Shown here: positions 1 to 64,000 of the stretch, one piece after another
How positions within the stretch are numbered: the first letter of the stretch is position 1
Layout of the letters: each line of letters begins with the position of its first letter
NCBI GenBank assembly: GCA_036172245.1
Contig: JAYWIR010000001.1
Coordinates: 2,108,001 to 2,172,000, forward strand
DNA: 64,000 bases
Reading direction: 5' to 3'
DNA from: Raillietiella orientalis
Lineage: Eukaryota
The notes under the pieces: generated by a model
Told to the model about the DNA's origin: nothing
Databases searched by the model: none
The model's input: only the letters and a program-made list of their open reading frames with translations
Position numbers and translations under genes: made by a program

Positions 1-780
1 ATCTGTGGCAAACTAAAGAGATGTATGGAAATACGTTTTTAATTTGTATGGAATGCTAAAGTGAAAGGGCATTTCCTTTTATTGGAATAGTATGTTCCCA
101 CATGGTATCAGGCCAAAAAGCACTATGCTAGAAAAGATATATATAGCAGGTTATTGCCCCAAAAATATATAAAAAAAAGTCTTTGATTTTCAAACATCTG
201 AATAATAATGGAGCTTTTTTTCTTTTTTTTTGGAATAATCATAAGAAGCATTGTGAAGATGCAGTATTTTTTTTAAGTTAAATCATAAGCAACCAAATAA
301 AAATACTTGAGTAATCACAAGGGAAAAGCATGAAAAAGGCAAAGAAATTTCACGTAAATGAAATATTTTCCATGACTAAAAATGATGTCAGATCTTCCAT
401 TATGCATCAAATTGCATCATGGATACCTTTTAGGTGTCATGCATTATAAATTTTTATGCAAAAAAATTGTTATTCATCGTATATTTTTAACGTGCCTATA
501 TACATACAGAGTGTATGTATACATGCAAACTATATACATACATACATACAGCTTTGTTTCATATTAAAAATGTGCGGCTCTATTAAACTGTAATATAATG
601 TCAAATAAATTCCTTGCTAATTGATCTCAAATGTTTTTCCACATTATGTTAAAATCTCATGGAAGTTTTAAGAAAATAATTTGAATAAATGTTATATAAA
701 TGTGTTTTCTTCAATGGATGTGAACTGATGATTTGAAAGCAATTGTTTCAATCAAGTAAGTAATGGTTTGTTGTTTTCAG

Positions 781-2702
781 AAGATTACTCTTTGAATTTG
801 GATGGTTTTCAACAGCAGGACTGTATGCAGGTTGGTTCATAAAAAAAATGTTACATTATCAAAGCTCTTTTATTTTAGACTCTAGATTATTCCAAATTCC
901 CAACAAATTGGTTGGATTTATCAATAAGTAAAAATAGTTTTTCGTTTTTGTAATTGTAAAACTTTGTGGCTGGTTTGTTTAGACACTTTACCACCTACTC
1001 CTGATTCAACATCATCATCAACATGTAGTAACTGTGAAGGAGATTGTTTACTAACATATGATTCACCTCCCAGTACTCCTCTTTCTGTTGGAAGGCACTC
1101 ATTTGCATCCAAAGCTGGTCATGTTCACAGATCTCGGAAAAAAACCGTTAAAAACCAAGAAAGAGCTCCTTATCCCAAAACCCTGCCTTACACAAAACCT
1201 TCCAGTAGTGAGTTTTCTCATTCAGTCTGAAAGGGTATTAATGTTGAAATTCAGCAAATGCCAAAGTTCCTTTAACCCAGATAAAAATTGAGCCACATTC
1301 AATTCCGATCAATGTGTATGATGGATCAGTGATTCTCCAGACTCCACTGAAAGTTCCTATTCCGAAAAATAGCAGTTCAGCCAACACCCTAGAAAAAAAT
1401 GTATCCGAAGGCCAATATGTTAATCAAGGAATGCACATCGCACAACCAAAGAATGGTTTAATTCCAGCAGTCATTAAAACTGAAGATTTTCTTCAGTTAA
1501 CTAGTTTGTTACCTCCTACTGTTACCTACATCACTCCTTCCATTAAACAAGCTACAGTGGACAGTTGTCAGAAAGAACTAGAGGTAAATGAAGTAATCAT
1601 ATGTATTTTCGTGTTTCTAATGTTTCTAGACTCAGGCCTTGAAAAGGCAACAGCGAATGATAAAAAACAGAGAAGCAGCTAGTTTATCCAGGAAGAAAAA
1701 AAAAGAATACGTCGTGTCTTTGGAATGTCGATTGCAAGAGTTAATTGAAGAAAATAATGGCTTGAAAAAGGTGAGTTGGGAGGTACATGTGTTCAAAGAA
1801 GGGAAGAATGGGAAGCAGCATAACCAGTGGCTTGAAGAACGCATCCTCTCTTTAGAACGTTCACAATCTAGTCGTCATGTAAGAAAAGCAACCACATGCC
1901 TTGCAGCTTTTGTTCTCCTGTTGTGGGCTGCAGGTCCTTGGAGGTAAAAATGATGACATTGAGATTGTTGCTACTATTCTAGACAGACAAGTTATTCAAC
2001 AACAAGACATATTGACTCATGATGAAATGTCCTCTTCCTCTTTTCCTTCCTCATCTACAGGTCGCAAGCTTCTTTGGGATACTTCACAAAAATATGTTAA
2101 TATTTCTCAATCTATCTGTCCTGCTCCAATTAATCAAACTGAGAATCGACGTCTGAATAATGAACTCAAAGGATTAGTATTTGGAGGTCGGCATCGTATG
2201 GGGAGCAATGCTTTCAGGTAATTTCGCCAGAATTTTATGAATGCAGACTATTCTTGGAAAACTTAAGAAGCCAACAGTCCACTCATGCTAATGATATGAT
2301 GTTTCCACTGTCTGTTTGGAATCCTTCGTGGCCTTTTCATAAGCAGTTCCAGTGGCGCAATGACACATTTTACATGGTGACATTTTCAGCTGATCATGTG
2401 CTGCTCCCAGCCAGTGCTTACAATAGCACCCATAGGCCCAAGATGGCATTATTGCTTCCTGCTGCACCAGCAAATGGTGTGTTGGTTAATTTTGTGAAAT
2501 GAGTTGTATTTACTGATGATGCTCATTTATAGATTCAGCTAAAGGTACTCCAGACCATGTAGCAATGATACATATTGATTGTGAAGTCTATGATACGCAT
2601 TTGCTACATGTTGAGCATTTTGCGAATTCCTTGAATGTGCACAATTGGACTCTTTCATCTCGTTGGCAAAAACTACGCAATCCGGTTCATGGCAACTCGT
2701 GA
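781..2702 (+). CDS. ATF6: ATF6-type membrane-bound bZIP transcription factor (multi-exon; first exon not located)
   Basis: Spliced reading gives b[31 protein letters not shown] (from 1642), a TM segment ([15 protein letters not shown]), an S1P-type RKLL site, and ATF6 lumenal motifs [36 protein letters not shown]...RPKMALLLP and [11 protein letters not shown]. Stop TGA 2700-2702. GT-AG introns include 1208-1254, 1584-1629, 1771-1818, 1944-1986. Confidence 0.93.
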
Positions 2703-2904
2703 AATTAATTGTTATTGGAAATGTGATTCAATGCATTCCTTTGTTTTTGATTGTTTTACTTTCTGACTTTGGATTTTATACTGAATACTATAATATATAA
2801 ATGTTTAACCCATTGAAGCATTATTAGCAATGTGATAGTTGCAAATCCTTGACATTTAAAATGAGGCAAGATTTAAGCTCAGCCATGCTTGGAGTTTTGA
2901 ATGG

Positions 2905-3120
2905 TCCAGCTATTCTACAACAGTTTTGTTACAGCTGTGCTTAATATAATCTTAAGTTTTGTTACAACTTATACGATTTACAATTACAATTACAAGTTTT
3001 GTCAACAGTTTTGTTGCAACTATGCTTAATATCATATTAACCATATTAAATATTAAGTCCAGCTATTTCAAAGCTGCATAACAGTTTTGTTATAACTATG
3101 CTTAATATAATATTAAGGAC
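2905..3120. repeat. Degenerate short direct repeat (about 3 copies of aacagttttgtt...tgcttaatat..t.ttaa)
   Basis: Similar units near 2919, 3004 and 3080, downstream of the ATF6 stop. Confidence 0.6.
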
Positions 3121-3229
3121 TTAATGTTTAATATGCTCATATTAAACTTCCAGGTTCACTTGTGCTACTCTGTAACTGAGTAGCACCTGCAATTAGCACA
3201 AAAATTTCAGTTCACTTAAAGTATCACTT

Positions 3230-5210
3230 ACACTTTAAGATCATTTTGCGAACATTTTGTAATGAAGTAAAAGCCTTTCTTTGAGGCCAACTTATTGATG
3301 TATACATCAATAAGTTGGTATGCATAGTGGAAGTGGTGGAAAAAGTTTTTGAAATTTTAGTTATAATTAATTTTGCAACGGGAGCTTTATAGATCCAAAC
3401 AGGAGCGGAGCAAGAGTCACATATTAGTAAGCATTGGCTATGATAAGAATATAATAGGTAAATATATTCCCATGGGATTTTTCGGGGCTTTGTCCACAGC
3501 AAAGTAATCGAAGTGTGCGGAAAATAATGCTAGAAAAGAGAAATAACATTTCCTTAATGCTTCACTAATGATTCGTTAGTTATTTATTATTCGGTGATCA
3601 ACTTGGTTTCCCCACTTTAAAGAAATAATGGTCATTAATGCACCCTGCATGTCAATTTGCGACTGGTGAACATATCATACTTTTTGAAAGAGTGACTTAT
3701 TATTTTGTTTTGAAAGCTTTTAGGACCTAAAAGCTCCGAACTTTTTTTTTTCCTACTTCGAACCCCGGTTCTCTTAAAGTAACTTTAATTTCCAGTGAAG
3801 TCATACCTCCAAGAGAGATTCTGCAAAATTTCAACTGTAACTTGATGTAAACTAACATTAGATTCAGCATGGTGGAAGAATTTCTCAAGGACGACAATTG
3901 TTTCCTTGGGTGAAAAACGTTCATATTCCTAAATTGAGCAGCAAAACATACGAAAAGTTCGTGAGTGTTGAAAATCTCTTTTAGTTGAAATTAAAGCTTG
4001 TTATCGTTGCGTAATTGCAGTTTCCTAAGCTCTGTTTAACAACAAATGTTTACCTGCATTTATGACGAAATATGTAAAGTTTCGTTAAACTAGCAAAGGA
4101 TCTGTTATTTTTAATGTTTTATATAGGACGAAGTAGCCACTGCATGATACCTTAGGACTAATTAATAGTAGCCGGATTGTGAGGAACGCTTGCCAAATTC
4201 CCATGCAGCAAGTTTACAATTCGGAATTAATGCAATTCGATCATCCGTTGCTGTTTAAATGTACATGTTATGCATACCGAATGTATAAGGAACTCTCTAA
4301 CGGTATAAAATTTGCTTGTGTTCCTGGCGTTGTGAGAGCCATCCTAGGAAACTCAAGTTATGTTTGAAGTCCGATGAATTCGATCTTTCTAAGAACATTC
4401 AACAGTCGGTTCCCCTTCCCATGCAAACATTAGAGTATTTGGAGAATCTGCCTATTTTAATGTACTTCGAAAAGTGCCTTAATGAATACGTATGAGATTA
4501 AAGGTTGAGACGTCTCTTTCATAAACATTCTATTCTATTCTATGATCAATAGAGCTATCGACTAAGTTAGCAGAAGCACATCATCGAAATCGAAAATTTC
4601 CAGATTAGGACTTCAAAATGTCTGAACTCGTTAGATCGAATAAAGATGCATAGCAATGTAGTCCTTCATGTGAATGTGCATTTGTACTTGATCAGTTGAA
4701 TCGATTTACGTAGCTTCCCATCAAAATTTATTACAAAATGCATAGCATAGGGAAAATTCTGGATTTGCCTTTCAATGAAATTTCTGCACTGTGCTAATAA
4801 TAGCAAAAACGGAACACGAGAAAAATTACAATTGAAATATTTGAAGCATCAAGTCCCGCGCTGTCAGTTTCGATAAATGTTTGAACATAGGAAATGCAAT
4901 AATGCTACAATTCAATAGTAGTAGTAACGACACTACAGCATTGAAATTGTTTGAAAGGCTTTGCTGTTCCGTATTCTTTTTCCCAATCATGCCAACTTTT
5001 ATGAAGCTGAATTTTGACATTCGATTAATTAGTGTACATAGTTATTTACTGATAGTGATACTTCCGGGGATGCGCTCTTCCTGTACATATCGTTTGGCGA
5101 ATAATGTTTTCGGAATTTCGAAGTTTTGCATTAAGATACTCAGGGCGGAGTATTTTTTGAGGAATTCATATCACAAACATTGCAAACAAGGCATGTAATG
5201 CCCCGTTTGC
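3230..5210 (-). mobile_element. Highly decayed AT-rich L1-clade ORF2 relic (APE plus RT)
   Basis: Minus-strand motif remnants in ORF2 order: ITCLVCNVCDMNS (APE start), YVQEE, SNNFNAVV (GDFN), then DKA..KIPWEYI and WIYKAPVAKLI (RT, KAFD.V.W and WI..LY..P.A). Many stops and frameshifts. Confidence 0.55.
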
Positions 5211-5772
5211 TTTGTTTATCATGTGCTTCGCTTTTAACAAAATTTATCTTATACTGTCTGTCTCGCACAACTGGCAGCACATCGCCTGCATCGACGAGCA
5301 TGGGAAGGAGTCGCATGACCAACCATTGCAAAGGGTTACCACCAGCAGGCGTGCAGGAAAGTAACTGCAGAAAAGCTCGTTGCCACTTGGCGTTTGGCTC
5401 CATCTCTTGGTCCAACACATCAAATACATAAAGCAAGAAGTAACAGAAAATATTTATTTCTTGATAAACATTCATATGAGCTTTCTTTATACACATTTGA
5501 TTTTCTCCTAACACTGCAAGTTGAGCATGCATCAGAATGCTCAAAATTCCTATCTTCGATTTAGTTATTCAAAAACCAAATAACTTAACTAAATAACGAA
5601 CAAAATGATGCTTTACGTTTTCCAATTGATAACAGAAACTGAAATGCAAAATCCTATAAGGTTTAACGCAGTTAAAAAGTGAAACAGCATGAAACGCACA
5701 TCTGTTGGCAGAGGTAACATGAATGCACTTTTAATCAAGGATTTCTTGCTTTTCCGACAACCTAAAACATGA

Positions 5773-7479
5773 TCACACCATATCCCTATCTGGAAAGATC
5801 ATGTTCGTCAATTCAGTGCAGTCTGGAAGCAAAGAACTGTAATCCAGGATTTCATTTTTGATATGCATCAATTCTGGTGAACTGGCGATCTGATATGCCA
5901 TTTCTTGGATGTTGTGAGAGTTCAGTTCTTGTTCCATCCAAGTGTACGAGTCGGGTTTTTTCACATGCTGAGTAATAAAAGATTCCTCTCGTTTGGGTTG
6001 CAAAGTCTGCTGTATCATAGGATCATAGGCAGTACGAAAGCTTGGATTTGAGTGATTGTAGAATGTAGGCAGATCTTCAAAATGAGAAGGGGGCTGAGAA
6101 TCACTGCTAGACAGTACATCTATGCTGAGTGGGTCTCCATGTAAATCTTCAGGTGATGACACATCTAAATTCAGCAAAATTAATGATAATGTTCAGAAAA
6201 ACACTTCACCTTGTGTCAAGTCATCCTGGATATAATCTGGTGTGAGTGGTTTTCCAGGTGTGTTTATAGTGTCCTGGAAGCATGCTTGCCGAGGCCTAGA
6301 CATTATAGCACATGAGCGTGGGTTGAATCGACTTTTAACTTCCTTGACCTCTGAGCTCTTCACAATAGCTCATAAGCTACAATGAACCGCCAGTCAAAGT
6401 CTGCCATCTACCTTGTAACAAGTGACAGCAAAAAATAATGTCTCAGGAAGCATGGCTGTGAGTCTGTCATCCCAAAGAATAACATTCTGAGGACTCTCCG
6501 GAATGAAATGAACACGACATACATAGCGATGCATACCAAGCAATACCAACACCTATGTAAAATAACTGTCAGGAAATTACCTGAGGTCTGAGCTCAACCT
6601 TGTTTTCATTAATAGACTGGTTATTGCTAAGTTTCACATCCTGAAATTTCACAATATGATTGCACCAAAACTCTCCTGAGCATGGTGAGGCTGGATGCAT
6701 GTAAGCATTGGAACCACTTGGAATCACTGTATTTTCAGGGCCTTCCATCCAGACTTTTGTCTAAATAAACCACAGCATTAGAACATGAAAGCAATGAAAA
6801 ATATTATGGTGAAAGCACAGACCACTCACATGCTTGTTGAAAAAGTAACGCTTTTTGTCGAGGCACACAATGTCCAGCAATGAATAGTAGTGCACATAAG
6901 GATCCAAGTTTTCGACTTTGAGATAGATTTCAGGAAACATGCGTCTTGTAAGAAACAACAGCAATAAGAAACATGCTGATAGGATAGAAAAGAATGCCAA
7001 ATGAAGCAACAACAATTAGTCTTAGAAGAATATACTGAAGAATGTTGCTGCTCCAAAGAAAACAATTTAGTGTAAATAAGGAATTCAAAGATTAAGCACC
7101 AGTTTGAAAACATACGAAAGTGGTAACATAAAAGCAGCTGCAATCCACGAGCATCAAAGTTCTGATGAAAAGTTACCTGCCAAGCTTATTTATGAGCATT
7201 TCATGACCCATTTTATCCAGAGTTTCCCATAATTCGGAATTCAGCAAATACACTAGTGATTCCGTGTAAGTATTTGAAGCTGCATGATAAAGAGGATGTG
7301 GGCAGCGGTATTCATCTTCGGAGGTGGGAAATGCTCTCAGATCTTCAGTATTTGCAAAGTAATTATCTGCAGTTTGTTCATTAATTGCTGGATGTATCTT
7401 CCAGGAATTACATTTTTCTGTATCTAAGAATGAAACCGTAATGTGAAAACTACTATCATCCACCGGAATTATCGATCAT
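5773..7479 (-). CDS. Divergent T-box transcription factor (multi-exon)
   Basis: Spliced reading: LLNSELWETLDKMGHEMLINKLGR / RMFPEIYLKVENLDP..YYSLLDIVCLDKKRY / YMHPASPCSGEFW..IVKFQDVKLSN / LGMHRYVCRVH..PETLFFAVTCYK / KSRFNPRSCAI, then a Ser/Pro/acidic tail to the stop at 5773. Candidate ATG at 7479. Confidence 0.88.
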
Positions 7480-7559
7480 GTTCCTATAAACTAACGGCAA
7501 TCTAAAACAAGGTGTTATTCATTATTTCACAATTCCTTATCCCAAGTCAGTTAGGATTT

Positions 7560-8450
7560 TAAAAATTGTTCAAAACGGCTAAGGCCACATTGCAAAAGCC
7601 CACAAAAGTTCCGCTTAAACCTGCATTACCTTCATCTTTCCTGGGGAAACAACACCTAACTTGATTAACGGCCATCAATTTCCTTTCATTATAATCCAGT
7701 AAGTTAGAGTATACTGTTTCATTATACAAATATTTATAAAGTGGAGTTAAATTGTCAGTCTCCACGGCTCTATTTACATTATACAACACAACACATCCAC
7801 AGCCAAACCTTCTTTAGACTGTGGGCCGGAAAGCATGGGGCGATCCCTTTATAAGATACCAAAAAAGGGGGAAAAAAAAAAAAAAAATTCAGTTCGCCAT
7901 CGTTTTCCTGAAAATTTAAATCTTCGAAAACAGGAAAAAGAAAAAAGAAAGAAGAGGAAGAACGGAAAGCAAAATAAGCGAGTTTTTAATATGTAAACGA
8001 ACGTCATACGGTACACATACTGAAAATACACACAAACCATTGCTTGCCGATGTCTTTTGCGACAGATATGTCTTTAAGAAATTTGAAACCAGAAACCAAG
8101 AAGCACCCAAAAGATAAATGAATTTTGATATCGACGCAAGTAAATGAGGACTGAGGTTTGAGAATAGCGACATGAGATCCAACATTTAATGATGCACCTG
8201 AATAAAAATGAATGAGTTTAGCAATTAAACTTCTGAAACCGTCACTCTTAAGAGCAGAGTGATCGCTCAAATTAAATTACAAGTCTCTATTTTGAAACCT
8301 CACCCTTTGTCTACTTCGTTTCTCATTCAGGATTCAAGCAAAATCCATCAAAGTTGCTCCCAAGGATAAGCAGAGTAAACCATGCTGAAAAAAATACGTG
8401 GGAAATATTAATGAAGCATAGTTTAGAAATTTTAGTGGCAATTTAAAATC
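7560..8450 (-). mobile_element. Decayed AT-rich L1-clade ORF2 fragments
   Basis: LILGSNF (GGDFN-like, ~8370), LSDHSAL (~8270), YKYL, and VNQV..FPRKDEGNAGL (PK.EGGLG-like, ~7630). Internally deleted. Confidence 0.45.
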
Positions 8451-10431
8451 AACATGTACTTGGCTTTTTTTTTGTGTGTTTGTGGTTCCAATAAATAGGG
8501 AGTGCTGCCCGTGATTTTCTGGATCGACGGAATGCCATTCCCAGAAAATCGGTCATCATTTATTTCAATTTTTCATCCTGAAGTCTCCTGATTGCTGCTG
8601 CTTCAATCTGATGGAGGGTACTAAAAGAAAATGGACAACCAAAAACAGTTACCATTTTGGGTTACCGAATACTGAAACTGCTGAGCCAGGGCATTATGGA
8701 ACAATTCCTTTGGTTCAATTCAGAGAAGTAACAGTTCTTATTTTATTGAGTATTCACGCAAGCTTAAAAGTTATTCCAGTAAGAGATCAATCTTATCACT
8801 TTCTTTTTCACAGTGTTGGATTGCACAGCTAGGATTTCATTTCAATTGTGGGGACACATTAGGGATGACACTGAAAATTTTCGTAATTGATCTTGACTAA
8901 TAGCCGACTGCTTCTCAACCAATTTTTACGTGGTGACGACATCCAAAAAACAAACAAACAAAAGCACACACAGAAAAAGATTCATTCTGCATGGACGCTC
9001 CGAGTTCAGGAACTGTAACAAATGAGCCTCAATCTGAACGAAGGGTTTCATCGAAAGCTATCAAATGTATCTTCAATTTCAATACTGATGCTTTACTTCA
9101 TTTGTAAAAATGCTCCAATTTCTTCTGTATTACATGCAGTAAATATAAAGAGCAATTGTGCTCGTCTGGGATTCAGAAGGTGATATAAGTTTCGTGGCAT
9201 CTATTTTTATAAAATTTAAAATTAAGTGCTTTGACTCCCCCCCCCCCCAAAAAAAAAAAAAAAAACACATTAAAGGGTTCATTTTCTTTGACAGATACCT
9301 TTGGAAATTTCATTTCTTGAAGAGTCCCTTGACACTACGGTTACGTTTTATTTTCAGGGAAATCAACATGTCAGTGCGTATCTAGAAGAATGGTACAGTA
9401 ATAAGTATATACATAATGGTGCAAATACATTAAAATTTAAAACACTGAAATAATCCTGAAAGAGTTTATTTTGCACTTCTCTCTTATCAAAAACGAAATT
9501 TTATACCTGATAGTTGTTTCGCAAAATGCTTCATTCAAGTGGGTTCTGTTAAAACAATATTATTCACTGCATGTGGTCGATAAAAAAAAAAATGCTTTCA
9601 ATTTATGGCCACTCCTATTGGACTCAATTTCTACCAGGCTGTTTACTTTTCTTTCTTTAATGCCGCAACTTGTTTTTCTGTCCTTGCTAGGAAGATGAGG
9701 AAAAAAATTGAAATTGTAATTGCTGTTTCGAAAGGATAAATTCAGTTTTGTGTCATACAGCGTTCGTGTCATGAAAATGATTTCATACTTCCCGCCTCTC
9801 CCCTTTCTGCAAAGAGTCTTCCACTTTCATCTTGTGGTTTAAACTGGAGGCAACTTGCAGAAAATCGAAAGAGAACCCTTAGTGATAAAGGACTGTTGAG
9901 AATTAAGAGCTGCTACATCTTTTCGCAGCGCCAGTCTTTTAGGAAGGTCAAGATTTGTTGGGTGAGACTCCTGCCGTCTTCAGATTCGATTGCCACATTA
10001 GCCATAAGCGACCAGGCCTGCGGTTTCTATGCATCTCTTCATGGCGGACTTGAACAAACTTCAATTTTCAGAAGCATCTCATTTTACCATTTCTCGCTCC
10101 CGGGAAAAGTTGTTCCATGAAGGCTGAACGTTACTCGTCCTCACTGTGCTGCCTGGTTGCCTCCACTGCTTGCTCTGGACTCCAATGCACCTGTGAAAGG
10201 GTTGCTTCGGATCTGGGAAGCATCGCCTGGATTCTGCATTCACGTGTCGTTCTTGCGAGAGATGGAAAAGTTCTTGAAAAGAATAAGTTCTGTAATTCCT
10301 GAAGGCTGGCCCTGGCTGTGTAGAACCTTCAAGAAGTTATTCTCCGCTGGTCTTACCGGCCTTCTCCACTCGATTGAGGATTGCATGATTCGAGCTAGGA
10401 GATTTTCCCATCCGGTTATGTCGGGGCATTC

Positions 10432-11200
10432 AATCAAAAGAACAGACAATTTGGAAACGCGGTTCCCAACGGGATACAGAAAGAATTTGGAGGGGAGGGT
10501 CCACTGACACGCAGCATGGGCCATCCTGAAAGTCAGGAACGGATGGGAGCAGTCAGTACATGAGTGAACAAAGGGACAGGCATCTTTAATATCGGACACT
10601 GCATGCTCCCTTCTCAGCACCAGAGCTGGATGTCGGCAGTTCCCTCCTTCACTTTTTCTTTCAGGTGAGGCCACCTTGCAGCCGACATCATGTAGGAGAC
10701 TGCCACCCCGGTGACCTCCCTTCTCTGCGCCTGCGTCTCGAGCACATGGCGGGCGGTGACGATGGCGCGGATGAGACCCTCAGTCGCGATCATCGTGCCC
10801 GTCGAAAGTCCGCTGGGCACGAAGAACCTTCTCACCAGACCGCGGGCGGTGTACTCTTGGTGCAGGAGCGCTGAAGTCAGTCTTCACTACCACAGTTTTT
10901 GGAGGGCACTACAGTCCAAAAGCAGGTGTGGGATCGACTCCGCCGACCCACACCTGGCACAGTTCAGGGTTGCGACCCCCTCCCAACTTCCCAGAAACGA
11001 GAGTGCTGATTGATGCGACCGGGCGCCGATTTCACTGGAATCCTCGGTGCAGAGCAAACAGCAGCATCGCCTGTTTCCCATTCACAGGGAACTCGGAAGT
11101 GTTGAAACACAAGGAAGGGACCACAAGTTCTTCGGGGGCGACACTTGACAGTTCGGACATAGCTCGAGGCTACACGTTCCGCCGCCGCTGAGAGAGAAAA
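10432..11200 (-). mobile_element. GC-rich L1/Tx1-like element, 3' coding fragment (CCHC finger plus C-terminus)
   Basis: CARCGSAESIPHLLLDCSALQKLW followed by ...SAARWPHLKEKV; homologous to the other copies listed. Confidence 0.8.
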
Positions 11201-11383
11201 TTCTGTCTTTAGGCCAGCTATTCCATGACAAGGAGAGGGCGATGCATTCGTTTCCTGCCAGTCGAACTCTGAGGAATGGCCCACATTGTGAACTAGGTTG
11301 ATGCAACCGGTGACTTCCACCTCGCTACAATTCGGATTTCTTCGGAAGTTCTTTCCACGAGAGGAGAAAAAAAAGCAGCAAAG

Positions 11384-12470
11384 GTGTTTGACCCGGTTTT
11401 GCCCGAAGCATCTTCCATAAAGAAAATAAAAGTACATTTTGTGGTAGAACACGTGGTTCTACAACGTACTAAAAAAGAAAACGCATTTAAACTTGCTAAT
11501 CACCGGTACGCAGACCGGCGAGCTCCAGTTCGTCGGCGAAGGGAAAGGGGAAACCGAAAGCAAACATAGACAAACCAAAAAAGGGAGGCGAAGTTTTACT
11601 CGGGAAAGGGGGGGGGGGGGACCGAGGAAGGGAACACTGTTCGTTGCGAGGCGTCCTCTGCATCCTGTCCAGGATTCTGGCAAGTTCGTCCTGTGTTTCC
11701 CGGGTGGGGCCATCTCGTGGCGGTCCTCAAAAATATTTCTGACCAGTGGAAGGCAACTCTTCCATTCTGGCTTATACCTGCGATCCAGGCCGCTACGATC
11801 CCGCGAAGAAAGTAGAGAAATGTGAGGGACGTGGCTGGCGGCAGCGTGGTGCACACGAAGAAGCGTTTCAAAAATATCTCTGGGTCTGTCCACTCGGCTT
11901 CCTAGAGTCGTCACGAGGCAACACAGTCCAACAGTAGGTGCGGGAAGGTCTGCCTCTATTCCCGCATCTGTCACAGTTTGCATGCATACCCGGCTATGTC
12001 CAGTGGTGAAGGCGCGCTTTGCATGGCATTCCCCAATGCAAGGCCAGCGACGTCTTCTCCTACCACTTGAGGGGGCGGACGTTACTATTCCAACGCGCCG
12101 GAAGCTACTTCACCTCCTCCGGAGGGATGTCGAGCAGCTCTCCCCAGCGTAGAAATCCGTGGGCTGGGATACTCGACGTCGCGTCGTGCGTGATTTCTCG
12201 TGCTGTCCACGGATCCAGAAGTTTCCTCTTTCTGCAGTGCAGCAGGACACCTCCCACCTTGCTGGATGGTTTCTGCATCTCGCTTCCATTAGGAAGGGCA
12301 GCGCTGGGACAAGGGGGCGAAGAAGCGTACGCCGATGTTGCACGACCAAATCCCCGCCCCTTCCTTCCTCCACATGGCAAACAAACCAACGTTTTCCAGG
12401 ACAAAGGCAAACAACGGGAACTTCTGCTTGCTTGTGCGCTGTGCGTCCTTTTCGAATGATTCCCGAAAAG
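11384..12470 (-). mobile_element. GC-rich L1/Tx1-like element, 3' part with 3' UTR
   Basis: PAHGFLRWGELLDIP, LHWG.PC, CDRC...LPHLLLDC, FLRTATRWPH, then a pyrimidine tract and the family 3' hairpins. Confidence 0.8.
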
Positions 12471-13002
12471 GATTTCCGGCGAAGAATAATCTGTGGACAA
12501 CCTGAGGATGGCGAGTTTCAACATCTGGGATCTGAACACCTCTCTCGAGAGGAGACCCGAAAAAGCAAGCAGAAAGAAGCACCGTCAAAACGTCGACGAC
12601 TCCCTAGAGACCCGCGTTGGCAAAATTGCCTTCGATGCCGATTCCTCAGCGTTCCGAAGTTCATCCTCATCTTGTGGATGGTCATGGGATTGTTTTCCGA
12701 GCTCGCGCGAATCTCCACACGAAGAAAACGCAGGCGTTTGTGAGGCATCTATTCGACGAAGGGCACGTTAAGGACACGGTGCATGGGAAGTCTATGGATT
12801 CTGTGGAGGAGAAACGGAGTGGAGTCGATCGAGGAGGCTCAACAGAACAAGCGGAGGGAGAGATCCACTCCAGCCAGCTACTCACCGCTTCCAGAGGAGC
12901 ACGGGCATCGTCGTCGGAGGTCGGAGGGCGTGGCCGTGAAGATATGTCTCTCGTACGCACGAAGACCCCACGGGGCTCGTGATGGCGCCTTCCGATGTAT
13001 TT

Positions 13003-14500
13003 CCACCCGTTCATGCCCGGGGCGTTTCTTGTAAAAAAATTACAAATTCCATCGATAAATCTTTCAGTCTTTCTGTAGTCGCGGCACAGGTCCACCACTT
13101 CCGTAGGTTCCGGAGAGGCTTCTAGGCTAGTTGAAGTTGTCGGAAGAAGTCGGTTCAGGAAAATCAGGGGAAAGAGGAAGAAGCAAAAAATAAATAAATA
13201 GCAAACAGAAAAAGCACTGAAATGTAGGGGGGAGAGGGAGAAGGGATCACAGGTTGCTCCCTGGTGACCTCTGCACCCTCTCAAGGATGCCGGCAAATTC
13301 CTTTCGGTTGTGCTTCAGGTGCGGCCATCTCGCGGAGATCCTTAAGAACGAGAAGGCGAAGGAGATGGCTTCTCTGCTATTCCGGCCTCTGTCTTCGGGA
13401 CTTTCCAGCCGCGGATGCAGCACAAAACAGGCACTAGCCGCGGCAGGCGAAGTGGCGCCACGCGTGAAGAGGCGTCTGAATGAGGCCCTCGGGTGTTCTG
13501 GGAAGTTCTGTGACGTAATCAAACGCCTTCGCACACATTGGAGGGCGGCGCACTTGAAAAGCAGGTGCGGCAGGATTTCTCTTCCGCAGCACCTGCCACA
13601 CTCTGGGTCCTCGCCTGGTTCAGAGGTGGAGGCTGCGCGCGTTGCATGAAATGGCCCAATGCAGAAGTCGCAATGCCGAGTCGTGCCACTTCATGGGAGG
13701 GAGTAAGCTGTCCGGAAACACAGCGGAAGTCTCCACTTCCTTAACACGGGGTTCCAGGTGATCCGCCAAGCGAAGTCCTTTGGGGAGGGCGGATGGGGGA
13801 TGGAATCCAGCATCCCGAGAGCTTCCTATTTTTCCTGAGATCTCGCCGTGTATCTCCCATCTTGCGGGCTGGTGGCTGCCCTGGCTGTCCCGCAGGGGAA
13901 CGGCAGCGTCGCAACAAGAGGGGTTTGCTGGGTCCGCGCGGTAGTTTTCCTCGGGCAGTCCGTCATCTCCTTCACCGAGCGGAGAGCTCAAATGGAGTGT
14001 CACAGGCCGTTGCGTTCTCTCCAGGCACATGTGCCGCTAATTCTTTACCCACGTCTGAGCTGCTTCTGCTTCCAGGCACCGCAGTTCATCGGCGAGCAGG
14101 GGATCCAAATGTGGCCCTGAGACAAGGCAACCATCTGTAGAAACCGGCAGCCTTCCGCTGGACAACATAGCCCCGAGACGTGGCGCTTGACGCACCTTCT
14201 GGATCATCGCCAGGAGAAGCGGTCCCCGAAAAAAAACAAAAGCAAGCAAAAATGCAGGAAGGAATGCAATCTCCATCCAGACGGATTTCTGGACAGCCGG
14301 AAGTGTAGACTGCGAAACCGGCAAAAGACGTACCCCAAGACTTTTTGGATCGTTAAAAACCATGCCGGATTTGGCTGATCTCGGTTCCTGACAGGTCTGC
14401 ATCGACCTGTCTCTTTCTGGCTCCAGATGCTGCAATTAGGGAAGCCCGCACTGCGCTTCTTCGTTAACTTCTGTCCATCGCCTTTCAGCATGCGCGCCGT
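13003..14500 (-). mobile_element. GC-rich L1/Tx1-like element, RT C-terminus to 3' UTR
   Basis: KSGMVFNDPKSLGVRL (GL.VN..KS/KYLG region), LLHWAISCNAR, CGRC..REILPHLLFKC, FLRISARWPHLK, and the terminal cgccccgg..cgggtg motif at ~13003-13030. Confidence 0.78.
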
Positions 14501-14599
14501 TTTCTTTCACTGGAGAGGGAAGACCTCATGCTCGGATCGTCCGCGCACGCGCTCCACCGCGGCGCGCGTCTATCCGAACCAGGAGACCACTAAATTTAC

Positions 14600-15440
14600 T
14601 GCTGCTTCCCTCGGGTCTTGCTTTCTCCTGAGGTTCTCAGAGAATCCGCCTACTGGGTCATCCCGTCAAAGGCAAGGAACAAAGGCAAGGCATTAGCGGT
14701 CGTCAGCACTCTCACGCTCCCTGATTCCTCAATCTCCTGCGGGATCGCAAACAGATGGAAGCTGATGAGTGGATGGACCATGAGGCAGCTGGCAAATCCA
14801 TGCTGCCAGCTCTAGCTCCTGGCTGGAAGAAATAATTGTCTCGTGGGAGCAGCTGAAGGGACCCAGCTCGGAGAGGTGAAACCGCCTGCGTCTCTGCATC
14901 TATGCCCGCTGCTCGCTGCGGAAGATCCTGGAGTGTCCTAGAATGAACGAGCGAGTGGAAAAGACCCCCTTACTGCAATGATGCTCTTCCTAAGGGATGC
15001 AAATGGCAGCAGTTAATCGAAGAGGTAGAAGTCTCCTGCGAGATCGCAGGCAGGGGGAAGCTAAGGAGTGGACGGAATATGGGACAGCTGGCAAATGAGC
15101 TGCCACCCCAAGTGCCCTTCCACAAGGACTACAACTCTGAAGCGAGCTGCTCGGTATTCCAAGAGAAGACCTAGAGGAACCCCCAGGGCTCAAGGATAGC
15201 AGCGCCCTCCCTGTGAAGTGGCAGGAGTCGACACTTCTGCCGTTGCACTGGGGCGTCCCCTGCAACGCATGTCGATACCACTGGACCCTGGGGAGGGTGA
15301 GTCCGGACTGTGGCAGGTAACGGAAACGAAAAACCCTTCCGCACCTACTATTGGCTTGTGCTGCCCTCTGGCTACTTTGATAACGCTTTGTTGCGATCCT
15401 ACACAGTGCTGTTCTCGAACAACTTGTGATCCCTCCCTTG
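14600..15440 (+). mobile_element. GC-rich L1/Tx1-like element fragment
   Basis: PQGL..SELLGIP, KWQES..LHWGVPCNA, CGR....LPHLLL; degenerate. Left boundary approximate. Confidence 0.7.
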
Positions 15441-15469
15441 CTTTGAAACACGTTCAGTGTGTTTCCTCA

Positions 15470-16120
15470 TAAGCTGGAAACAAAAGGTGTTGCTTCTGCA
15501 TCGGGGATTCCAGCCCAACCAGCTCACTGATGCCTCGTTTCCAGGAGGGTCGCAACCCCGAACTGTGCCAGTGGAGTTCGGGGTTGCGACAAAAGCAGCT
15601 GTGGGTCGGCGGAGTCGATCCCACACCTGCTTTTGGACTGTGGTGCCCTCCAAAAACTGTGGTAGTGAAGACTGACTTCAGCGCTCCTGCACCAAGAGTA
15701 CACCGCCCGCGGTCTGGTGAGAAGGTTCTTCGTGCCCAGCGGACTTTCGACGGGCGCGATGATCGCGACTGAGGGTCTCATCCGCGCCATCGTCACCGCC
15801 CGCCATGTGCTCGAGACGCAGGCGCAGAGAAGGGAGGTCACCGGGGTGGCAGTCTCCTACATGATGTCGGCTGCAAGGTGGCCTCACCTGAAAGAAAAAG
15901 TGAAGGAAGAAACTGCCGGCATCCAGCTCTGGTGTTGAGAAGGGAGCATACAGTGTCCGATATTAAAGATGCCTGTCCCTTTGTTCACTCATGTACTGAC
16001 TGCTCCCATCCGTTCCTGACTTTCAGGATGGCTTATGCTGCGTGTCAGTGGACCCTCCCCTCGAACTTCTTTCTGTTTTCCGTTGGGAACCGTGTTCTCA
16101 AATTGTCTGTTCTTTTAAAT
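15470..16120 (+). mobile_element. GC-rich L1/Tx1-like fragment; near-identical inverted copy of 10432-10990
   Basis: ORFs 15678..15887 and 15717..15938 translate identically or nearly so to 10665..10874 and 10614..10835 on the opposite strand. Confidence 0.85.
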
Positions 16121-17159
16121 GAACACCCAGGCGTGATTTCCCAGGTGCTAGTCGCTCGATTCTACGTCCCTCACAGTCGCACACCAATCCTTCCAGGTAC
16201 AAGAACACTCAGATGTCACATGCATCGAATTCAACTCATTTGCGGTCCTCAGTAAACGTGACCTATGTTTTCTCGCTGCAGACAGATGCCAACTTACACC
16301 ACATGACAGCAGGAATTCGCACAATCATCACATCTTCAGCCGTTCTCCATTCACGGACCACCCTTTCCCTAGGAATTAAAATTGATGCCATCCCCGGACG
16401 TCTTAACCAACCATCTGTCACCCTGGATAAACCAGGAATCTTATTCGGTCCAGACTTCGATGTCTGTGGCATCAGCCACAAACTCACACCTATCCTACAC
16501 AACTCCATGAATTCTCAACACTGCGGCAGTGAATTTTCTATTAGCTGGCGGGTGGTGGCTTGTAAGATACTCTCAAGACAAGTTCTGGTGATGCGTTGCA
16601 CTGCTAAGGGAGGGCGGAGCTGGTAAGGGGACCGCGGAACCTTCACAGAACGGATGAGCGCCCTGCAGACCACTACCAAACTGGTTGGCAGCACAAACTT
16701 CCTGCTCGCCAGGAAGGATGGTTTCGGTTGCCTAGGCTACTGCCAAGACCCATCGTGATTAAAGAGAAATCCGAGGTGTAAGTGGCGGCGATCCGCTTCT
16801 GTTGTCTTCGCGTCGCGAAGCAACCAATCAAACAAACAAAGAGATTCATCGTTCGTTTCCCTATCTCGGGTCCTCCTTCCTCGGTCTTGGTTTGAGTGCC
16901 CTCGTCACTTTCAATTTCAGGAAGTTCTGCTCCCGAGTTCGTCTTCTGCCTGAGTATCCTGAGACTAGCAGGTCATGAGGAAAGTTCGGGAAAGTTCTCG
17001 ATCTTTCTGCTTTTTCGGAGGAAGATCTCGTTTTTCCGAACTTCCACCGAGCTTCTGTTTGGATCCGGTGACGCCAAACAAAAGTCGCAAGATACACCAC
17101 CAGAGTCCCGCATGCCTTAAATGCTGGAGGGAAGATGTCCTGCAAACTACCTGCTGATC

Positions 17160-17670
17160 GTCGAGATCTCCTTGGACAAAAAAAGGAGAGGGAAGGGAAA
17201 TGAATAAATAAGTAGGAAACAGTAGGGGCTTGAGAGGGTATCATAGCTGGCTCCCGAAATGGCTCTCCATCCTCTGGAAGATGCGAATGAGTTCCTCTTT
17301 GCATGCTTCACGAATAAAGGTGTCATAACTGGTTTACAGCTGCAAGTCGTGCCACGGCTATTTCACGAAGACAGCAAAGGGCTGCCGTCGTCGTGGCTAT
17401 TGCATCACGCAGGAAGAGGCTCTCTGAGAGCATCAATCGCATGCTGGAAGGGCTTTAGAGTCGAGTCGTTCCCATAAACCGCGGAGGGCACCCTCTAACA
17501 TGTCTGAGAATGTGCCACCTCAATGTGCCCTTCCACAAGGACTATGACGCTGGAGCGAGCGGCTCGGTGTTCCTAGCAGACACCTCGAGTGGTTACCAGG
17601 GTTCAAGTGTAGCAGTACCCTCCTGCCACTTCCGAAAGAGGGTGCTGTTATCCCTGAGCACCCTCCAACA
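17160..17670. mobile_element. Scrambled fragments of the GC-rich L1/Tx1-like family
   Basis: Minus-strand C-terminus (KEELIRIFQRM plus pyrimidine tract) at 17160-17330; plus-strand PQGL*RWSERLGVP at 17510-17592; its continuation lies inverted at 17593-17665. Confidence 0.65.
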
Positions 17671-20600
17671 TGTGTACAACCCTTCCACCTCTCTGCACCT
17701 GTCAATATACCTCTAGGGAATTGTTCTTTGCTTTCGTATGGCTCCTTTTCTTTTCCCTCCGCTGCCTCGTCTTGTTGTTCTGACCCAAAAGCTCTGACTC
17801 CGTCTTGGGGTACGCTGTTATCCCAGGGATTGAAACCTCTCCCTGATGGATTGGATGGCTTTCATAGTTCCTTTATCTTGCAGGTGCATTATGGTTGCTT
17901 CCTCCTTCAATGGACAGTACGCTTTGTCTCTTGTCTGTTGTGTCACTCGTCTGTGCTTTTCGATCCTTTCTGTTCTTTCTCAGCCAGTTTCACCCTTTCT
18001 CTGTCCGAGTCCAGATACCTTTCTTTTTTGCATCTTTGACTGCGTGTTTCTCTGCAGTTCCCACTTCCACCTCTGGGCTGTCCTTGCAGCTTATACGTAT
18101 GTGGTGACAAATGCGTACCGAAGTGACTCATGGATTGTCAATAAAGATAATTATTAATTTAACCACTCCGAATTTCCTGCGCATCTCACCTTCTCAGCCT
18201 GAACAAGGACCGTAGTAACCGCTACGGCAGCTTCGATGACAAGTCTTAATCAGCTTTTTTCCTGCGCCCGTCTGAGATGGGCGCGTATGCTTGTCTGTAG
18301 GGAGTTTTCATTCTCCATCCTGCAAACCTCTCTTCCGAGCTCCATAAATAGCATTTTCAAGATTCAACATGGGGAAACGGTGTGATCATTTCGTATGATC
18401 CATGGATTCATCTGCAAGTTAAGGGTGAGGTCGCCACGAAGCAGGAAAGAAGGATGGCTATGCACCATTTTACAATCTGTCTATGTCCACCATTAGAGGA
18501 TGAGCGCTGCCAACTGCAAGGAACAGTGGTTACTAAACCCTCTTCTTCGGAGTCGACACCTTTCGAGACTGCGGTAACAACTACGGACTGCTCAACTACG
18601 TCTGATCCACTGAGATGCAGAAGAGGGGAAAAAAGAAGGAAACACTGTCGTAAGGGTGTCCCAATTAGTGGGTGCTGTTAGGATTACGACTGCAGCATCG
18701 CCACCTGCAGTCGTGACTCGAACCGGACACCAAAGTCCAGTGAAGGGTAAATTCCGATAAAGGTCTGCATCTTCGCCTGTGAATCCCTCCGCGAAAGTTG
18801 ACACGCAGTAGATGCATGCTTTCTCTGCTTTTCAGCATGGACCACGACGGATGCCCCTTTGCCATTCTCCAAATGAGCAGGAGGAATCCAGCACAGGTTG
18901 CCTTTTCGAGCGAGCAACTTCAGCCCCGGGGAAGAGTCCACGCCAGGGACTTTTCGGGCTTGCCGACAGCAACTTCCACTTTCCTGATGTTACGGTCGCA
19001 TTCTTCGGCCGCTCAGCAGTAGCGCCACGCGGCGTCACAGCACAAGCAAGAATGCATCATGCACTGATGTATTGTGTGTAGCAGGGGGGTCTTGCCTCGT
19101 GTCAGACGCCGGCGAAGAATGGTCTTCTCTATTTCTTGCCTCATTTTTCATGAAGGCGATGGAAGGGACTGAAGAGCGCTGCGACATTTCCAGCAGTTTT
19201 GGGATCTCAAGGAAGCCCCGTGAAATGCATTTTCGTTCCTCTGAACCTCAGTTCACTGGAGGACGGGTCAGCTTTTTGCTTATTCTTTGTGAGTGCTTGG
19301 AAATCGTGTTCGTCTTTCGCTCACGCTCCTCATGAAGCGCTTGTTGTAAATACAACTTTTAGCCACAGGAAGAGGCAAACAAGAGGCAAGAAGAACTTTC
19401 ATTCAGACCGCAGTGATTTCAGAGTGCAGGCAAGATAGAGGAAAGCCTGCTTTTCGCGCTACCGGGAGTTCTTCAGCTGCTGCTCCATTCTTTGGTCTTA
19501 GGCATGTTGCTTCCAAGCAGAAGATTCTACTCGCAAACCCGCCACGAAGTAGCGCCGCGCATGGCACGCTGGTGGCAACATCTAAAGCTGACTTGAGCTG
19601 TCTTCAGTCTGGGGGGAAGGGCGTGTGTGCCAAACTTTGCTCCCTGCAGACAACTCGAGGCACCACGGCACCAGTAGCGCGCGCTTTTCTTACGGTACGG
19701 ACATTTTGAGGCGCAGAGATTTCGTCTTTCAGGACATCCCTCAGTCTACGCAGTGTGAAGGGAGAACTGATGCGTGCCCGTGCATCAAACAGAGGCTAAC
19801 TAGGGAAAAAACAGTTGCTAAAGAAGCTTGCGAGTATGGAGGCAGCCTTACCGTTCCATTCCACCGGTAGGCAGGCAGGAAGATCATCGGTGAAATCGAC
19901 GGAATAGCTGTACAACTAAGGAAACGAGAAGCCAGAAGTTTGCACGTGGCTCAGAGAAAGCAACAGTGATGCCATCTACCGCCGAATCAAGGAGTTGGCG
20001 CGCGCACTTCGTGCTTTCGGAGCGTTTCGCTGTTTGGTGGTTCCACTTTGGAGACGGTGGACGGACCACTCCTAAGTGGAACAAAAGACGATAATTATAC
20101 TAATAACAATAATGAACACCAAACACGCAAAAAAAAAAAGGTCACGAGGAAGGAAACTCATGTAAATAGATTTGGATATCTTAAAAACTCCCCCCCTCCC
20201 CTCCCCCAAAACAAAGTATTTCAAAATCAGAGGACTTAAAGAGGTGCTTAATGTGACTTAACGAGGTGCACAATCAGAGGACAAAGTTTGAGAATCCGAT
20301 CCTTGCTGGAACCCAGGAAGGAAACTCCTCCTCTATTCGTTTCAAAAGAGCTAGAGAAATTAAATGAAAAAAAAAAAAAAAAATCAAAGGGATTTTATGC
20401 GGCCGCACCGTCTCATCATTGATTGATGATTCTCCCCAAATAATTGGCAACTGTGTAGGACTACAAAAACCCGTTTCGAAATTACTACTACTGTGGGGTG
20501 AAATAATGCCAACTCGAAAAAGGAAAGACAGGTATGGTTCAGTCAAGGCAGTGTTCCCCCCCAATGAAAGCGTCGGAGGGCATTCGGTAACTGTATCGCC

Positions 20601-21599
20601 TTGGGGGAAGCGTCCAAAACCCTGATTTCTGAAACACTTTAAAAACAACTCTGCGCATAAAGTCAAGCAAACAGTCCTTTGCTTTACAGCAGCGCTCTGT
20701 AGTATATCGTGTGTTCCCAGCGTGCACTGTCACAGGGTGTTCAACAGAATGCGCTTCACCCAATGGCCATTTTCGTCCGCTGAAGTCCTGAATCATTTCC
20801 AAAAGACATTCTCAACAGAGGGAAGACATCCAACACACGCACAAACAAACGAAAAGGGAGCAGCCCCCCCTCTCGTGCCATCTCACCAGGGAAACCTCCT
20901 TTCTGAGGAGTGAGAGAGAAGAGGCGAAGGAAACTCGCAGACCATTCTCTTTTTCATGTACTTCGGGCTGTGTGACCTTGCACAGCAGTGGTTGCAAGAG
21001 CTGCAAATACTCGTGTCAGAGACCTTTTGCTCTCGCGGACAGATACAATTTCTCAATATGGTTGGAACCCATGAATTCGAATGAGTACTGGACGATTATT
21101 GCTGGCCACCGGAAACTCATCTCGATCCTCCAGTTTCGTCCTGCGTCCAGCAACAGCCTAGACATGTGACCAAAGCACGTGTGACCACCCCTCAGCAGCT
21201 GCAGGATCTCTTCGAGCACGTGCAAGCCCAGGGTGTGTTCGCGTTAGACATCGCAAACTGCCCTGTAAGGCTTCAAAAGGCTTTCGTTCCCAGGGGGCGA
21301 CGTTCTTTTATTGTTCTTGTGTTTCAGCACTGTGAAATCTGCTACGCTAGTGTCCACTGAGGAAAAAGATTTCGGCAGCCCGACCTGATGAACGCCTGAA
21401 GATCATAATTAAAATGACTGAAATGGCGAACAGAGTCCCCTTGTACTCTTTTGCTTTTCTTTAAAAATTACGGCCGAGGATTCTTGGTGGATTTCAACAT
21501 GCTGAAAGAGGCATAACGCGAACTGAAAGGACTTTTGTTTGCAAATCTCAGCTGAAAAGCCAAAAAAGAAATGCCAGAGACCTGCGTTCTAGGCAAACC

Positions 21600-22300
21600 T
21601 TTTTTTTTTTTTTTTTCATGTTCGAAGCACACACAACTTTGGTGAAGGGAATTCATAACCTGCATTTAAGGTCTTGCAAATCTGGCGGAGAAGGTCTGGA
21701 AAAATTTCCGCGTCTGGTCCACACAGGGACAGACATTTTTATTCATGCTCAAAGATTTCACAGATAACCACAGATGCAGGTTTCTATGCGAAGTTTCGTC
21801 TCCGGTGGTCGCTCAACAGCTGAGCGTCTCAGCGCTCCACGTTTGCCATTCTTTATCGTGTGGTAGCACGGCAGGAAATGGTTACGTGGTCCAGAAGCGG
21901 CGTGCGCTTGCTTTCGTGTGCTGCAAATCTTTTTCTAGGAGATTTCTACGCAACCCTTGAAACGAGAATGGGTGCTGAAAGGTTTTTTGGCTTCGATGTT
22001 GGGTGGCGCTGTGTCTTCATTCCTCTCCTCTCCAGGGTCTCCATTCCCCTTCTTTCCAGAGAAGGGCATCTACGCCGTGCACACTACAAATTCATCCAGG
22101 TCCAACGTGCCAATCCCCTACCTATCCAAGCATCAGCCGGGTAGCTAATCGCGCAGGTATCTTGCAGCTGCTGTCGGAAATGGGGAGAGAGGAAACTCTG
22201 GCAATATTCTGAATCATTGCCTGCAGCACTTTCAAGTGTGTACCTGGAGGCTATGCGCCCTGGTGGACTGCATCACGGAGGCGACGAAGAAAACGTTGGC
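21600..22300 (+). mobile_element. Decayed APE endonuclease domain of a LINE
   Basis: DNHRCRFL (D..GR), NLFLGDFYATL (GDFN) and GERKLWQYSESL (G.W..N.SLL), in the expected order. Confidence 0.5.
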
Positions 22301-24476
22301 TCAGCAACCAAGAGACTCTCGGTACGCAGGCATCTGATCCCGGAAAAAGGAGCCCTGATGCAAGCACCAGTTTCGAAGGCCCACTATTAGAGATGCAGCA
22401 GGCTGATGGAGATTCCAGTTGAGCTTGTCTTTCACGCGGAGGAACACCTTTGCTGCTTGTCTTTGTCTTTCACACGAAGGTTTCTGTTGATGGTCAGACC
22501 TTTGTTTCCGATGGATTCCTATGGAGTGAGCCATTTCCTTTTTGGTGCACTCAATCTGTCGTTTGTGAATCTAAACATCCCTTGATACATCGCCGCTTGC
22601 CGGACGTCTATTTTAGCGATTCTTCGACGGACGCCGATCCAGCCTTGCAGAAAGAGGGGGAGCGATCCACTGTGTTCGCTCTCCCTCCTGCGTTTCTTCC
22701 GTTCAGCGCTCCAACAGCAGCTTCCAACGGGCAAGTTCCATCTACGGTTGTCACTTCCGCATCACCTTGGAAAACTGCATTAGGTCAGAGCATGGTGCTG
22801 GAATCCGCGCGGAAGAGAAACAGGAGGAATACTGAAAGCAATTACACGCATTCTTGTTCTTTTTCGGGAACCCAAGAGTTATCTCTCATGACTCTCGTCG
22901 AGCTACTGGACCTGCTGAATGTCCAATGTCCTGCAAGAGCTGCAAATCTACGGAAGACACGTGGAATGGGTCTGCCTACTAAATGAACGAAGGAATCACA
23001 GACAATGAAGAAGGAAGGAATTATACCAAGTCTTCGCATGTCGAGGCTGCCGTTGAACGCGTGCGTCACCACTGGGACATCTGCTGCTCGCCTTGGCGTT
23101 CAGCAGGTGAGCTCGTTCGCGTGAACGAGCTCACCCTTTGTCTCGAGTTCGGGTGCCCGTGAAGAATCGACAGGCCAAGTTGAACGCAGCGAGCGGTTTC
23201 ATGGCACTGGAGATGATGGGGGCATTGGCTGCGCATAGGGCTCTCTCGCGTTCGCGACTTGATGTCCCGCTGACACTGGCGCCTGGGAAGCTAGATTGCA
23301 CCCTCTGGGGTTCCCGTCACTTGGCTTCGCTCTCACCTCCATTTCCTCACAGCTCGCGTGGCGACGTTGGCAAGTCGCTCCGATGCACCAGTGAGGCGAA
23401 GCAGTGGCTCTCGATCGATCAAAGAACAAAACATCTACCCATCCCCATCGCTCACCCCCCACACAAACTAGACATCCATATGCGAAACGACGCCTCAACT
23501 TCACGTGTAGTGGATAGAGGCAGTTCCCTCGCGCTGGGATCCGCCATGAAGCAGCGGCAGCCAGCGGCCATCACACGACGGTGAAGAGTAGATCCGAGGA
23601 ACCCTGGCAAATATCGGAGTGCAGTGTCCTTAAATTGAGGGCGGACCCTCAAGGAGATGGCACGCCACTTGTTCGACCCAAAGGCATCCAGCTGGCAGCC
23701 GGAAAGCTGCACATTGGCAGGCGGGAACCCGCAGTCTGAAATCCAGCAGAGGTGGAGAGGAAGCGCGGAGAAGAGAAGCCAGACGGCGACGCCTGAAGCC
23801 CCTTTACGAGGCGAGGGGAGGAAAGCGGAGAGAGGGGATGGGGGTGAGGGCCGTACCGGCGGCTGCGCGCCCGTCTCAGCCGAATCTAAGAGGTGGGAAC
23901 GCCTGACTCGCCACGAAGGGAGCCGAGCGTCCGCGTGTTCCGTCGACGCTAGCGGGCGCGTTTCCAGAGGGTCCTCGCTGGAAACGTGGCGTGCTGCGCT
24001 TCCGTGCGCTGCACGACCGGGCACGTGACGCAGCGTGCGTGTCTGAAGGGCACGTGTACAGAACGCGCATCTCCGCGTACCGTGAACGAGAATGCGGTGT
24101 GCATCTCGGAGCTGCTGGCAAAGAAGAGCAGCAAGCGGAAGGACGGGCATCGCGCTCGCTGCCCGCACTGACGAGATTTGCGAACACTGTGCTGACGCGG
24201 GCGTTCCGGCAGGTCCGATCCCGCGCCTTCTCTGGCGCCAGGTGCGGGTGGCGACGAAGCGAGAAGGGACTCGAGCTTCCCGATGTTTCCCAAACAACCT
24301 ATCGGATGAGAAGAAAGACAGAAAAGAAAAGCAGTGCAAAGATGAACTCTGGTCCTGCGTGCACTCGGCGCGGCAGCAGCAGCGGTGAGATGGCGCCACC
24401 GCCAGCAGGTAAGCCGGGCGCGTAGGCCAGTTTTCTTTTCTCTTCTGCTTTTCCCCGTCCCTTTTCTCATTGCAGG

Positions 24477-25130
24477 TTTTTCACCCGCCATGAAGGTAAA
24501 GGTATCACAATTTCTAAATGAAATTTGATAATAAAGTCTTCATAGTTTTTTGAGTTTTTGTTTTTGAGTTGTCTGGACAGAACCTTGTCCTTACCAGCCC
24601 TCAGGGCGGTGAGGTCCTCTTCGCTGGCGAAAGGAACGGGAAAACCAGAAAAAAACAAAACAAAACAACAAAAACACGAAGGGGTGGTGGCAACGTTTTA
24701 CGGGAAGGGGAGGGATCACAAGTCGCCTCGAGTAGTCCTCTGCATTGAGCTTGGATGCGGACAAGTACCGGTCGAATCTTCCTGAGCCGGGGCCATCGAG
24801 AAGCCTTCTCCATGGAGATGGCTGCCCAGTGAATGGCATTCCCGCTGTTGTGGCTTCTCCTCAACGCAGTCCACTTTCCAGGATTCCGCGTACGCAGCAG
24901 AGAACTGATTGCAGGTAGCGCAGCAATGCCGGAACGAGCCTGGACCTGGGAAGATTCTCGGGCCACTCACCCGGAAGAGGAGTTGCGGGGGACGCGGTGC
25001 GCTCTCCGCGCCAGCGGTCGCAGCGAAGAAAAGGCCATGGACTGCATGCCCGCTGCTGATGCGAGGGACTCCGCAGTCCTGGCGTGAATGAGGAGGACGT
25101 TGAGTCCACTCCTGTCCTCAGAGCTCCTGG
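24477..25130 (-). mobile_element. GC-rich L1/Tx1-like element 3' end (same subfamily as 55130-55870)
   Basis: AIHWAAISMEKASRWPRL and a 3' UTR gcc.g.gaagaggacctcac...ggtaaggacaag shared with 55710-55760; ends gggtgaaaaac. Confidence 0.8.
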
Positions 25131-25589
25131 CGTCCATCTTCGCCTTTTTCCAGGAGTCCGCCGAGTGGTCCGAATTCCGAAGGAAGAAGAATCCGCGCAG
25201 GTAAATGGAACCGCGGGGACTCCTGTGCTCGGAGGTGAGTTCCCTGTGCAGAGAATAAAGTGAACTTCTCCGCTCTCTCTCTTCGCTTGCTCTTCGTTGG
25301 GGGGATGTCTGGAGGGCGAAGAGAAGAAGAAGGCGCTGCTGAGAGCTGGGGTTCTCGGGCGCCAAGTGATACAGACGGCTCCCCACGAATTTTCATTTTG
25401 GCTTGCTGTCACTTTTGTTCGCATTACCGTCACTTCGTGCAAACGGGCGCTCCCTTTCGGTGTCCGCGAGAGCTGGTACCGCTGGTGCGCCAGTGCTGGC
25501 GCACACTTGGCGTTCTCGCGGAAGGATGTTGAGTGCTGCGCTTCACGAAAAGACGGCTGCGAAGGAAATGAAAGACGGGGACCTCGTCC

Positions 25590-26600
25590 GAAGTGGTCTC
25601 GCGGTCACCATGGCATCCCTAAACCGGAAGAGAGAGGTTGCGAGACTTGAATGGTGGGCGCTGGTAGCATCGAACGGCAAAACTAAGAAAGCAGGAATGG
25701 AGCGAAGAAACTGCTGGAAATGTCGTGAACTTCGGGGCAAGATGAAAGCACTTTGGCAGAGGGTTTCCTTTAGTCGGTTTCCATAGCTGCACTTGCATGT
25801 GCCCATGAGTGTCCCTGCGCCGCGAGGGGCTGCGAAGGCGGCTGCAAAGGAGAAAGACAAGACGTCACGAGCCCTCTGCTTCCAGCCGAAGGATGTGCGG
25901 AGGAGATTTCATGCAGCATCTTGACCTTGCATTGGCTTCATCACGAGGCTCAGGGACCCTGGAGATCCCCAGGAAGAGGAAAGAAAGCGAACGCTGAAGC
26001 TAGGATCAACCGTTCGTTGGTGCATCTGCATTTCCTACGGTGCCAACCGTTGCATCTCCGTGATCGTTGGATGTTGGGTTCCCTGGACTCAAGAAAGAAC
26101 AAGTCAAATGTTGAACGAGTTGTACGTCGCCCGCAGACGACTGTGACACGACACGCTCCCGGTAATGTGCCGGCACCGTTAGGCGGTTCGAACAGGGAGC
26201 AGGCGAGACAAGGAAGCTCCTCGGTCTGGGGGATGGAGCTCGTGGGGATCGTGGGAAATGCCTCCTGGAGCCCTCTGTGACCTCACCGGGGAGGTTGCCT
26301 GAGGCATTCTCCTTCCGCTACGGAGTTCCAGACCTCCCACTTGCCTGCTGGCTGGTCCTTGACGTCTTGCGTTCCTGAAGGGACTCTGTAGTGAAGAGCG
26401 TGACCTATGTTCCTTCTGCTGGCTGGAACCTCAACAATTGTGTCCAGGAGGGCCCTAATGGAGAATGACCCTCCTCTTGCCGCCATCTTCACACTGCTAC
26501 CTGGAAGAAGGTGGCTGGGACCACGCACGCGTAAAGAAGGGTGCGTTCTTGACGGCGAGGGCAATCCAAGCTTTCTTCAGGAAAGGAGATGGTAAGACGG
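25590..26600 (+). mobile_element. Decayed APE endonuclease domain of a GC-rich LINE
   Basis: AVTMASLN (start), ASNGKTKKAG, CGGDFMQHLD (GGDFN..LD), LRDRW; a GKWEVWNS segment appears inverted at ~26290-26400. Confidence 0.55.
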
Positions 26601-28379
26601 CCCTGCATGAACGCCCTGTGAAGTGGGTTTCTCTAGACCCTCCTTTTTTCAAGGTCGCGCTCCTGTTCGTCGCTCGTGACTCGTGTCCCTTCTGGCGGGC
26701 GCCCTACGAGATCGCCCAACGAGTGTGTCGTGGGTGGGCAGTTCCCAGAAAACAGGAAGGCTTTTTCAGCACGCAGTTCGGGCTCGGATGGAGTCAGGAT
26801 AGGGAGGGAAGACAAGAAATAGGTAAAGGGAAGAGAGAGAATAGAGGGGTGAAGTAGCAATGATAGCCTCTCTCTATATGAACGGCTGGAGCTGAACGCT
26901 GGCGATCTCCTTGGCAGTTCCTGCGATATCACCTGGAAGCCATCTTCCTGTAGACGGCAGCCTTCTCTCGCTGCTCCCGAGGCATCCATGCATGATGGAC
27001 TGTGGCGATGGTGCAAATGCAACGCTTTGTCTCCATGACGGCGGCTACGGAAAGTCCTCCTCTCAAGAAGCAGCCCAGGCAGTCCACGGTGATGTCCTCG
27101 GGATGTTCATGTCCTCGAGATCTCCGCTGTCCACGGAGTGATACAGGACCATTCTGTTGCATCCGCTCTTGGGACAGTATGAAGATCGCAAGCGCCCCGC
27201 AAACCAGGTACCTACTCAGGCTCGCCCTGGAATTCCTGGAGCAGATACCAGATCCCAGGGAATATCCTGTTCCCAAAGTTGAAAGAACACCGAATGCTCA
27301 CATACAGCGTAGGACCGTGACTTACAGAACCTTCCTGCACCCGACGCTCATCAGGGTGTCAAGGTGGTGATTGAGCCAGTGCTGAGTCCTTGCGGGTGAG
27401 GCCACGGGTTTTGCCCCAAAATCACCATCTAGAGACCTCTCATCTCCGCCTTTTCTGCGTTAACATCGCGTCTCCCTTTCGCAGGAAGAAAACGCAACCG
27501 ACGCAAGACCGAGACGGCTATGTGGTAGCGCTGGGTGCTTTCCTCTGGTCATGTTGACCGTTGTCTCAGCTTGCCCAGTACGCGCCGTTACCGGCTCCTG
27601 CACCAACAACACCTCCTTTTCTTTGAAAAGCGATTATATACGGAAGAAGCAACTATCTCTTCCTGATTGGGAAAGGTTCGATGGAGTTGGGTACTTCACC
27701 CTTTGCCTCCTTGGCGGTGTTTGTTGGCATTTCCTCCATCGCAACATCACCGTTCCTTTCTCCAGACAAGCATGAAACCACGAGAAAGAAAACACCAAAC
27801 TAGCCAGGTAATGTTTGTTCTAAGTGCAGCAAGAAGAAAGAGAGTCCGCAAAAACACCCACTTCTGTCACTGCTGTCATTGGTGTGCTCCGGCACGTTAC
27901 GTCCTCCGGCAACGCGCTGGAGGCGAGGGGCTTCTTTCGCCACTGCCACGCAACCCATATTAAAGGGCTGGATTGGTCTACCCCCTGAGGCATCTGTCCT
28001 CACTACTTGGAGCTCATCTGTGCATCTCCTGCCGCACCGAAAACTGAAACTATTGGAGGCAGGAAGCTCTGGAGTCCTGGGTTGCCACATCGCAAGTGAG
28101 CCCAGAAGAACTGCGACTGCTGCGAGATCTCCAACGCAAACCACTGGGAGATTTCCTGCAGGAGTGGATGCAGTGGTCCTGGAAAGCCGTCACACTTCTT
28201 GTTGCAGCACTGTGTGTTCTCAGGGCAAACCGTGACAACAGCCAACCGGAGAGGTGTGAGTTCGTCTGCAGCATTGGATGAGTCAAAAAACTTCTGAATA
28301 GCTGCAAGACGAGCGAGCTGGTGAATGCAGCCAGTCCTCGTTGCCTGGACAAAAGACTCTTTCGGTGGAGTAAAAGGCT

Positions 28380-31050
28380 TTGTTTATTACCCTCCATGCC
28401 GGAACGTTTATTATAAAAAATAAACATACATGTGTAGGGCCATCGGACCTACATTGGCCGAAAATGCTCGGAACCTGCCGAGTAACCGGCATGCAGACCA
28501 GCGAGGTTCGCCTCGGTAGCGGACGGGGAGAAGGCAAACAAAAGATAAAAAATAAAAAAATAGTATATACAAAAATTGGGAAGGTTAGAGAAAGGATCAC
28601 CGAGTTTCCAGGATGTAGGCAAGTTCCTTCTAAGTTCTGTCAGGTGGGTCCATCTTGCTGCCGTCCTCATGAAGCACAGGGCGGAGCAGACGACGTCCTT
28701 ATCTCGCCATCCCCCTCTCGCGTAGCTCCAGGACGTCACAATTCTTCGTAGAAAGCAGTAAAGAGCTGCTGGGGATGTGTCGCGCACGAAGAGGCGCTTC
28801 GTCACGTCCCTGGGATTGTCCGTCAATTCACCAAGGGACTGGATCTGCGTGACGTTCTCGCTCGTTGCGTGACGCAACCGCAGGGGCCGGAGGGCAACAC
28901 AGTCTACAGGCAGGTGTGAGAGGGATTCCCGTTCCCCGCATCTGCAACTGTTGGGGTCCACATACCCCCAGGTTTCAGTGAGACAGATGGGAGTTGTACG
29001 GGATACCTGAGTGGTTGCACTGCAGCAGAAGTGCTGACTCCTGTCACTTCAATGGGAGGACCCAATTGTTCTTCATCGCTGGGGGCCACTCGAGATCTTT
29101 TTGTAGGCTTCCCAGCGTAATAGTCCTTTCTGTGGGGCACTTGGGGTTGCAGTGTCCGTGAGCTGGCCGGTGATCCAATCACCTAACTCCTTCGCTCTTC
29201 CTCTGATCTCACATTGGACCTCCCGTTTGGCCGGCTGGTTACTACCCAAGTGCTCCCTGAAGGAGGGTGATGCCGCGGCTAGGAAGGTTCTGTGCTCCCA
29301 CGCATACGTGATGGGCTGCACGACGAGGTTCTGCAGGGAGCGGTTGTTGTAGAAGGAGTGCAGTAGTCGCTGCCGCATCTCCTTGCTCGCTTCGTTGTTC
29401 TTGGCCCATGTGAGAACGGTTTCCTGTAACCAGGCCCTACCGTTTCCGGGTCGGCAAAAGATCCAGTTGTTGGTCCTGGTCAGCGGGGCCACTCGCTGGT
29501 GCTGGACCCGTTGCGTCTGCTCCGCCGTGTCAGGAACGAAGACAGTCCCGCGTAGCCGTTGGCTCGCAGGACCAGGTAACGTGCGGCCTCGCACCAGTTC
29601 GTGCTTTAAAGCGTCCTCCACTGGAGCTACCGCTCTAAACCCCCAGCTTCAGAAAGCCGAGGCCTCCGTCGAGACGCGGAGTGCACAAGTCCTTCAGGCT
29701 GGACTCGGTGCTTCCCTGTGCCCCACAGGGCGATTCTCAGGAGGTCCTTCGTTCGCTTTTTAATGCTACTCGGTAGAGGGCAAACAAAAAGCAGGAGTCA
29801 GAAGGAGGGGTCTGCACACGTGTTTCACATTGCAGTCCGTTCCAGCAAGAAAAACTTGCCATTCTGAAACAGGCCGATCGCCAACTCTGTCTTCTGGAAG
29901 CAGCTGGACCACGCCTCCGCCAGAGAATAGTCCCTCAACGGTACAGCTAGGTACTTAAAGTGCCGGACCATGGAAATCCCCAAATGGATCCAGTCCAGAT
30001 GCCCTGTCCACACCGAATTGACTGCCACCACAGACGATTTCGCCTTGTTCACCTCCAGTCCTGTCCCGAGGCTTAACAGCTCGAAGGAATCTTCGATTGT
30101 CGATGCCGGAGTGGACATGGGAGGCAGCAGCAGAAGATCGTCCGCATATGCTGACACCTCTGGTGTGCCTGGACACGAGAGTGGCAGGCGACCTAGTCTC
30201 CCCGTATGACCTGTGCAAAAGAGAGGACCCCCTCTCAGGGGTGGACTTTTCGTCTCGTACCATGTAGCTGGTGGATTGATGATGCCTCTCCAGTGTGCAA
30301 AGAAGCTTGCCGCTCCCTTAGTTGAGCGTCCTTTTGAGAAACTTCGGAAGCGTACCTCAGGGGTCCACTTCTGAGAAGGTGTAAACAGGAGCTATTCCCT
30401 TGTGGGTTCCCTTCATAGAAGAAAAAATGGAGCGGACTTCTCCAGAAGTCCCTCCGTAGAGAATAAGGAAGAGGAGTGTCTTCCTTCGGAGACAACTAGG
30501 GTGGAGGTTTCCCTTTGGGGATCCCTCCCCAGGCGTGAGAGGAACGGGACTCCCTTCTCCAGAGCCTTTTGTGTATTCACAAGGTGGTCCCCTCCCTGGG
30601 TACAATCTGCGATCTTGAAGAATTATATGCACCATCGGGTGACATCCAACAGTGTCGAAGAGCTGCGTGGGTCGTCAGGTGTGCGATGGCCCACGCACTG
30701 AGGTACTTGTTCTTGAGGTACTTGGAGAAAAAAAAAAAAAAACTGAAAAGAAAACATCGAAGACAGAAAAGAAGGGTTTTCATCATCAATTTCGTAATTT
30801 GTTCACAATAAGTTCGCCTCATCCAAAACATCACCAGTTTGGGGATCGGCCATCATGCCCTTCCATTGTCTCGGTGGTGCCAGACGACACACACCGGGAT
30901 CCTTTTCCCAGAAAGTACTCTTTAGCGTCTCAGACAGACAAACGCAGGACCGGGTTTTGCTCGCGCACAGCAGCGCCAGGGTATTTTTAGGTCGGTAACT
31001 CTGGAGATCACTTATTGATACCCTGAAGTTGTTGGAAGACAAGGGTCAGT
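28380..31050 (-). mobile_element. Long, internally deleted L1/Tx1-like element (APE start, RT motifs 5-7, CCHC finger, 3' UTR)
   Basis: CVCLSET (~30940); SAYADDLLL, GLEVNKAKS and FKYLAVPL (ORF 29825..30157); CRCGERESLSHLPVDC, FMRTAARWTHL; family 3' UTR. Segment 30250-30780 is homologous to ~51390-52000. Confidence 0.88.
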
Positions 31051-31279
31051 TTAAAGGTGGCCGGAAGGCATCACTTGGACGAGTGGCAGAGGCATTCGGC
31101 GACTCGGCCGCGGCTTCGTGCTGCGTCAGCGCGGAGTCCAGGCGTTCGCTCTTGCAAAAGTTGGCTTGCAAGAACGAACGCCGGTCCGCAAGGGAATGGG
31201 AGCTCCGTTCGTCACCCAGCTGCACCGGGGAGTTTATTCCAAAAAACTGAACAAACCACCTGGGAACTGAGTTTCCAGA

Positions 31280-32015
31280 TTAAAGAACAAGAAGTTCAAG
31301 GAAAGAACTCCCCGACACGCAGGTCGGGCACCACGAAAGTCCAGAACAAGGTAAAGGGGACCACAAATAGATATACAAAATACAAAAAAAATATGGGAAA
31401 TGAGCCGACAAAGGCCTTTGGCTTCGACCGTTCCATCGTTTCAGAAGCTTCTCTAAATGCCAGCGATCTCCTTTCTTGCTTATTTGTTGAGATGAGATCA
31501 CTAGCTGACGTCCTCATGTTGACGGCTGCAATTCTGGTGACCACTCGTGACTCCAACAGGAGACGGGCCGTGACAATGGCGTGGATGCAACAGATCGTTG
31601 CGAGGACCGCACCTAACGAGAGGACGCCAATCTTGAAGAAGCAGCGCATGACATCCCTTGCGGTGTCCCCATGGTGCAGGAGCGTTGAAAGCAACCTCTG
31701 CCACAATCCTTGGGAGGGCACCGCAGCCGAAGGGCAGGTGCAGAAGCGATTCCACTGCTCCGCACCTTCGACAGTTCTGGAAGGCAACCTTCCTGGAAAG
31801 CAGGTGAGCGCGCTGATTGCAATGGAAATCCCAATGCACCAGCAGAAGCGCGTCCTGTTTCCACCGTAGAGGGAACACAGACGTGTCCACGCACGGAGGC
31901 ACCACAAGTTCTTCGGTGGGCACACTCAGGAGTTCGCTCCACCGAAGGAGTCCCTTGGGAACATTGCGAGGCGTGGCGGCGTCTGCCAGCTCGCTAGTCC
32001 TCCAGCCACCCATGG
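31280..32015 (-). mobile_element. GC-rich L1/Tx1-like 3' coding fragment
   Basis: PKGLLRWSELLSVP, LLLVHWDFHCNQR, CRRCGAVESLLHLPFGC; same subfamily as 54289-54705. Confidence 0.8.
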
Positions 32016-32089
32016 GTCGGGAGTACAAATCAATATGCATGTAAAATTCTACTCGAGGACACGATTAGTTCGCGGAATCGTATCGGCAT

Positions 32090-32485
32090 GGTACACGTCA
32101 AGAAGAAGAGGCCGGAATGGCAGGGATGCCACCCACTGGACACGCACCTTTGTGTGGAACATCTCCAGGTGGCCCACCTGGGCGCAAGCAGAACGCAGCT
32201 TGCTAGGATCCTAAACAGGATCTAGAGGACCGATCCGCGCGCACTGTGATCCCTTCTCCGTCCTCCCCACCCCTAACATTTCTGCCCTCCCCACGTTTGA
32301 TCTTTTTGTTTCTTTTTGTTTCCTTATCCCTACCCCCGCGCGTCGGGTGGACCTCGCCGGTCTTGCACCGGCAACCAGCAAACTGTCATGATGTGGTGGG
32401 CCTTTGCGTTCACCACAAGAAAATGTCATTGGGCTTTTTATTTGTTACAAATAAATGACCCGGCATATCCGGGTGTGAACACGAT
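32090..32485 (+). mobile_element. GC-rich L1/Tx1-like extreme 3' end
   Basis: SRWPTW..LLGS/ILNRI C-terminus, pyrimidine tract, gccggt-cttgc-accggc hairpin, aataaa..cccgg-cata(t)-ccggg terminal motif. Confidence 0.7.
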
Positions 32486-34151
32486 TAGTATGATCCTACG
32501 TATGCGTCCATTATGTTCAGAAACACTACTTGAGCATCTGAATTCGTATCAGAAGTAGCGATTTCGGATTCCTATTCGTTTCTATTTGTAGAAATGAATG
32601 CTGTCGATAGAACTGAGAAGAAGAACGAATTTGTGTATTCAGCGTACGTTGAGTATTCCGAATGTAGCCATGTGTTTCCACTCTAAGAACTGATGTGCGA
32701 TGGATACGCGTTATCAGAACATGTGGAAAACGAGTCCGAAAATCGCGCAAAGTCATGGTAACCGTGAAACGTAGCTAAGCAGCAACGCAGCAGCGTTTTC
32801 GTTCCTTCGCGTTCCTACTTTTTCGACAGTCCCACTTCGCAACATTCGCCCGCGCGCACGAGACGCAATGTGTTCGTGTGCATTATTTCTACGATCCATC
32901 CCGAAAGGACGCCATCCCACATGTGCAGTCGTGTTTCCTGTTTTCCTCGTGCAAGTGTTGCTTTCTGCTTTCCCGCCAGTTTTCCGGGCAGTTCCAGTTT
33001 TTGTATCTCTCATTTACGACAGGACCTTCGTGCATTCGTTGAATAGAACTTCGAGACATCTATTCATGTAGGAAACCTTCATGCATATTGCCGAAGTATT
33101 CCGAAGGTGTTTCTTCCCTAAATAAGAGAGAATGCTGACACGGAGATGGACAAACTTGTGTTTCACAGAGAGAACACGGTAGAGGCAGCGCTGTGAACTC
33201 GAGGTGGGCGTTCCGTGGCACGGAAGGAACAACAAATGAATTTTGCTTAGCAACGCTGGAAAGCAGAAGCAGACCAGTGTTGAGAAGAAAAATTCCAAAG
33301 CGACTGTTTCACGAAAGAGTCCGTTGTGCACGGTGGCAGCTGGTCAAGCTATTCATCCATCTTTGCAAACAGATGGTTGCATTCGTCCGTCAGTCCACCC
33401 TACTTTGAAATTCCGAGATGCGTTTTTCATGATGGATTCTGTATGGGCAAGATTAAGAAAGAATCAAGGAAAAAGCCCCAGTCCTACTTGGAAAGCTACC
33501 TTGGAGAATTCCCACTCAAGATGAAAACAACAGATATTCCTAAGGAACCACATCTCCGAGATGTCTCTCATCTAGTTTGCAAGATTTGACGCCAATTTTT
33601 CTTTCCGAAAATTCTACGCCAGAACCGTTTTCTCCAATGCATCAGAAGGACACACCTTCTCTAGAAAAACGAAGGCCTCCCCTCAGGGAATACCCATTTG
33701 GGATCGAGTGGGTTTCAGGAATACTCCCACTCGGTAGGAAGCACGATTTATTTTGCGCCTGGAATTGCTCTCAGCAATCGCCATTCTCTGAAAAATGGAC
33801 TCACTTTGCATGAACACGCTGTGTACACATCGATTCGATCGATTGTAAAGTTCATGTCGTCGCCAAGTGGACAATCCAAGCTTCGTCAACCCGTTCCAAG
33901 GCTTTTCTTAGCCAAACATTGCTCGAGCCATACAAAATGACTTCGTTCTCAGTGTTTGAAGCAGCGCCCTCTACGACGGCCAAAAAGATGGGTGTGTGCA
34001 AAAACGCTGATTTTGTTCTTGTTTGGCTCCGGAGTCTGAACATTGCTATCGTCATCCGAGGTCCACGCACACTCCAAGAAATGCAACGGTTCCATCTGCT
34101 TTTCCCAGCCTAACCATTCAGGGATAGCAAATGCGGAACACCCCACTTTAT

Positions 34152-35072
34152 TCAGTTTCTTGATTCCAACGTACTGAACGCACGCCGCCGCTCATGGAGC
34201 AGCAGCTGGGGAGACGCAGCAAAGCAGCGACCGGAAAAACCGGAGCACCCTGGCCAGCGCGCCGGATTTGCGAGCTGGCAGGGTGTCTCCCGGGCGGTTG
34301 CTGCGTGCCGAACAGCAGCCGAAGAGCACCGTCTGCGTTCTCTGCGAGGGACTGCGAGTACGCCGGACGAGCTGGTGCTGGTGCCGCTGGCGGCATCCAG
34401 GGACGTATAGGGCGCAGCGGAGCGAACTGCAGCAAGACAGCCTACGCCCGGGCTGCCGCTGCCGTCGTCCGTGCCGCCACTGTCGCCTGCCGCCGTCGCA
34501 AAGCTGCTGTCTCCGTTGCTAACGCTGCATTCGCATCCTTGTCCAGCTCCATCGTGGGAAGCAGGCGCCTCCTGGACCGGTGCCGCTACCGCTGCTGCTA
34601 TCTGCCGCGCGGGACCGTCGTCCTCAAGGCCGCATGGCACGTCCCAGTTCGCTTCAGCCATGCCGGACGTGAAATACGTCCAGTCGGCGGTAAAATCTTC
34701 TCCCAGTGCGTCGCATTGGCCACCGTAAGAATCCAGCAACGGGTCCTCGATGACGGGCCGCTCTTCCAGACTGTTCCACGCATCCTCGCGTGGCGCGGGC
34801 TCCCATGCGCTGATGGCGCTGGTGTTTCCTCCGTCGCTCTCCCGCGGTGGTCCACGAAGCGTTCCCACGTAGTCGTCGGTAGCTGTCGAGGCGGACGAAG
34901 ACGCCGAGGAGGTTTGCGACACGTCCCGCTGGAGCGCCTGCGCCTGTACTCTGTCTCTGGAACAGAGAAATTCCCCGAATGTGATCCGCTCCTCCGCCTT
35001 GGCAGTGGAACAGGGTGCAGCCGAGCACTTGCTTGCGCCTTCCACAACGAAAGCATTCTCAAAACCGCTCAT
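34152..35072 (-). CDS. Unassigned 306-aa Ser/Ala/acidic-rich ORF, possibly the last exon of a gene extending to ~36 kb
   Basis: Long open frame with an ATG and low-complexity composition; no domain recognised. GC-rich, so it may be open by chance. Confidence 0.3.
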   Translation of the reverse strand: MSGFENAFVVEGASKCSAAPCSTAKAEERITFGEFLCSRDRVQAQALQRDVSQTSSASSSASTATDDYVGTLRGPPRESDGGNTSAISAWEPAPREDAWNSLEERPVIEDPLLDSYGGQCDALGEDFTADWTYFTSGMAEANWDVPCGLEDDGPARQIAAAVAAPVQEAPASHDGAGQGCECSVSNGDSSFATAAGDSGGTDDGSGSPGVGCLAAVRSAAPYTSLDAASGTSTSSSGVLAVPRRERRRCSSAAVRHAATARETPCQLANPARWPGCSGFSGRCFAASPQLLLHERRRAFSTLESRN

Positions 35073-37449
35073 CTTCGCACGAAGCAGAATTTTCTGCTGG
35101 CACTCAATGCACGGACACGTTTGCTAAATAAAGAACGATATCCATGGAAACCTGAATCCACCTTCCGTTAAAGAAAGAACGTGTTCCCAGAAACGCTGGC
35201 AAAAGTTCGTTAAGGGCATCGTAAACCTGCTTGTCTGAAGCTCGCTCACGTAAATGATGCCCTTCTTGTATCCGTTCGTTGGCTCCGTTGATTGCTTCGA
35301 ATCTTTTTTCCCTTTTCGGGCTCCTACTCTCGTGGAAAAGGGTACTACCTTCCAGTTGAAACGGGACGCTGTGGAACAAGGACCCAGGAGCCGCAGCTTG
35401 CCATTCTGGTTGGAACGAACCATCCTCGTCGATCCTTTGACTCCGCTCTACGTGGGATTGGTTGGGTACGCATCTCGCGGCAAGCATGGATGGCGCGCAC
35501 GCCACGGGAAGCAGCGGGAGCGCTTTTCCTTTCTTGCCAACTCTTTCTTTCTCTTGGGGTCCAGAATTCCAGAAATCTCGTGCGATCTCAGAATCGAATT
35601 TCGTTCCGCACTGGAGTTCGGTTGCTGCATCGAACATCTTTCATTGTGTGTGCCGTCTCGACTCGCGACACGCAACCCGCACTCAATCCCGGAATTTGGA
35701 ATCAGCTTTTCATACAGCATGGTGTGGATTCCGAGGCTCACTCCTCAGGTCGGGTTCCTATGGATGAAGTTTTCCCCATTCGGAAGCGCGCGTTTCCTTT
35801 TAGCACAGAAGATGTGATTTGCCCATCTTGGATTTTCCCGACCTTCGGTTACGCTCGACCAACGAATTCGAGCTGCGCCGCTCCCGTTAAGCCTGGTTGC
35901 GTTCCTTTCGAACCGGAAGCTCTCCCGAATGCGGATCACGAAATCATAGGCAGGGAGGAAATGGACTGCGTTGGTTGCAGTGGATTTCTTCCGATTATAC
36001 GGGGATGTTGTCCACCTGCATCCACCACGCCTTGCCTAGTCTCACGAGACCTGTAAAGCTGGAGCTGAAGTCAGTAAGTTGCGAAGTGTTCGAAATCCTG
36101 TTAGAGAGGAAATGTGTAAAAGAGGTTCCAGAAGTGCAACACAGTCTGCAATAAAACCTACATAGTGTCTACATAGAACTGAATTTATCAATAAATGTGC
36201 TGCTTCTGCCTCTCCAACATGTCTTGTGTTCAACTGTTACTCGGAACAATGCTCTTAGTACACCGCGTATACTTCTACACCACGGTCAAGTACAAATTGC
36301 TTTCACACTTGTGGACTTTCAAACCATTTGTAATGTGATTGGAAAGTTACACGACGAGGTCCAAATTTAGGAACGCCTCCATCGATAGCACCCGCATCGA
36401 AAATCTCTTGTCGTGTTACGTAAATTCCTATTCCCGTTTATTGAGACCAGGATGCAACCTGCTCGGTACGTGCAAGCATTTTCAAGGCGAGTTCTCCTTT
36501 TCTGATCCTGGATTTTTTGCCTTGCTATGTTTTTCCTTTTTGCTTTTTCGCCTGCTTTGTTAGTGATAGTTGGGATCCTCCTGGAGCCAGAGGCATTCTT
36601 CTCTGCCCTTCCAATTTCTCATGACAAACTTCCAGCTGAAGCTATCCCCGAATATATGGCAACTCGATTCCATCTTCCCTTTCGTGTACTTCAGCCAATC
36701 GGAAACGGAGGTATTGCGTGCGAGGAGTTGCAGTGATTCGAGTTGGCAGGAAGCGAGTGTTGTTGGCATGAATGTAGGGGCCGATTTTAACCTACGCCAA
36801 AACCTCAGTATACCTCAGTAGATGTGAAAACACGTATGCTTGCCTGGAGGGATCACTACGATTTCTCCAGCTTCTCGATCTGAAAGAAGGAAGGCCAACT
36901 TTGAGAACATTCCCACGATGGGAACATTCACCTCCGTTGCGAGTGTGGCCGCTCAGAATCCAGTGAAGTGGCAGACGAACGAACAGCTGAAGACAATCAA
37001 GGCTTCCCGGACAAGCGTGCTTACCCACCTGGAGGCACAGGCTTGCCAGCAATACCAACCACGCTGGAAAGCCACGTGATCTCTGCATGCGTTTCGTCAC
37101 GAAGTGGAGCGGATGGCCTACGCGACGGAAAATGGAACCCCCCCAAAAAGGGAAACAAAGGAAGGTCTTCCAAGCAAGATACCAGGAGTGGTATATGGAA
37201 CATGCATCCGGTCTGATGCAGAAATGGACTGATCAAGACAGCTCTTGTTTCCTTGCCGACAACTGAAAACCACTTCAAACTACTTTTGCTGGAGTTCGGC
37301 ATGCTTTCCAAATGGAACAGCCACCTCTATCTGAAGTAATGCTCTTCGTTGACGAGCGGAGGGAAAGGGGTAGGGGGCATTGCAGACCGAGAGGGTGATG
37401 CAGAAGCGGCAGGGTCAAGGGGACGTGTTAGAGGCAGAGTGCGTCGTCG

Positions 37450-37800
37450 GATAAAGGAGCAGGAGGAGGTCCTGAACTTCGAGGAGGAGGACGAGTAGCA
37501 GCGGGAGGGGCGAGGTGCGCGTTCACCAGGATCTTCTGGTGGAGGAGCAGGAGGTGGTCCTGCGCTTCGAGCAGGAAAACGAAGCGGACGAGCAGCAGCA
37601 GGAGGGGCAAGGTCACGCGGTAGTGCAGGCGTTGTCCGTCTATCAGGACGATCAGCTGGAAGAGTAGGAGGTGGTGCCGAAATTGGAACAGGGAGAGCAG
37701 CAGCAGCAGCGGGAGGGGAGACGGAAACCGCGGGGGAGGGTGGGAGGGGACAAGGTGGTGCGCTTCCAGCTGGAGGACGTGCAGAAGCAAAAGCGGGACG
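37450..37800 (+). repeat. Degenerate purine-rich coding-like repeat (3-4 units, EQEVVLRFEQE..EQQQEG)
   Basis: Units near 37457, 37545, 37661 and 37750 (gagcaggaggtggtcctgcgcttcgag...); in-frame TAGs present. Confidence 0.6.
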
Positions 37801-38482
37801 CGCACGAGGCGGCGGCTCCGCCTCGGCGCTCCTTCCTGGAGCGCACAAGCAACTTCCAGGAGGCTTTGGCGCACTTAGGGACTGTTCGGACAATGCACTC
37901 CTCCTGCAGGTGACCAGCAAAGGCGGCGCTCTTCTGGCTCAGGGCGTTTGGGCTGCTCTTTGTAGCTGGCTTGCATTGCATGGTAATAAAAAACTCAATG
38001 TAGAATGAAGAGCTAATAGAATGTTGACGAAAATGTGTTCCGTGAATGAAAATTTCATTTTTTTCTTATCAAAAAGTTCCAGTCGATGATGATTTGGTAA
38101 TGAAATTGTGAATTTGTTCGAGGAGCGGGGTGAAATTTCGGTTTTCAACAGAGACTGGAGCACACATAGAGGCGCTTGGGAATTCTTACCTGCCGACGCC
38201 GGGGCGTTTAGTCTAGGCGTCTATCTAAACCAAGATTTACAAACAAACTGTCAGCAAATTGATAAGTCTTTCCACGAAGACGCTTCAGTTATTGAGTGGA
38301 AAAACACCTAGTGTCTTCCACTTCGAGGAGAGGAAGTGTATTGCTTATGTTTGGAGTGACATAATAGGTTACGGGGGAGGAGGAGGGGGCTCCAGACATT
38401 CTTCCGCGGTTCCTCCTCTGTGTGTCTGGGACGCTCGCCGTTCCTCACGTGGTAGATTCTTCCGCTTTCTGGCCTCCGTATG

Positions 38483-39250
38483 CTAAGAGCAGACTGTTGG
38501 GTTCTCCTTCTGGCTGTCGTCTTCCCGTGTGACGTGAGCTGCATAATTATCGCTGGGGTACCGGGTTCACGAAGCCACCATCTGTTGCTTCATTTCCACC
38601 AAATTCTTCCTTGGAATTCCGACATCTTGCAGCACTTCCTCATTTCCTAGATCCCAGGCTCCCAGAGAGCCAACGAGAAATGTGTGAACCTTGCATTGCT
38701 TTCTCTCCCTGCCCAGCTGCAGAGCTGCCTCCTTGTATGTTTCTTCTTTGCTTCTTCAGGCCATGCTGAACACCTCTTTTCCACTTTCGTATGAGCAGCA
38801 TAAGTCCAGGGCTAATTTCTGGTTCCCTTTTTCCATTCCCAATTCAGATTTTAGGAGGGAATTTCTTCTTGGAGCTCGGTAGGTTCTGGACACGAGGGTC
38901 CATTTCGCTTCATCCACTGTCTTTCTTCTGATCATCTCTAGGATTGCGTCGCTAGCGTCCCATGGACAGAGAAACGTGACTCTTGGATCTGTTTATCATG
39001 TGAGACAACGTTTTCTCTCCCGTCCGGCAGCGCCAACATGCGCGTTTCTCTGGTTTCATCCTGGATCCGACCCTCACTGGTAAGACGTCTAGTCTGGCTG
39101 CGTGGATGAAGCTGCGATCGGCAAACCACAGATACTATCCTTTCGCGAGGAAGAAGCTTGAGACGTGGTCCATGAACACACACTGCATGGTCCTCCCATG
39201 ACTGAGGTGCTTCTCAAAGAGGGACTGCTACGCGTGTTCTCACTCCGAAG
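38483..39250 (-). mobile_element. NeSL/Utopia-type (R2 group, RLE endonuclease) non-LTR element, decayed 3' portion
   Basis: FADRSFIHAARLDVLP, CWRCRTGEKTLSHMIN, LKSELGMEKG..LALDLCCSYESG..F..A..KEETY (degenerate PD..D/KxxKY), FLVGSLGAWDLGNE, and HVT/TGRRQ terminus. Confidence 0.85.
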
Positions 39251-40899
39251 ATGAATTTTCTCCTCATGCTGCTGCTGAAGATGTTGCGGTCGACCGCTAC
39301 ATTAAAAAATTTCCGTCGAAATTATGTTCTCATCGAAATTTGTCTTCCTTTTCATCATAGGCTCTCGATATTCCTTCTGCTCTGTGCGAATTTTTCAGAA
39401 AAAGTCCCCGTCATGAGTTCTTCTAGATACTCACCTTCCGTTGGTTCGATAGTTCTCCTATGAGCATGATGAAAACTGAAACTGCAATTTGCAGCACACG
39501 GTAACAGATAGTTGAAAGGTTCCATAGAGGATTGGTAGGAGAAAAAAAAAAAAGATGCCAGAATTCCAGCATGCATGAAAAGCGAGTTCTTCTTTGAAAA
39601 CCGCCACTCGGAATCGCAAGAACACTTCAACAAGCGGATCACTGCGCGTGCTGACATTTGGAATGGCAACGAGGAAAGCTCTCGGTAAAAAGTTTGGCAA
39701 TGGAGCTTCAAAAATCACGAGAACTTGAAGCGAATGAAAATCCGAAAAAAAAAAAAAAAATGCTCAGAAAAGCGCCCGCATAAGTTAAAGCCAGAATTCG
39801 ACAGGGATGAAGTCACGTCAGCTTCCCGCGAAGAGTCTGTATCCACCTTTGAGCCTGGAAGCTGCCTGACACGGATACAAATGGCATTCGAACCTCGCGG
39901 AAACGCTTCTTTGCGACTTGCACACGGATCGGAACACAGGAACACGAAGAATCATGAAGAACACCTTTCCGGAGGTGCAGGGGGCAGGGCGCGGCGCGGC
40001 ATGTGCATCCTCGCTCGAGGTGCTTCGGGAAAACCAACCAGCGGGGGATCGTTGGAAAGGCATTTTTTCCGGGATTCGAACGCAGCACCGGGAAGCATTC
40101 CGTTTGGAAGACGACCCTCAAAACGTGCACTTTCAGGGAAAGCACCCGGGTGAGCGTCGGGAAGGAGCAGGCAATGCTGCCGCAAACGTGGGTTCAGTGA
40201 GTCCTCAAATCACCGGAAAGTTACCAGAAAAGTCTTATGCAGAAGGATGAGAAAATGTAAGTATCGGTTTGTCTTGTTCGCTGTTCGGTGGGGCCGATTA
40301 AAGCCTACGAGGATCAGCCTATTGCCGGGGCTTTCCTTCATACACTGTGGGTCGTCTGCACCCAGCACCAACCTTACCGCTATTCCTTCCAGAAGGAACG
40401 ATCGATGACTACTTTGCAGTGCATTTCGCAAAACCTTAAACGGTAATCCCTTCGCTATGTTTGCTAGGATGAGGCATAACCTTTTTCTGACTCTGTAGGT
40501 TCCTCCCGAATTCTCCTTCCTTTTTTTTTTTTTTTCAAAAACAAACAAAAAAAGAGCCCCCTCTCCCACAAAAGGGGTAAGATGAGTTGACTGCAAAAGA
40601 TACATCCTGTGAATGCAGGTAAGGCATTCATTCTCTATATGTACAGCTCACACACTCACTTAGGGGCCTCTATTACAACGGAAAAGCTTTACACGGGTGA
40701 ACATGCACGGGAAACACACGGGAGATGCTTTGCACATTACCCTTCTCGAAAGGCTGCACCGTGCAACGCCCCCACGAGAGTGCACACCCACGTGGTGTGC
40801 GAACCTTCACGCATCCGAGTTGAAACACCCACGAGGCAACGGAAAGCTCAAAATTCAGGGCTCGAGTTTGAAACGTTCTGTGTGTAGTAATGTTAAGGC

Positions 40900-41260
40900 A
40901 CCTAGTAGCGAAGCCTGTTGATGCACGAGTAATGATAAACCTATTTTTAGCCCGATTCGGTATGAATTATAAAGTTGATGAGTTATTACGAATCAAAATA
41001 GAAGAAAATTTAGAAGGGAAGAACGCTCACAAATAAGTCAGATGGCAGAACTGATAAAGAGACAAGAAAGGTTAGTAGAGTTGAAATATAAAGTGAGAAG
41101 ATTGAAATCAAAACTGGCAAGCGGCAAGAGCAAATATCCAGATGAAGTTATGGATTTTCGGCATAGAAGAACGGGAAAGAGAAATGAGGGAGGTTGAGGG
41201 CAAAAGCGGCCGAGTCATTAGAGAAAGAGAGGGATTATTGCCAATATTTTGGTGTTAAAC
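40900..41260 (+). pseudogene. Wolbachia-like small hypothetical gene remnant (likely the ORF preceding the XRE regulators in prophage WO modules)
   Basis: Frameshifted intronless reading NDKPIFSPIRYEL..VDELLRIKIEE..LIKRQERLVELKYKVRRLKSKLASGKSKYPDEVMDF..DYCQYFGV; AT- and purine-rich; directly upstream of the XRE pseudogene. Family assignment is from memory. Confidence 0.55.
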
Positions 41261-41395
41261 AGCAATTCTTGCAGAGGACTTTGGTTATGGCAGTACGGGA
41301 TAGCTGTGGGCTAGATTTTTTGTAAGAACTTTAATAGCGTCTTAGATATATGTTTGCTGAATATTTAAGATCTTAGGTAATCTTAGGTGAAATTC

Positions 41396-41900
41396 GTGTG
41401 GAGAAGAGTGACTGCTAGCAACGACAGCTATACCTATTCTTTAAACTACAAAGTAGCACAAAAAGTAAGTTGTAGGTTAGCGAGGGGATACACTTAAAAA
41501 GATTTAGCTGAAGAAAATTGAGGTAAAATACTGAATGATACTTCAATAGTAGAAGGGAAACAGCAGAATACCTATCCAACGGTTATACGCCATAGCAGAG
41601 GCATTATTATTTAGTATTCAGAATCTCATTCCTGTATCAAATGAAAAGAGCTGTCTCAAAGACGAGGGATAAGAAATATTAAATCAAGTGAGAGAATTTG
41701 AAAATATTAATGATCAGGAATTACGCATGATATTTTATTCATTGATCGAATCTGCACAACATAGTGAGAAAAGTAGTAGAGAGGCAGAAAGAGTGGAAAT
41801 AGCAAAGAATCTGGTCAAAGCAGGAATTTCTCTTGAAATCGTCTCACAAATGATCGATTTATCTGGTGATGAGTTTATAAAGGGAAAAACTGGTTCCACA
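41396..41900 (+). pseudogene. Wolbachia/prophage-WO XRE HTH regulator of the wmk/WD0622 family; pseudogenised, truncated before the second HTH
   Basis: SLNYKVAQKV.CRLARGYT*KDLA...KG.SRIPIQRLYAIAEAL..SI.NLIPVSNEKSCL..EILN.VREFENINDQELR.IFYSL...EIAKNLVKAGISLEIVSQ.I.LS.DEFI..KTGS; at least five stops plus frameshifts. Confidence 0.9.
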
Positions 41901-42149
41901 GCAATCCCTTTAGAAATGGCTGCATCCTCACTGAAAACCTTCCTGCGTCTCTCATTTTCCAAGGCCAAGGAGCCCTCCTGGGCACTCCTGGTCCACGGTG
42001 GGCTCCGCCCCGTCGAAGCTGACTCACGCGCAGCCTTTCCATTCCCGGTTGCGCTGGTTGATGACTTTTTCCACCTTGAAACAGCGTCCCTGCACGGCAT
42101 GATGTTCGTACCCTCAAACTCGTGGTCCACGTGCACCACGAAATGCACC

Positions 42150-42550
42150 CCAGAATACTGTGTGGTGCACGGGTGCACCATCTCGAATGACCAACAAGGA
42201 ATCCCGGGACGCCATCTCCTCCGTCCTGAACTTCCTGAGAACGGCAGCCAGATGGCCCTATCTGGGACGTATCTGCATGGAACTTGCCGGCATACTGGAA
42301 AGGATGTAGAGGACGGCATGCAGTGGAACGTGATCCCTTCCCCAACCCCCCCTGCTTTTGTAAAAGGCGTTTTCTTTATTTTATTTCCCCACCCCCCTAC
42401 CCCCCAACTGCCGAGTCGAACCTCGCCGGCCTGCCGTGCCGCTGACTCGGCAAGTTCTGAACTCGTTCGGACTCTGTAGGACCTACGGCCCCACACATGT
42501 TTGTTTGTTGTTGAAATAAACGCCCCGGCGCACACGGGTGTCAAAACAAG
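42150..42550 (+). mobile_element. GC-rich L1/Tx1-like 3' end
   Basis: DAISSVLNFLRTAARWPYLGRICMELAGILERM*, family 3' UTR, aataaacgccccggcgcacacgggtg. Confidence 0.8.
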
Positions 42551-45114
42551 GAATCCCGTGCATCCATCTTGCAAAAAAAAAAACGCTCCATGTTTGCTAG
42601 GAAGAGATGAGGAGACTGACTGAATACGCAAGAAATCCACATTCCTGTCGCATTTCCAACTTGTTCCTTTTGGGAGCATTCCATCCTGGAATTTTAATTT
42701 CTGAAACCAGAACTGAGGAACCAGCATTCATCCGCGTTCTCCGAACAGCCAAAAGGATGCATGGCCGAAAAACTTCTGGTGCTGTTCACGTGTGTTTTCG
42801 ACACTTTTGGAAATTGACGGGAATGGGAACCGGAAGCGAGAGAAGGAACCATCTCGACTCCCATTCGGTGTCGCAACCAACCTATTTCCCATCGGCGTTG
42901 CTCACTGCACACCAACTGAACTCGTGCAACATCAGCAAACCACGCGAGCGGAACGAACACGTGTGGTCAGGGGGGAAATCACGCGCCAGGAATTCTAATG
43001 CCACCGTTCGCCCAGAGTCGAAGCACCTGAAGTCGTTCCCAAACACGCGGCGAACACGATGACACGTCAACTCTTCCACGGGGAACGTCCCTGGAATATC
43101 CTTTCCGCCACAATCCGGATCAAAAAAAAAAACATGGAAACGCGAGACCGACTCATGCGTGGATACGTGCATCGTGGGGGTCGCATTGGAAGGTTCCCCG
43201 TAGTTCCGGGGCGTCATACAAGTTTGCGGTTTGCACGCCAAGGAACCGCGGACAACCACTAAGCATTTTCGCCTTCCCTCCGTCGCCTTTTCCGCTCAGA
43301 AAATTTCTTGAACTTTTGTAACTTTCTTGAACTTTCGCTTCACAGTATACGCCGTGATCTTTCATTATAACCGGAAGAGAGAGGGGATCCATCGAGCATC
43401 ACGAGCAGTAAGCAGCATAACTGAAAGTTCGGAACATTGGAATTTCCAGCAACATGGTTTGCGACTTCAGATGGTCTCCCCTTTTCCATGCCGAATCGAT
43501 GAAGTCGTGTGGGAAACATCCCGACAGAACACGCGAAACCAGACAAACCGCCCAGCGCTCGGTAACGCGTCGGTCGCAAAGTACGAAAGTTCCCAGTCAA
43601 CGTGCTGCAGCAATCGGGAACGAACGGAACAAATTGTCAAGCATCTTTGGCCGATCGTCTTCTCCTCGGATCCAAAAGGCGCGCCAGTAGATCAGCAACA
43701 GCAACCGGGAGAAAGCAGAAGCATCTCTTGCATTTTCTCACGGATTCGCATTCGCCGCTCCCTCGGAAGCACGCAGGTGCTCCAAAACACGTTGGGTAAC
43801 ATTTCACCGTGCAGGCCAAGATCAGAAACTTGGCAAGAGGCAGACCGTTGACAACGTTCTTCGAAAGACGTCTTTGCGATGCCTATCCAACGATGCGTGC
43901 CTATCCGAAGAGCCTTCGTTCCGTTACCATAGAACGAGGAATCCAAGAAACAAACTGAAACATTATTTGTCAGATCATAATCACTTTCTGCAACGCCGAT
44001 GCAATGAATTTGGATTAAGATTTTGACGAAAACAGTCACGCGTCCATTAACCGTAAGAGCAGCTTCGCCATTTGCTGCAAACTCTCGGCCACGGTATTTC
44101 AAATTTTTGAAATATTCCATTCCATCGCACTTTTTCTCCAAACGAGAAACCATTTTGACGCTGACTTATTTATTCGCAAGTAAAAACACGTGAAAAGCTT
44201 CGGCTGACTTCTGTCCCGTGTACGGAAGAAGGAAGGAAGGAATGCATACCTGCTGGCAGGGAGTGCAGCTGGCGGCTGCTAAGCCGACCGAAGAGAGCGT
44301 TTCGATGTCCACACATGCAAAAGACTTCGTTCGAGGACTATTTTATCGATGGACAGCGTATGGAAAGTTCCATAATTTACTCATTGTCGCTACGGAGAAA
44401 TAATAGGTGAGTCACCGCACCCGTCCGAATTATGATTTTGGATGAAAAGTTCCAAGAGGGATGCATCAGGAGAAAAATTCGCTGCTCCTGCTTCCCGAAG
44501 CTTCCACTACGACCGATTAGACACGCTGCGGGTCGAGACATCCGCAGCAACCAAAACTGCTCGGAGTCAGCACTCTTGATTTCGACTCCAACACCCGTTC
44601 GTGCTTTCTCATCTTTCCATGCATTGCAGATACCACAACGAACAGAACAACAACAATGTAAGAGAGTTGGAAACTAAGTTCATCCTAATGACAAAAAAGG
44701 CCCTTTCCCTAGGTCGCAACGAGTAACCAACGATGTTCGCATCCATCCTGCTCTACGCATCTTCGTAGTTCCATCACTTTCAACCGAAGCAGAATTCCAC
44801 TTCCACGCACGCGAACGCTAAGGTAATCTACGAATTGGAACATCTGGTTGGATGCGCTTTCTCAATACGCAACAGCAGCGAGGCATATTAAGCCTCTTCT
44901 TAATTTGAGCGGGACCAGTTCGAAATCCGAGTTCGTTGGGAAGTCGGCAACCCTGCTTCGTTCCAGGGAGCCTGCAGAGCAAGTGCATTGTGCCTGGTGT
45001 CGCGTGAAATCGTCCGTTCCATAAAATAAGTGTGGAAAGCATCCCCAGCACGTTGCTCGGTCCAGCTCTGCAGTTTCTTCAATATAACACACGCGTGTCT
45101 GCAGAAAATGAACG

Positions 45115-46626
45115 ATGGCTGCGCCTGTGACGAGCCTAGCATCGCTCTCGGCAATGTACACAGACTCCGAAAACGATGACGATAATTCCGAAGAGGATGT
45201 CGATATTCTGCAGAAATTGAAGTCCAACTTGAATGCATTTGGAACTGAAACGCCAGTGCAAACGACGCCGGAGCCCGTAGCAGGTACCTCATTTCCTCCA
45301 AGTTCGGTTCGTTGCGAATCCGGGGCTCGTTGTGTGCCGCTTAGAATATTAGAACGCAGGCATCGGAGACAAACAGATTGTCAGGATGGTTTCCAAAGAG
45401 CATGTCGCTGTGGGAAGGGGGGAACTGCGGAGGCGTATTTTTTTTGAGTGGGGAAAATCCGTGGTAGACCTTGACAGTACATGCCCGAGAGTCAGTAGGT
45501 TCAGTGTTTTGAAGTGTCTGTTCAGGAAAGTTGCGTTTTGCGAGATGCTCAGTGTGACTGCCTGCATGGCAACGATTGGTCACCATCGGTTACCATTCGT
45601 TCATGTTTTCACTGCTGCGAAACCGTGGACTAAACAACTGTATGCTTGGAGGGCAAGAAAGAAAGAATGCTGTTGTGTCTTGTTCAGAAACAGTGAGTTG
45701 GTAAGCGTTTTTCATTCCGGAAGGATGGTCTTGAAATTCGAATCAAGCAGCTCGTGCTGGTTGTGTAGTGGCGAATGGATGAGCAAGTCAAAATGACTGT
45801 GATTCCTTGCAGATACTGCAAGCAAACCTGCAGTGTTGGTTCCATACAATGCCAATGAAACGATTCCTGAAATCGCCATTGAGAATATAGATGTCACTAC
45901 CGAAATTTCGGCACCGTACAGAAGCGACTCCGACTGGGAGAACAACGGCAACGATGCTGGAAGTGGCTCAGAAAGTGAAGACACTATAGGTGACTTCCTG
46001 AATGAAACAGATGGGCTTTCCCTGCCTCCCGAACCCAAGGGTCATTGTTCCAAACTGTTGCAAGTAAAATTCATCGGATTGTTTAATTCTGTTCCCGATG
46101 TTGGCGTTTCCAGGAAAAGATTTCCAAACTGTTTGAGAAACGCATACGTGAGAACATGGACATGAACAAGATAATTCAAAACAAAAAGGCCTTCCGCAAC
46201 CCCAGCATTTATGAAAAGCTCATTCAGTTTTGCAATATTGATGAATTGGGCACAAACTTTTCTCCTGTAAGTCACTGTTGGGAAAAGTTTAGCATGTTTG
46301 CTGCCTTGACATACAGGAAGTGTCAGATCCTCATCGATGGGGACCAGAGTCATTCTACGATCATTTAGCAAAGGTGCAAAAGGGTGAAATGGATAAGAGG
46401 GAAAAAGAGAAAAAGGATCGAACAAAGGTAACGTGTATAGGTTTCAGTTCGTGATTCATGTTGACTAACGATTAAGGTGGAATTTGTCTCTGGAACGGTG
46501 AAGAAAACTGTCGTTGAGGATGTATCCAAACGAAAATCAAAATGGGATCAAGCAGTTAGCACAAATGCAAAGTGCACATCTGCTATCCAACTTCCAGCAG
46601 GAACTTTATCCAAGAAGGTCAAATGA
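45115..46626 (+). CDS. SAP30BP: SAP30-binding protein (HCNGP domain), 5 exons
   Basis: SLASLSAMYTDSE N-terminus; LPPEPKGHCS..LQEKI..DMNKIIQNKKAFRNPSIYEKLIQFCNIDELGTNF; EKEKKDRTKVEFVSGT; KRKSKWD; stop 46624-46626. Confidence 0.93.
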
Positions 46627-46900
46627 AATCATGTTTTCATTGTGATATTCTGGATCACTGTTCTAATGCGAGCTCCTGCGTGGAGCAAATTGCAGCTGAG
46701 CGCGACAGTTTATTGAGGGGAAAAAAGGTTCCTGCGAGGCAGCGTGAAGTTTCTACTGATAGCAAATGTTCAAAGCAAAAAGAAACATTTCATTAACAAT
46801 AAATAGAAGGATGTTATTGAATTAAGAAATGCTAATTTGTTGATATGTTTTTAGTTTAGAATGTAACTTATTACACAGAGTGGTTCTTGTCCAAACAGTC

Positions 46901-48381
46901 ATGTATAAAATAGGTTTACCTCATAAAGTAACTTTGTTTCACATAAAAGGAATCTGGGTACAATTCGTATCGTCTTGGAATCAACAAATGAATAAGAGAC
47001 TGGAGAGTTTCATAGACTCCTTACAACAGCTCTCATCTTCCAACCAGTTGCATCCAGAACTAGTTAGCCATGTGACGGCTGTGCAGAGTGCCAAGTGCAA
47101 CCTAGCAGAGCTGGATTCCATGCAAGCAGGTAGACTGCCCATGCAGAGCATGTCTGGTTACCATGCTCACCATTCCATCAACTTTTTAATGTAGAATAGC
47201 AATTCAAAAGGTCGACTTTTGTTCCAAAGGGGCCCTTGCTTTGCAGGGTGCAACGAAGGGGTGATTTTTTTTAACATGCAATATTGTATTTGCAGAGTTT
47301 GGGAAAGATGTTGAGTTGCAAAATTGCATTGAAGCAGAAAAATCCGCGTACAAAGAAAAACTGGCAGCTCTACAGCTGCAAGTAAGATTGCATGAAATAA
47401 ACCACACGGATGTTTTCTTAGATTTTGCAAGTGCTTGTTCCTTCCACGCGCATGAATTCTGCAGATACTCTTTTGGAAGTAAAAGCTGGCATAGGAGGAC
47501 AGGAGGCCATGTTGTTTGCACATGAACTTTATACCATGTACCGTAATTTTGGTTCTCTCAAGGAGTGGAACTGTGAAGTACTCTCCCTGTCCGAATCAGA
47601 ACTCAGTATGGCGTATTTAAATTTGCCAAATGTAATTTGTATCAGGAGGTATCCGACAGGCATCCCTTTTATTTTCTGGCGCGGATACTTATCAACTGCT
47701 ACAGTGTGAAGCTGGTATTCATAGAGTGCAAAGAGTTCCAGTAACAGAATCAGCTGGTCGTGTGCACACAAGTACAGCAGCTGTGGCAGTGTACCCTTGT
47801 CCAGATAAAGTAATGCTTGGAAACGTGATTTTACGCATAACAGGCAGAACGCTCAGATCCACATAGTCATCAATCCCAAGGACCTCAAGATAGAAACCAA
47901 GCATTCCAGTGGAGCTGGTGGGCAGCATGTGAATAAAACTGAAAGCTGTGTACGAATAACTCATCTTCCCACAGGTAAGATTCGGATCTCGAGTCTCTTT
48001 GAAGTGCATTGCTTTCCAGGCATCACAAGTGAGTGCCAGACTCAGCGTTCTCAGATCTTCAATCGAGAACAAGCTTTAAAAAGCCTACATGCCAAACTGT
48101 TTAACTTGAAACTGGATGAGCAGAAGAAATTCGTGCAGGCAACACGGAGCACTCAGATAGGAATTGTGGATCGGTCTGCCAAGATTCGCACTTACAATTT
48201 TGTGCAGAACAAAGTCACGGATCACAGAATCAAGGTGTCTTTGCATGGAGTGGAAGAATTTTTGAAAGGCAACAAAATGCTTCAACAGCAAATGGAAGCT
48301 GTGCTGAACGTTCATCATCTGCAAATTCTGGAAGTGCTCATGAATAACGAGGAACTCTGCTCACTGTTCCGGAAAGCATGA
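46901..48381 (+). CDS. MTRF1L: Mitochondrial peptide chain release factor 1-like, 6 exons
   Basis: [30 protein letters not shown] (PxT motif), [14 protein letters not shown] (GGQ), KIRTYNF.Q.KVTDHRI; spliceosomal introns (e.g. 47381-47421, 47607-47645, 47975-48019) show it is nuclear. Confidence 0.93.
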
Positions 48382-50629
48382 GTGAGCATGGCCTCCAATC
48401 ATTCCACAGATTCAAACTGCCCTTTCCTAAAAACGTGCAAACGACCTCGTACGCCATGCTTCTTGTCACCCAACTCTCGCAACAACCAGTTTATCTTTAT
48501 CTTTGCTTTGAGTTGTCCAAGTGCGTTCAGCCACTTTTGTTTGCGTGTTGGATTCTGAAGAATGCAAACATGTTTTGCAGGAATTATAAAAAAAGGGTAA
48601 AGAATTCTGCATGAATGAATAGGTAACAAGTTGAGAGAGCACCTTGTTTTGTTTGTCCACCAAGTACAGAGCTCTCCATTGTTTTTAAAAATGCCATCTG
48701 TTGAAAGTGTTTCCAGAACAGTAAAGTTTTGAAGTGATCATTTGCTGTGCTATACTAGAGAAACACTTAGCTTGAAAGATAGGACCAACTGAAGCAATTA
48801 TGGTGCCTGGCCCAGAAAGACTTTAAGTGAATACAAGGAAGTGAGGAAATTTTTAGGCAGTTGGAGCAAAAGAAGCTTGGACTTCTCTGTAATCAGCATT
48901 TTTCGTTGATAAATGCTGTGAGCTGAATGCACAGAAAAGTGCATCTGTGACAAACTACCTCAACTTTTGTGAACTATGCGATTTGCTGGATGTAAGTGAA
49001 GTCCACATGAAATTGATTGTATTTATTGTAACGTACCTCAAAAATTGTTTCTTGTCTAAGATGAAGTTGGGAGTATATTGGGATCTGTGTGCTGGAACTG
49101 TCTCTTGCCATAATCCCTATGTCTGTCTAAGTAAGCCATCCTGTTATTATCCATAGGTATCAGCAATGCTGCAGAATTATACACTTTACATTAATTGTAA
49201 TTGTTATTTATGTTAGTTCCTTTGAGAGGGGAAATGATGGTTCCTGCTTGTACATCACAGCATAATTGCAGCATCTACATTTCCAAATCATCAGTCTTTC
49301 TGGTGATTTCATGAGATCATTGAAGTTTTTATGAAAACTTCAATGATGCGCATTAACATATAAGAACTACAAGAACAGCAGATTCTTGCAGATCAGAAAT
49401 TTCATCAACAGACATGCAGGACCTAATTCAAAAGACCATTTTCCTTTGTTACTACTTCATGTGGCCCACTGATTACAATGGAACAATTTTAAATTAAGGA
49501 TTTCCAAGTTTTCAATGCACACATCAGTATTTGATGCAGGTAGAAGCAACTGAGCATACTCACAGTACTAAAGATGCTCAGATTCACTTTTCCCAGAATG
49601 GCAAAGACCTTGTTTTTGCAAAACATCTGTGTTTTTTAAAGTCCCTTGAAGTGGTACATTAGAAGTTGTAGGTACCTACTGATGATCCATTGAACCTGGA
49701 AACATCAGTTTTCAAACAATTCTTTGTACCTCTATTGAACTACCCACTAAACTGTCAAACCTCTTGGAAAAAGAAGAAATTAAGGACAAAAACAAGGTTA
49801 AAAGATAGCATCTAGTAGCAGAGGGAACAGTTCCCCATTGCTACCCAATATCCTATGTAGAGCCGAAATTTTCAGAAAATTAAAAGTAGTAGTGGCAGCA
49901 TCTAATTATTACTGATTATTGCTGATTGGACACAGTTTCAGGCACATCGGACACGTCCATATATAATTTCATTTTCGCAAAACAGGAAGGGTGAGATTTT
50001 AAAGACTTAGGATATAGCTAAGGCAAACCCAGTAGTCTTATTTCTCACTGGAAAATACGTTTGATACGATGAACGATATAACAAAAAGTTGATTGAAATC
50101 AAATCTGCTTTGTATTTCTGTGTTCTTTTACACACAAAACAAACACAAAACTGGTTTTCGCAAGCTTCATTTCACACACAAAATAAACGGACTAAGGTTG
50201 ACAATAAAAAACAAAGCATAACAAAACAGCAAAACAAGCTTAAGTTTTCAAACAATATTTGTTCCTTGTACAACCATTGACAAGTTAAATCACATTCCGC
50301 TTCCAGCAAATTATAATCGCTGAGCAGCAGCTTTCATTTCAAAACTCCAGATTAAGAATTCGAAATTCTACCCGTGTAACACGTTTGGTTTGAGGATTGT
50401 AACCAGTTGGCCCTGTTGTTTGCTGTCCAGTGCTCTCTAAACCTAAAAATCGTCAGCATGCACTACAGGTGGCCGAGAGGCACCAGGACAGCAGTCTCCG
50501 TACACCGAACATACGGTAGACTCGAATGAAGCCCCTCCTGCTCTGTATAGTAGCTAAGAAAATCTCCAGCACTTTAGACCACATCAGTACACACAAGAGG
50601 TATTTTTTCTTTTTTTTTGTTTAAAGCTT

Positions 50630-51310
50630 GGCTTACTGATTATTGGAAAAATGAAGCTTCACAGAACTTGGAGCTATCTCTTCAGATTGCAAAGACTCTT
50701 TATGAAATTCTGTGATTAATTCCATCCCAGGGAAAAACTTTTTGGAAATATCTGGAAGATTCACCGCTATCTTATCATCATCCTGATCAAATCTTGCAAA
50801 AAGGCTAGTTGTGATCAAAAATTAAGATCACTTTCATCCTCCATTTCAAGCCCTTAGAGATGATGACAAGGAATGCAAGGATGCAATACCAATAGTGCTT
50901 TCATCAACTCTTCAAAACTAAAGACATAGCACATTCACTTACGAAATACATCAGTACCATATTTCTGCGATAAGATAGAAGCTTGTTTGAACAATGCAAT
51001 TAGGCCATGCAAGGCCTAATTGCATTAGTCGGTCCTAATTACTCATCTACTTTCACAATATCTTACCATAATGATATCACGCTATAATATCTTCAGGAAA
51101 CAACTTACTTTTAAATCCTGAGTATCCAGTTTTTCAAACTCTCAATTTTATTGTAACTCAAAATGCATTTTTTTCCAATTGTTATTTAGTATTTCGAATC
51201 ATAGCTATATTGAGAGAGTGATCACCTGTTGATACCTTCCATAGCTTCATCATCGCTTAAAATTTTGGAATTCATCTTTTCTATATGATAGTTTTCATTT
51301 TTTTTTAAAA
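50630..51310 (-). mobile_element. Decayed AT-rich L1-clade ORF2, downstream half (APE end to RT start)
   Basis: KMNSKILSDDE (WKLN.SLL.D-like) at ~51270 and KKFFPGMELITEFHK (K.PG.DG..EFYK-like) at ~50730. Confidence 0.55.
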
Positions 51311-51317
51311 AAAAAGG

Positions 51318-54270
51318 CCAGTAGCGACACCACGAGATCGTTACTATTGGCCTAGGACGAGGGAAATCCTTGGGTTCTTCTTTTTTCTTCTGTCTTCGCT
51401 GTTTTCCTTCCAGCTTTCTTTTTTTAAAAGTTTTTTCTTTGGAGGGGTTCACTAAGTACCTCAGAGCCGGTCGCGTGCTTCGCGGCACACGTGGCTCTTT
51501 TTTTAAAACATTAAACACAGTTTTGTTTCCACACCTCTCCGCCCGCGGCAACCCGCAGGATGGAGTGCAATTCCTCAGTACAATTCTTCAGGATAGGGGG
51601 CGCCCCGAGATGGGGGTCCGCCCTGTGAATCCAGGAAAGGCTCGGAGTCCGTTCCTCCCATGGTTGGGGAGGGATCCCCCCGGAAGAGGGGGGATCGCAC
51701 CTCTCACCCTGGTTGTCTCCGAAGGGGAACCCCGAAGGGAATCTCCTTCCTCATTCTCTCCGGAGGGACACCCCCCGGGAGGGGGGTGTTCCTCTACATT
51801 TCAACATCTCCGAAGGGAACCCGGAAAGGATCCGCTTGTAGGAATTCTTCTCCGGAGGGGACCCGCAAGGGAACCGCGCCTGTTCACTCTTCTGAAGAGA
51901 ACCCCAAAGGGACGCTTCCGAAACTCAGAAGGGGCGCTGCAGCTTCCTGCAGGGAGTCGCTCTCGCTTGCTTCCTTGTGCACACTCTGTGAAGATGAGAC
52001 GACCCGGAGGGACCCCCCAATAGGGGGGGTACGCTCCTTTGAACAACTGGAGAGGTGCCCGCGCGGGCTCCTGCTCCATCTTGAAACCGGAGGCGCTTCC
52101 CCGGTGACAGGGGTCCGCTCTCCGTTGCACGACCAGAGGGGGAACTCCCTAGTCCTTGATTCCTGGGAGGACCCGAAGATCGACTCCCATTGTTCCGGCC
52201 TTCACCGGGGGGCTCCGGCTTAATCCACCGCCGGTGCCACGCCCGAATGTCTCGGCCAACCAGCACCGTTGCAGGAGAAACTCGGAACCAAACGGCGCAG
52301 TGGCGTCAGTTATCTGCCGAAGTATTCGAACCCGCGACGCATGGTGCCACGCACGGAAGCCTTAACCACAAACCCTCCGACTCGGGCGCTGGTTTTCATT
52401 TTTTCTAGCTCCAGTTTCCATTATTTTACGAATTCTATCATTTAGTATGGCTTCCGTATCATCAGCTGAGGGCTGAAATGTCACTAACATTTCAACTGTT
52501 GACTCAATTCCTTCGATGGGCCTATCTGCTTCTATTACTGGCAAAGTCGTCGGTGTGGCAGTCGGAGCGACGTGGGCAGGACGGCCTGACTGGATCCGCT
52601 TGGGGATCCCCACGGCAAGGTACCTGAAGTACCTGGGTGTTCCGTTGGGGGACTTATGTCCAACAGAAGCCTGGTCAGGTCGTCTCCAGAAAGTGAAGTT
52701 GGCGATCGGCCCGTTCCTGGAAGGCAAGGTTCACTTGCCTGAGCGGGCCGCGGTTTGGAACGCCTTCGCGGCCCCTATCTTCCGCCCCCTACTTTTTGTT
52801 TGCCCCATCCCCGTGGAAATTAAGAAGAGGACCAAGGACCTCTTCCGCATTGCCCTCTGGGGCAAGGGGAGGCCCCGAGCCCTTTGAAGGACTTGTCCGC
52901 TCCGCGTCGGGACGTCGGTCTTAGCCACCTGACGCTGGAGCGCGTCGGAATTCAGCTGCGATGGCGCACCATGGACATCGCAGCGAAGCTGTGGAGCATC
53001 CTATGGTGCATTCCGGCCCGCCTCCTCGCCAGCCGTGTGTCTCGGTGCGATGGACTCGCGTCTTTCTTCTGTGCCGCGGCCGGAAGATCCGAAGATGCGG
53101 CCTACTGCTCGGGAACAGGGCAACCCTGGCGAAGGAGAACAGCTGGATGGTTTGTAGCCCCGCCAACTCCTCCGCCTGGCTGAAGAAGACTGCTGGCACT
53201 TGGGCTAAGCTAAACCAGAAGAGTAAAGATCCCATGAATTGCCTGCGAGTCGGTCCATACGCCCGCCGCACCCTGCGGGAAATACTTGAATTTCCCGCGA
53301 GTAGCTCCTATGCGGAGACTACCCCCCTTGCTACGGCGATGCCCTACCTCCAGAAGGCGCTTCACGGCATCCAGAAGCCGAGGTGGCAAGTCTCCTGCCG
53401 AATCGCAGGCAGGGAGGAGATGATGAGCGGCTGGACAACAGGAGAACTAGAGGACGCCACGACCCCGAGCGTCCAGCCGAGAGGACTTTTGCGATGGGGC
53501 GAGCTGCTCGCCATCCCCATGGATGTGCTGAAGTGGCCCCCGGTGTTGGAATCGAGGATCCTGCCCCTTGAGTGGCAAGAATCGGCGCTGCTACTGTTGC
53601 ATTGGGGTTTACCCTGCAACGCACGCCGCTTCCACTGGACAAGGGGAGCGGTGGATCCTCAGTGTGCCAGGTGCGGAGAGCGGGAATCGCTCTCCCACCT
53701 ACTTGTTGACTGTGCTGCCTACGACCCCTCTGGGAACGGTTTGGGACGACCCTCGGGCTTCCGGTGGGCAGCCAACCCAGAGACGTTCTCCGTCTTTTCT
53801 TCGTGCGGGACGCCCTTCAGCCAGCTGCAGCCGTGGCAGCACTCTGCTGAATCCGAGGCATCGTGGGGCCTGGAGCGATACCCGCGACGAAGGAGTGGAT
53901 TCAAACGCGATGGCTGTCATCCCGTATGCTGTTCGCTTCTTGAGAAGAGCTACTGGATGGCCCCAACTTGGGAGAATGAAGATAGACCTCCAAGGCATCC
54001 TGCAAAGGGTGGGCCCTCCCCGCAGGGGACTGTGATCCCTTCCCGGCCCTCCAAACTCTTTTTGTTTGTTCTTTTTTCTTAATTTTATTTTATTTTTGTT
54101 TTCAGTCCCATCCCCTTCCCCTGCCGAGGAGTGCCACACCGGCTGCGTCCCGGCGTCCCGGCAGGTCCGGCATTGCGTGGCCGTTAGTGGGGCCTTGTAC
54201 CACGTGCTGTGATGACGAATGAAACGTTTTTTTTTTAATAAACGCCCCGGCGCACCCGGGTGATAACCAG
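51318..54270 (+). mobile_element. Long, internally deleted GC-rich L1/Tx1-like element
   Basis: LKYLGVPL, ERAAVWNAFAAP, PRRDVGL, PRGLLRWGELLAIP, LLLHWGLPCNARRFHW, CARCGERESLSHLLVDC, family 3' UTR. Confidence 0.88.
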
Positions 54271-54288
54271 CCGCCCCCCGACGTCATC

Positions 54289-54935
54289 ATGCTGGTGCAT
54301 TGGGGTTTTCACTCCAACCAGCGGACGAACTGTGTTTCCGCGGGAGTTGTCTCCCCAAACTGTAAGTGGTGCGGGGAAGTGGAAACGCTCCCGCACCTGC
54401 TCCTGGACTGCGGTGCCCTCCTAGGACTTTGGCGGAGGCTAGCCTCAGCCCTCCTTCACCAGGGGGACACCGCGAGAGACTTGATGCGCCGCTTCTTCAC
54501 GCCAGGCGGCCTGTCTTTGGGTGCTGTCGTTGCAACCGTGTGTTGCACCCGCGCCATCGACAAGGCCCACCGAGAGCTGGAGAAGCTGGCCATCCTTCGT
54601 CAGCCCACCGGACTAGCCAGCGCAAACATGTCGTCGGCTGCCGAGTGGACCCATCTACCAGAGAGCGTGAGGAGAGAGATCGCCGGCATCCATCGCCGGT
54701 TCTGAAAGGAAGGAACGGCCGTACCAAAGACCCCTGTCCCCTGCCCTCCATATCTTTATTTTATATTTTTTTATACTAGTGTATTTGTGGTCCCCTCCCT
54801 CCCGTTCCGGACTTTCGGTATACCGACCTGCGTGTCGGGGATCCCACCCCCTTCGTATCTTGTTTTCCCCTTTGTCCAGGAACTCTGTTCCCGGATAGTT
54901 TTTCAATAAACGGCCCGGCGCACCCGGGTGATAAC
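54289..54935 (+). mobile_element. 5'-truncated GC-rich L1/Tx1-like copy with an uninterrupted 138-aa CCHC/C-terminal frame
   Basis: ORF 54289..54705 contains CKWCGEVETLPHLLLDC; 3' UTR ends aataaacggcccggcgcacccgggtg. Confidence 0.85.
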
Positions 54936-55125
54936 CAGCCGTCCCCCTGCGATGTTCTCAATCTCCTGGGCGTTCTCCGCGGTGATCACGTGGATCTCCT
55001 GCAGGAGCGCCAGGTCGAAGTCACGCAGGGTGTTGGCCGTATCCCGCCTGTTGCCGTCGTCGCGCAGCCCGTTGACGTTCCAGCAGGCTACACGGATCCG
55101 ACGGCGACAGGCGAGTCCAGGTGTT
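54930..55125 (-). mobile_element. APE endonuclease N-terminus, antisense to the flanking copies
   Basis: Stop-free RIRVACWNVNGLRDDGNRRDTANTLRDFDLALLQEIHVITAENAQEIENIAGGRLVIT. Confidence 0.85.
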
Positions 55126-55129
55126 AATC

Positions 55130-55870
55130 CTGGGAAAGTGGCAATGGGGCTTCCGCCACCTGGTCGGGCGGGACGCTAGGAGGAGGGGGTGCGTCGCGCA
55201 CCGCTTCTCCCTCCTCCATGGGGACCGAATCGTCGTCAGGACCTGCAGAGGAAGGGGGATCTCACCCATCTGCTCCCCCTCCTCCATGGGGGTTGCCAGC
55301 TGCACGGTGCAGGCACATCAGGGAGTGTAGACGTCAATTGTGCAAGTTGCATGAAACAGGAAACCTTCCCCCACCTCATCGAGTGTGCCGCCCTTCGCCC
55401 CATGTGGGATCGACTCTCATCGATTCTGAACATTCCAGTGGGAGACCGAAGTGGAGAAGTGGACTTGTTGAGGAGAGGACACCAAAGCCAGGATGCAATT
55501 CATTGGGCAGTCATCTCCATGGAGAGGGCTTCCCGATAGCACCGGTTGAGAAAAATTTTACCGGCATTCGTCCGCATCCAAAACCGGATGCAGAGGCTTT
55601 CTCGTGGCGTACCCTGATTCCTTCCCTTCCCTCCCCTCTCCTTGAAATTTGTCGCCCTTTGTATTTTTGTTTTTTTTTGTTATTTTTTCTTTTTGGTTTT
55701 CCCGTCCCCTTTGCCGGTGAAGAGGACCTCACAGACCTGCGGGTCGGTAAGGACAAGTGCGCCAAGAACCATGTGCTCTGACTGAAAAAACTGACGAAAA
55801 GACTAGACTTTATTATAAGATTTAAAATAAAATTTTAATAATAAAAACCCCGGCTTATCAGGGTGAAAAA
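55130..55870 (+). mobile_element. GC-rich L1/Tx1-like 3' portion
   Basis: CASCMKQETFPHLIEC, AIHWAVISMERASR, family 3' UTR, aataaaaaccccgg..cagggtgaaaaac. Confidence 0.83.
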
Positions 55871-57400
55871 CTTCTGTTACTGCATCTCTACACATGGGTT
55901 CTTTACATTCGCGCAAATTATTCATCTGCATTGTAGAAAATTGTTGTAAAAATTTAGTCTTGTATTTTTGTTATTTGATTTCGTTGCCACTCCTAACGTT
56001 CATGAACAAGATTACATAAGGAATTTATTTTTTTTCGGAAAATCTTTTTTGATTCATACCTTTGGAATGTCTTCGATAGAAGAGCATGCAGAATCTTGTA
56101 AGCATTCCTCGTTAGCGAAATTCGAAACTTTCATCAGTCTTGTTCTATTACATTTTCGTATGTTGATTACCAAACAGGTTGGTAATGATTGGTAAACAGA
56201 TTGGTATCAAGATGGGCTTTTTTTATCGGTAGAGCAATCAGAACCATTACTTCCTCATTTCTTCAGAAAGGAAGTTTCACCAATATACTTTTTCGGAGAA
56301 CAACGATCAGTGTCATCAAACAGTTTCATATTCTCATCAGTACTTTGCTCCTGCACTCTTGGCAATTCAAAGATTCTTTCAGACATTTGTTTCTTACGTG
56401 ATGGAATTTGTACTTCACATTTGGGGGCATTAATCAAATGGGTGATTCCAAGTCAAATCAGGACAAAGTAGCTGGTATACATTAAATAGTAACTTCTACT
56501 CTTGCAAATGCAGACATTCGTGATCTAGGAAGGCTTCACATGTATTGGAGGTCTCAAAACAGTAATAGTCTTTTCTTTGTATTCGTCGAGGATCAATTCC
56601 TAGTTTATTCGATACGGGTGTCCACCCTTCGAGTTTCATTCTCTTTAAACGTTTCTCGCGATCTAAACTCACTTCAGTGGTCAAAAGGAGAAAATTCAAA
56701 ATTGCTTTCAGGTAATCGAAATCGATCGCAGTTTTTACATTAAATGAGGGAAACACCTCTTACTATCTGGATAGCTATGCTTCCAGTCCACTCATTTCTC
56801 GCTTGCTGTATCCTGCATCCCAGTCACACACCACGATCCTTTAATGTCCCCTGTCAGTTCACTGCAATTTGCGTATTTTAATTCCTTTTTCTCTTCCTCA
56901 TTTCGAACATCAATTCAAGACGGACTAAGCTTGCTTGCAAGGTACTCCCAGGGAATCCATAACACACAATTTCGAACTCATCTATAACTCATCCAAGTGC
57001 AAGAATACAAGTTGAAACAGAACTGCGTGTCTGTAAAGTTTCAAATACCGAGAATCTTTAACTGCACACAGAGTTACTTGCATTTCTGGAATGGCATCAG
57101 TCTTTCTAGGAAACTGTAGAAGACTTGTTAATCTTTCTGCAGAGTCTCATTTGAGTCACGAATGGAACTGGGAAGGATTAGCTTTACCTAATTTAGTTTT
57201 CTTTGCAGGTATAGCGTGAGTTCTTTTGCACTATAGACCATATGCTTATTTGGACACTCTGAAAGTAGCTGAGATCTTACGCTTAGCTTTACGACAACTC
57301 CACGACGCAATTTTCTGATGGATTCCTTCACCTTATTCGCATCCCTACATACTTTCTCATACACTTTTCTGAATCTCAATGTATGGTGGTAAATTCAGGT
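55865..57400 (-). mobile_element. Decayed AT-rich L1-clade element, upstream half (ORF1-like region plus APE start)
   Basis: VILFMNVRSGN (S.NVRGL-like) at ~56000 and a degenerate KE(T)H at ~55900; weak Cys/His knuckle remnants at ~56430-56550. Confidence 0.5.
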
Positions 57401-59573
57401 CATCTCAGCATGCTGCTCTAGAGGTAACCAAGTCACCGACAGGATGACCCAGTTCTAAAGTTTCATTCTGATTATAGGTCTAGGTTGCTCGGTTTATTTC
57501 AGTTTTTACTCTTTTGCACTGCAGTCAACCGGCAGAAAGAATAACACGCTGCTAGTTCATGGAATCCGGAGATACAAACTTTGCTAATTCGGGAAGACTA
57601 GATCGTGAGAAAGAAGATTCTGGCTCCACGTGCCATATCATGCTGTACTATCAGAAAGGTACTAAAAAAACTATTGTGGACTCCACATCACGAAGGACGT
57701 TCTTTTCCATGAGATTAGGAATCAGAGAACTGGAAAAGACAAAGCAGTAGTTGCATTCATGAGACAACTCAGCATCCTTATGTTAGACTGTGAATCAGTC
57801 TGACATCAGGATGCTGAGGTGATCAGTGATCATTACAGCATTTCCTAACTACCACAAAATATGCTTGTATCAGAGAATGAATGTCTGACGAAGTCACTTC
57901 ACGAAAATGCATCAAGATTGTGCCTGTCATAGTTACCATAAATGAATACTATTCTCAGAGAAGTATACTCACTTGCTGTCTCCACAAAACGGGATTGTGA
58001 ACCAAAAAATCAGCTGCACTGTCGATAATACACTATGTTACAAATAAACATGTGAAGATTCCTGAAAATCCTCGAATACGTGATTTCTCTTCGGCTTCCT
58101 TTACGTCTTGTGCATGCTGGAGAATTTCACGAGAATCGTGTGCAGCGGAAAAGGCAAGCGTGACTACGAAGGATGCGCAGGACGGAATCCCAAATTGTGA
58201 TGGGTAACAAGTACAAATGTAAGTAAAGTCGCGGGAAAATGAACAAATTCGTAAACATGTCGACGGATGAACTAAACTCTGTTTATTCGTGCAATACTGA
58301 GCATTTGTGGTGATGAATGAGGTGACAGATAAGTACGTCTTCCCTCATGAAGTGGATGCATTCCTGACGGTCAGCAATAGGAACAGAATCAAAATGAAAC
58401 TTTACAACTGGGTCATTCTGCTGGTATTTGTTTTCTTATTATCCAGAGTTCAGAACTTTTAAGTGATCTTCTGCACCTTCGCAGCAATCACAGTCGAGAC
58501 GATTTGTCCTTAAATATCTGAATTCTATATGTGAAGAGCTCCATGTCCAATGCGTGAACCTGTTAAGGGATGAAAGAACAACTCTGCAAAAAACACCGTT
58601 TTTTGCAGAATTCGAATGAACATGTGTTGTCAACCTGTCAGAGTATCAGAGTACAATGGGAGCACTCATCCAAAGCAAATGAGTGCACCTTCCCAAGAGC
58701 AAAGTTGATTTCACCATTTGATCATTGCTAATTGAAGACAACTGCCTATCATTCAGCTCTTGGATGGGTTTAATTTCCTCTTTGGAAATTTGGCAATGTG
58801 TAGCAGGTGGCACTTAGAGGAAATTTCTTTGCAGGCAACACTGTGAGGTAAATGCTGCTTAGGAGTTGTGGGGAAGTTCAAGATGAATGGAGTTTTTCCT
58901 AAGGAAAGATAGAAATAAAAACGCGAAATTTTTTTTTTAATTTCTTCCTCAATTATTCACACAAACAAGACTGTTATGCTAAACGAAAGTTGATGTAGGG
59001 TTTGTCACAGATGCACTTTTCTGTGCATTCAGCTCACAGCATTTATCAACGAAAAATGCTGATTACAGAGAAGTCCAAGCTTCTTTTGCTCCAACTGCCT
59101 AAAAATTTCCTCACTTCCTTGTATTCACTTAAAGTCTTTCTGGGCCAGGCACCATAATTGCTTCAGTTGGTCCTATCTTTCAAGCTAAGTGTTTCTCTAG
59201 TATAGCACAGCAAATGATCACTTCAAAACTTTACTGTTCTGGAAACACTTTCAACAGATGGCATTTTTAAAAACAATGGAGAGCTCTGTACTTGGTGGAC
59301 AAACAAAACAAGGTGCTCTCTCAACTTGTTACCTATTCATTCATGCAGAATTCTTTACCCTTTTTTTATAATTCCTGCAAAACATGTTTGCATTCTTCAG
59401 AATCCAACACGCAAACAAAAGTGGCTGAACGCACTTGGACAACTCAAAGCAAAGATAAAGATAAACTGGTTGTTGCGAGAGTTGGGTGACAAGAAGCATG
59501 GCGTACGAGGTCGTTTGCACGTTTTTAGGAAAGGGCAGTTTGAATCTGTGGAATGATTGGAGGCCATGCTCAC

Positions 59574-61054
59574 TCATGCTTTCCGGAACAGTGAGCAGAG
59601 TTCCTCGTTATTCATGAGCACTTCCAGAATTTGCAGATGATGAACGTTCAGCACAGCTTCCATTTGCTGTTGAAGCATTTTGTTGCCTTTCAAAAATTCT
59701 TCCACTCCATGCAAAGACACCTTGATTCTGTGATCCGTGACTTTGTTCTGCACAAAATTGTAAGTGCGAATCTTGGCAGACCGATCCACAATTCCTATCT
59801 GAGTGCTCCGTGTTGCCTGCACGAATTTCTTCTGCTCATCCAGTTTCAAGTTAAACAGTTTGGCATGTAGGCTTTTTAAAGCTTGTTCTCGATTGAAGAT
59901 CTGAGAACGCTGAGTCTGGCACTCACTTGTGATGCCTGGAAAGCAATGCACTTCAAAGAGACTCGAGATCCGAATCTTACCTGTGGGAAGATGAGTTATT
60001 CGTACACAGCTTTCAGTTTTATTCACATGCTGCCCACCAGCTCCACTGGAATGCTTGGTTTCTATCTTGAGGTCCTTGGGATTGATGACTATGTGGATCT
60101 GAGCGTTCTGCCTGTTATGCGTAAAATCACGTTTCCAAGCATTACTTTATCTGGACAAGGGTACACTGCCACAGCTGCTGTACTTGTGTGCACACGACCA
60201 GCTGATTCTGTTACTGGAACTCTTTGCACTCTATGAATACCAGCTTCACACTGTAGCAGTTGATAAGTATCCGCGCCAGAAAATAAAAGGGATGCCTGTC
60301 GGATACCTCCTGATACAAATTACATTTGGCAAATTTAAATACGCCATACTGAGTTCTGATTCGGACAGGGAGAGTACTTCACAGTTCCACTCCTTGAGAG
60401 AACCAAAATTACGGTACATGGTATAAAGTTCATGTGCAAACAACATGGCCTCCTGTCCTCCTATGCCAGCTTTTACTTCCAAAAGAGTATCTGCAGAATT
60501 CATGCGCGTGGAAGGAACAAGCACTTGCAAAATCTAAGAAAACATCCGTGTGGTTTATTTCATGCAATCTTACTTGCAGCTGTAGAGCTGCCAGTTTTTC
60601 TTTGTACGCGGATTTTTCTGCTTCAATGCAATTTTGCAACTCAACATCTTTCCCAAACTCTGCAAATACAATATTGCATGTTAAAAAAAATCACCCCTTC
60701 GTTGCACCCTGCAAAGCAAGGGCCCCTTTGGAACAAAAGTCGACCTTTTGAATTGCTATTCTACATTAAAAAGTTGATGGAATGGTGAGCATGGTAACCA
60801 GACATGCTCTGCATGGGCAGTCTACCTGCTTGCATGGAATCCAGCTCTGCTAGGTTGCACTTGGCACTCTGCACAGCCGTCACATGGCTAACTAGTTCTG
60901 GATGCAACTGGTTGGAAGATGAGAGCTGTTGTAAGGAGTCTATGAAACTCTCCAGTCTCTTATTCATTTGTTGATTCCAAGACGATACGAATTGTACCCA
61001 GATTCCTTTTATGTGAAACAAAGTTACTTTATGAGGTAAACCTATTTTATACAT
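59574..61054 (-). CDS. MTRF1L: Mitochondrial peptide chain release factor 1-like, duplicate copy
   Basis: Inverted copy of 46901-48381 with identical ORF translations. Confidence 0.9.
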
Positions 61055-61328
61055 GACTGTTTGGACAAGAACCACTCTGTGTAATAAGTTACATTCTAAA
61101 CTAAAAACATATCAACAAATTAGCATTTCTTAATTCAATAACATCCTTCTATTTATTGTTAATGAAATGTTTCTTTTTGCTTTGAACATTTGCTATCAGT
61201 AGAAACTTCACGCTGCCTCGCAGGAACCTTTTTTCCCCTCAATAAACTGTCGCGCTCAGCTGCAATTTGCTCCACGCAGGAGCTCGCATTAGAACAGTGA
61301 TCCAGAATATCACAATGAAAACATGATT

Positions 61329-62840
61329 TCATTTGACCTTCTTGGATAAAGTTCCTGCTGGAAGTTGGATAGCAGATGTGCACTTTGCATTTGTGCTAAC
61401 TGCTTGATCCCATTTTGATTTTCGTTTGGATACATCCTCAACGACAGTTTTCTTCACCGTTCCAGAGACAAATTCCACCTTAATCGTTAGTCAACATGAA
61501 TCACGAACTGAAACCTATACACGTTACCTTTGTTCGATCCTTTTTCTCTTTTTCCCTCTTATCCATTTCACCCTTTTGCACCTTTGCTAAATGATCGTAG
61601 AATGACTCTGGTCCCCATCGATGAGGATCTGACACTTCCTGTATGTCAAGGCAGCAAACATGCTAAACTTTTCCCAACAGTGACTTACAGGAGAAAAGTT
61701 TGTGCCCAATTCATCAATATTGCAAAACTGAATGAGCTTTTCATAAATGCTGGGGTTGCGGAAGGCCTTTTTGTTTTGAATTATCTTGTTCATGTCCATG
61801 TTCTCACGTATGCGTTTCTCAAACAGTTTGGAAATCTTTTCCTGGAAACGCCAACATCGGGAACAGAATTAAACAATCCGATGAATTTTACTTGCAACAG
61901 TTTGGAACAATGACCCTTGGGTTCGGGAGGCAGGGAAAGCCCATCTGTTTCATTCAGGAAGTCACCTATAGTGTCTTCACTTTCTGAGCCACTTCCAGCA
62001 TCGTTGCCGTTGTTCTCCCAGTCGGAGTCGCTTCTGTACGGTGCCGAAATTTCGGTAGTGACATCTATATTCTCAATGGCGATTTCAGGAATCGTTTCAT
62101 TGGCATTGTATGGAACCAACACTGCAGGTTTGCTTGCAGTATCTGCAAGGAATCACAGTCATTTTGACTTGCTCATCCATTCGCCACTACACAACCAGCA
62201 CGAGCTGCTTGATTCGAATTTCAAGACCATCCTTCCGGAATGAAAAACGCTTACCAACTCACTGTTTCTGAACAAGACACAACAGCATTCTTTCTTTCTT
62301 GCCCTCCAAGCATACAGTTGTTTAGTCCACGGTTTCGCAGCAGTGAAAACATGAACGAATGGTAACCGATGGTGACCAATCGTTGCCATGCAGGCAGTCA
62401 CACTGAGCATCTCGCAAAACGCAACTTTCCTGAACAGACACTTCAAAACACTGAACCTACTGACTCTCGGGCATGTACTGTCAAGGTCTACCACGGATTT
62501 TCCCCACTCAAAAAAAATACGCCTCCGCAGTTCCCCCCTTCCCACAGCGACATGCTCTTTGGAAACCATCCTGACAATCTGTTTGTCTCCGATGCCTGCG
62601 TTCTAATATTCTAAGCGGCACACAACGAGCCCCGGATTCGCAACGAACCGAACTTGGAGGAAATGAGGTACCTGCTACGGGCTCCGGCGTCGTTTGCACT
62701 GGCGTTTCAGTTCCAAATGCATTCAAGTTGGACTTCAATTTCTGCAGAATATCGACATCCTCTTCGGAATTATCGTCATCGTTTTCGGAGTCTGTGTACA
62801 TTGCCGAGAGCGATGCTAGGCTCGTCACAGGCGCAGCCAT
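61329..62840 (-). CDS. SAP30BP: SAP30-binding protein, duplicate copy
   Basis: Inverted copy of 45115-46626 with identical ORF translations. Confidence 0.9.
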
Positions 62841-64000
62841 CGTTCATTTTCTGCAGACACGCGTGTGTTATATTGAAGAAACTGCAGAGCTGGACCGAGC
62901 AACGTGCTGGGGATGCTTTCCACACTTATTTTATGGAACGGACGATTTCACGCGACACCAGGCACAATGCACTTGCTCTGCAGGCTCCCTGGAACGAAGC
63001 AGGGTTGCCGACTTCCCAACGAACTCGGATTTCGAACTGTTCCCGCTCAAATTAAGAAGAGGCTTAATATGCCTCGCTGCTGTTGCGTATTGAGAAAGCG
63101 CATCCAACCAGATGTTCCAATTCGTAGATTACCTTAGCGTTCGCGTGCGTGGAAGTGGAATTCTGCTTCGGTTGAAAGTGATGGAACTACGAAGATGCGT
63201 AGAGCAGGATGGATGCGAACATCGTTGGTTACTCGTTGCGACCTAGGGAAAGGGCCTTTTTTGTCATTAGGATGAACTTAGTTTCCAACTCTCTTACATT
63301 GTTGTTGTTCTGTTCGTTGTGGTATCTGCAATGCATGGAAAGATGAGAAAGCACGAACGGGTGTTGGAGTCGAAATCAAGAGTGCTGACTCCGAGCAGTT
63401 TTGGTTGCTGCGGATGTCTCGACCCGCAGCGTGTCTAATCGGTCGTAGTGGAAGCTTCGGGAAGCAGGAGCAGCGAATTTTTCTCCTGATGCATCCCTCT
63501 TGGAACTTTTCATCCAAAATCATAATTCGGACGGGTGCGGTGACTCACCTATTATTTCTCCGTAGCGACAATGAGTAAATTATGGAACTTTCCATACGCT
63601 GTCCATCGATAAAATAGTCCTCGAACGAAGTCTTTTGCATGTGTGGACATCGAAACGCTCTCTTCGGTCGGCTTAGCAGCCGCCAGCTGCACTCCCTGCC
63701 AGCAGGTATGCATTCCTTCCTTCCTTCTTCCGTACACGGGACAGAAGTCAGCCGAAGCTTTTCACGTGTTTTTACTTGCGAATAAATAAGTCAGCGTCAA
63801 AATGGTTTCTCGTTTGGAGAAAAAGTGCGATGGAATGGAATATTTCAAAAATTTGAAATACCGTGGCCGAGAGTTTGCAGCAAATGGCGAAGCTGCTCTT
63901 ACGGTTAATGGACGCGTGACTGTTTTCGTCAAAATCTTAATCCAAATTCATTGCATCGGCGTTGCAGAAAGTGATTATGATCTGACAAATAATGTTTCAG

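Follow-up and report, generated by a model that had tools for sequence, protein, structure and literature searches.

Nested and tandem 5'-truncated LINE copies in AT-rich DNA of Raillietiella orientalis, and a putative target-site duplication that resembles a recurrent junction with an antisense APE gene

The question raised by this locus is whether a GC-rich retrotransposon family, whose 3' ends appeared in a sequence-only reading to be joined repeatedly to one site of an antisense APE endonuclease gene, inserts into that gene in other LINEs. An affirmative answer would have made the family the first LINE dedicated to disabling other LINEs; the evidence points instead to an ordinary side product of target-primed reverse transcription. 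The locus, part of a stretch of 64,000 nt analysed as a whole (the window), is probably a pile-up of nested and tandem 5'-truncated copies of a GC-rich APE-type LINE in AT-rich host DNA, in which the "recurrent" junction is a duplication. The features of the block at nt 52541–55871 and of its edges are as follows.

52530–52540, no strand: left copy of an 11-nt direct repeat, TTCTATTACTG, directly 5' of A3
52541–54267, + strand: copy A3 (also A below), a 5'-truncated LINE containing the RT region after YADD, a CCHC motif at the C-terminus, a 3' UTR and the terminal motif
54268–54279, no strand: 5' copy of the putative 12-nt target-site duplication of B, CAGCCGCCCCCC, core of the "30-bp stub"
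54280–54935, + strand: copy B, 656 nt, 5'-truncated, with a CCHC motif, a 3' UTR and the terminal motif
54936–54947, no strand: 3' copy of the putative target-site duplication of B, CAGCCGTCCCCC, identical with the first 12 nt of X
54936–55293 (end approximate), − strand: X, an inverted 5'-terminal LINE piece with a credible APE N-terminus
55294–55871, + strand: copy C, 5'-truncated, of an AT-richer subfamily, with CCHC, a 3' UTR and the terminal motif ending in GGGTGAAAAAC
55872–55882, no strand: right copy of the 11-nt repeat, TTCTGTTACTG, followed by AT-rich host DNA

The two copies of the 11-nt repeat, which matched in 10 of 11 letters, abutted the block edges exactly, and GC content was 0.58 to 0.65 inside the block versus 0.38 and 0.33 outside. 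The repeat is probably the target-site duplication of the founding insertion. Within the block, GC content was 65% in X and 48% in C, the 5' boundary of the latter being approximate (± 7 nt). A3 shared 58% amino acid identity with copy D over 108 aa (tblastx); B shared 68.7% nucleotide identity with its relative F over 556 nt and had a weak Pfam zf-RVT match (E 0.009, below cut-off); C was related to A by tblastx, and its 3' UTR resembled that of copy I at nt 24476. A and B, arranged head-to-tail, gave no blastn match to each other except in their last 38 nt (94.7% identical), and in protein they shared 47.7% identity over 44 aa (tblastx); judged by these alignments, they are members of different subfamilies.

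The 3' terminus of the family ran in the order T-rich stretch, AATAAAC, CCCGG-loop-CCGGG (a short 5-bp palindrome) and TGAWAAC, the last letters reading GGGTGAWAAC. The window contained 10 clear and 2 degenerate family ends, the clear ones with these last bases.

+ strand: clear ends at nt 54267, 54935, 55871, 42547 and 32480
− strand: clear ends at nt 28382, 31207, 12997, 11386 and 24476

The AATAAA, CCCGG-loop and TGA(T/A)AAC ending described in the sequence-only reading was thus borne out at ten clear places. An nhmmer profile built from these ends recovered all ten and one degenerate end near nt 10403 (− strand); the twelfth, also degenerate, was located near nt 16146 (+ strand). No poly(A) tail occurred in the family, copies being terminated by the fixed motif instead, and this motif was common to subfamilies whose bodies matched at only 40–58% protein identity in the matched stretches. 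It is probably the tail recognised by the reverse transcriptase of the family. According to a review (PMC3747384), the reverse transcriptase of stringent-type LINEs recognises a 3' stem-loop. Like the elements described there, the family lacked poly(A) and had a 3'-terminal motif that was conserved and included a short palindrome, but unlike them it had a stem of only 5 bp, no significant covariation and no partner SINE. In the terminal hairpin, 86% of 50 cells paired and two pairs changed on both sides, which 86 of 500 shuffles did as well; no significant covariation was detected in this shuffle test, and single-sequence folds gave z-scores of −2.25 to +0.49. A metagenome scan with the 21-nt tail pattern returned one locus, GC-rich and with neither AATAAAC nor a T-run, which was taken as a chance match.

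Two junctions between a family 3' end and APE had been claimed within the block, the second being a 30-bp APE stub at nt 54260. The letters following the 3' ends of A and B were identical in 11 of 12 positions, forming a 12-nt repeat, CAGCCG[C/T]CCCCC, at nt 54268–54279 and 54936–54947, and in the alignment the homology of B to F began at nt 54280, straight after the repeat. Since the repeat flanks the 5'-truncated copy B, it reads as the target-site duplication of B, and the stub is made up of the final 8 nt of A, the 12-nt repeat and the first bases of B. On the sequence, then, there is one A–X junction that was copied once, not two independent joinings, and the claimed second junction reduces to the duplication. 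F carried its own terminal motif at the same place, so that the 3' end of B is its own; on the same ground, a 50-nt target-site duplication comprising the tail and the 12 nt was set aside.

It is very improbable that the 12 nt, CAGCCGYCCCCC after GGGTGATAAC, are part of the element itself, as a longer subfamily 3' end or a shared 3' transduction. A common 50-nt tail would be conceivable given how alike A and B are in their final 38 nt despite unalignable bodies, but copy E had the same loop and tail with different letters next, the opposite strand continued in frame from the 12 nt into recognisable APE, and the contigs listed from a related genome stopped matching at nt 54939, not at nt 54947. 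This genome was represented by the only sequencing run to contain any of the stretch (0.07 of words), with 150 of 214 contigs less than 90% alike, and its bins without depth (52400–52530, 55675–55805 and 55937–56300) were left uninterpreted. At least four of its contigs left the window sequence at nt 54939, just past the end of B, and diverged into mutually unlike sequence (agreement 0.52), and therefore the 12 nt would not belong to the element as a fixed component. The same contigs all extended 4 nt (CAGC) past the last base of B before diverging, which counts against the duplication within a pile-up that is preferred here.

The antisense APE N-terminus reported at nt 54930 was itself supported. 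Antisense nt 54937–55115 read ...RIRVACWNVNGL...DFDLALLQEIH...ENIAGGRL, and X aligned with positions 3–46 of the 225 of Pfam Exo_endo_phos (E 0.0014–0.0027; 18.9 bits, below the cut-off of 24.5) and with exodeoxyribonuclease III chain 5j8n_A (E 1.3). X is thus a credible short APE N-terminus by alignment, representing the first 60 or so APE codons, cut after ...IAGGRL directly beyond the 3' end of B; candidate start codons were antisense ATGs at nt 55287–55285 and 55219–55217. Of the string GGRLVIT, previously read as APE throughout, the GGRL part stands, and VIT arises from the strand complementary to GTGATAAC, the terminal letters of the element itself. Among the 427 stop-to-stop ORFs of at least 70 aa in the whole window, X was the sole match to Exo_endo_phos; no second copy of X was observed elsewhere in the window, and word-indexed protein database searches returned no relatives of X or of the ORF of A.

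Xenopus Tx1 is a LINE inserted in another transposon. By analogy, the family might be a site-specific LINE whose endonuclease cleaves the APE gene of other LINEs at a conserved site, its antisense insertions putting those elements out of action, as first proposed. One junction of a family 3' end with an antisense APE N-terminus was real, and X-like APE was multicopy in the related genome (depth 35–39 in bins 54889–55150). However, the ten clear ends yielded 105 ORF fragments in their 3' flanks, of which only X matched APE. The AT-rich APE suggested at nt 55865 (antisense nt 55872–56024, its stop codon being read as an undefined residue) returned nothing from Pfam or PDB at E ≤ 10, and none of 68 ORF fragments of at least 28 aa from both strands of nt 55872–59000 matched APE at E ≤ 0.05. 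Likewise, antisense nt 42541–42761 in the flank of copy E, thought plausible at nt 42540, had no APE match at E ≤ 10, and the flanks considered weak cases at nt 11385, 13005, 28385 and 32470 contained no APE. Antisense APE was accordingly not enriched, 1 of the 12 ends in the window abutting it, an outcome that the sequence-only reading had itself named as contrary to its proposal. No sequence was shared among the 3' flanks beyond those of A and B, the ten clear ends having nine different flanks with no common motif; copies E and J had their own duplications in non-APE sequence; and the related-genome contigs listed left the end of B into unlike sequences. The rest of the interrupted APE, expected on the 5' side of A3, was not found there, where the 11-nt repeat and AT-rich DNA were located; AT-rich DNA was also present 5' of A-left (see below). 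Targeting of APE genes is therefore extremely improbable. The Tx1 group is named as target-specific in the review cited above (PMC3747384). The family resembled this group in that a 3' end adjoined another mobile element. Tx1-type elements, however, share one target sequence across all copies, as against nine different flanks at ten ends here. Lying in one shared target, as copies of a site-specific LINE do, was not a property of this family.

Two copies outside the block, each between direct repeats, were as follows.

51304–52391, + strand: A-left, 5' part of the 2.4-kb element type of copy D (by alignment to D)
42207–42547, + strand: copy E, 341 nt, 5'-truncated, with a perfect 11-nt duplication, AAGGAATCCCG

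A perfect 13-nt repeat, GTTTTCATTTTTT, bordered A-left on both sides (nt 51291–51303 and 52392–52404); A-left broke off near the point of the element from which A3 starts, and lay 138 nt upstream. The duplication of E occupied nt 42196–42206 and 42548–42558; copy J, about 420 nt and 5'-truncated, had a perfect 9-nt duplication, and copy I a candidate 10-nt duplication with one mismatch, those of J and I being individually weak, as matches of 9–10 nt with one mismatch are expected an estimated 0.2–0.7 times per 6.4 kb. The search for target-site duplications that had been recommended was productive for B (11 of 12 letters), E and J, and the lengths in the family ranged from 9 to 12 nt (B 12, E 11, J 9, I 10, and the block from A3 to C 11, with 10 of 11 letters). 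In 4 of the 4 candidate cases (B, E, J and I), the two bases before the 5' duplicate were AC, like the terminal AAC of the element. A tRNA-like SINE considered at nt 52090–52390 was rejected, ARAGORN finding none and the stretch reading as degenerate RT motifs.

In the nested pile-up favoured here, A3 would have inserted first, making the 11-nt duplication TTCT[A/G]TTACTG that now bounds nt 52541–55871. X and C would have been placed between the last base of A3 and the host flank, as twin priming would lay them out, and B would later have entered precisely between A and X, duplicating the first 12 nt of X. New copies may land at a resident 3' terminus because nicking of the target occurs beside ...AC, the resident 3' end offering the incoming RNA tail extended complementarity. 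Twin priming was reportedly first described by Ostertag and Kazazian. In L1, as described in PMC2837659, its products combine a truncated, inverted segment with an adjoining 3' segment in sense orientation. The layout here was similar in that X, inverted and with an apparent 5' end, lay directly 5' of the sense, 5'-truncated C, but it differed in that about 3 kb of the element would be missing between the two, an unusual gap for the classical process. No duplication flanked X and C alone, the 11-nt repeat enclosing A3 through C; under twin priming, both pieces would have come from one RNA.

An unlikely course of events is that A3–12 nt–B–X–C was formed elsewhere and that its read-through RNA was inserted as one 3.3-kb, 5'-truncated copy. 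One 11-nt repeat bounding the whole of nt 52541–55871 would be accounted for in this way, and read-through would be plausible for 3' ends without poly(A). Against it, A-left stops where A3 starts, only 138 nt upstream, and this match would tie A3 to a local event with a D-type RNA ending at the tail of A, not that of C. Moreover, such an origin would merely move the nested insertions to another locus and would not rescue APE targeting.

Twin priming at a fixed site is quite unlikely. Here the resident ...GGGTGATAAC-3' would anneal, within the APE gene of the incoming RNA, to GTTATCACCC (codons V-I-T), the stub of A and X would be two independent inverted pieces starting at the same codon, and the APE gene of the family would have GTTATCAC after its GGRL codons. 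Both junctions were at the same nucleotide, the antisense frame was open from X across the junction into the element tail (...GGRL/VITRVRRAVY and a stop), and X beside C has the twin-priming layout. However, the stub, at 12 nt, was no longer than a duplication normally is in this family, with B-homologous sequence directly after it, and a duplication needs no second rare event; protein searches yielded no full-length family APE in which the letters after ...GGRL could be compared with GTTATCACCC, and no further such junction occurred among the 12 ends. Thus, of the second option offered in the sequence-only reading, tandem insertion and a twin-priming layout were retained, and the repeatedly used APE site gave way to one event, not two. 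It is similarly doubtful that the family, its RNA tail pairing with resident DNA, homes to resident 3' termini where ...GGGTGATAAC primes in its own endonuclease gene, giving inverted pieces that start at a fixed codon genome-wide; if true, twin priming would here be programmed by sequence and would generate arrays in both head-to-tail and head-to-head order.

As to the class of the element, Pfam RVT_1 matched none of the 427 ORFs of at least 70 aa in the whole window at E ≤ 0.01, because the copies retain only the RT tail; none of the family copies in the window reached the 5' third of the element. By eye, copy D read ...SAYADDLLLL... followed by post-RT motifs (KYL.VPL, ALWG). A full HMMER search with the ORF of A gave two weak matches, neither with an APE domain: one was to the post-RT part of an RVT_1-bearing protein fragment (E 7e-4), and the other, a repetitive bacterial PPC-domain protein, was taken as spurious. 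A CCHC zinc knuckle, C-x2-C-x7-H-x4-C, was present in A, B, C and D. As in target-primed reverse transcription of ordinary APE-type LINEs, copies were 5'-truncated, with direct repeats of 9–12 nt here, and were nested or adjoining; they differed from ordinary APE-type LINEs in having no poly(A), a fixed end motif, and AC before the 5' duplicate (four cases). The locus retains modest value: it harbours an undescribed LINE family, GC-rich within an AT-rich animal genome and with a fixed 3' tail devoid of poly(A), and it supplies a clean worked example of a target-site duplication mimicking a recurrent junction as well as a candidate twin-priming inversion outside mammals.

An XPA-like host exon considered to the right of C was dismissed, having only a sub-threshold XPA_N match and no XPA_C. 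Copy K may be a further tandem case that begins precisely at the 3' end of H, but its homology was seen only from 222 nt downstream of that end. The 3' flank of copy D was a family copy in antisense.

The evidence came from the 64-kb window itself, from a single sequencing run of a related genome, and from databases. Animal host DNA was recognized by T-box, bZIP, HCNGP, PCRF, and RF-1 exons (Pfam), and the background of approximately 30-40% GC was interrupted by GC-rich stretches (50-62%) at about 10-44 kb and 51.3-55.9 kb. In translation, these stretches encoded the tail of a LINE ORF2; the family copies possessed post-RT motifs and a C-x2-C-x7-H-x4-C knuckle, and ...SAYADDLLLL... was visible in copy D. 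Among the 427 window ORFs of at least 70 aa compared with Pfam, zf-RVT was matched weakly (E 0.009) and RVT_1 was not matched, because the YADD region is the 5′-most reach of any copy. Between-copy identity was 28% to 70% in amino acids (tblastx, matched stretches only), and the copies are, judged from sequence, old and diverse.

The conserved 3′ tail motif described in the sequence-only reading was confirmed in ten copies, which shared a T-run, AATAAAC, CCCGG-loop-CCGGG, and TGAWAAC without poly(A). A profile of the ten ends recovered those ten plus a degenerate end near 10403(-); a second degenerate family end was located near 16146(+). The terminal palindrome was pairable in 86% of cells, its covariation was not significant (matched by 86 of 500 shuffles), and single folds of the 3′ ends were unremarkable. 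The family resembles the stringent-type LINEs, which, according to the review PMC3747384, have a conserved tail without poly(A), and the family RT presumably recognizes this tail. The sole match to the 21-nt tail pattern, at 801-821 of the GC-rich metagenome contig L001, had surroundings without the family 3′-end motif; it was rejected as a relative and taken as a chance match.

The region in which family 3′ ends had been read as joined repeatedly to an antisense APE gene comprised the following:

51304-52391(+), A-left, 5′ part of a D-type element
52541-54267(+), A3 of copy A, 5′-truncated family copy
54280-54935(+), B, 5′-truncated family copy
54936 to about 55293(-), X, putative inverted LINE 5′ piece with an APE N-terminus
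about 55294 to 55871(+), C, 5′-truncated family copy

The antisense APE N-terminus beside the 3′ end of B proved to be real. The minus strand of 54937-55115, reading ...RIRVACWNVNGLRDDGNRRDTANTLRDFDLALLQEIHVITAENAQEIENIAGGRL, matched the first 46 positions of Exo_endo_phos (Pfam; E 0.0014, 18.9 bits, under the 24.5 cut-off), and X residues 9-57 aligned to exodeoxyribonuclease III chain 5j8n_A (E 1.3). WN..G and D...LQE motifs are hallmarks of the APE fold. Two candidate start codons (55219-55217 and 55287-55285) were located upstream on the same strand, and X ended near 55293; from these features and the APE match, X appears to be the extreme 5′ terminus of a LINE, lying in the opposite orientation to the copies around it. 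No other APE signal, and no second copy of X, was found in the window. X also holds an ATG-containing motif of about 19 nt twice, about 67 nt apart (55207-55225 and 55273-55292, minus strand; antisense CCCCATGGAGGAGGG), which may reflect duplication of the LINE's 5′ end or start region.

A second junction at the same APE codon had been proposed from a 30-bp stub at 54260, read as DVGGRLVIT. Copies A and B have their last bases at 54267 and 54935, respectively, and the 12 nt following each were identical at 11 of 12 positions (CAGCCGCCCCCC, 54268-54279, versus CAGCCGTCCCCC, 54936-54947), while only two of the next six letters agreed. The closest relative of B was F (68.7% over 556 nt), and the first B base homologous to F in the alignment was 54280, immediately past the repeat. 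A 5′-truncated copy between short direct repeats is the usual signature of target-primed insertion. Because the homology to F begins right at the end of the repeat, B is a 5′-truncated copy bounded by a 12-nt direct repeat, a length that fits the family: the repeats were 11 nt and perfect in E (42196 and 42548), 9 nt and perfect in J (32061 and 32481), and 10 nt with one mismatch in I. In DVGGRLVIT, VIT is the complement of the final 8 nt of A, GGRL is the duplicated 12 nt, and DV is the first two codons of B. Before B, there would have been a single A|X junction, and the arrival of B would have duplicated the first 12 nt of its X side. The repeated 12 nt are real, but the recurrence at one APE codon amounts to one junction plus a target-site duplication.

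One public run contained 7% of the sampled window words; 214 contigs fitted at 80% likeness or more, 150 of them under 90% alike. Family and X-like sequences were both multicopy in this run (summed depths 35-39, bins 54889-55150). Among the matches listed, at least four contigs crossed the end of B with A instead of C at 54935; all continued 4 nt beyond that end and departed from the window at 54939, with a median of 99 further letters and a mutual agreement of 0.52. The 12 nt therefore do not belong to a fixed tail, and the sequence beyond B-like ends varies in that genome. At least one contig, also among the matches listed, fitted X from 54980 rightwards and had 255 other letters on the left, of which the 30 listed read, by hand translation in the X frame, DEQAAEIEER versus AENAQEIENI in the window; its left part is, on this translation, a diverged APE extending at least through those 30 letters.

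Other examples of APE junctions dissolved. The supposed AT-rich APE at 55872-56024 (antisense, its one stop entered as an unspecified residue) matched nothing in Pfam or PDB at E ≤ 10, and 68 ORF fragments of at least 28 aa from both strands of 55872-59000 likewise gave no APE match at E ≤ 0.05. The case at 42540, copy E, also gave no APE match at E ≤ 10 and was flanked by its own duplication. When 450 nt of 3′ flank from each of the ten clear ends were scanned on both strands (105 ORF fragments of at least 30 aa), Exo_endo_phos was found in X alone, giving no enrichment of antisense APE; beside the two degenerate ends, no APE was found among ORFs of at least 70 aa. The opening letters of the 3′ flanks differed at every end except A and B, and therefore there is no common target. 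The 3′ flank of D, an antisense copy of the family's post-RT region (28138-28368), illustrates plain nesting. With a single junction plus a duplication, targeting of other LINEs' endonuclease genes by this family was not supported.

The GC-rich block 52541-55871 was bounded by TTCTATTACTG (52530-52540) and TTCTGTTACTG (55872-55882), which lay exactly against the start of A3 and the end of C; outside, GC was 0.38 and 0.33, versus 0.48-0.65 inside. A3 would be the founding insertion and the source of the outer 11-nt duplication, later copies having been placed between its last base and the host flank. AC, comparable to the element's terminal AAC, preceded the 5′ repeat in all four copies with a candidate duplication (B, E, J, and I), which suggests that priming uses a short AC/GT match. 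A resident tail would offer far more complementarity, which would account for the landing of two later events at a resident 3′ terminus. Alternatively, one read-through RNA may have delivered the whole block, an origin that leaves the verdict against APE targeting unchanged. X was followed directly by C, inverted 5′ end and then sense truncated copy, matching the twin-priming layout described in PMC2837659. A programmed twin-priming site, also raised by the sequence-only reading, is a low-probability reading of a single event, under which the APE gene would read GTTATCACCC directly after the GGRL codons.

A-left was located between perfect 13-nt repeats, GTTTTCATTTTTT (window 51291-52404), and stopped near the point of the element at which A3 (52541) begins; 138 nt of AT-rich DNA separated A-left from A3. 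The two appear to be one element split over two nearby sites, each with its own duplication; we know of no standard mechanism for such a split. D (28382-30792, minus strand) and A (51375-54267, plus strand) had a common 5′ start and a non-coding 5′ region of about 600 nt, which contained short internal repeats and was followed by no more of ORF2 than its last third, and they look like an internally deleted, non-autonomous derivative of about 2.4 kb, itself copied. Same-orientation copies were spaced by no more than a few hundred bases at 10403-14160(-) (G, H, and K, with K homology beginning at most 222 nt past the 3′ end of H) and at 28382-32060(-) (F and D); these runs are possible additional head-to-tail arrays.

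An ORF at 16123-16623(+), just beyond a degenerate family 3′ end, encodes a clear C-terminal domain of cytochrome oxidase subunit II (Pfam COX2, E 2.9e-17); it may represent either mitochondrial DNA copied into the nucleus or a cox2-like gene of the nuclear genome. An XPA_N zinc-finger match at 56006-56098(+) (E 8.5e-5, 23 bits versus the 27.1 cut-off), followed by a GTAAG-like donor and with no XPA_C downstream to 59000, weakly suggests host sequence. A 100% identical inverted repeat, 5,001 nt long or longer (43955-48955 versus 59000-64000), ran past the window end, carried the HCNGP, PCRF, and RF-1 host exons in mirror image, and enclosed the entire A-left/A3-B-X-C region in its 10,044-nt spacer; it represents a palindrome of very recent origin or else an artefact of the assembly.
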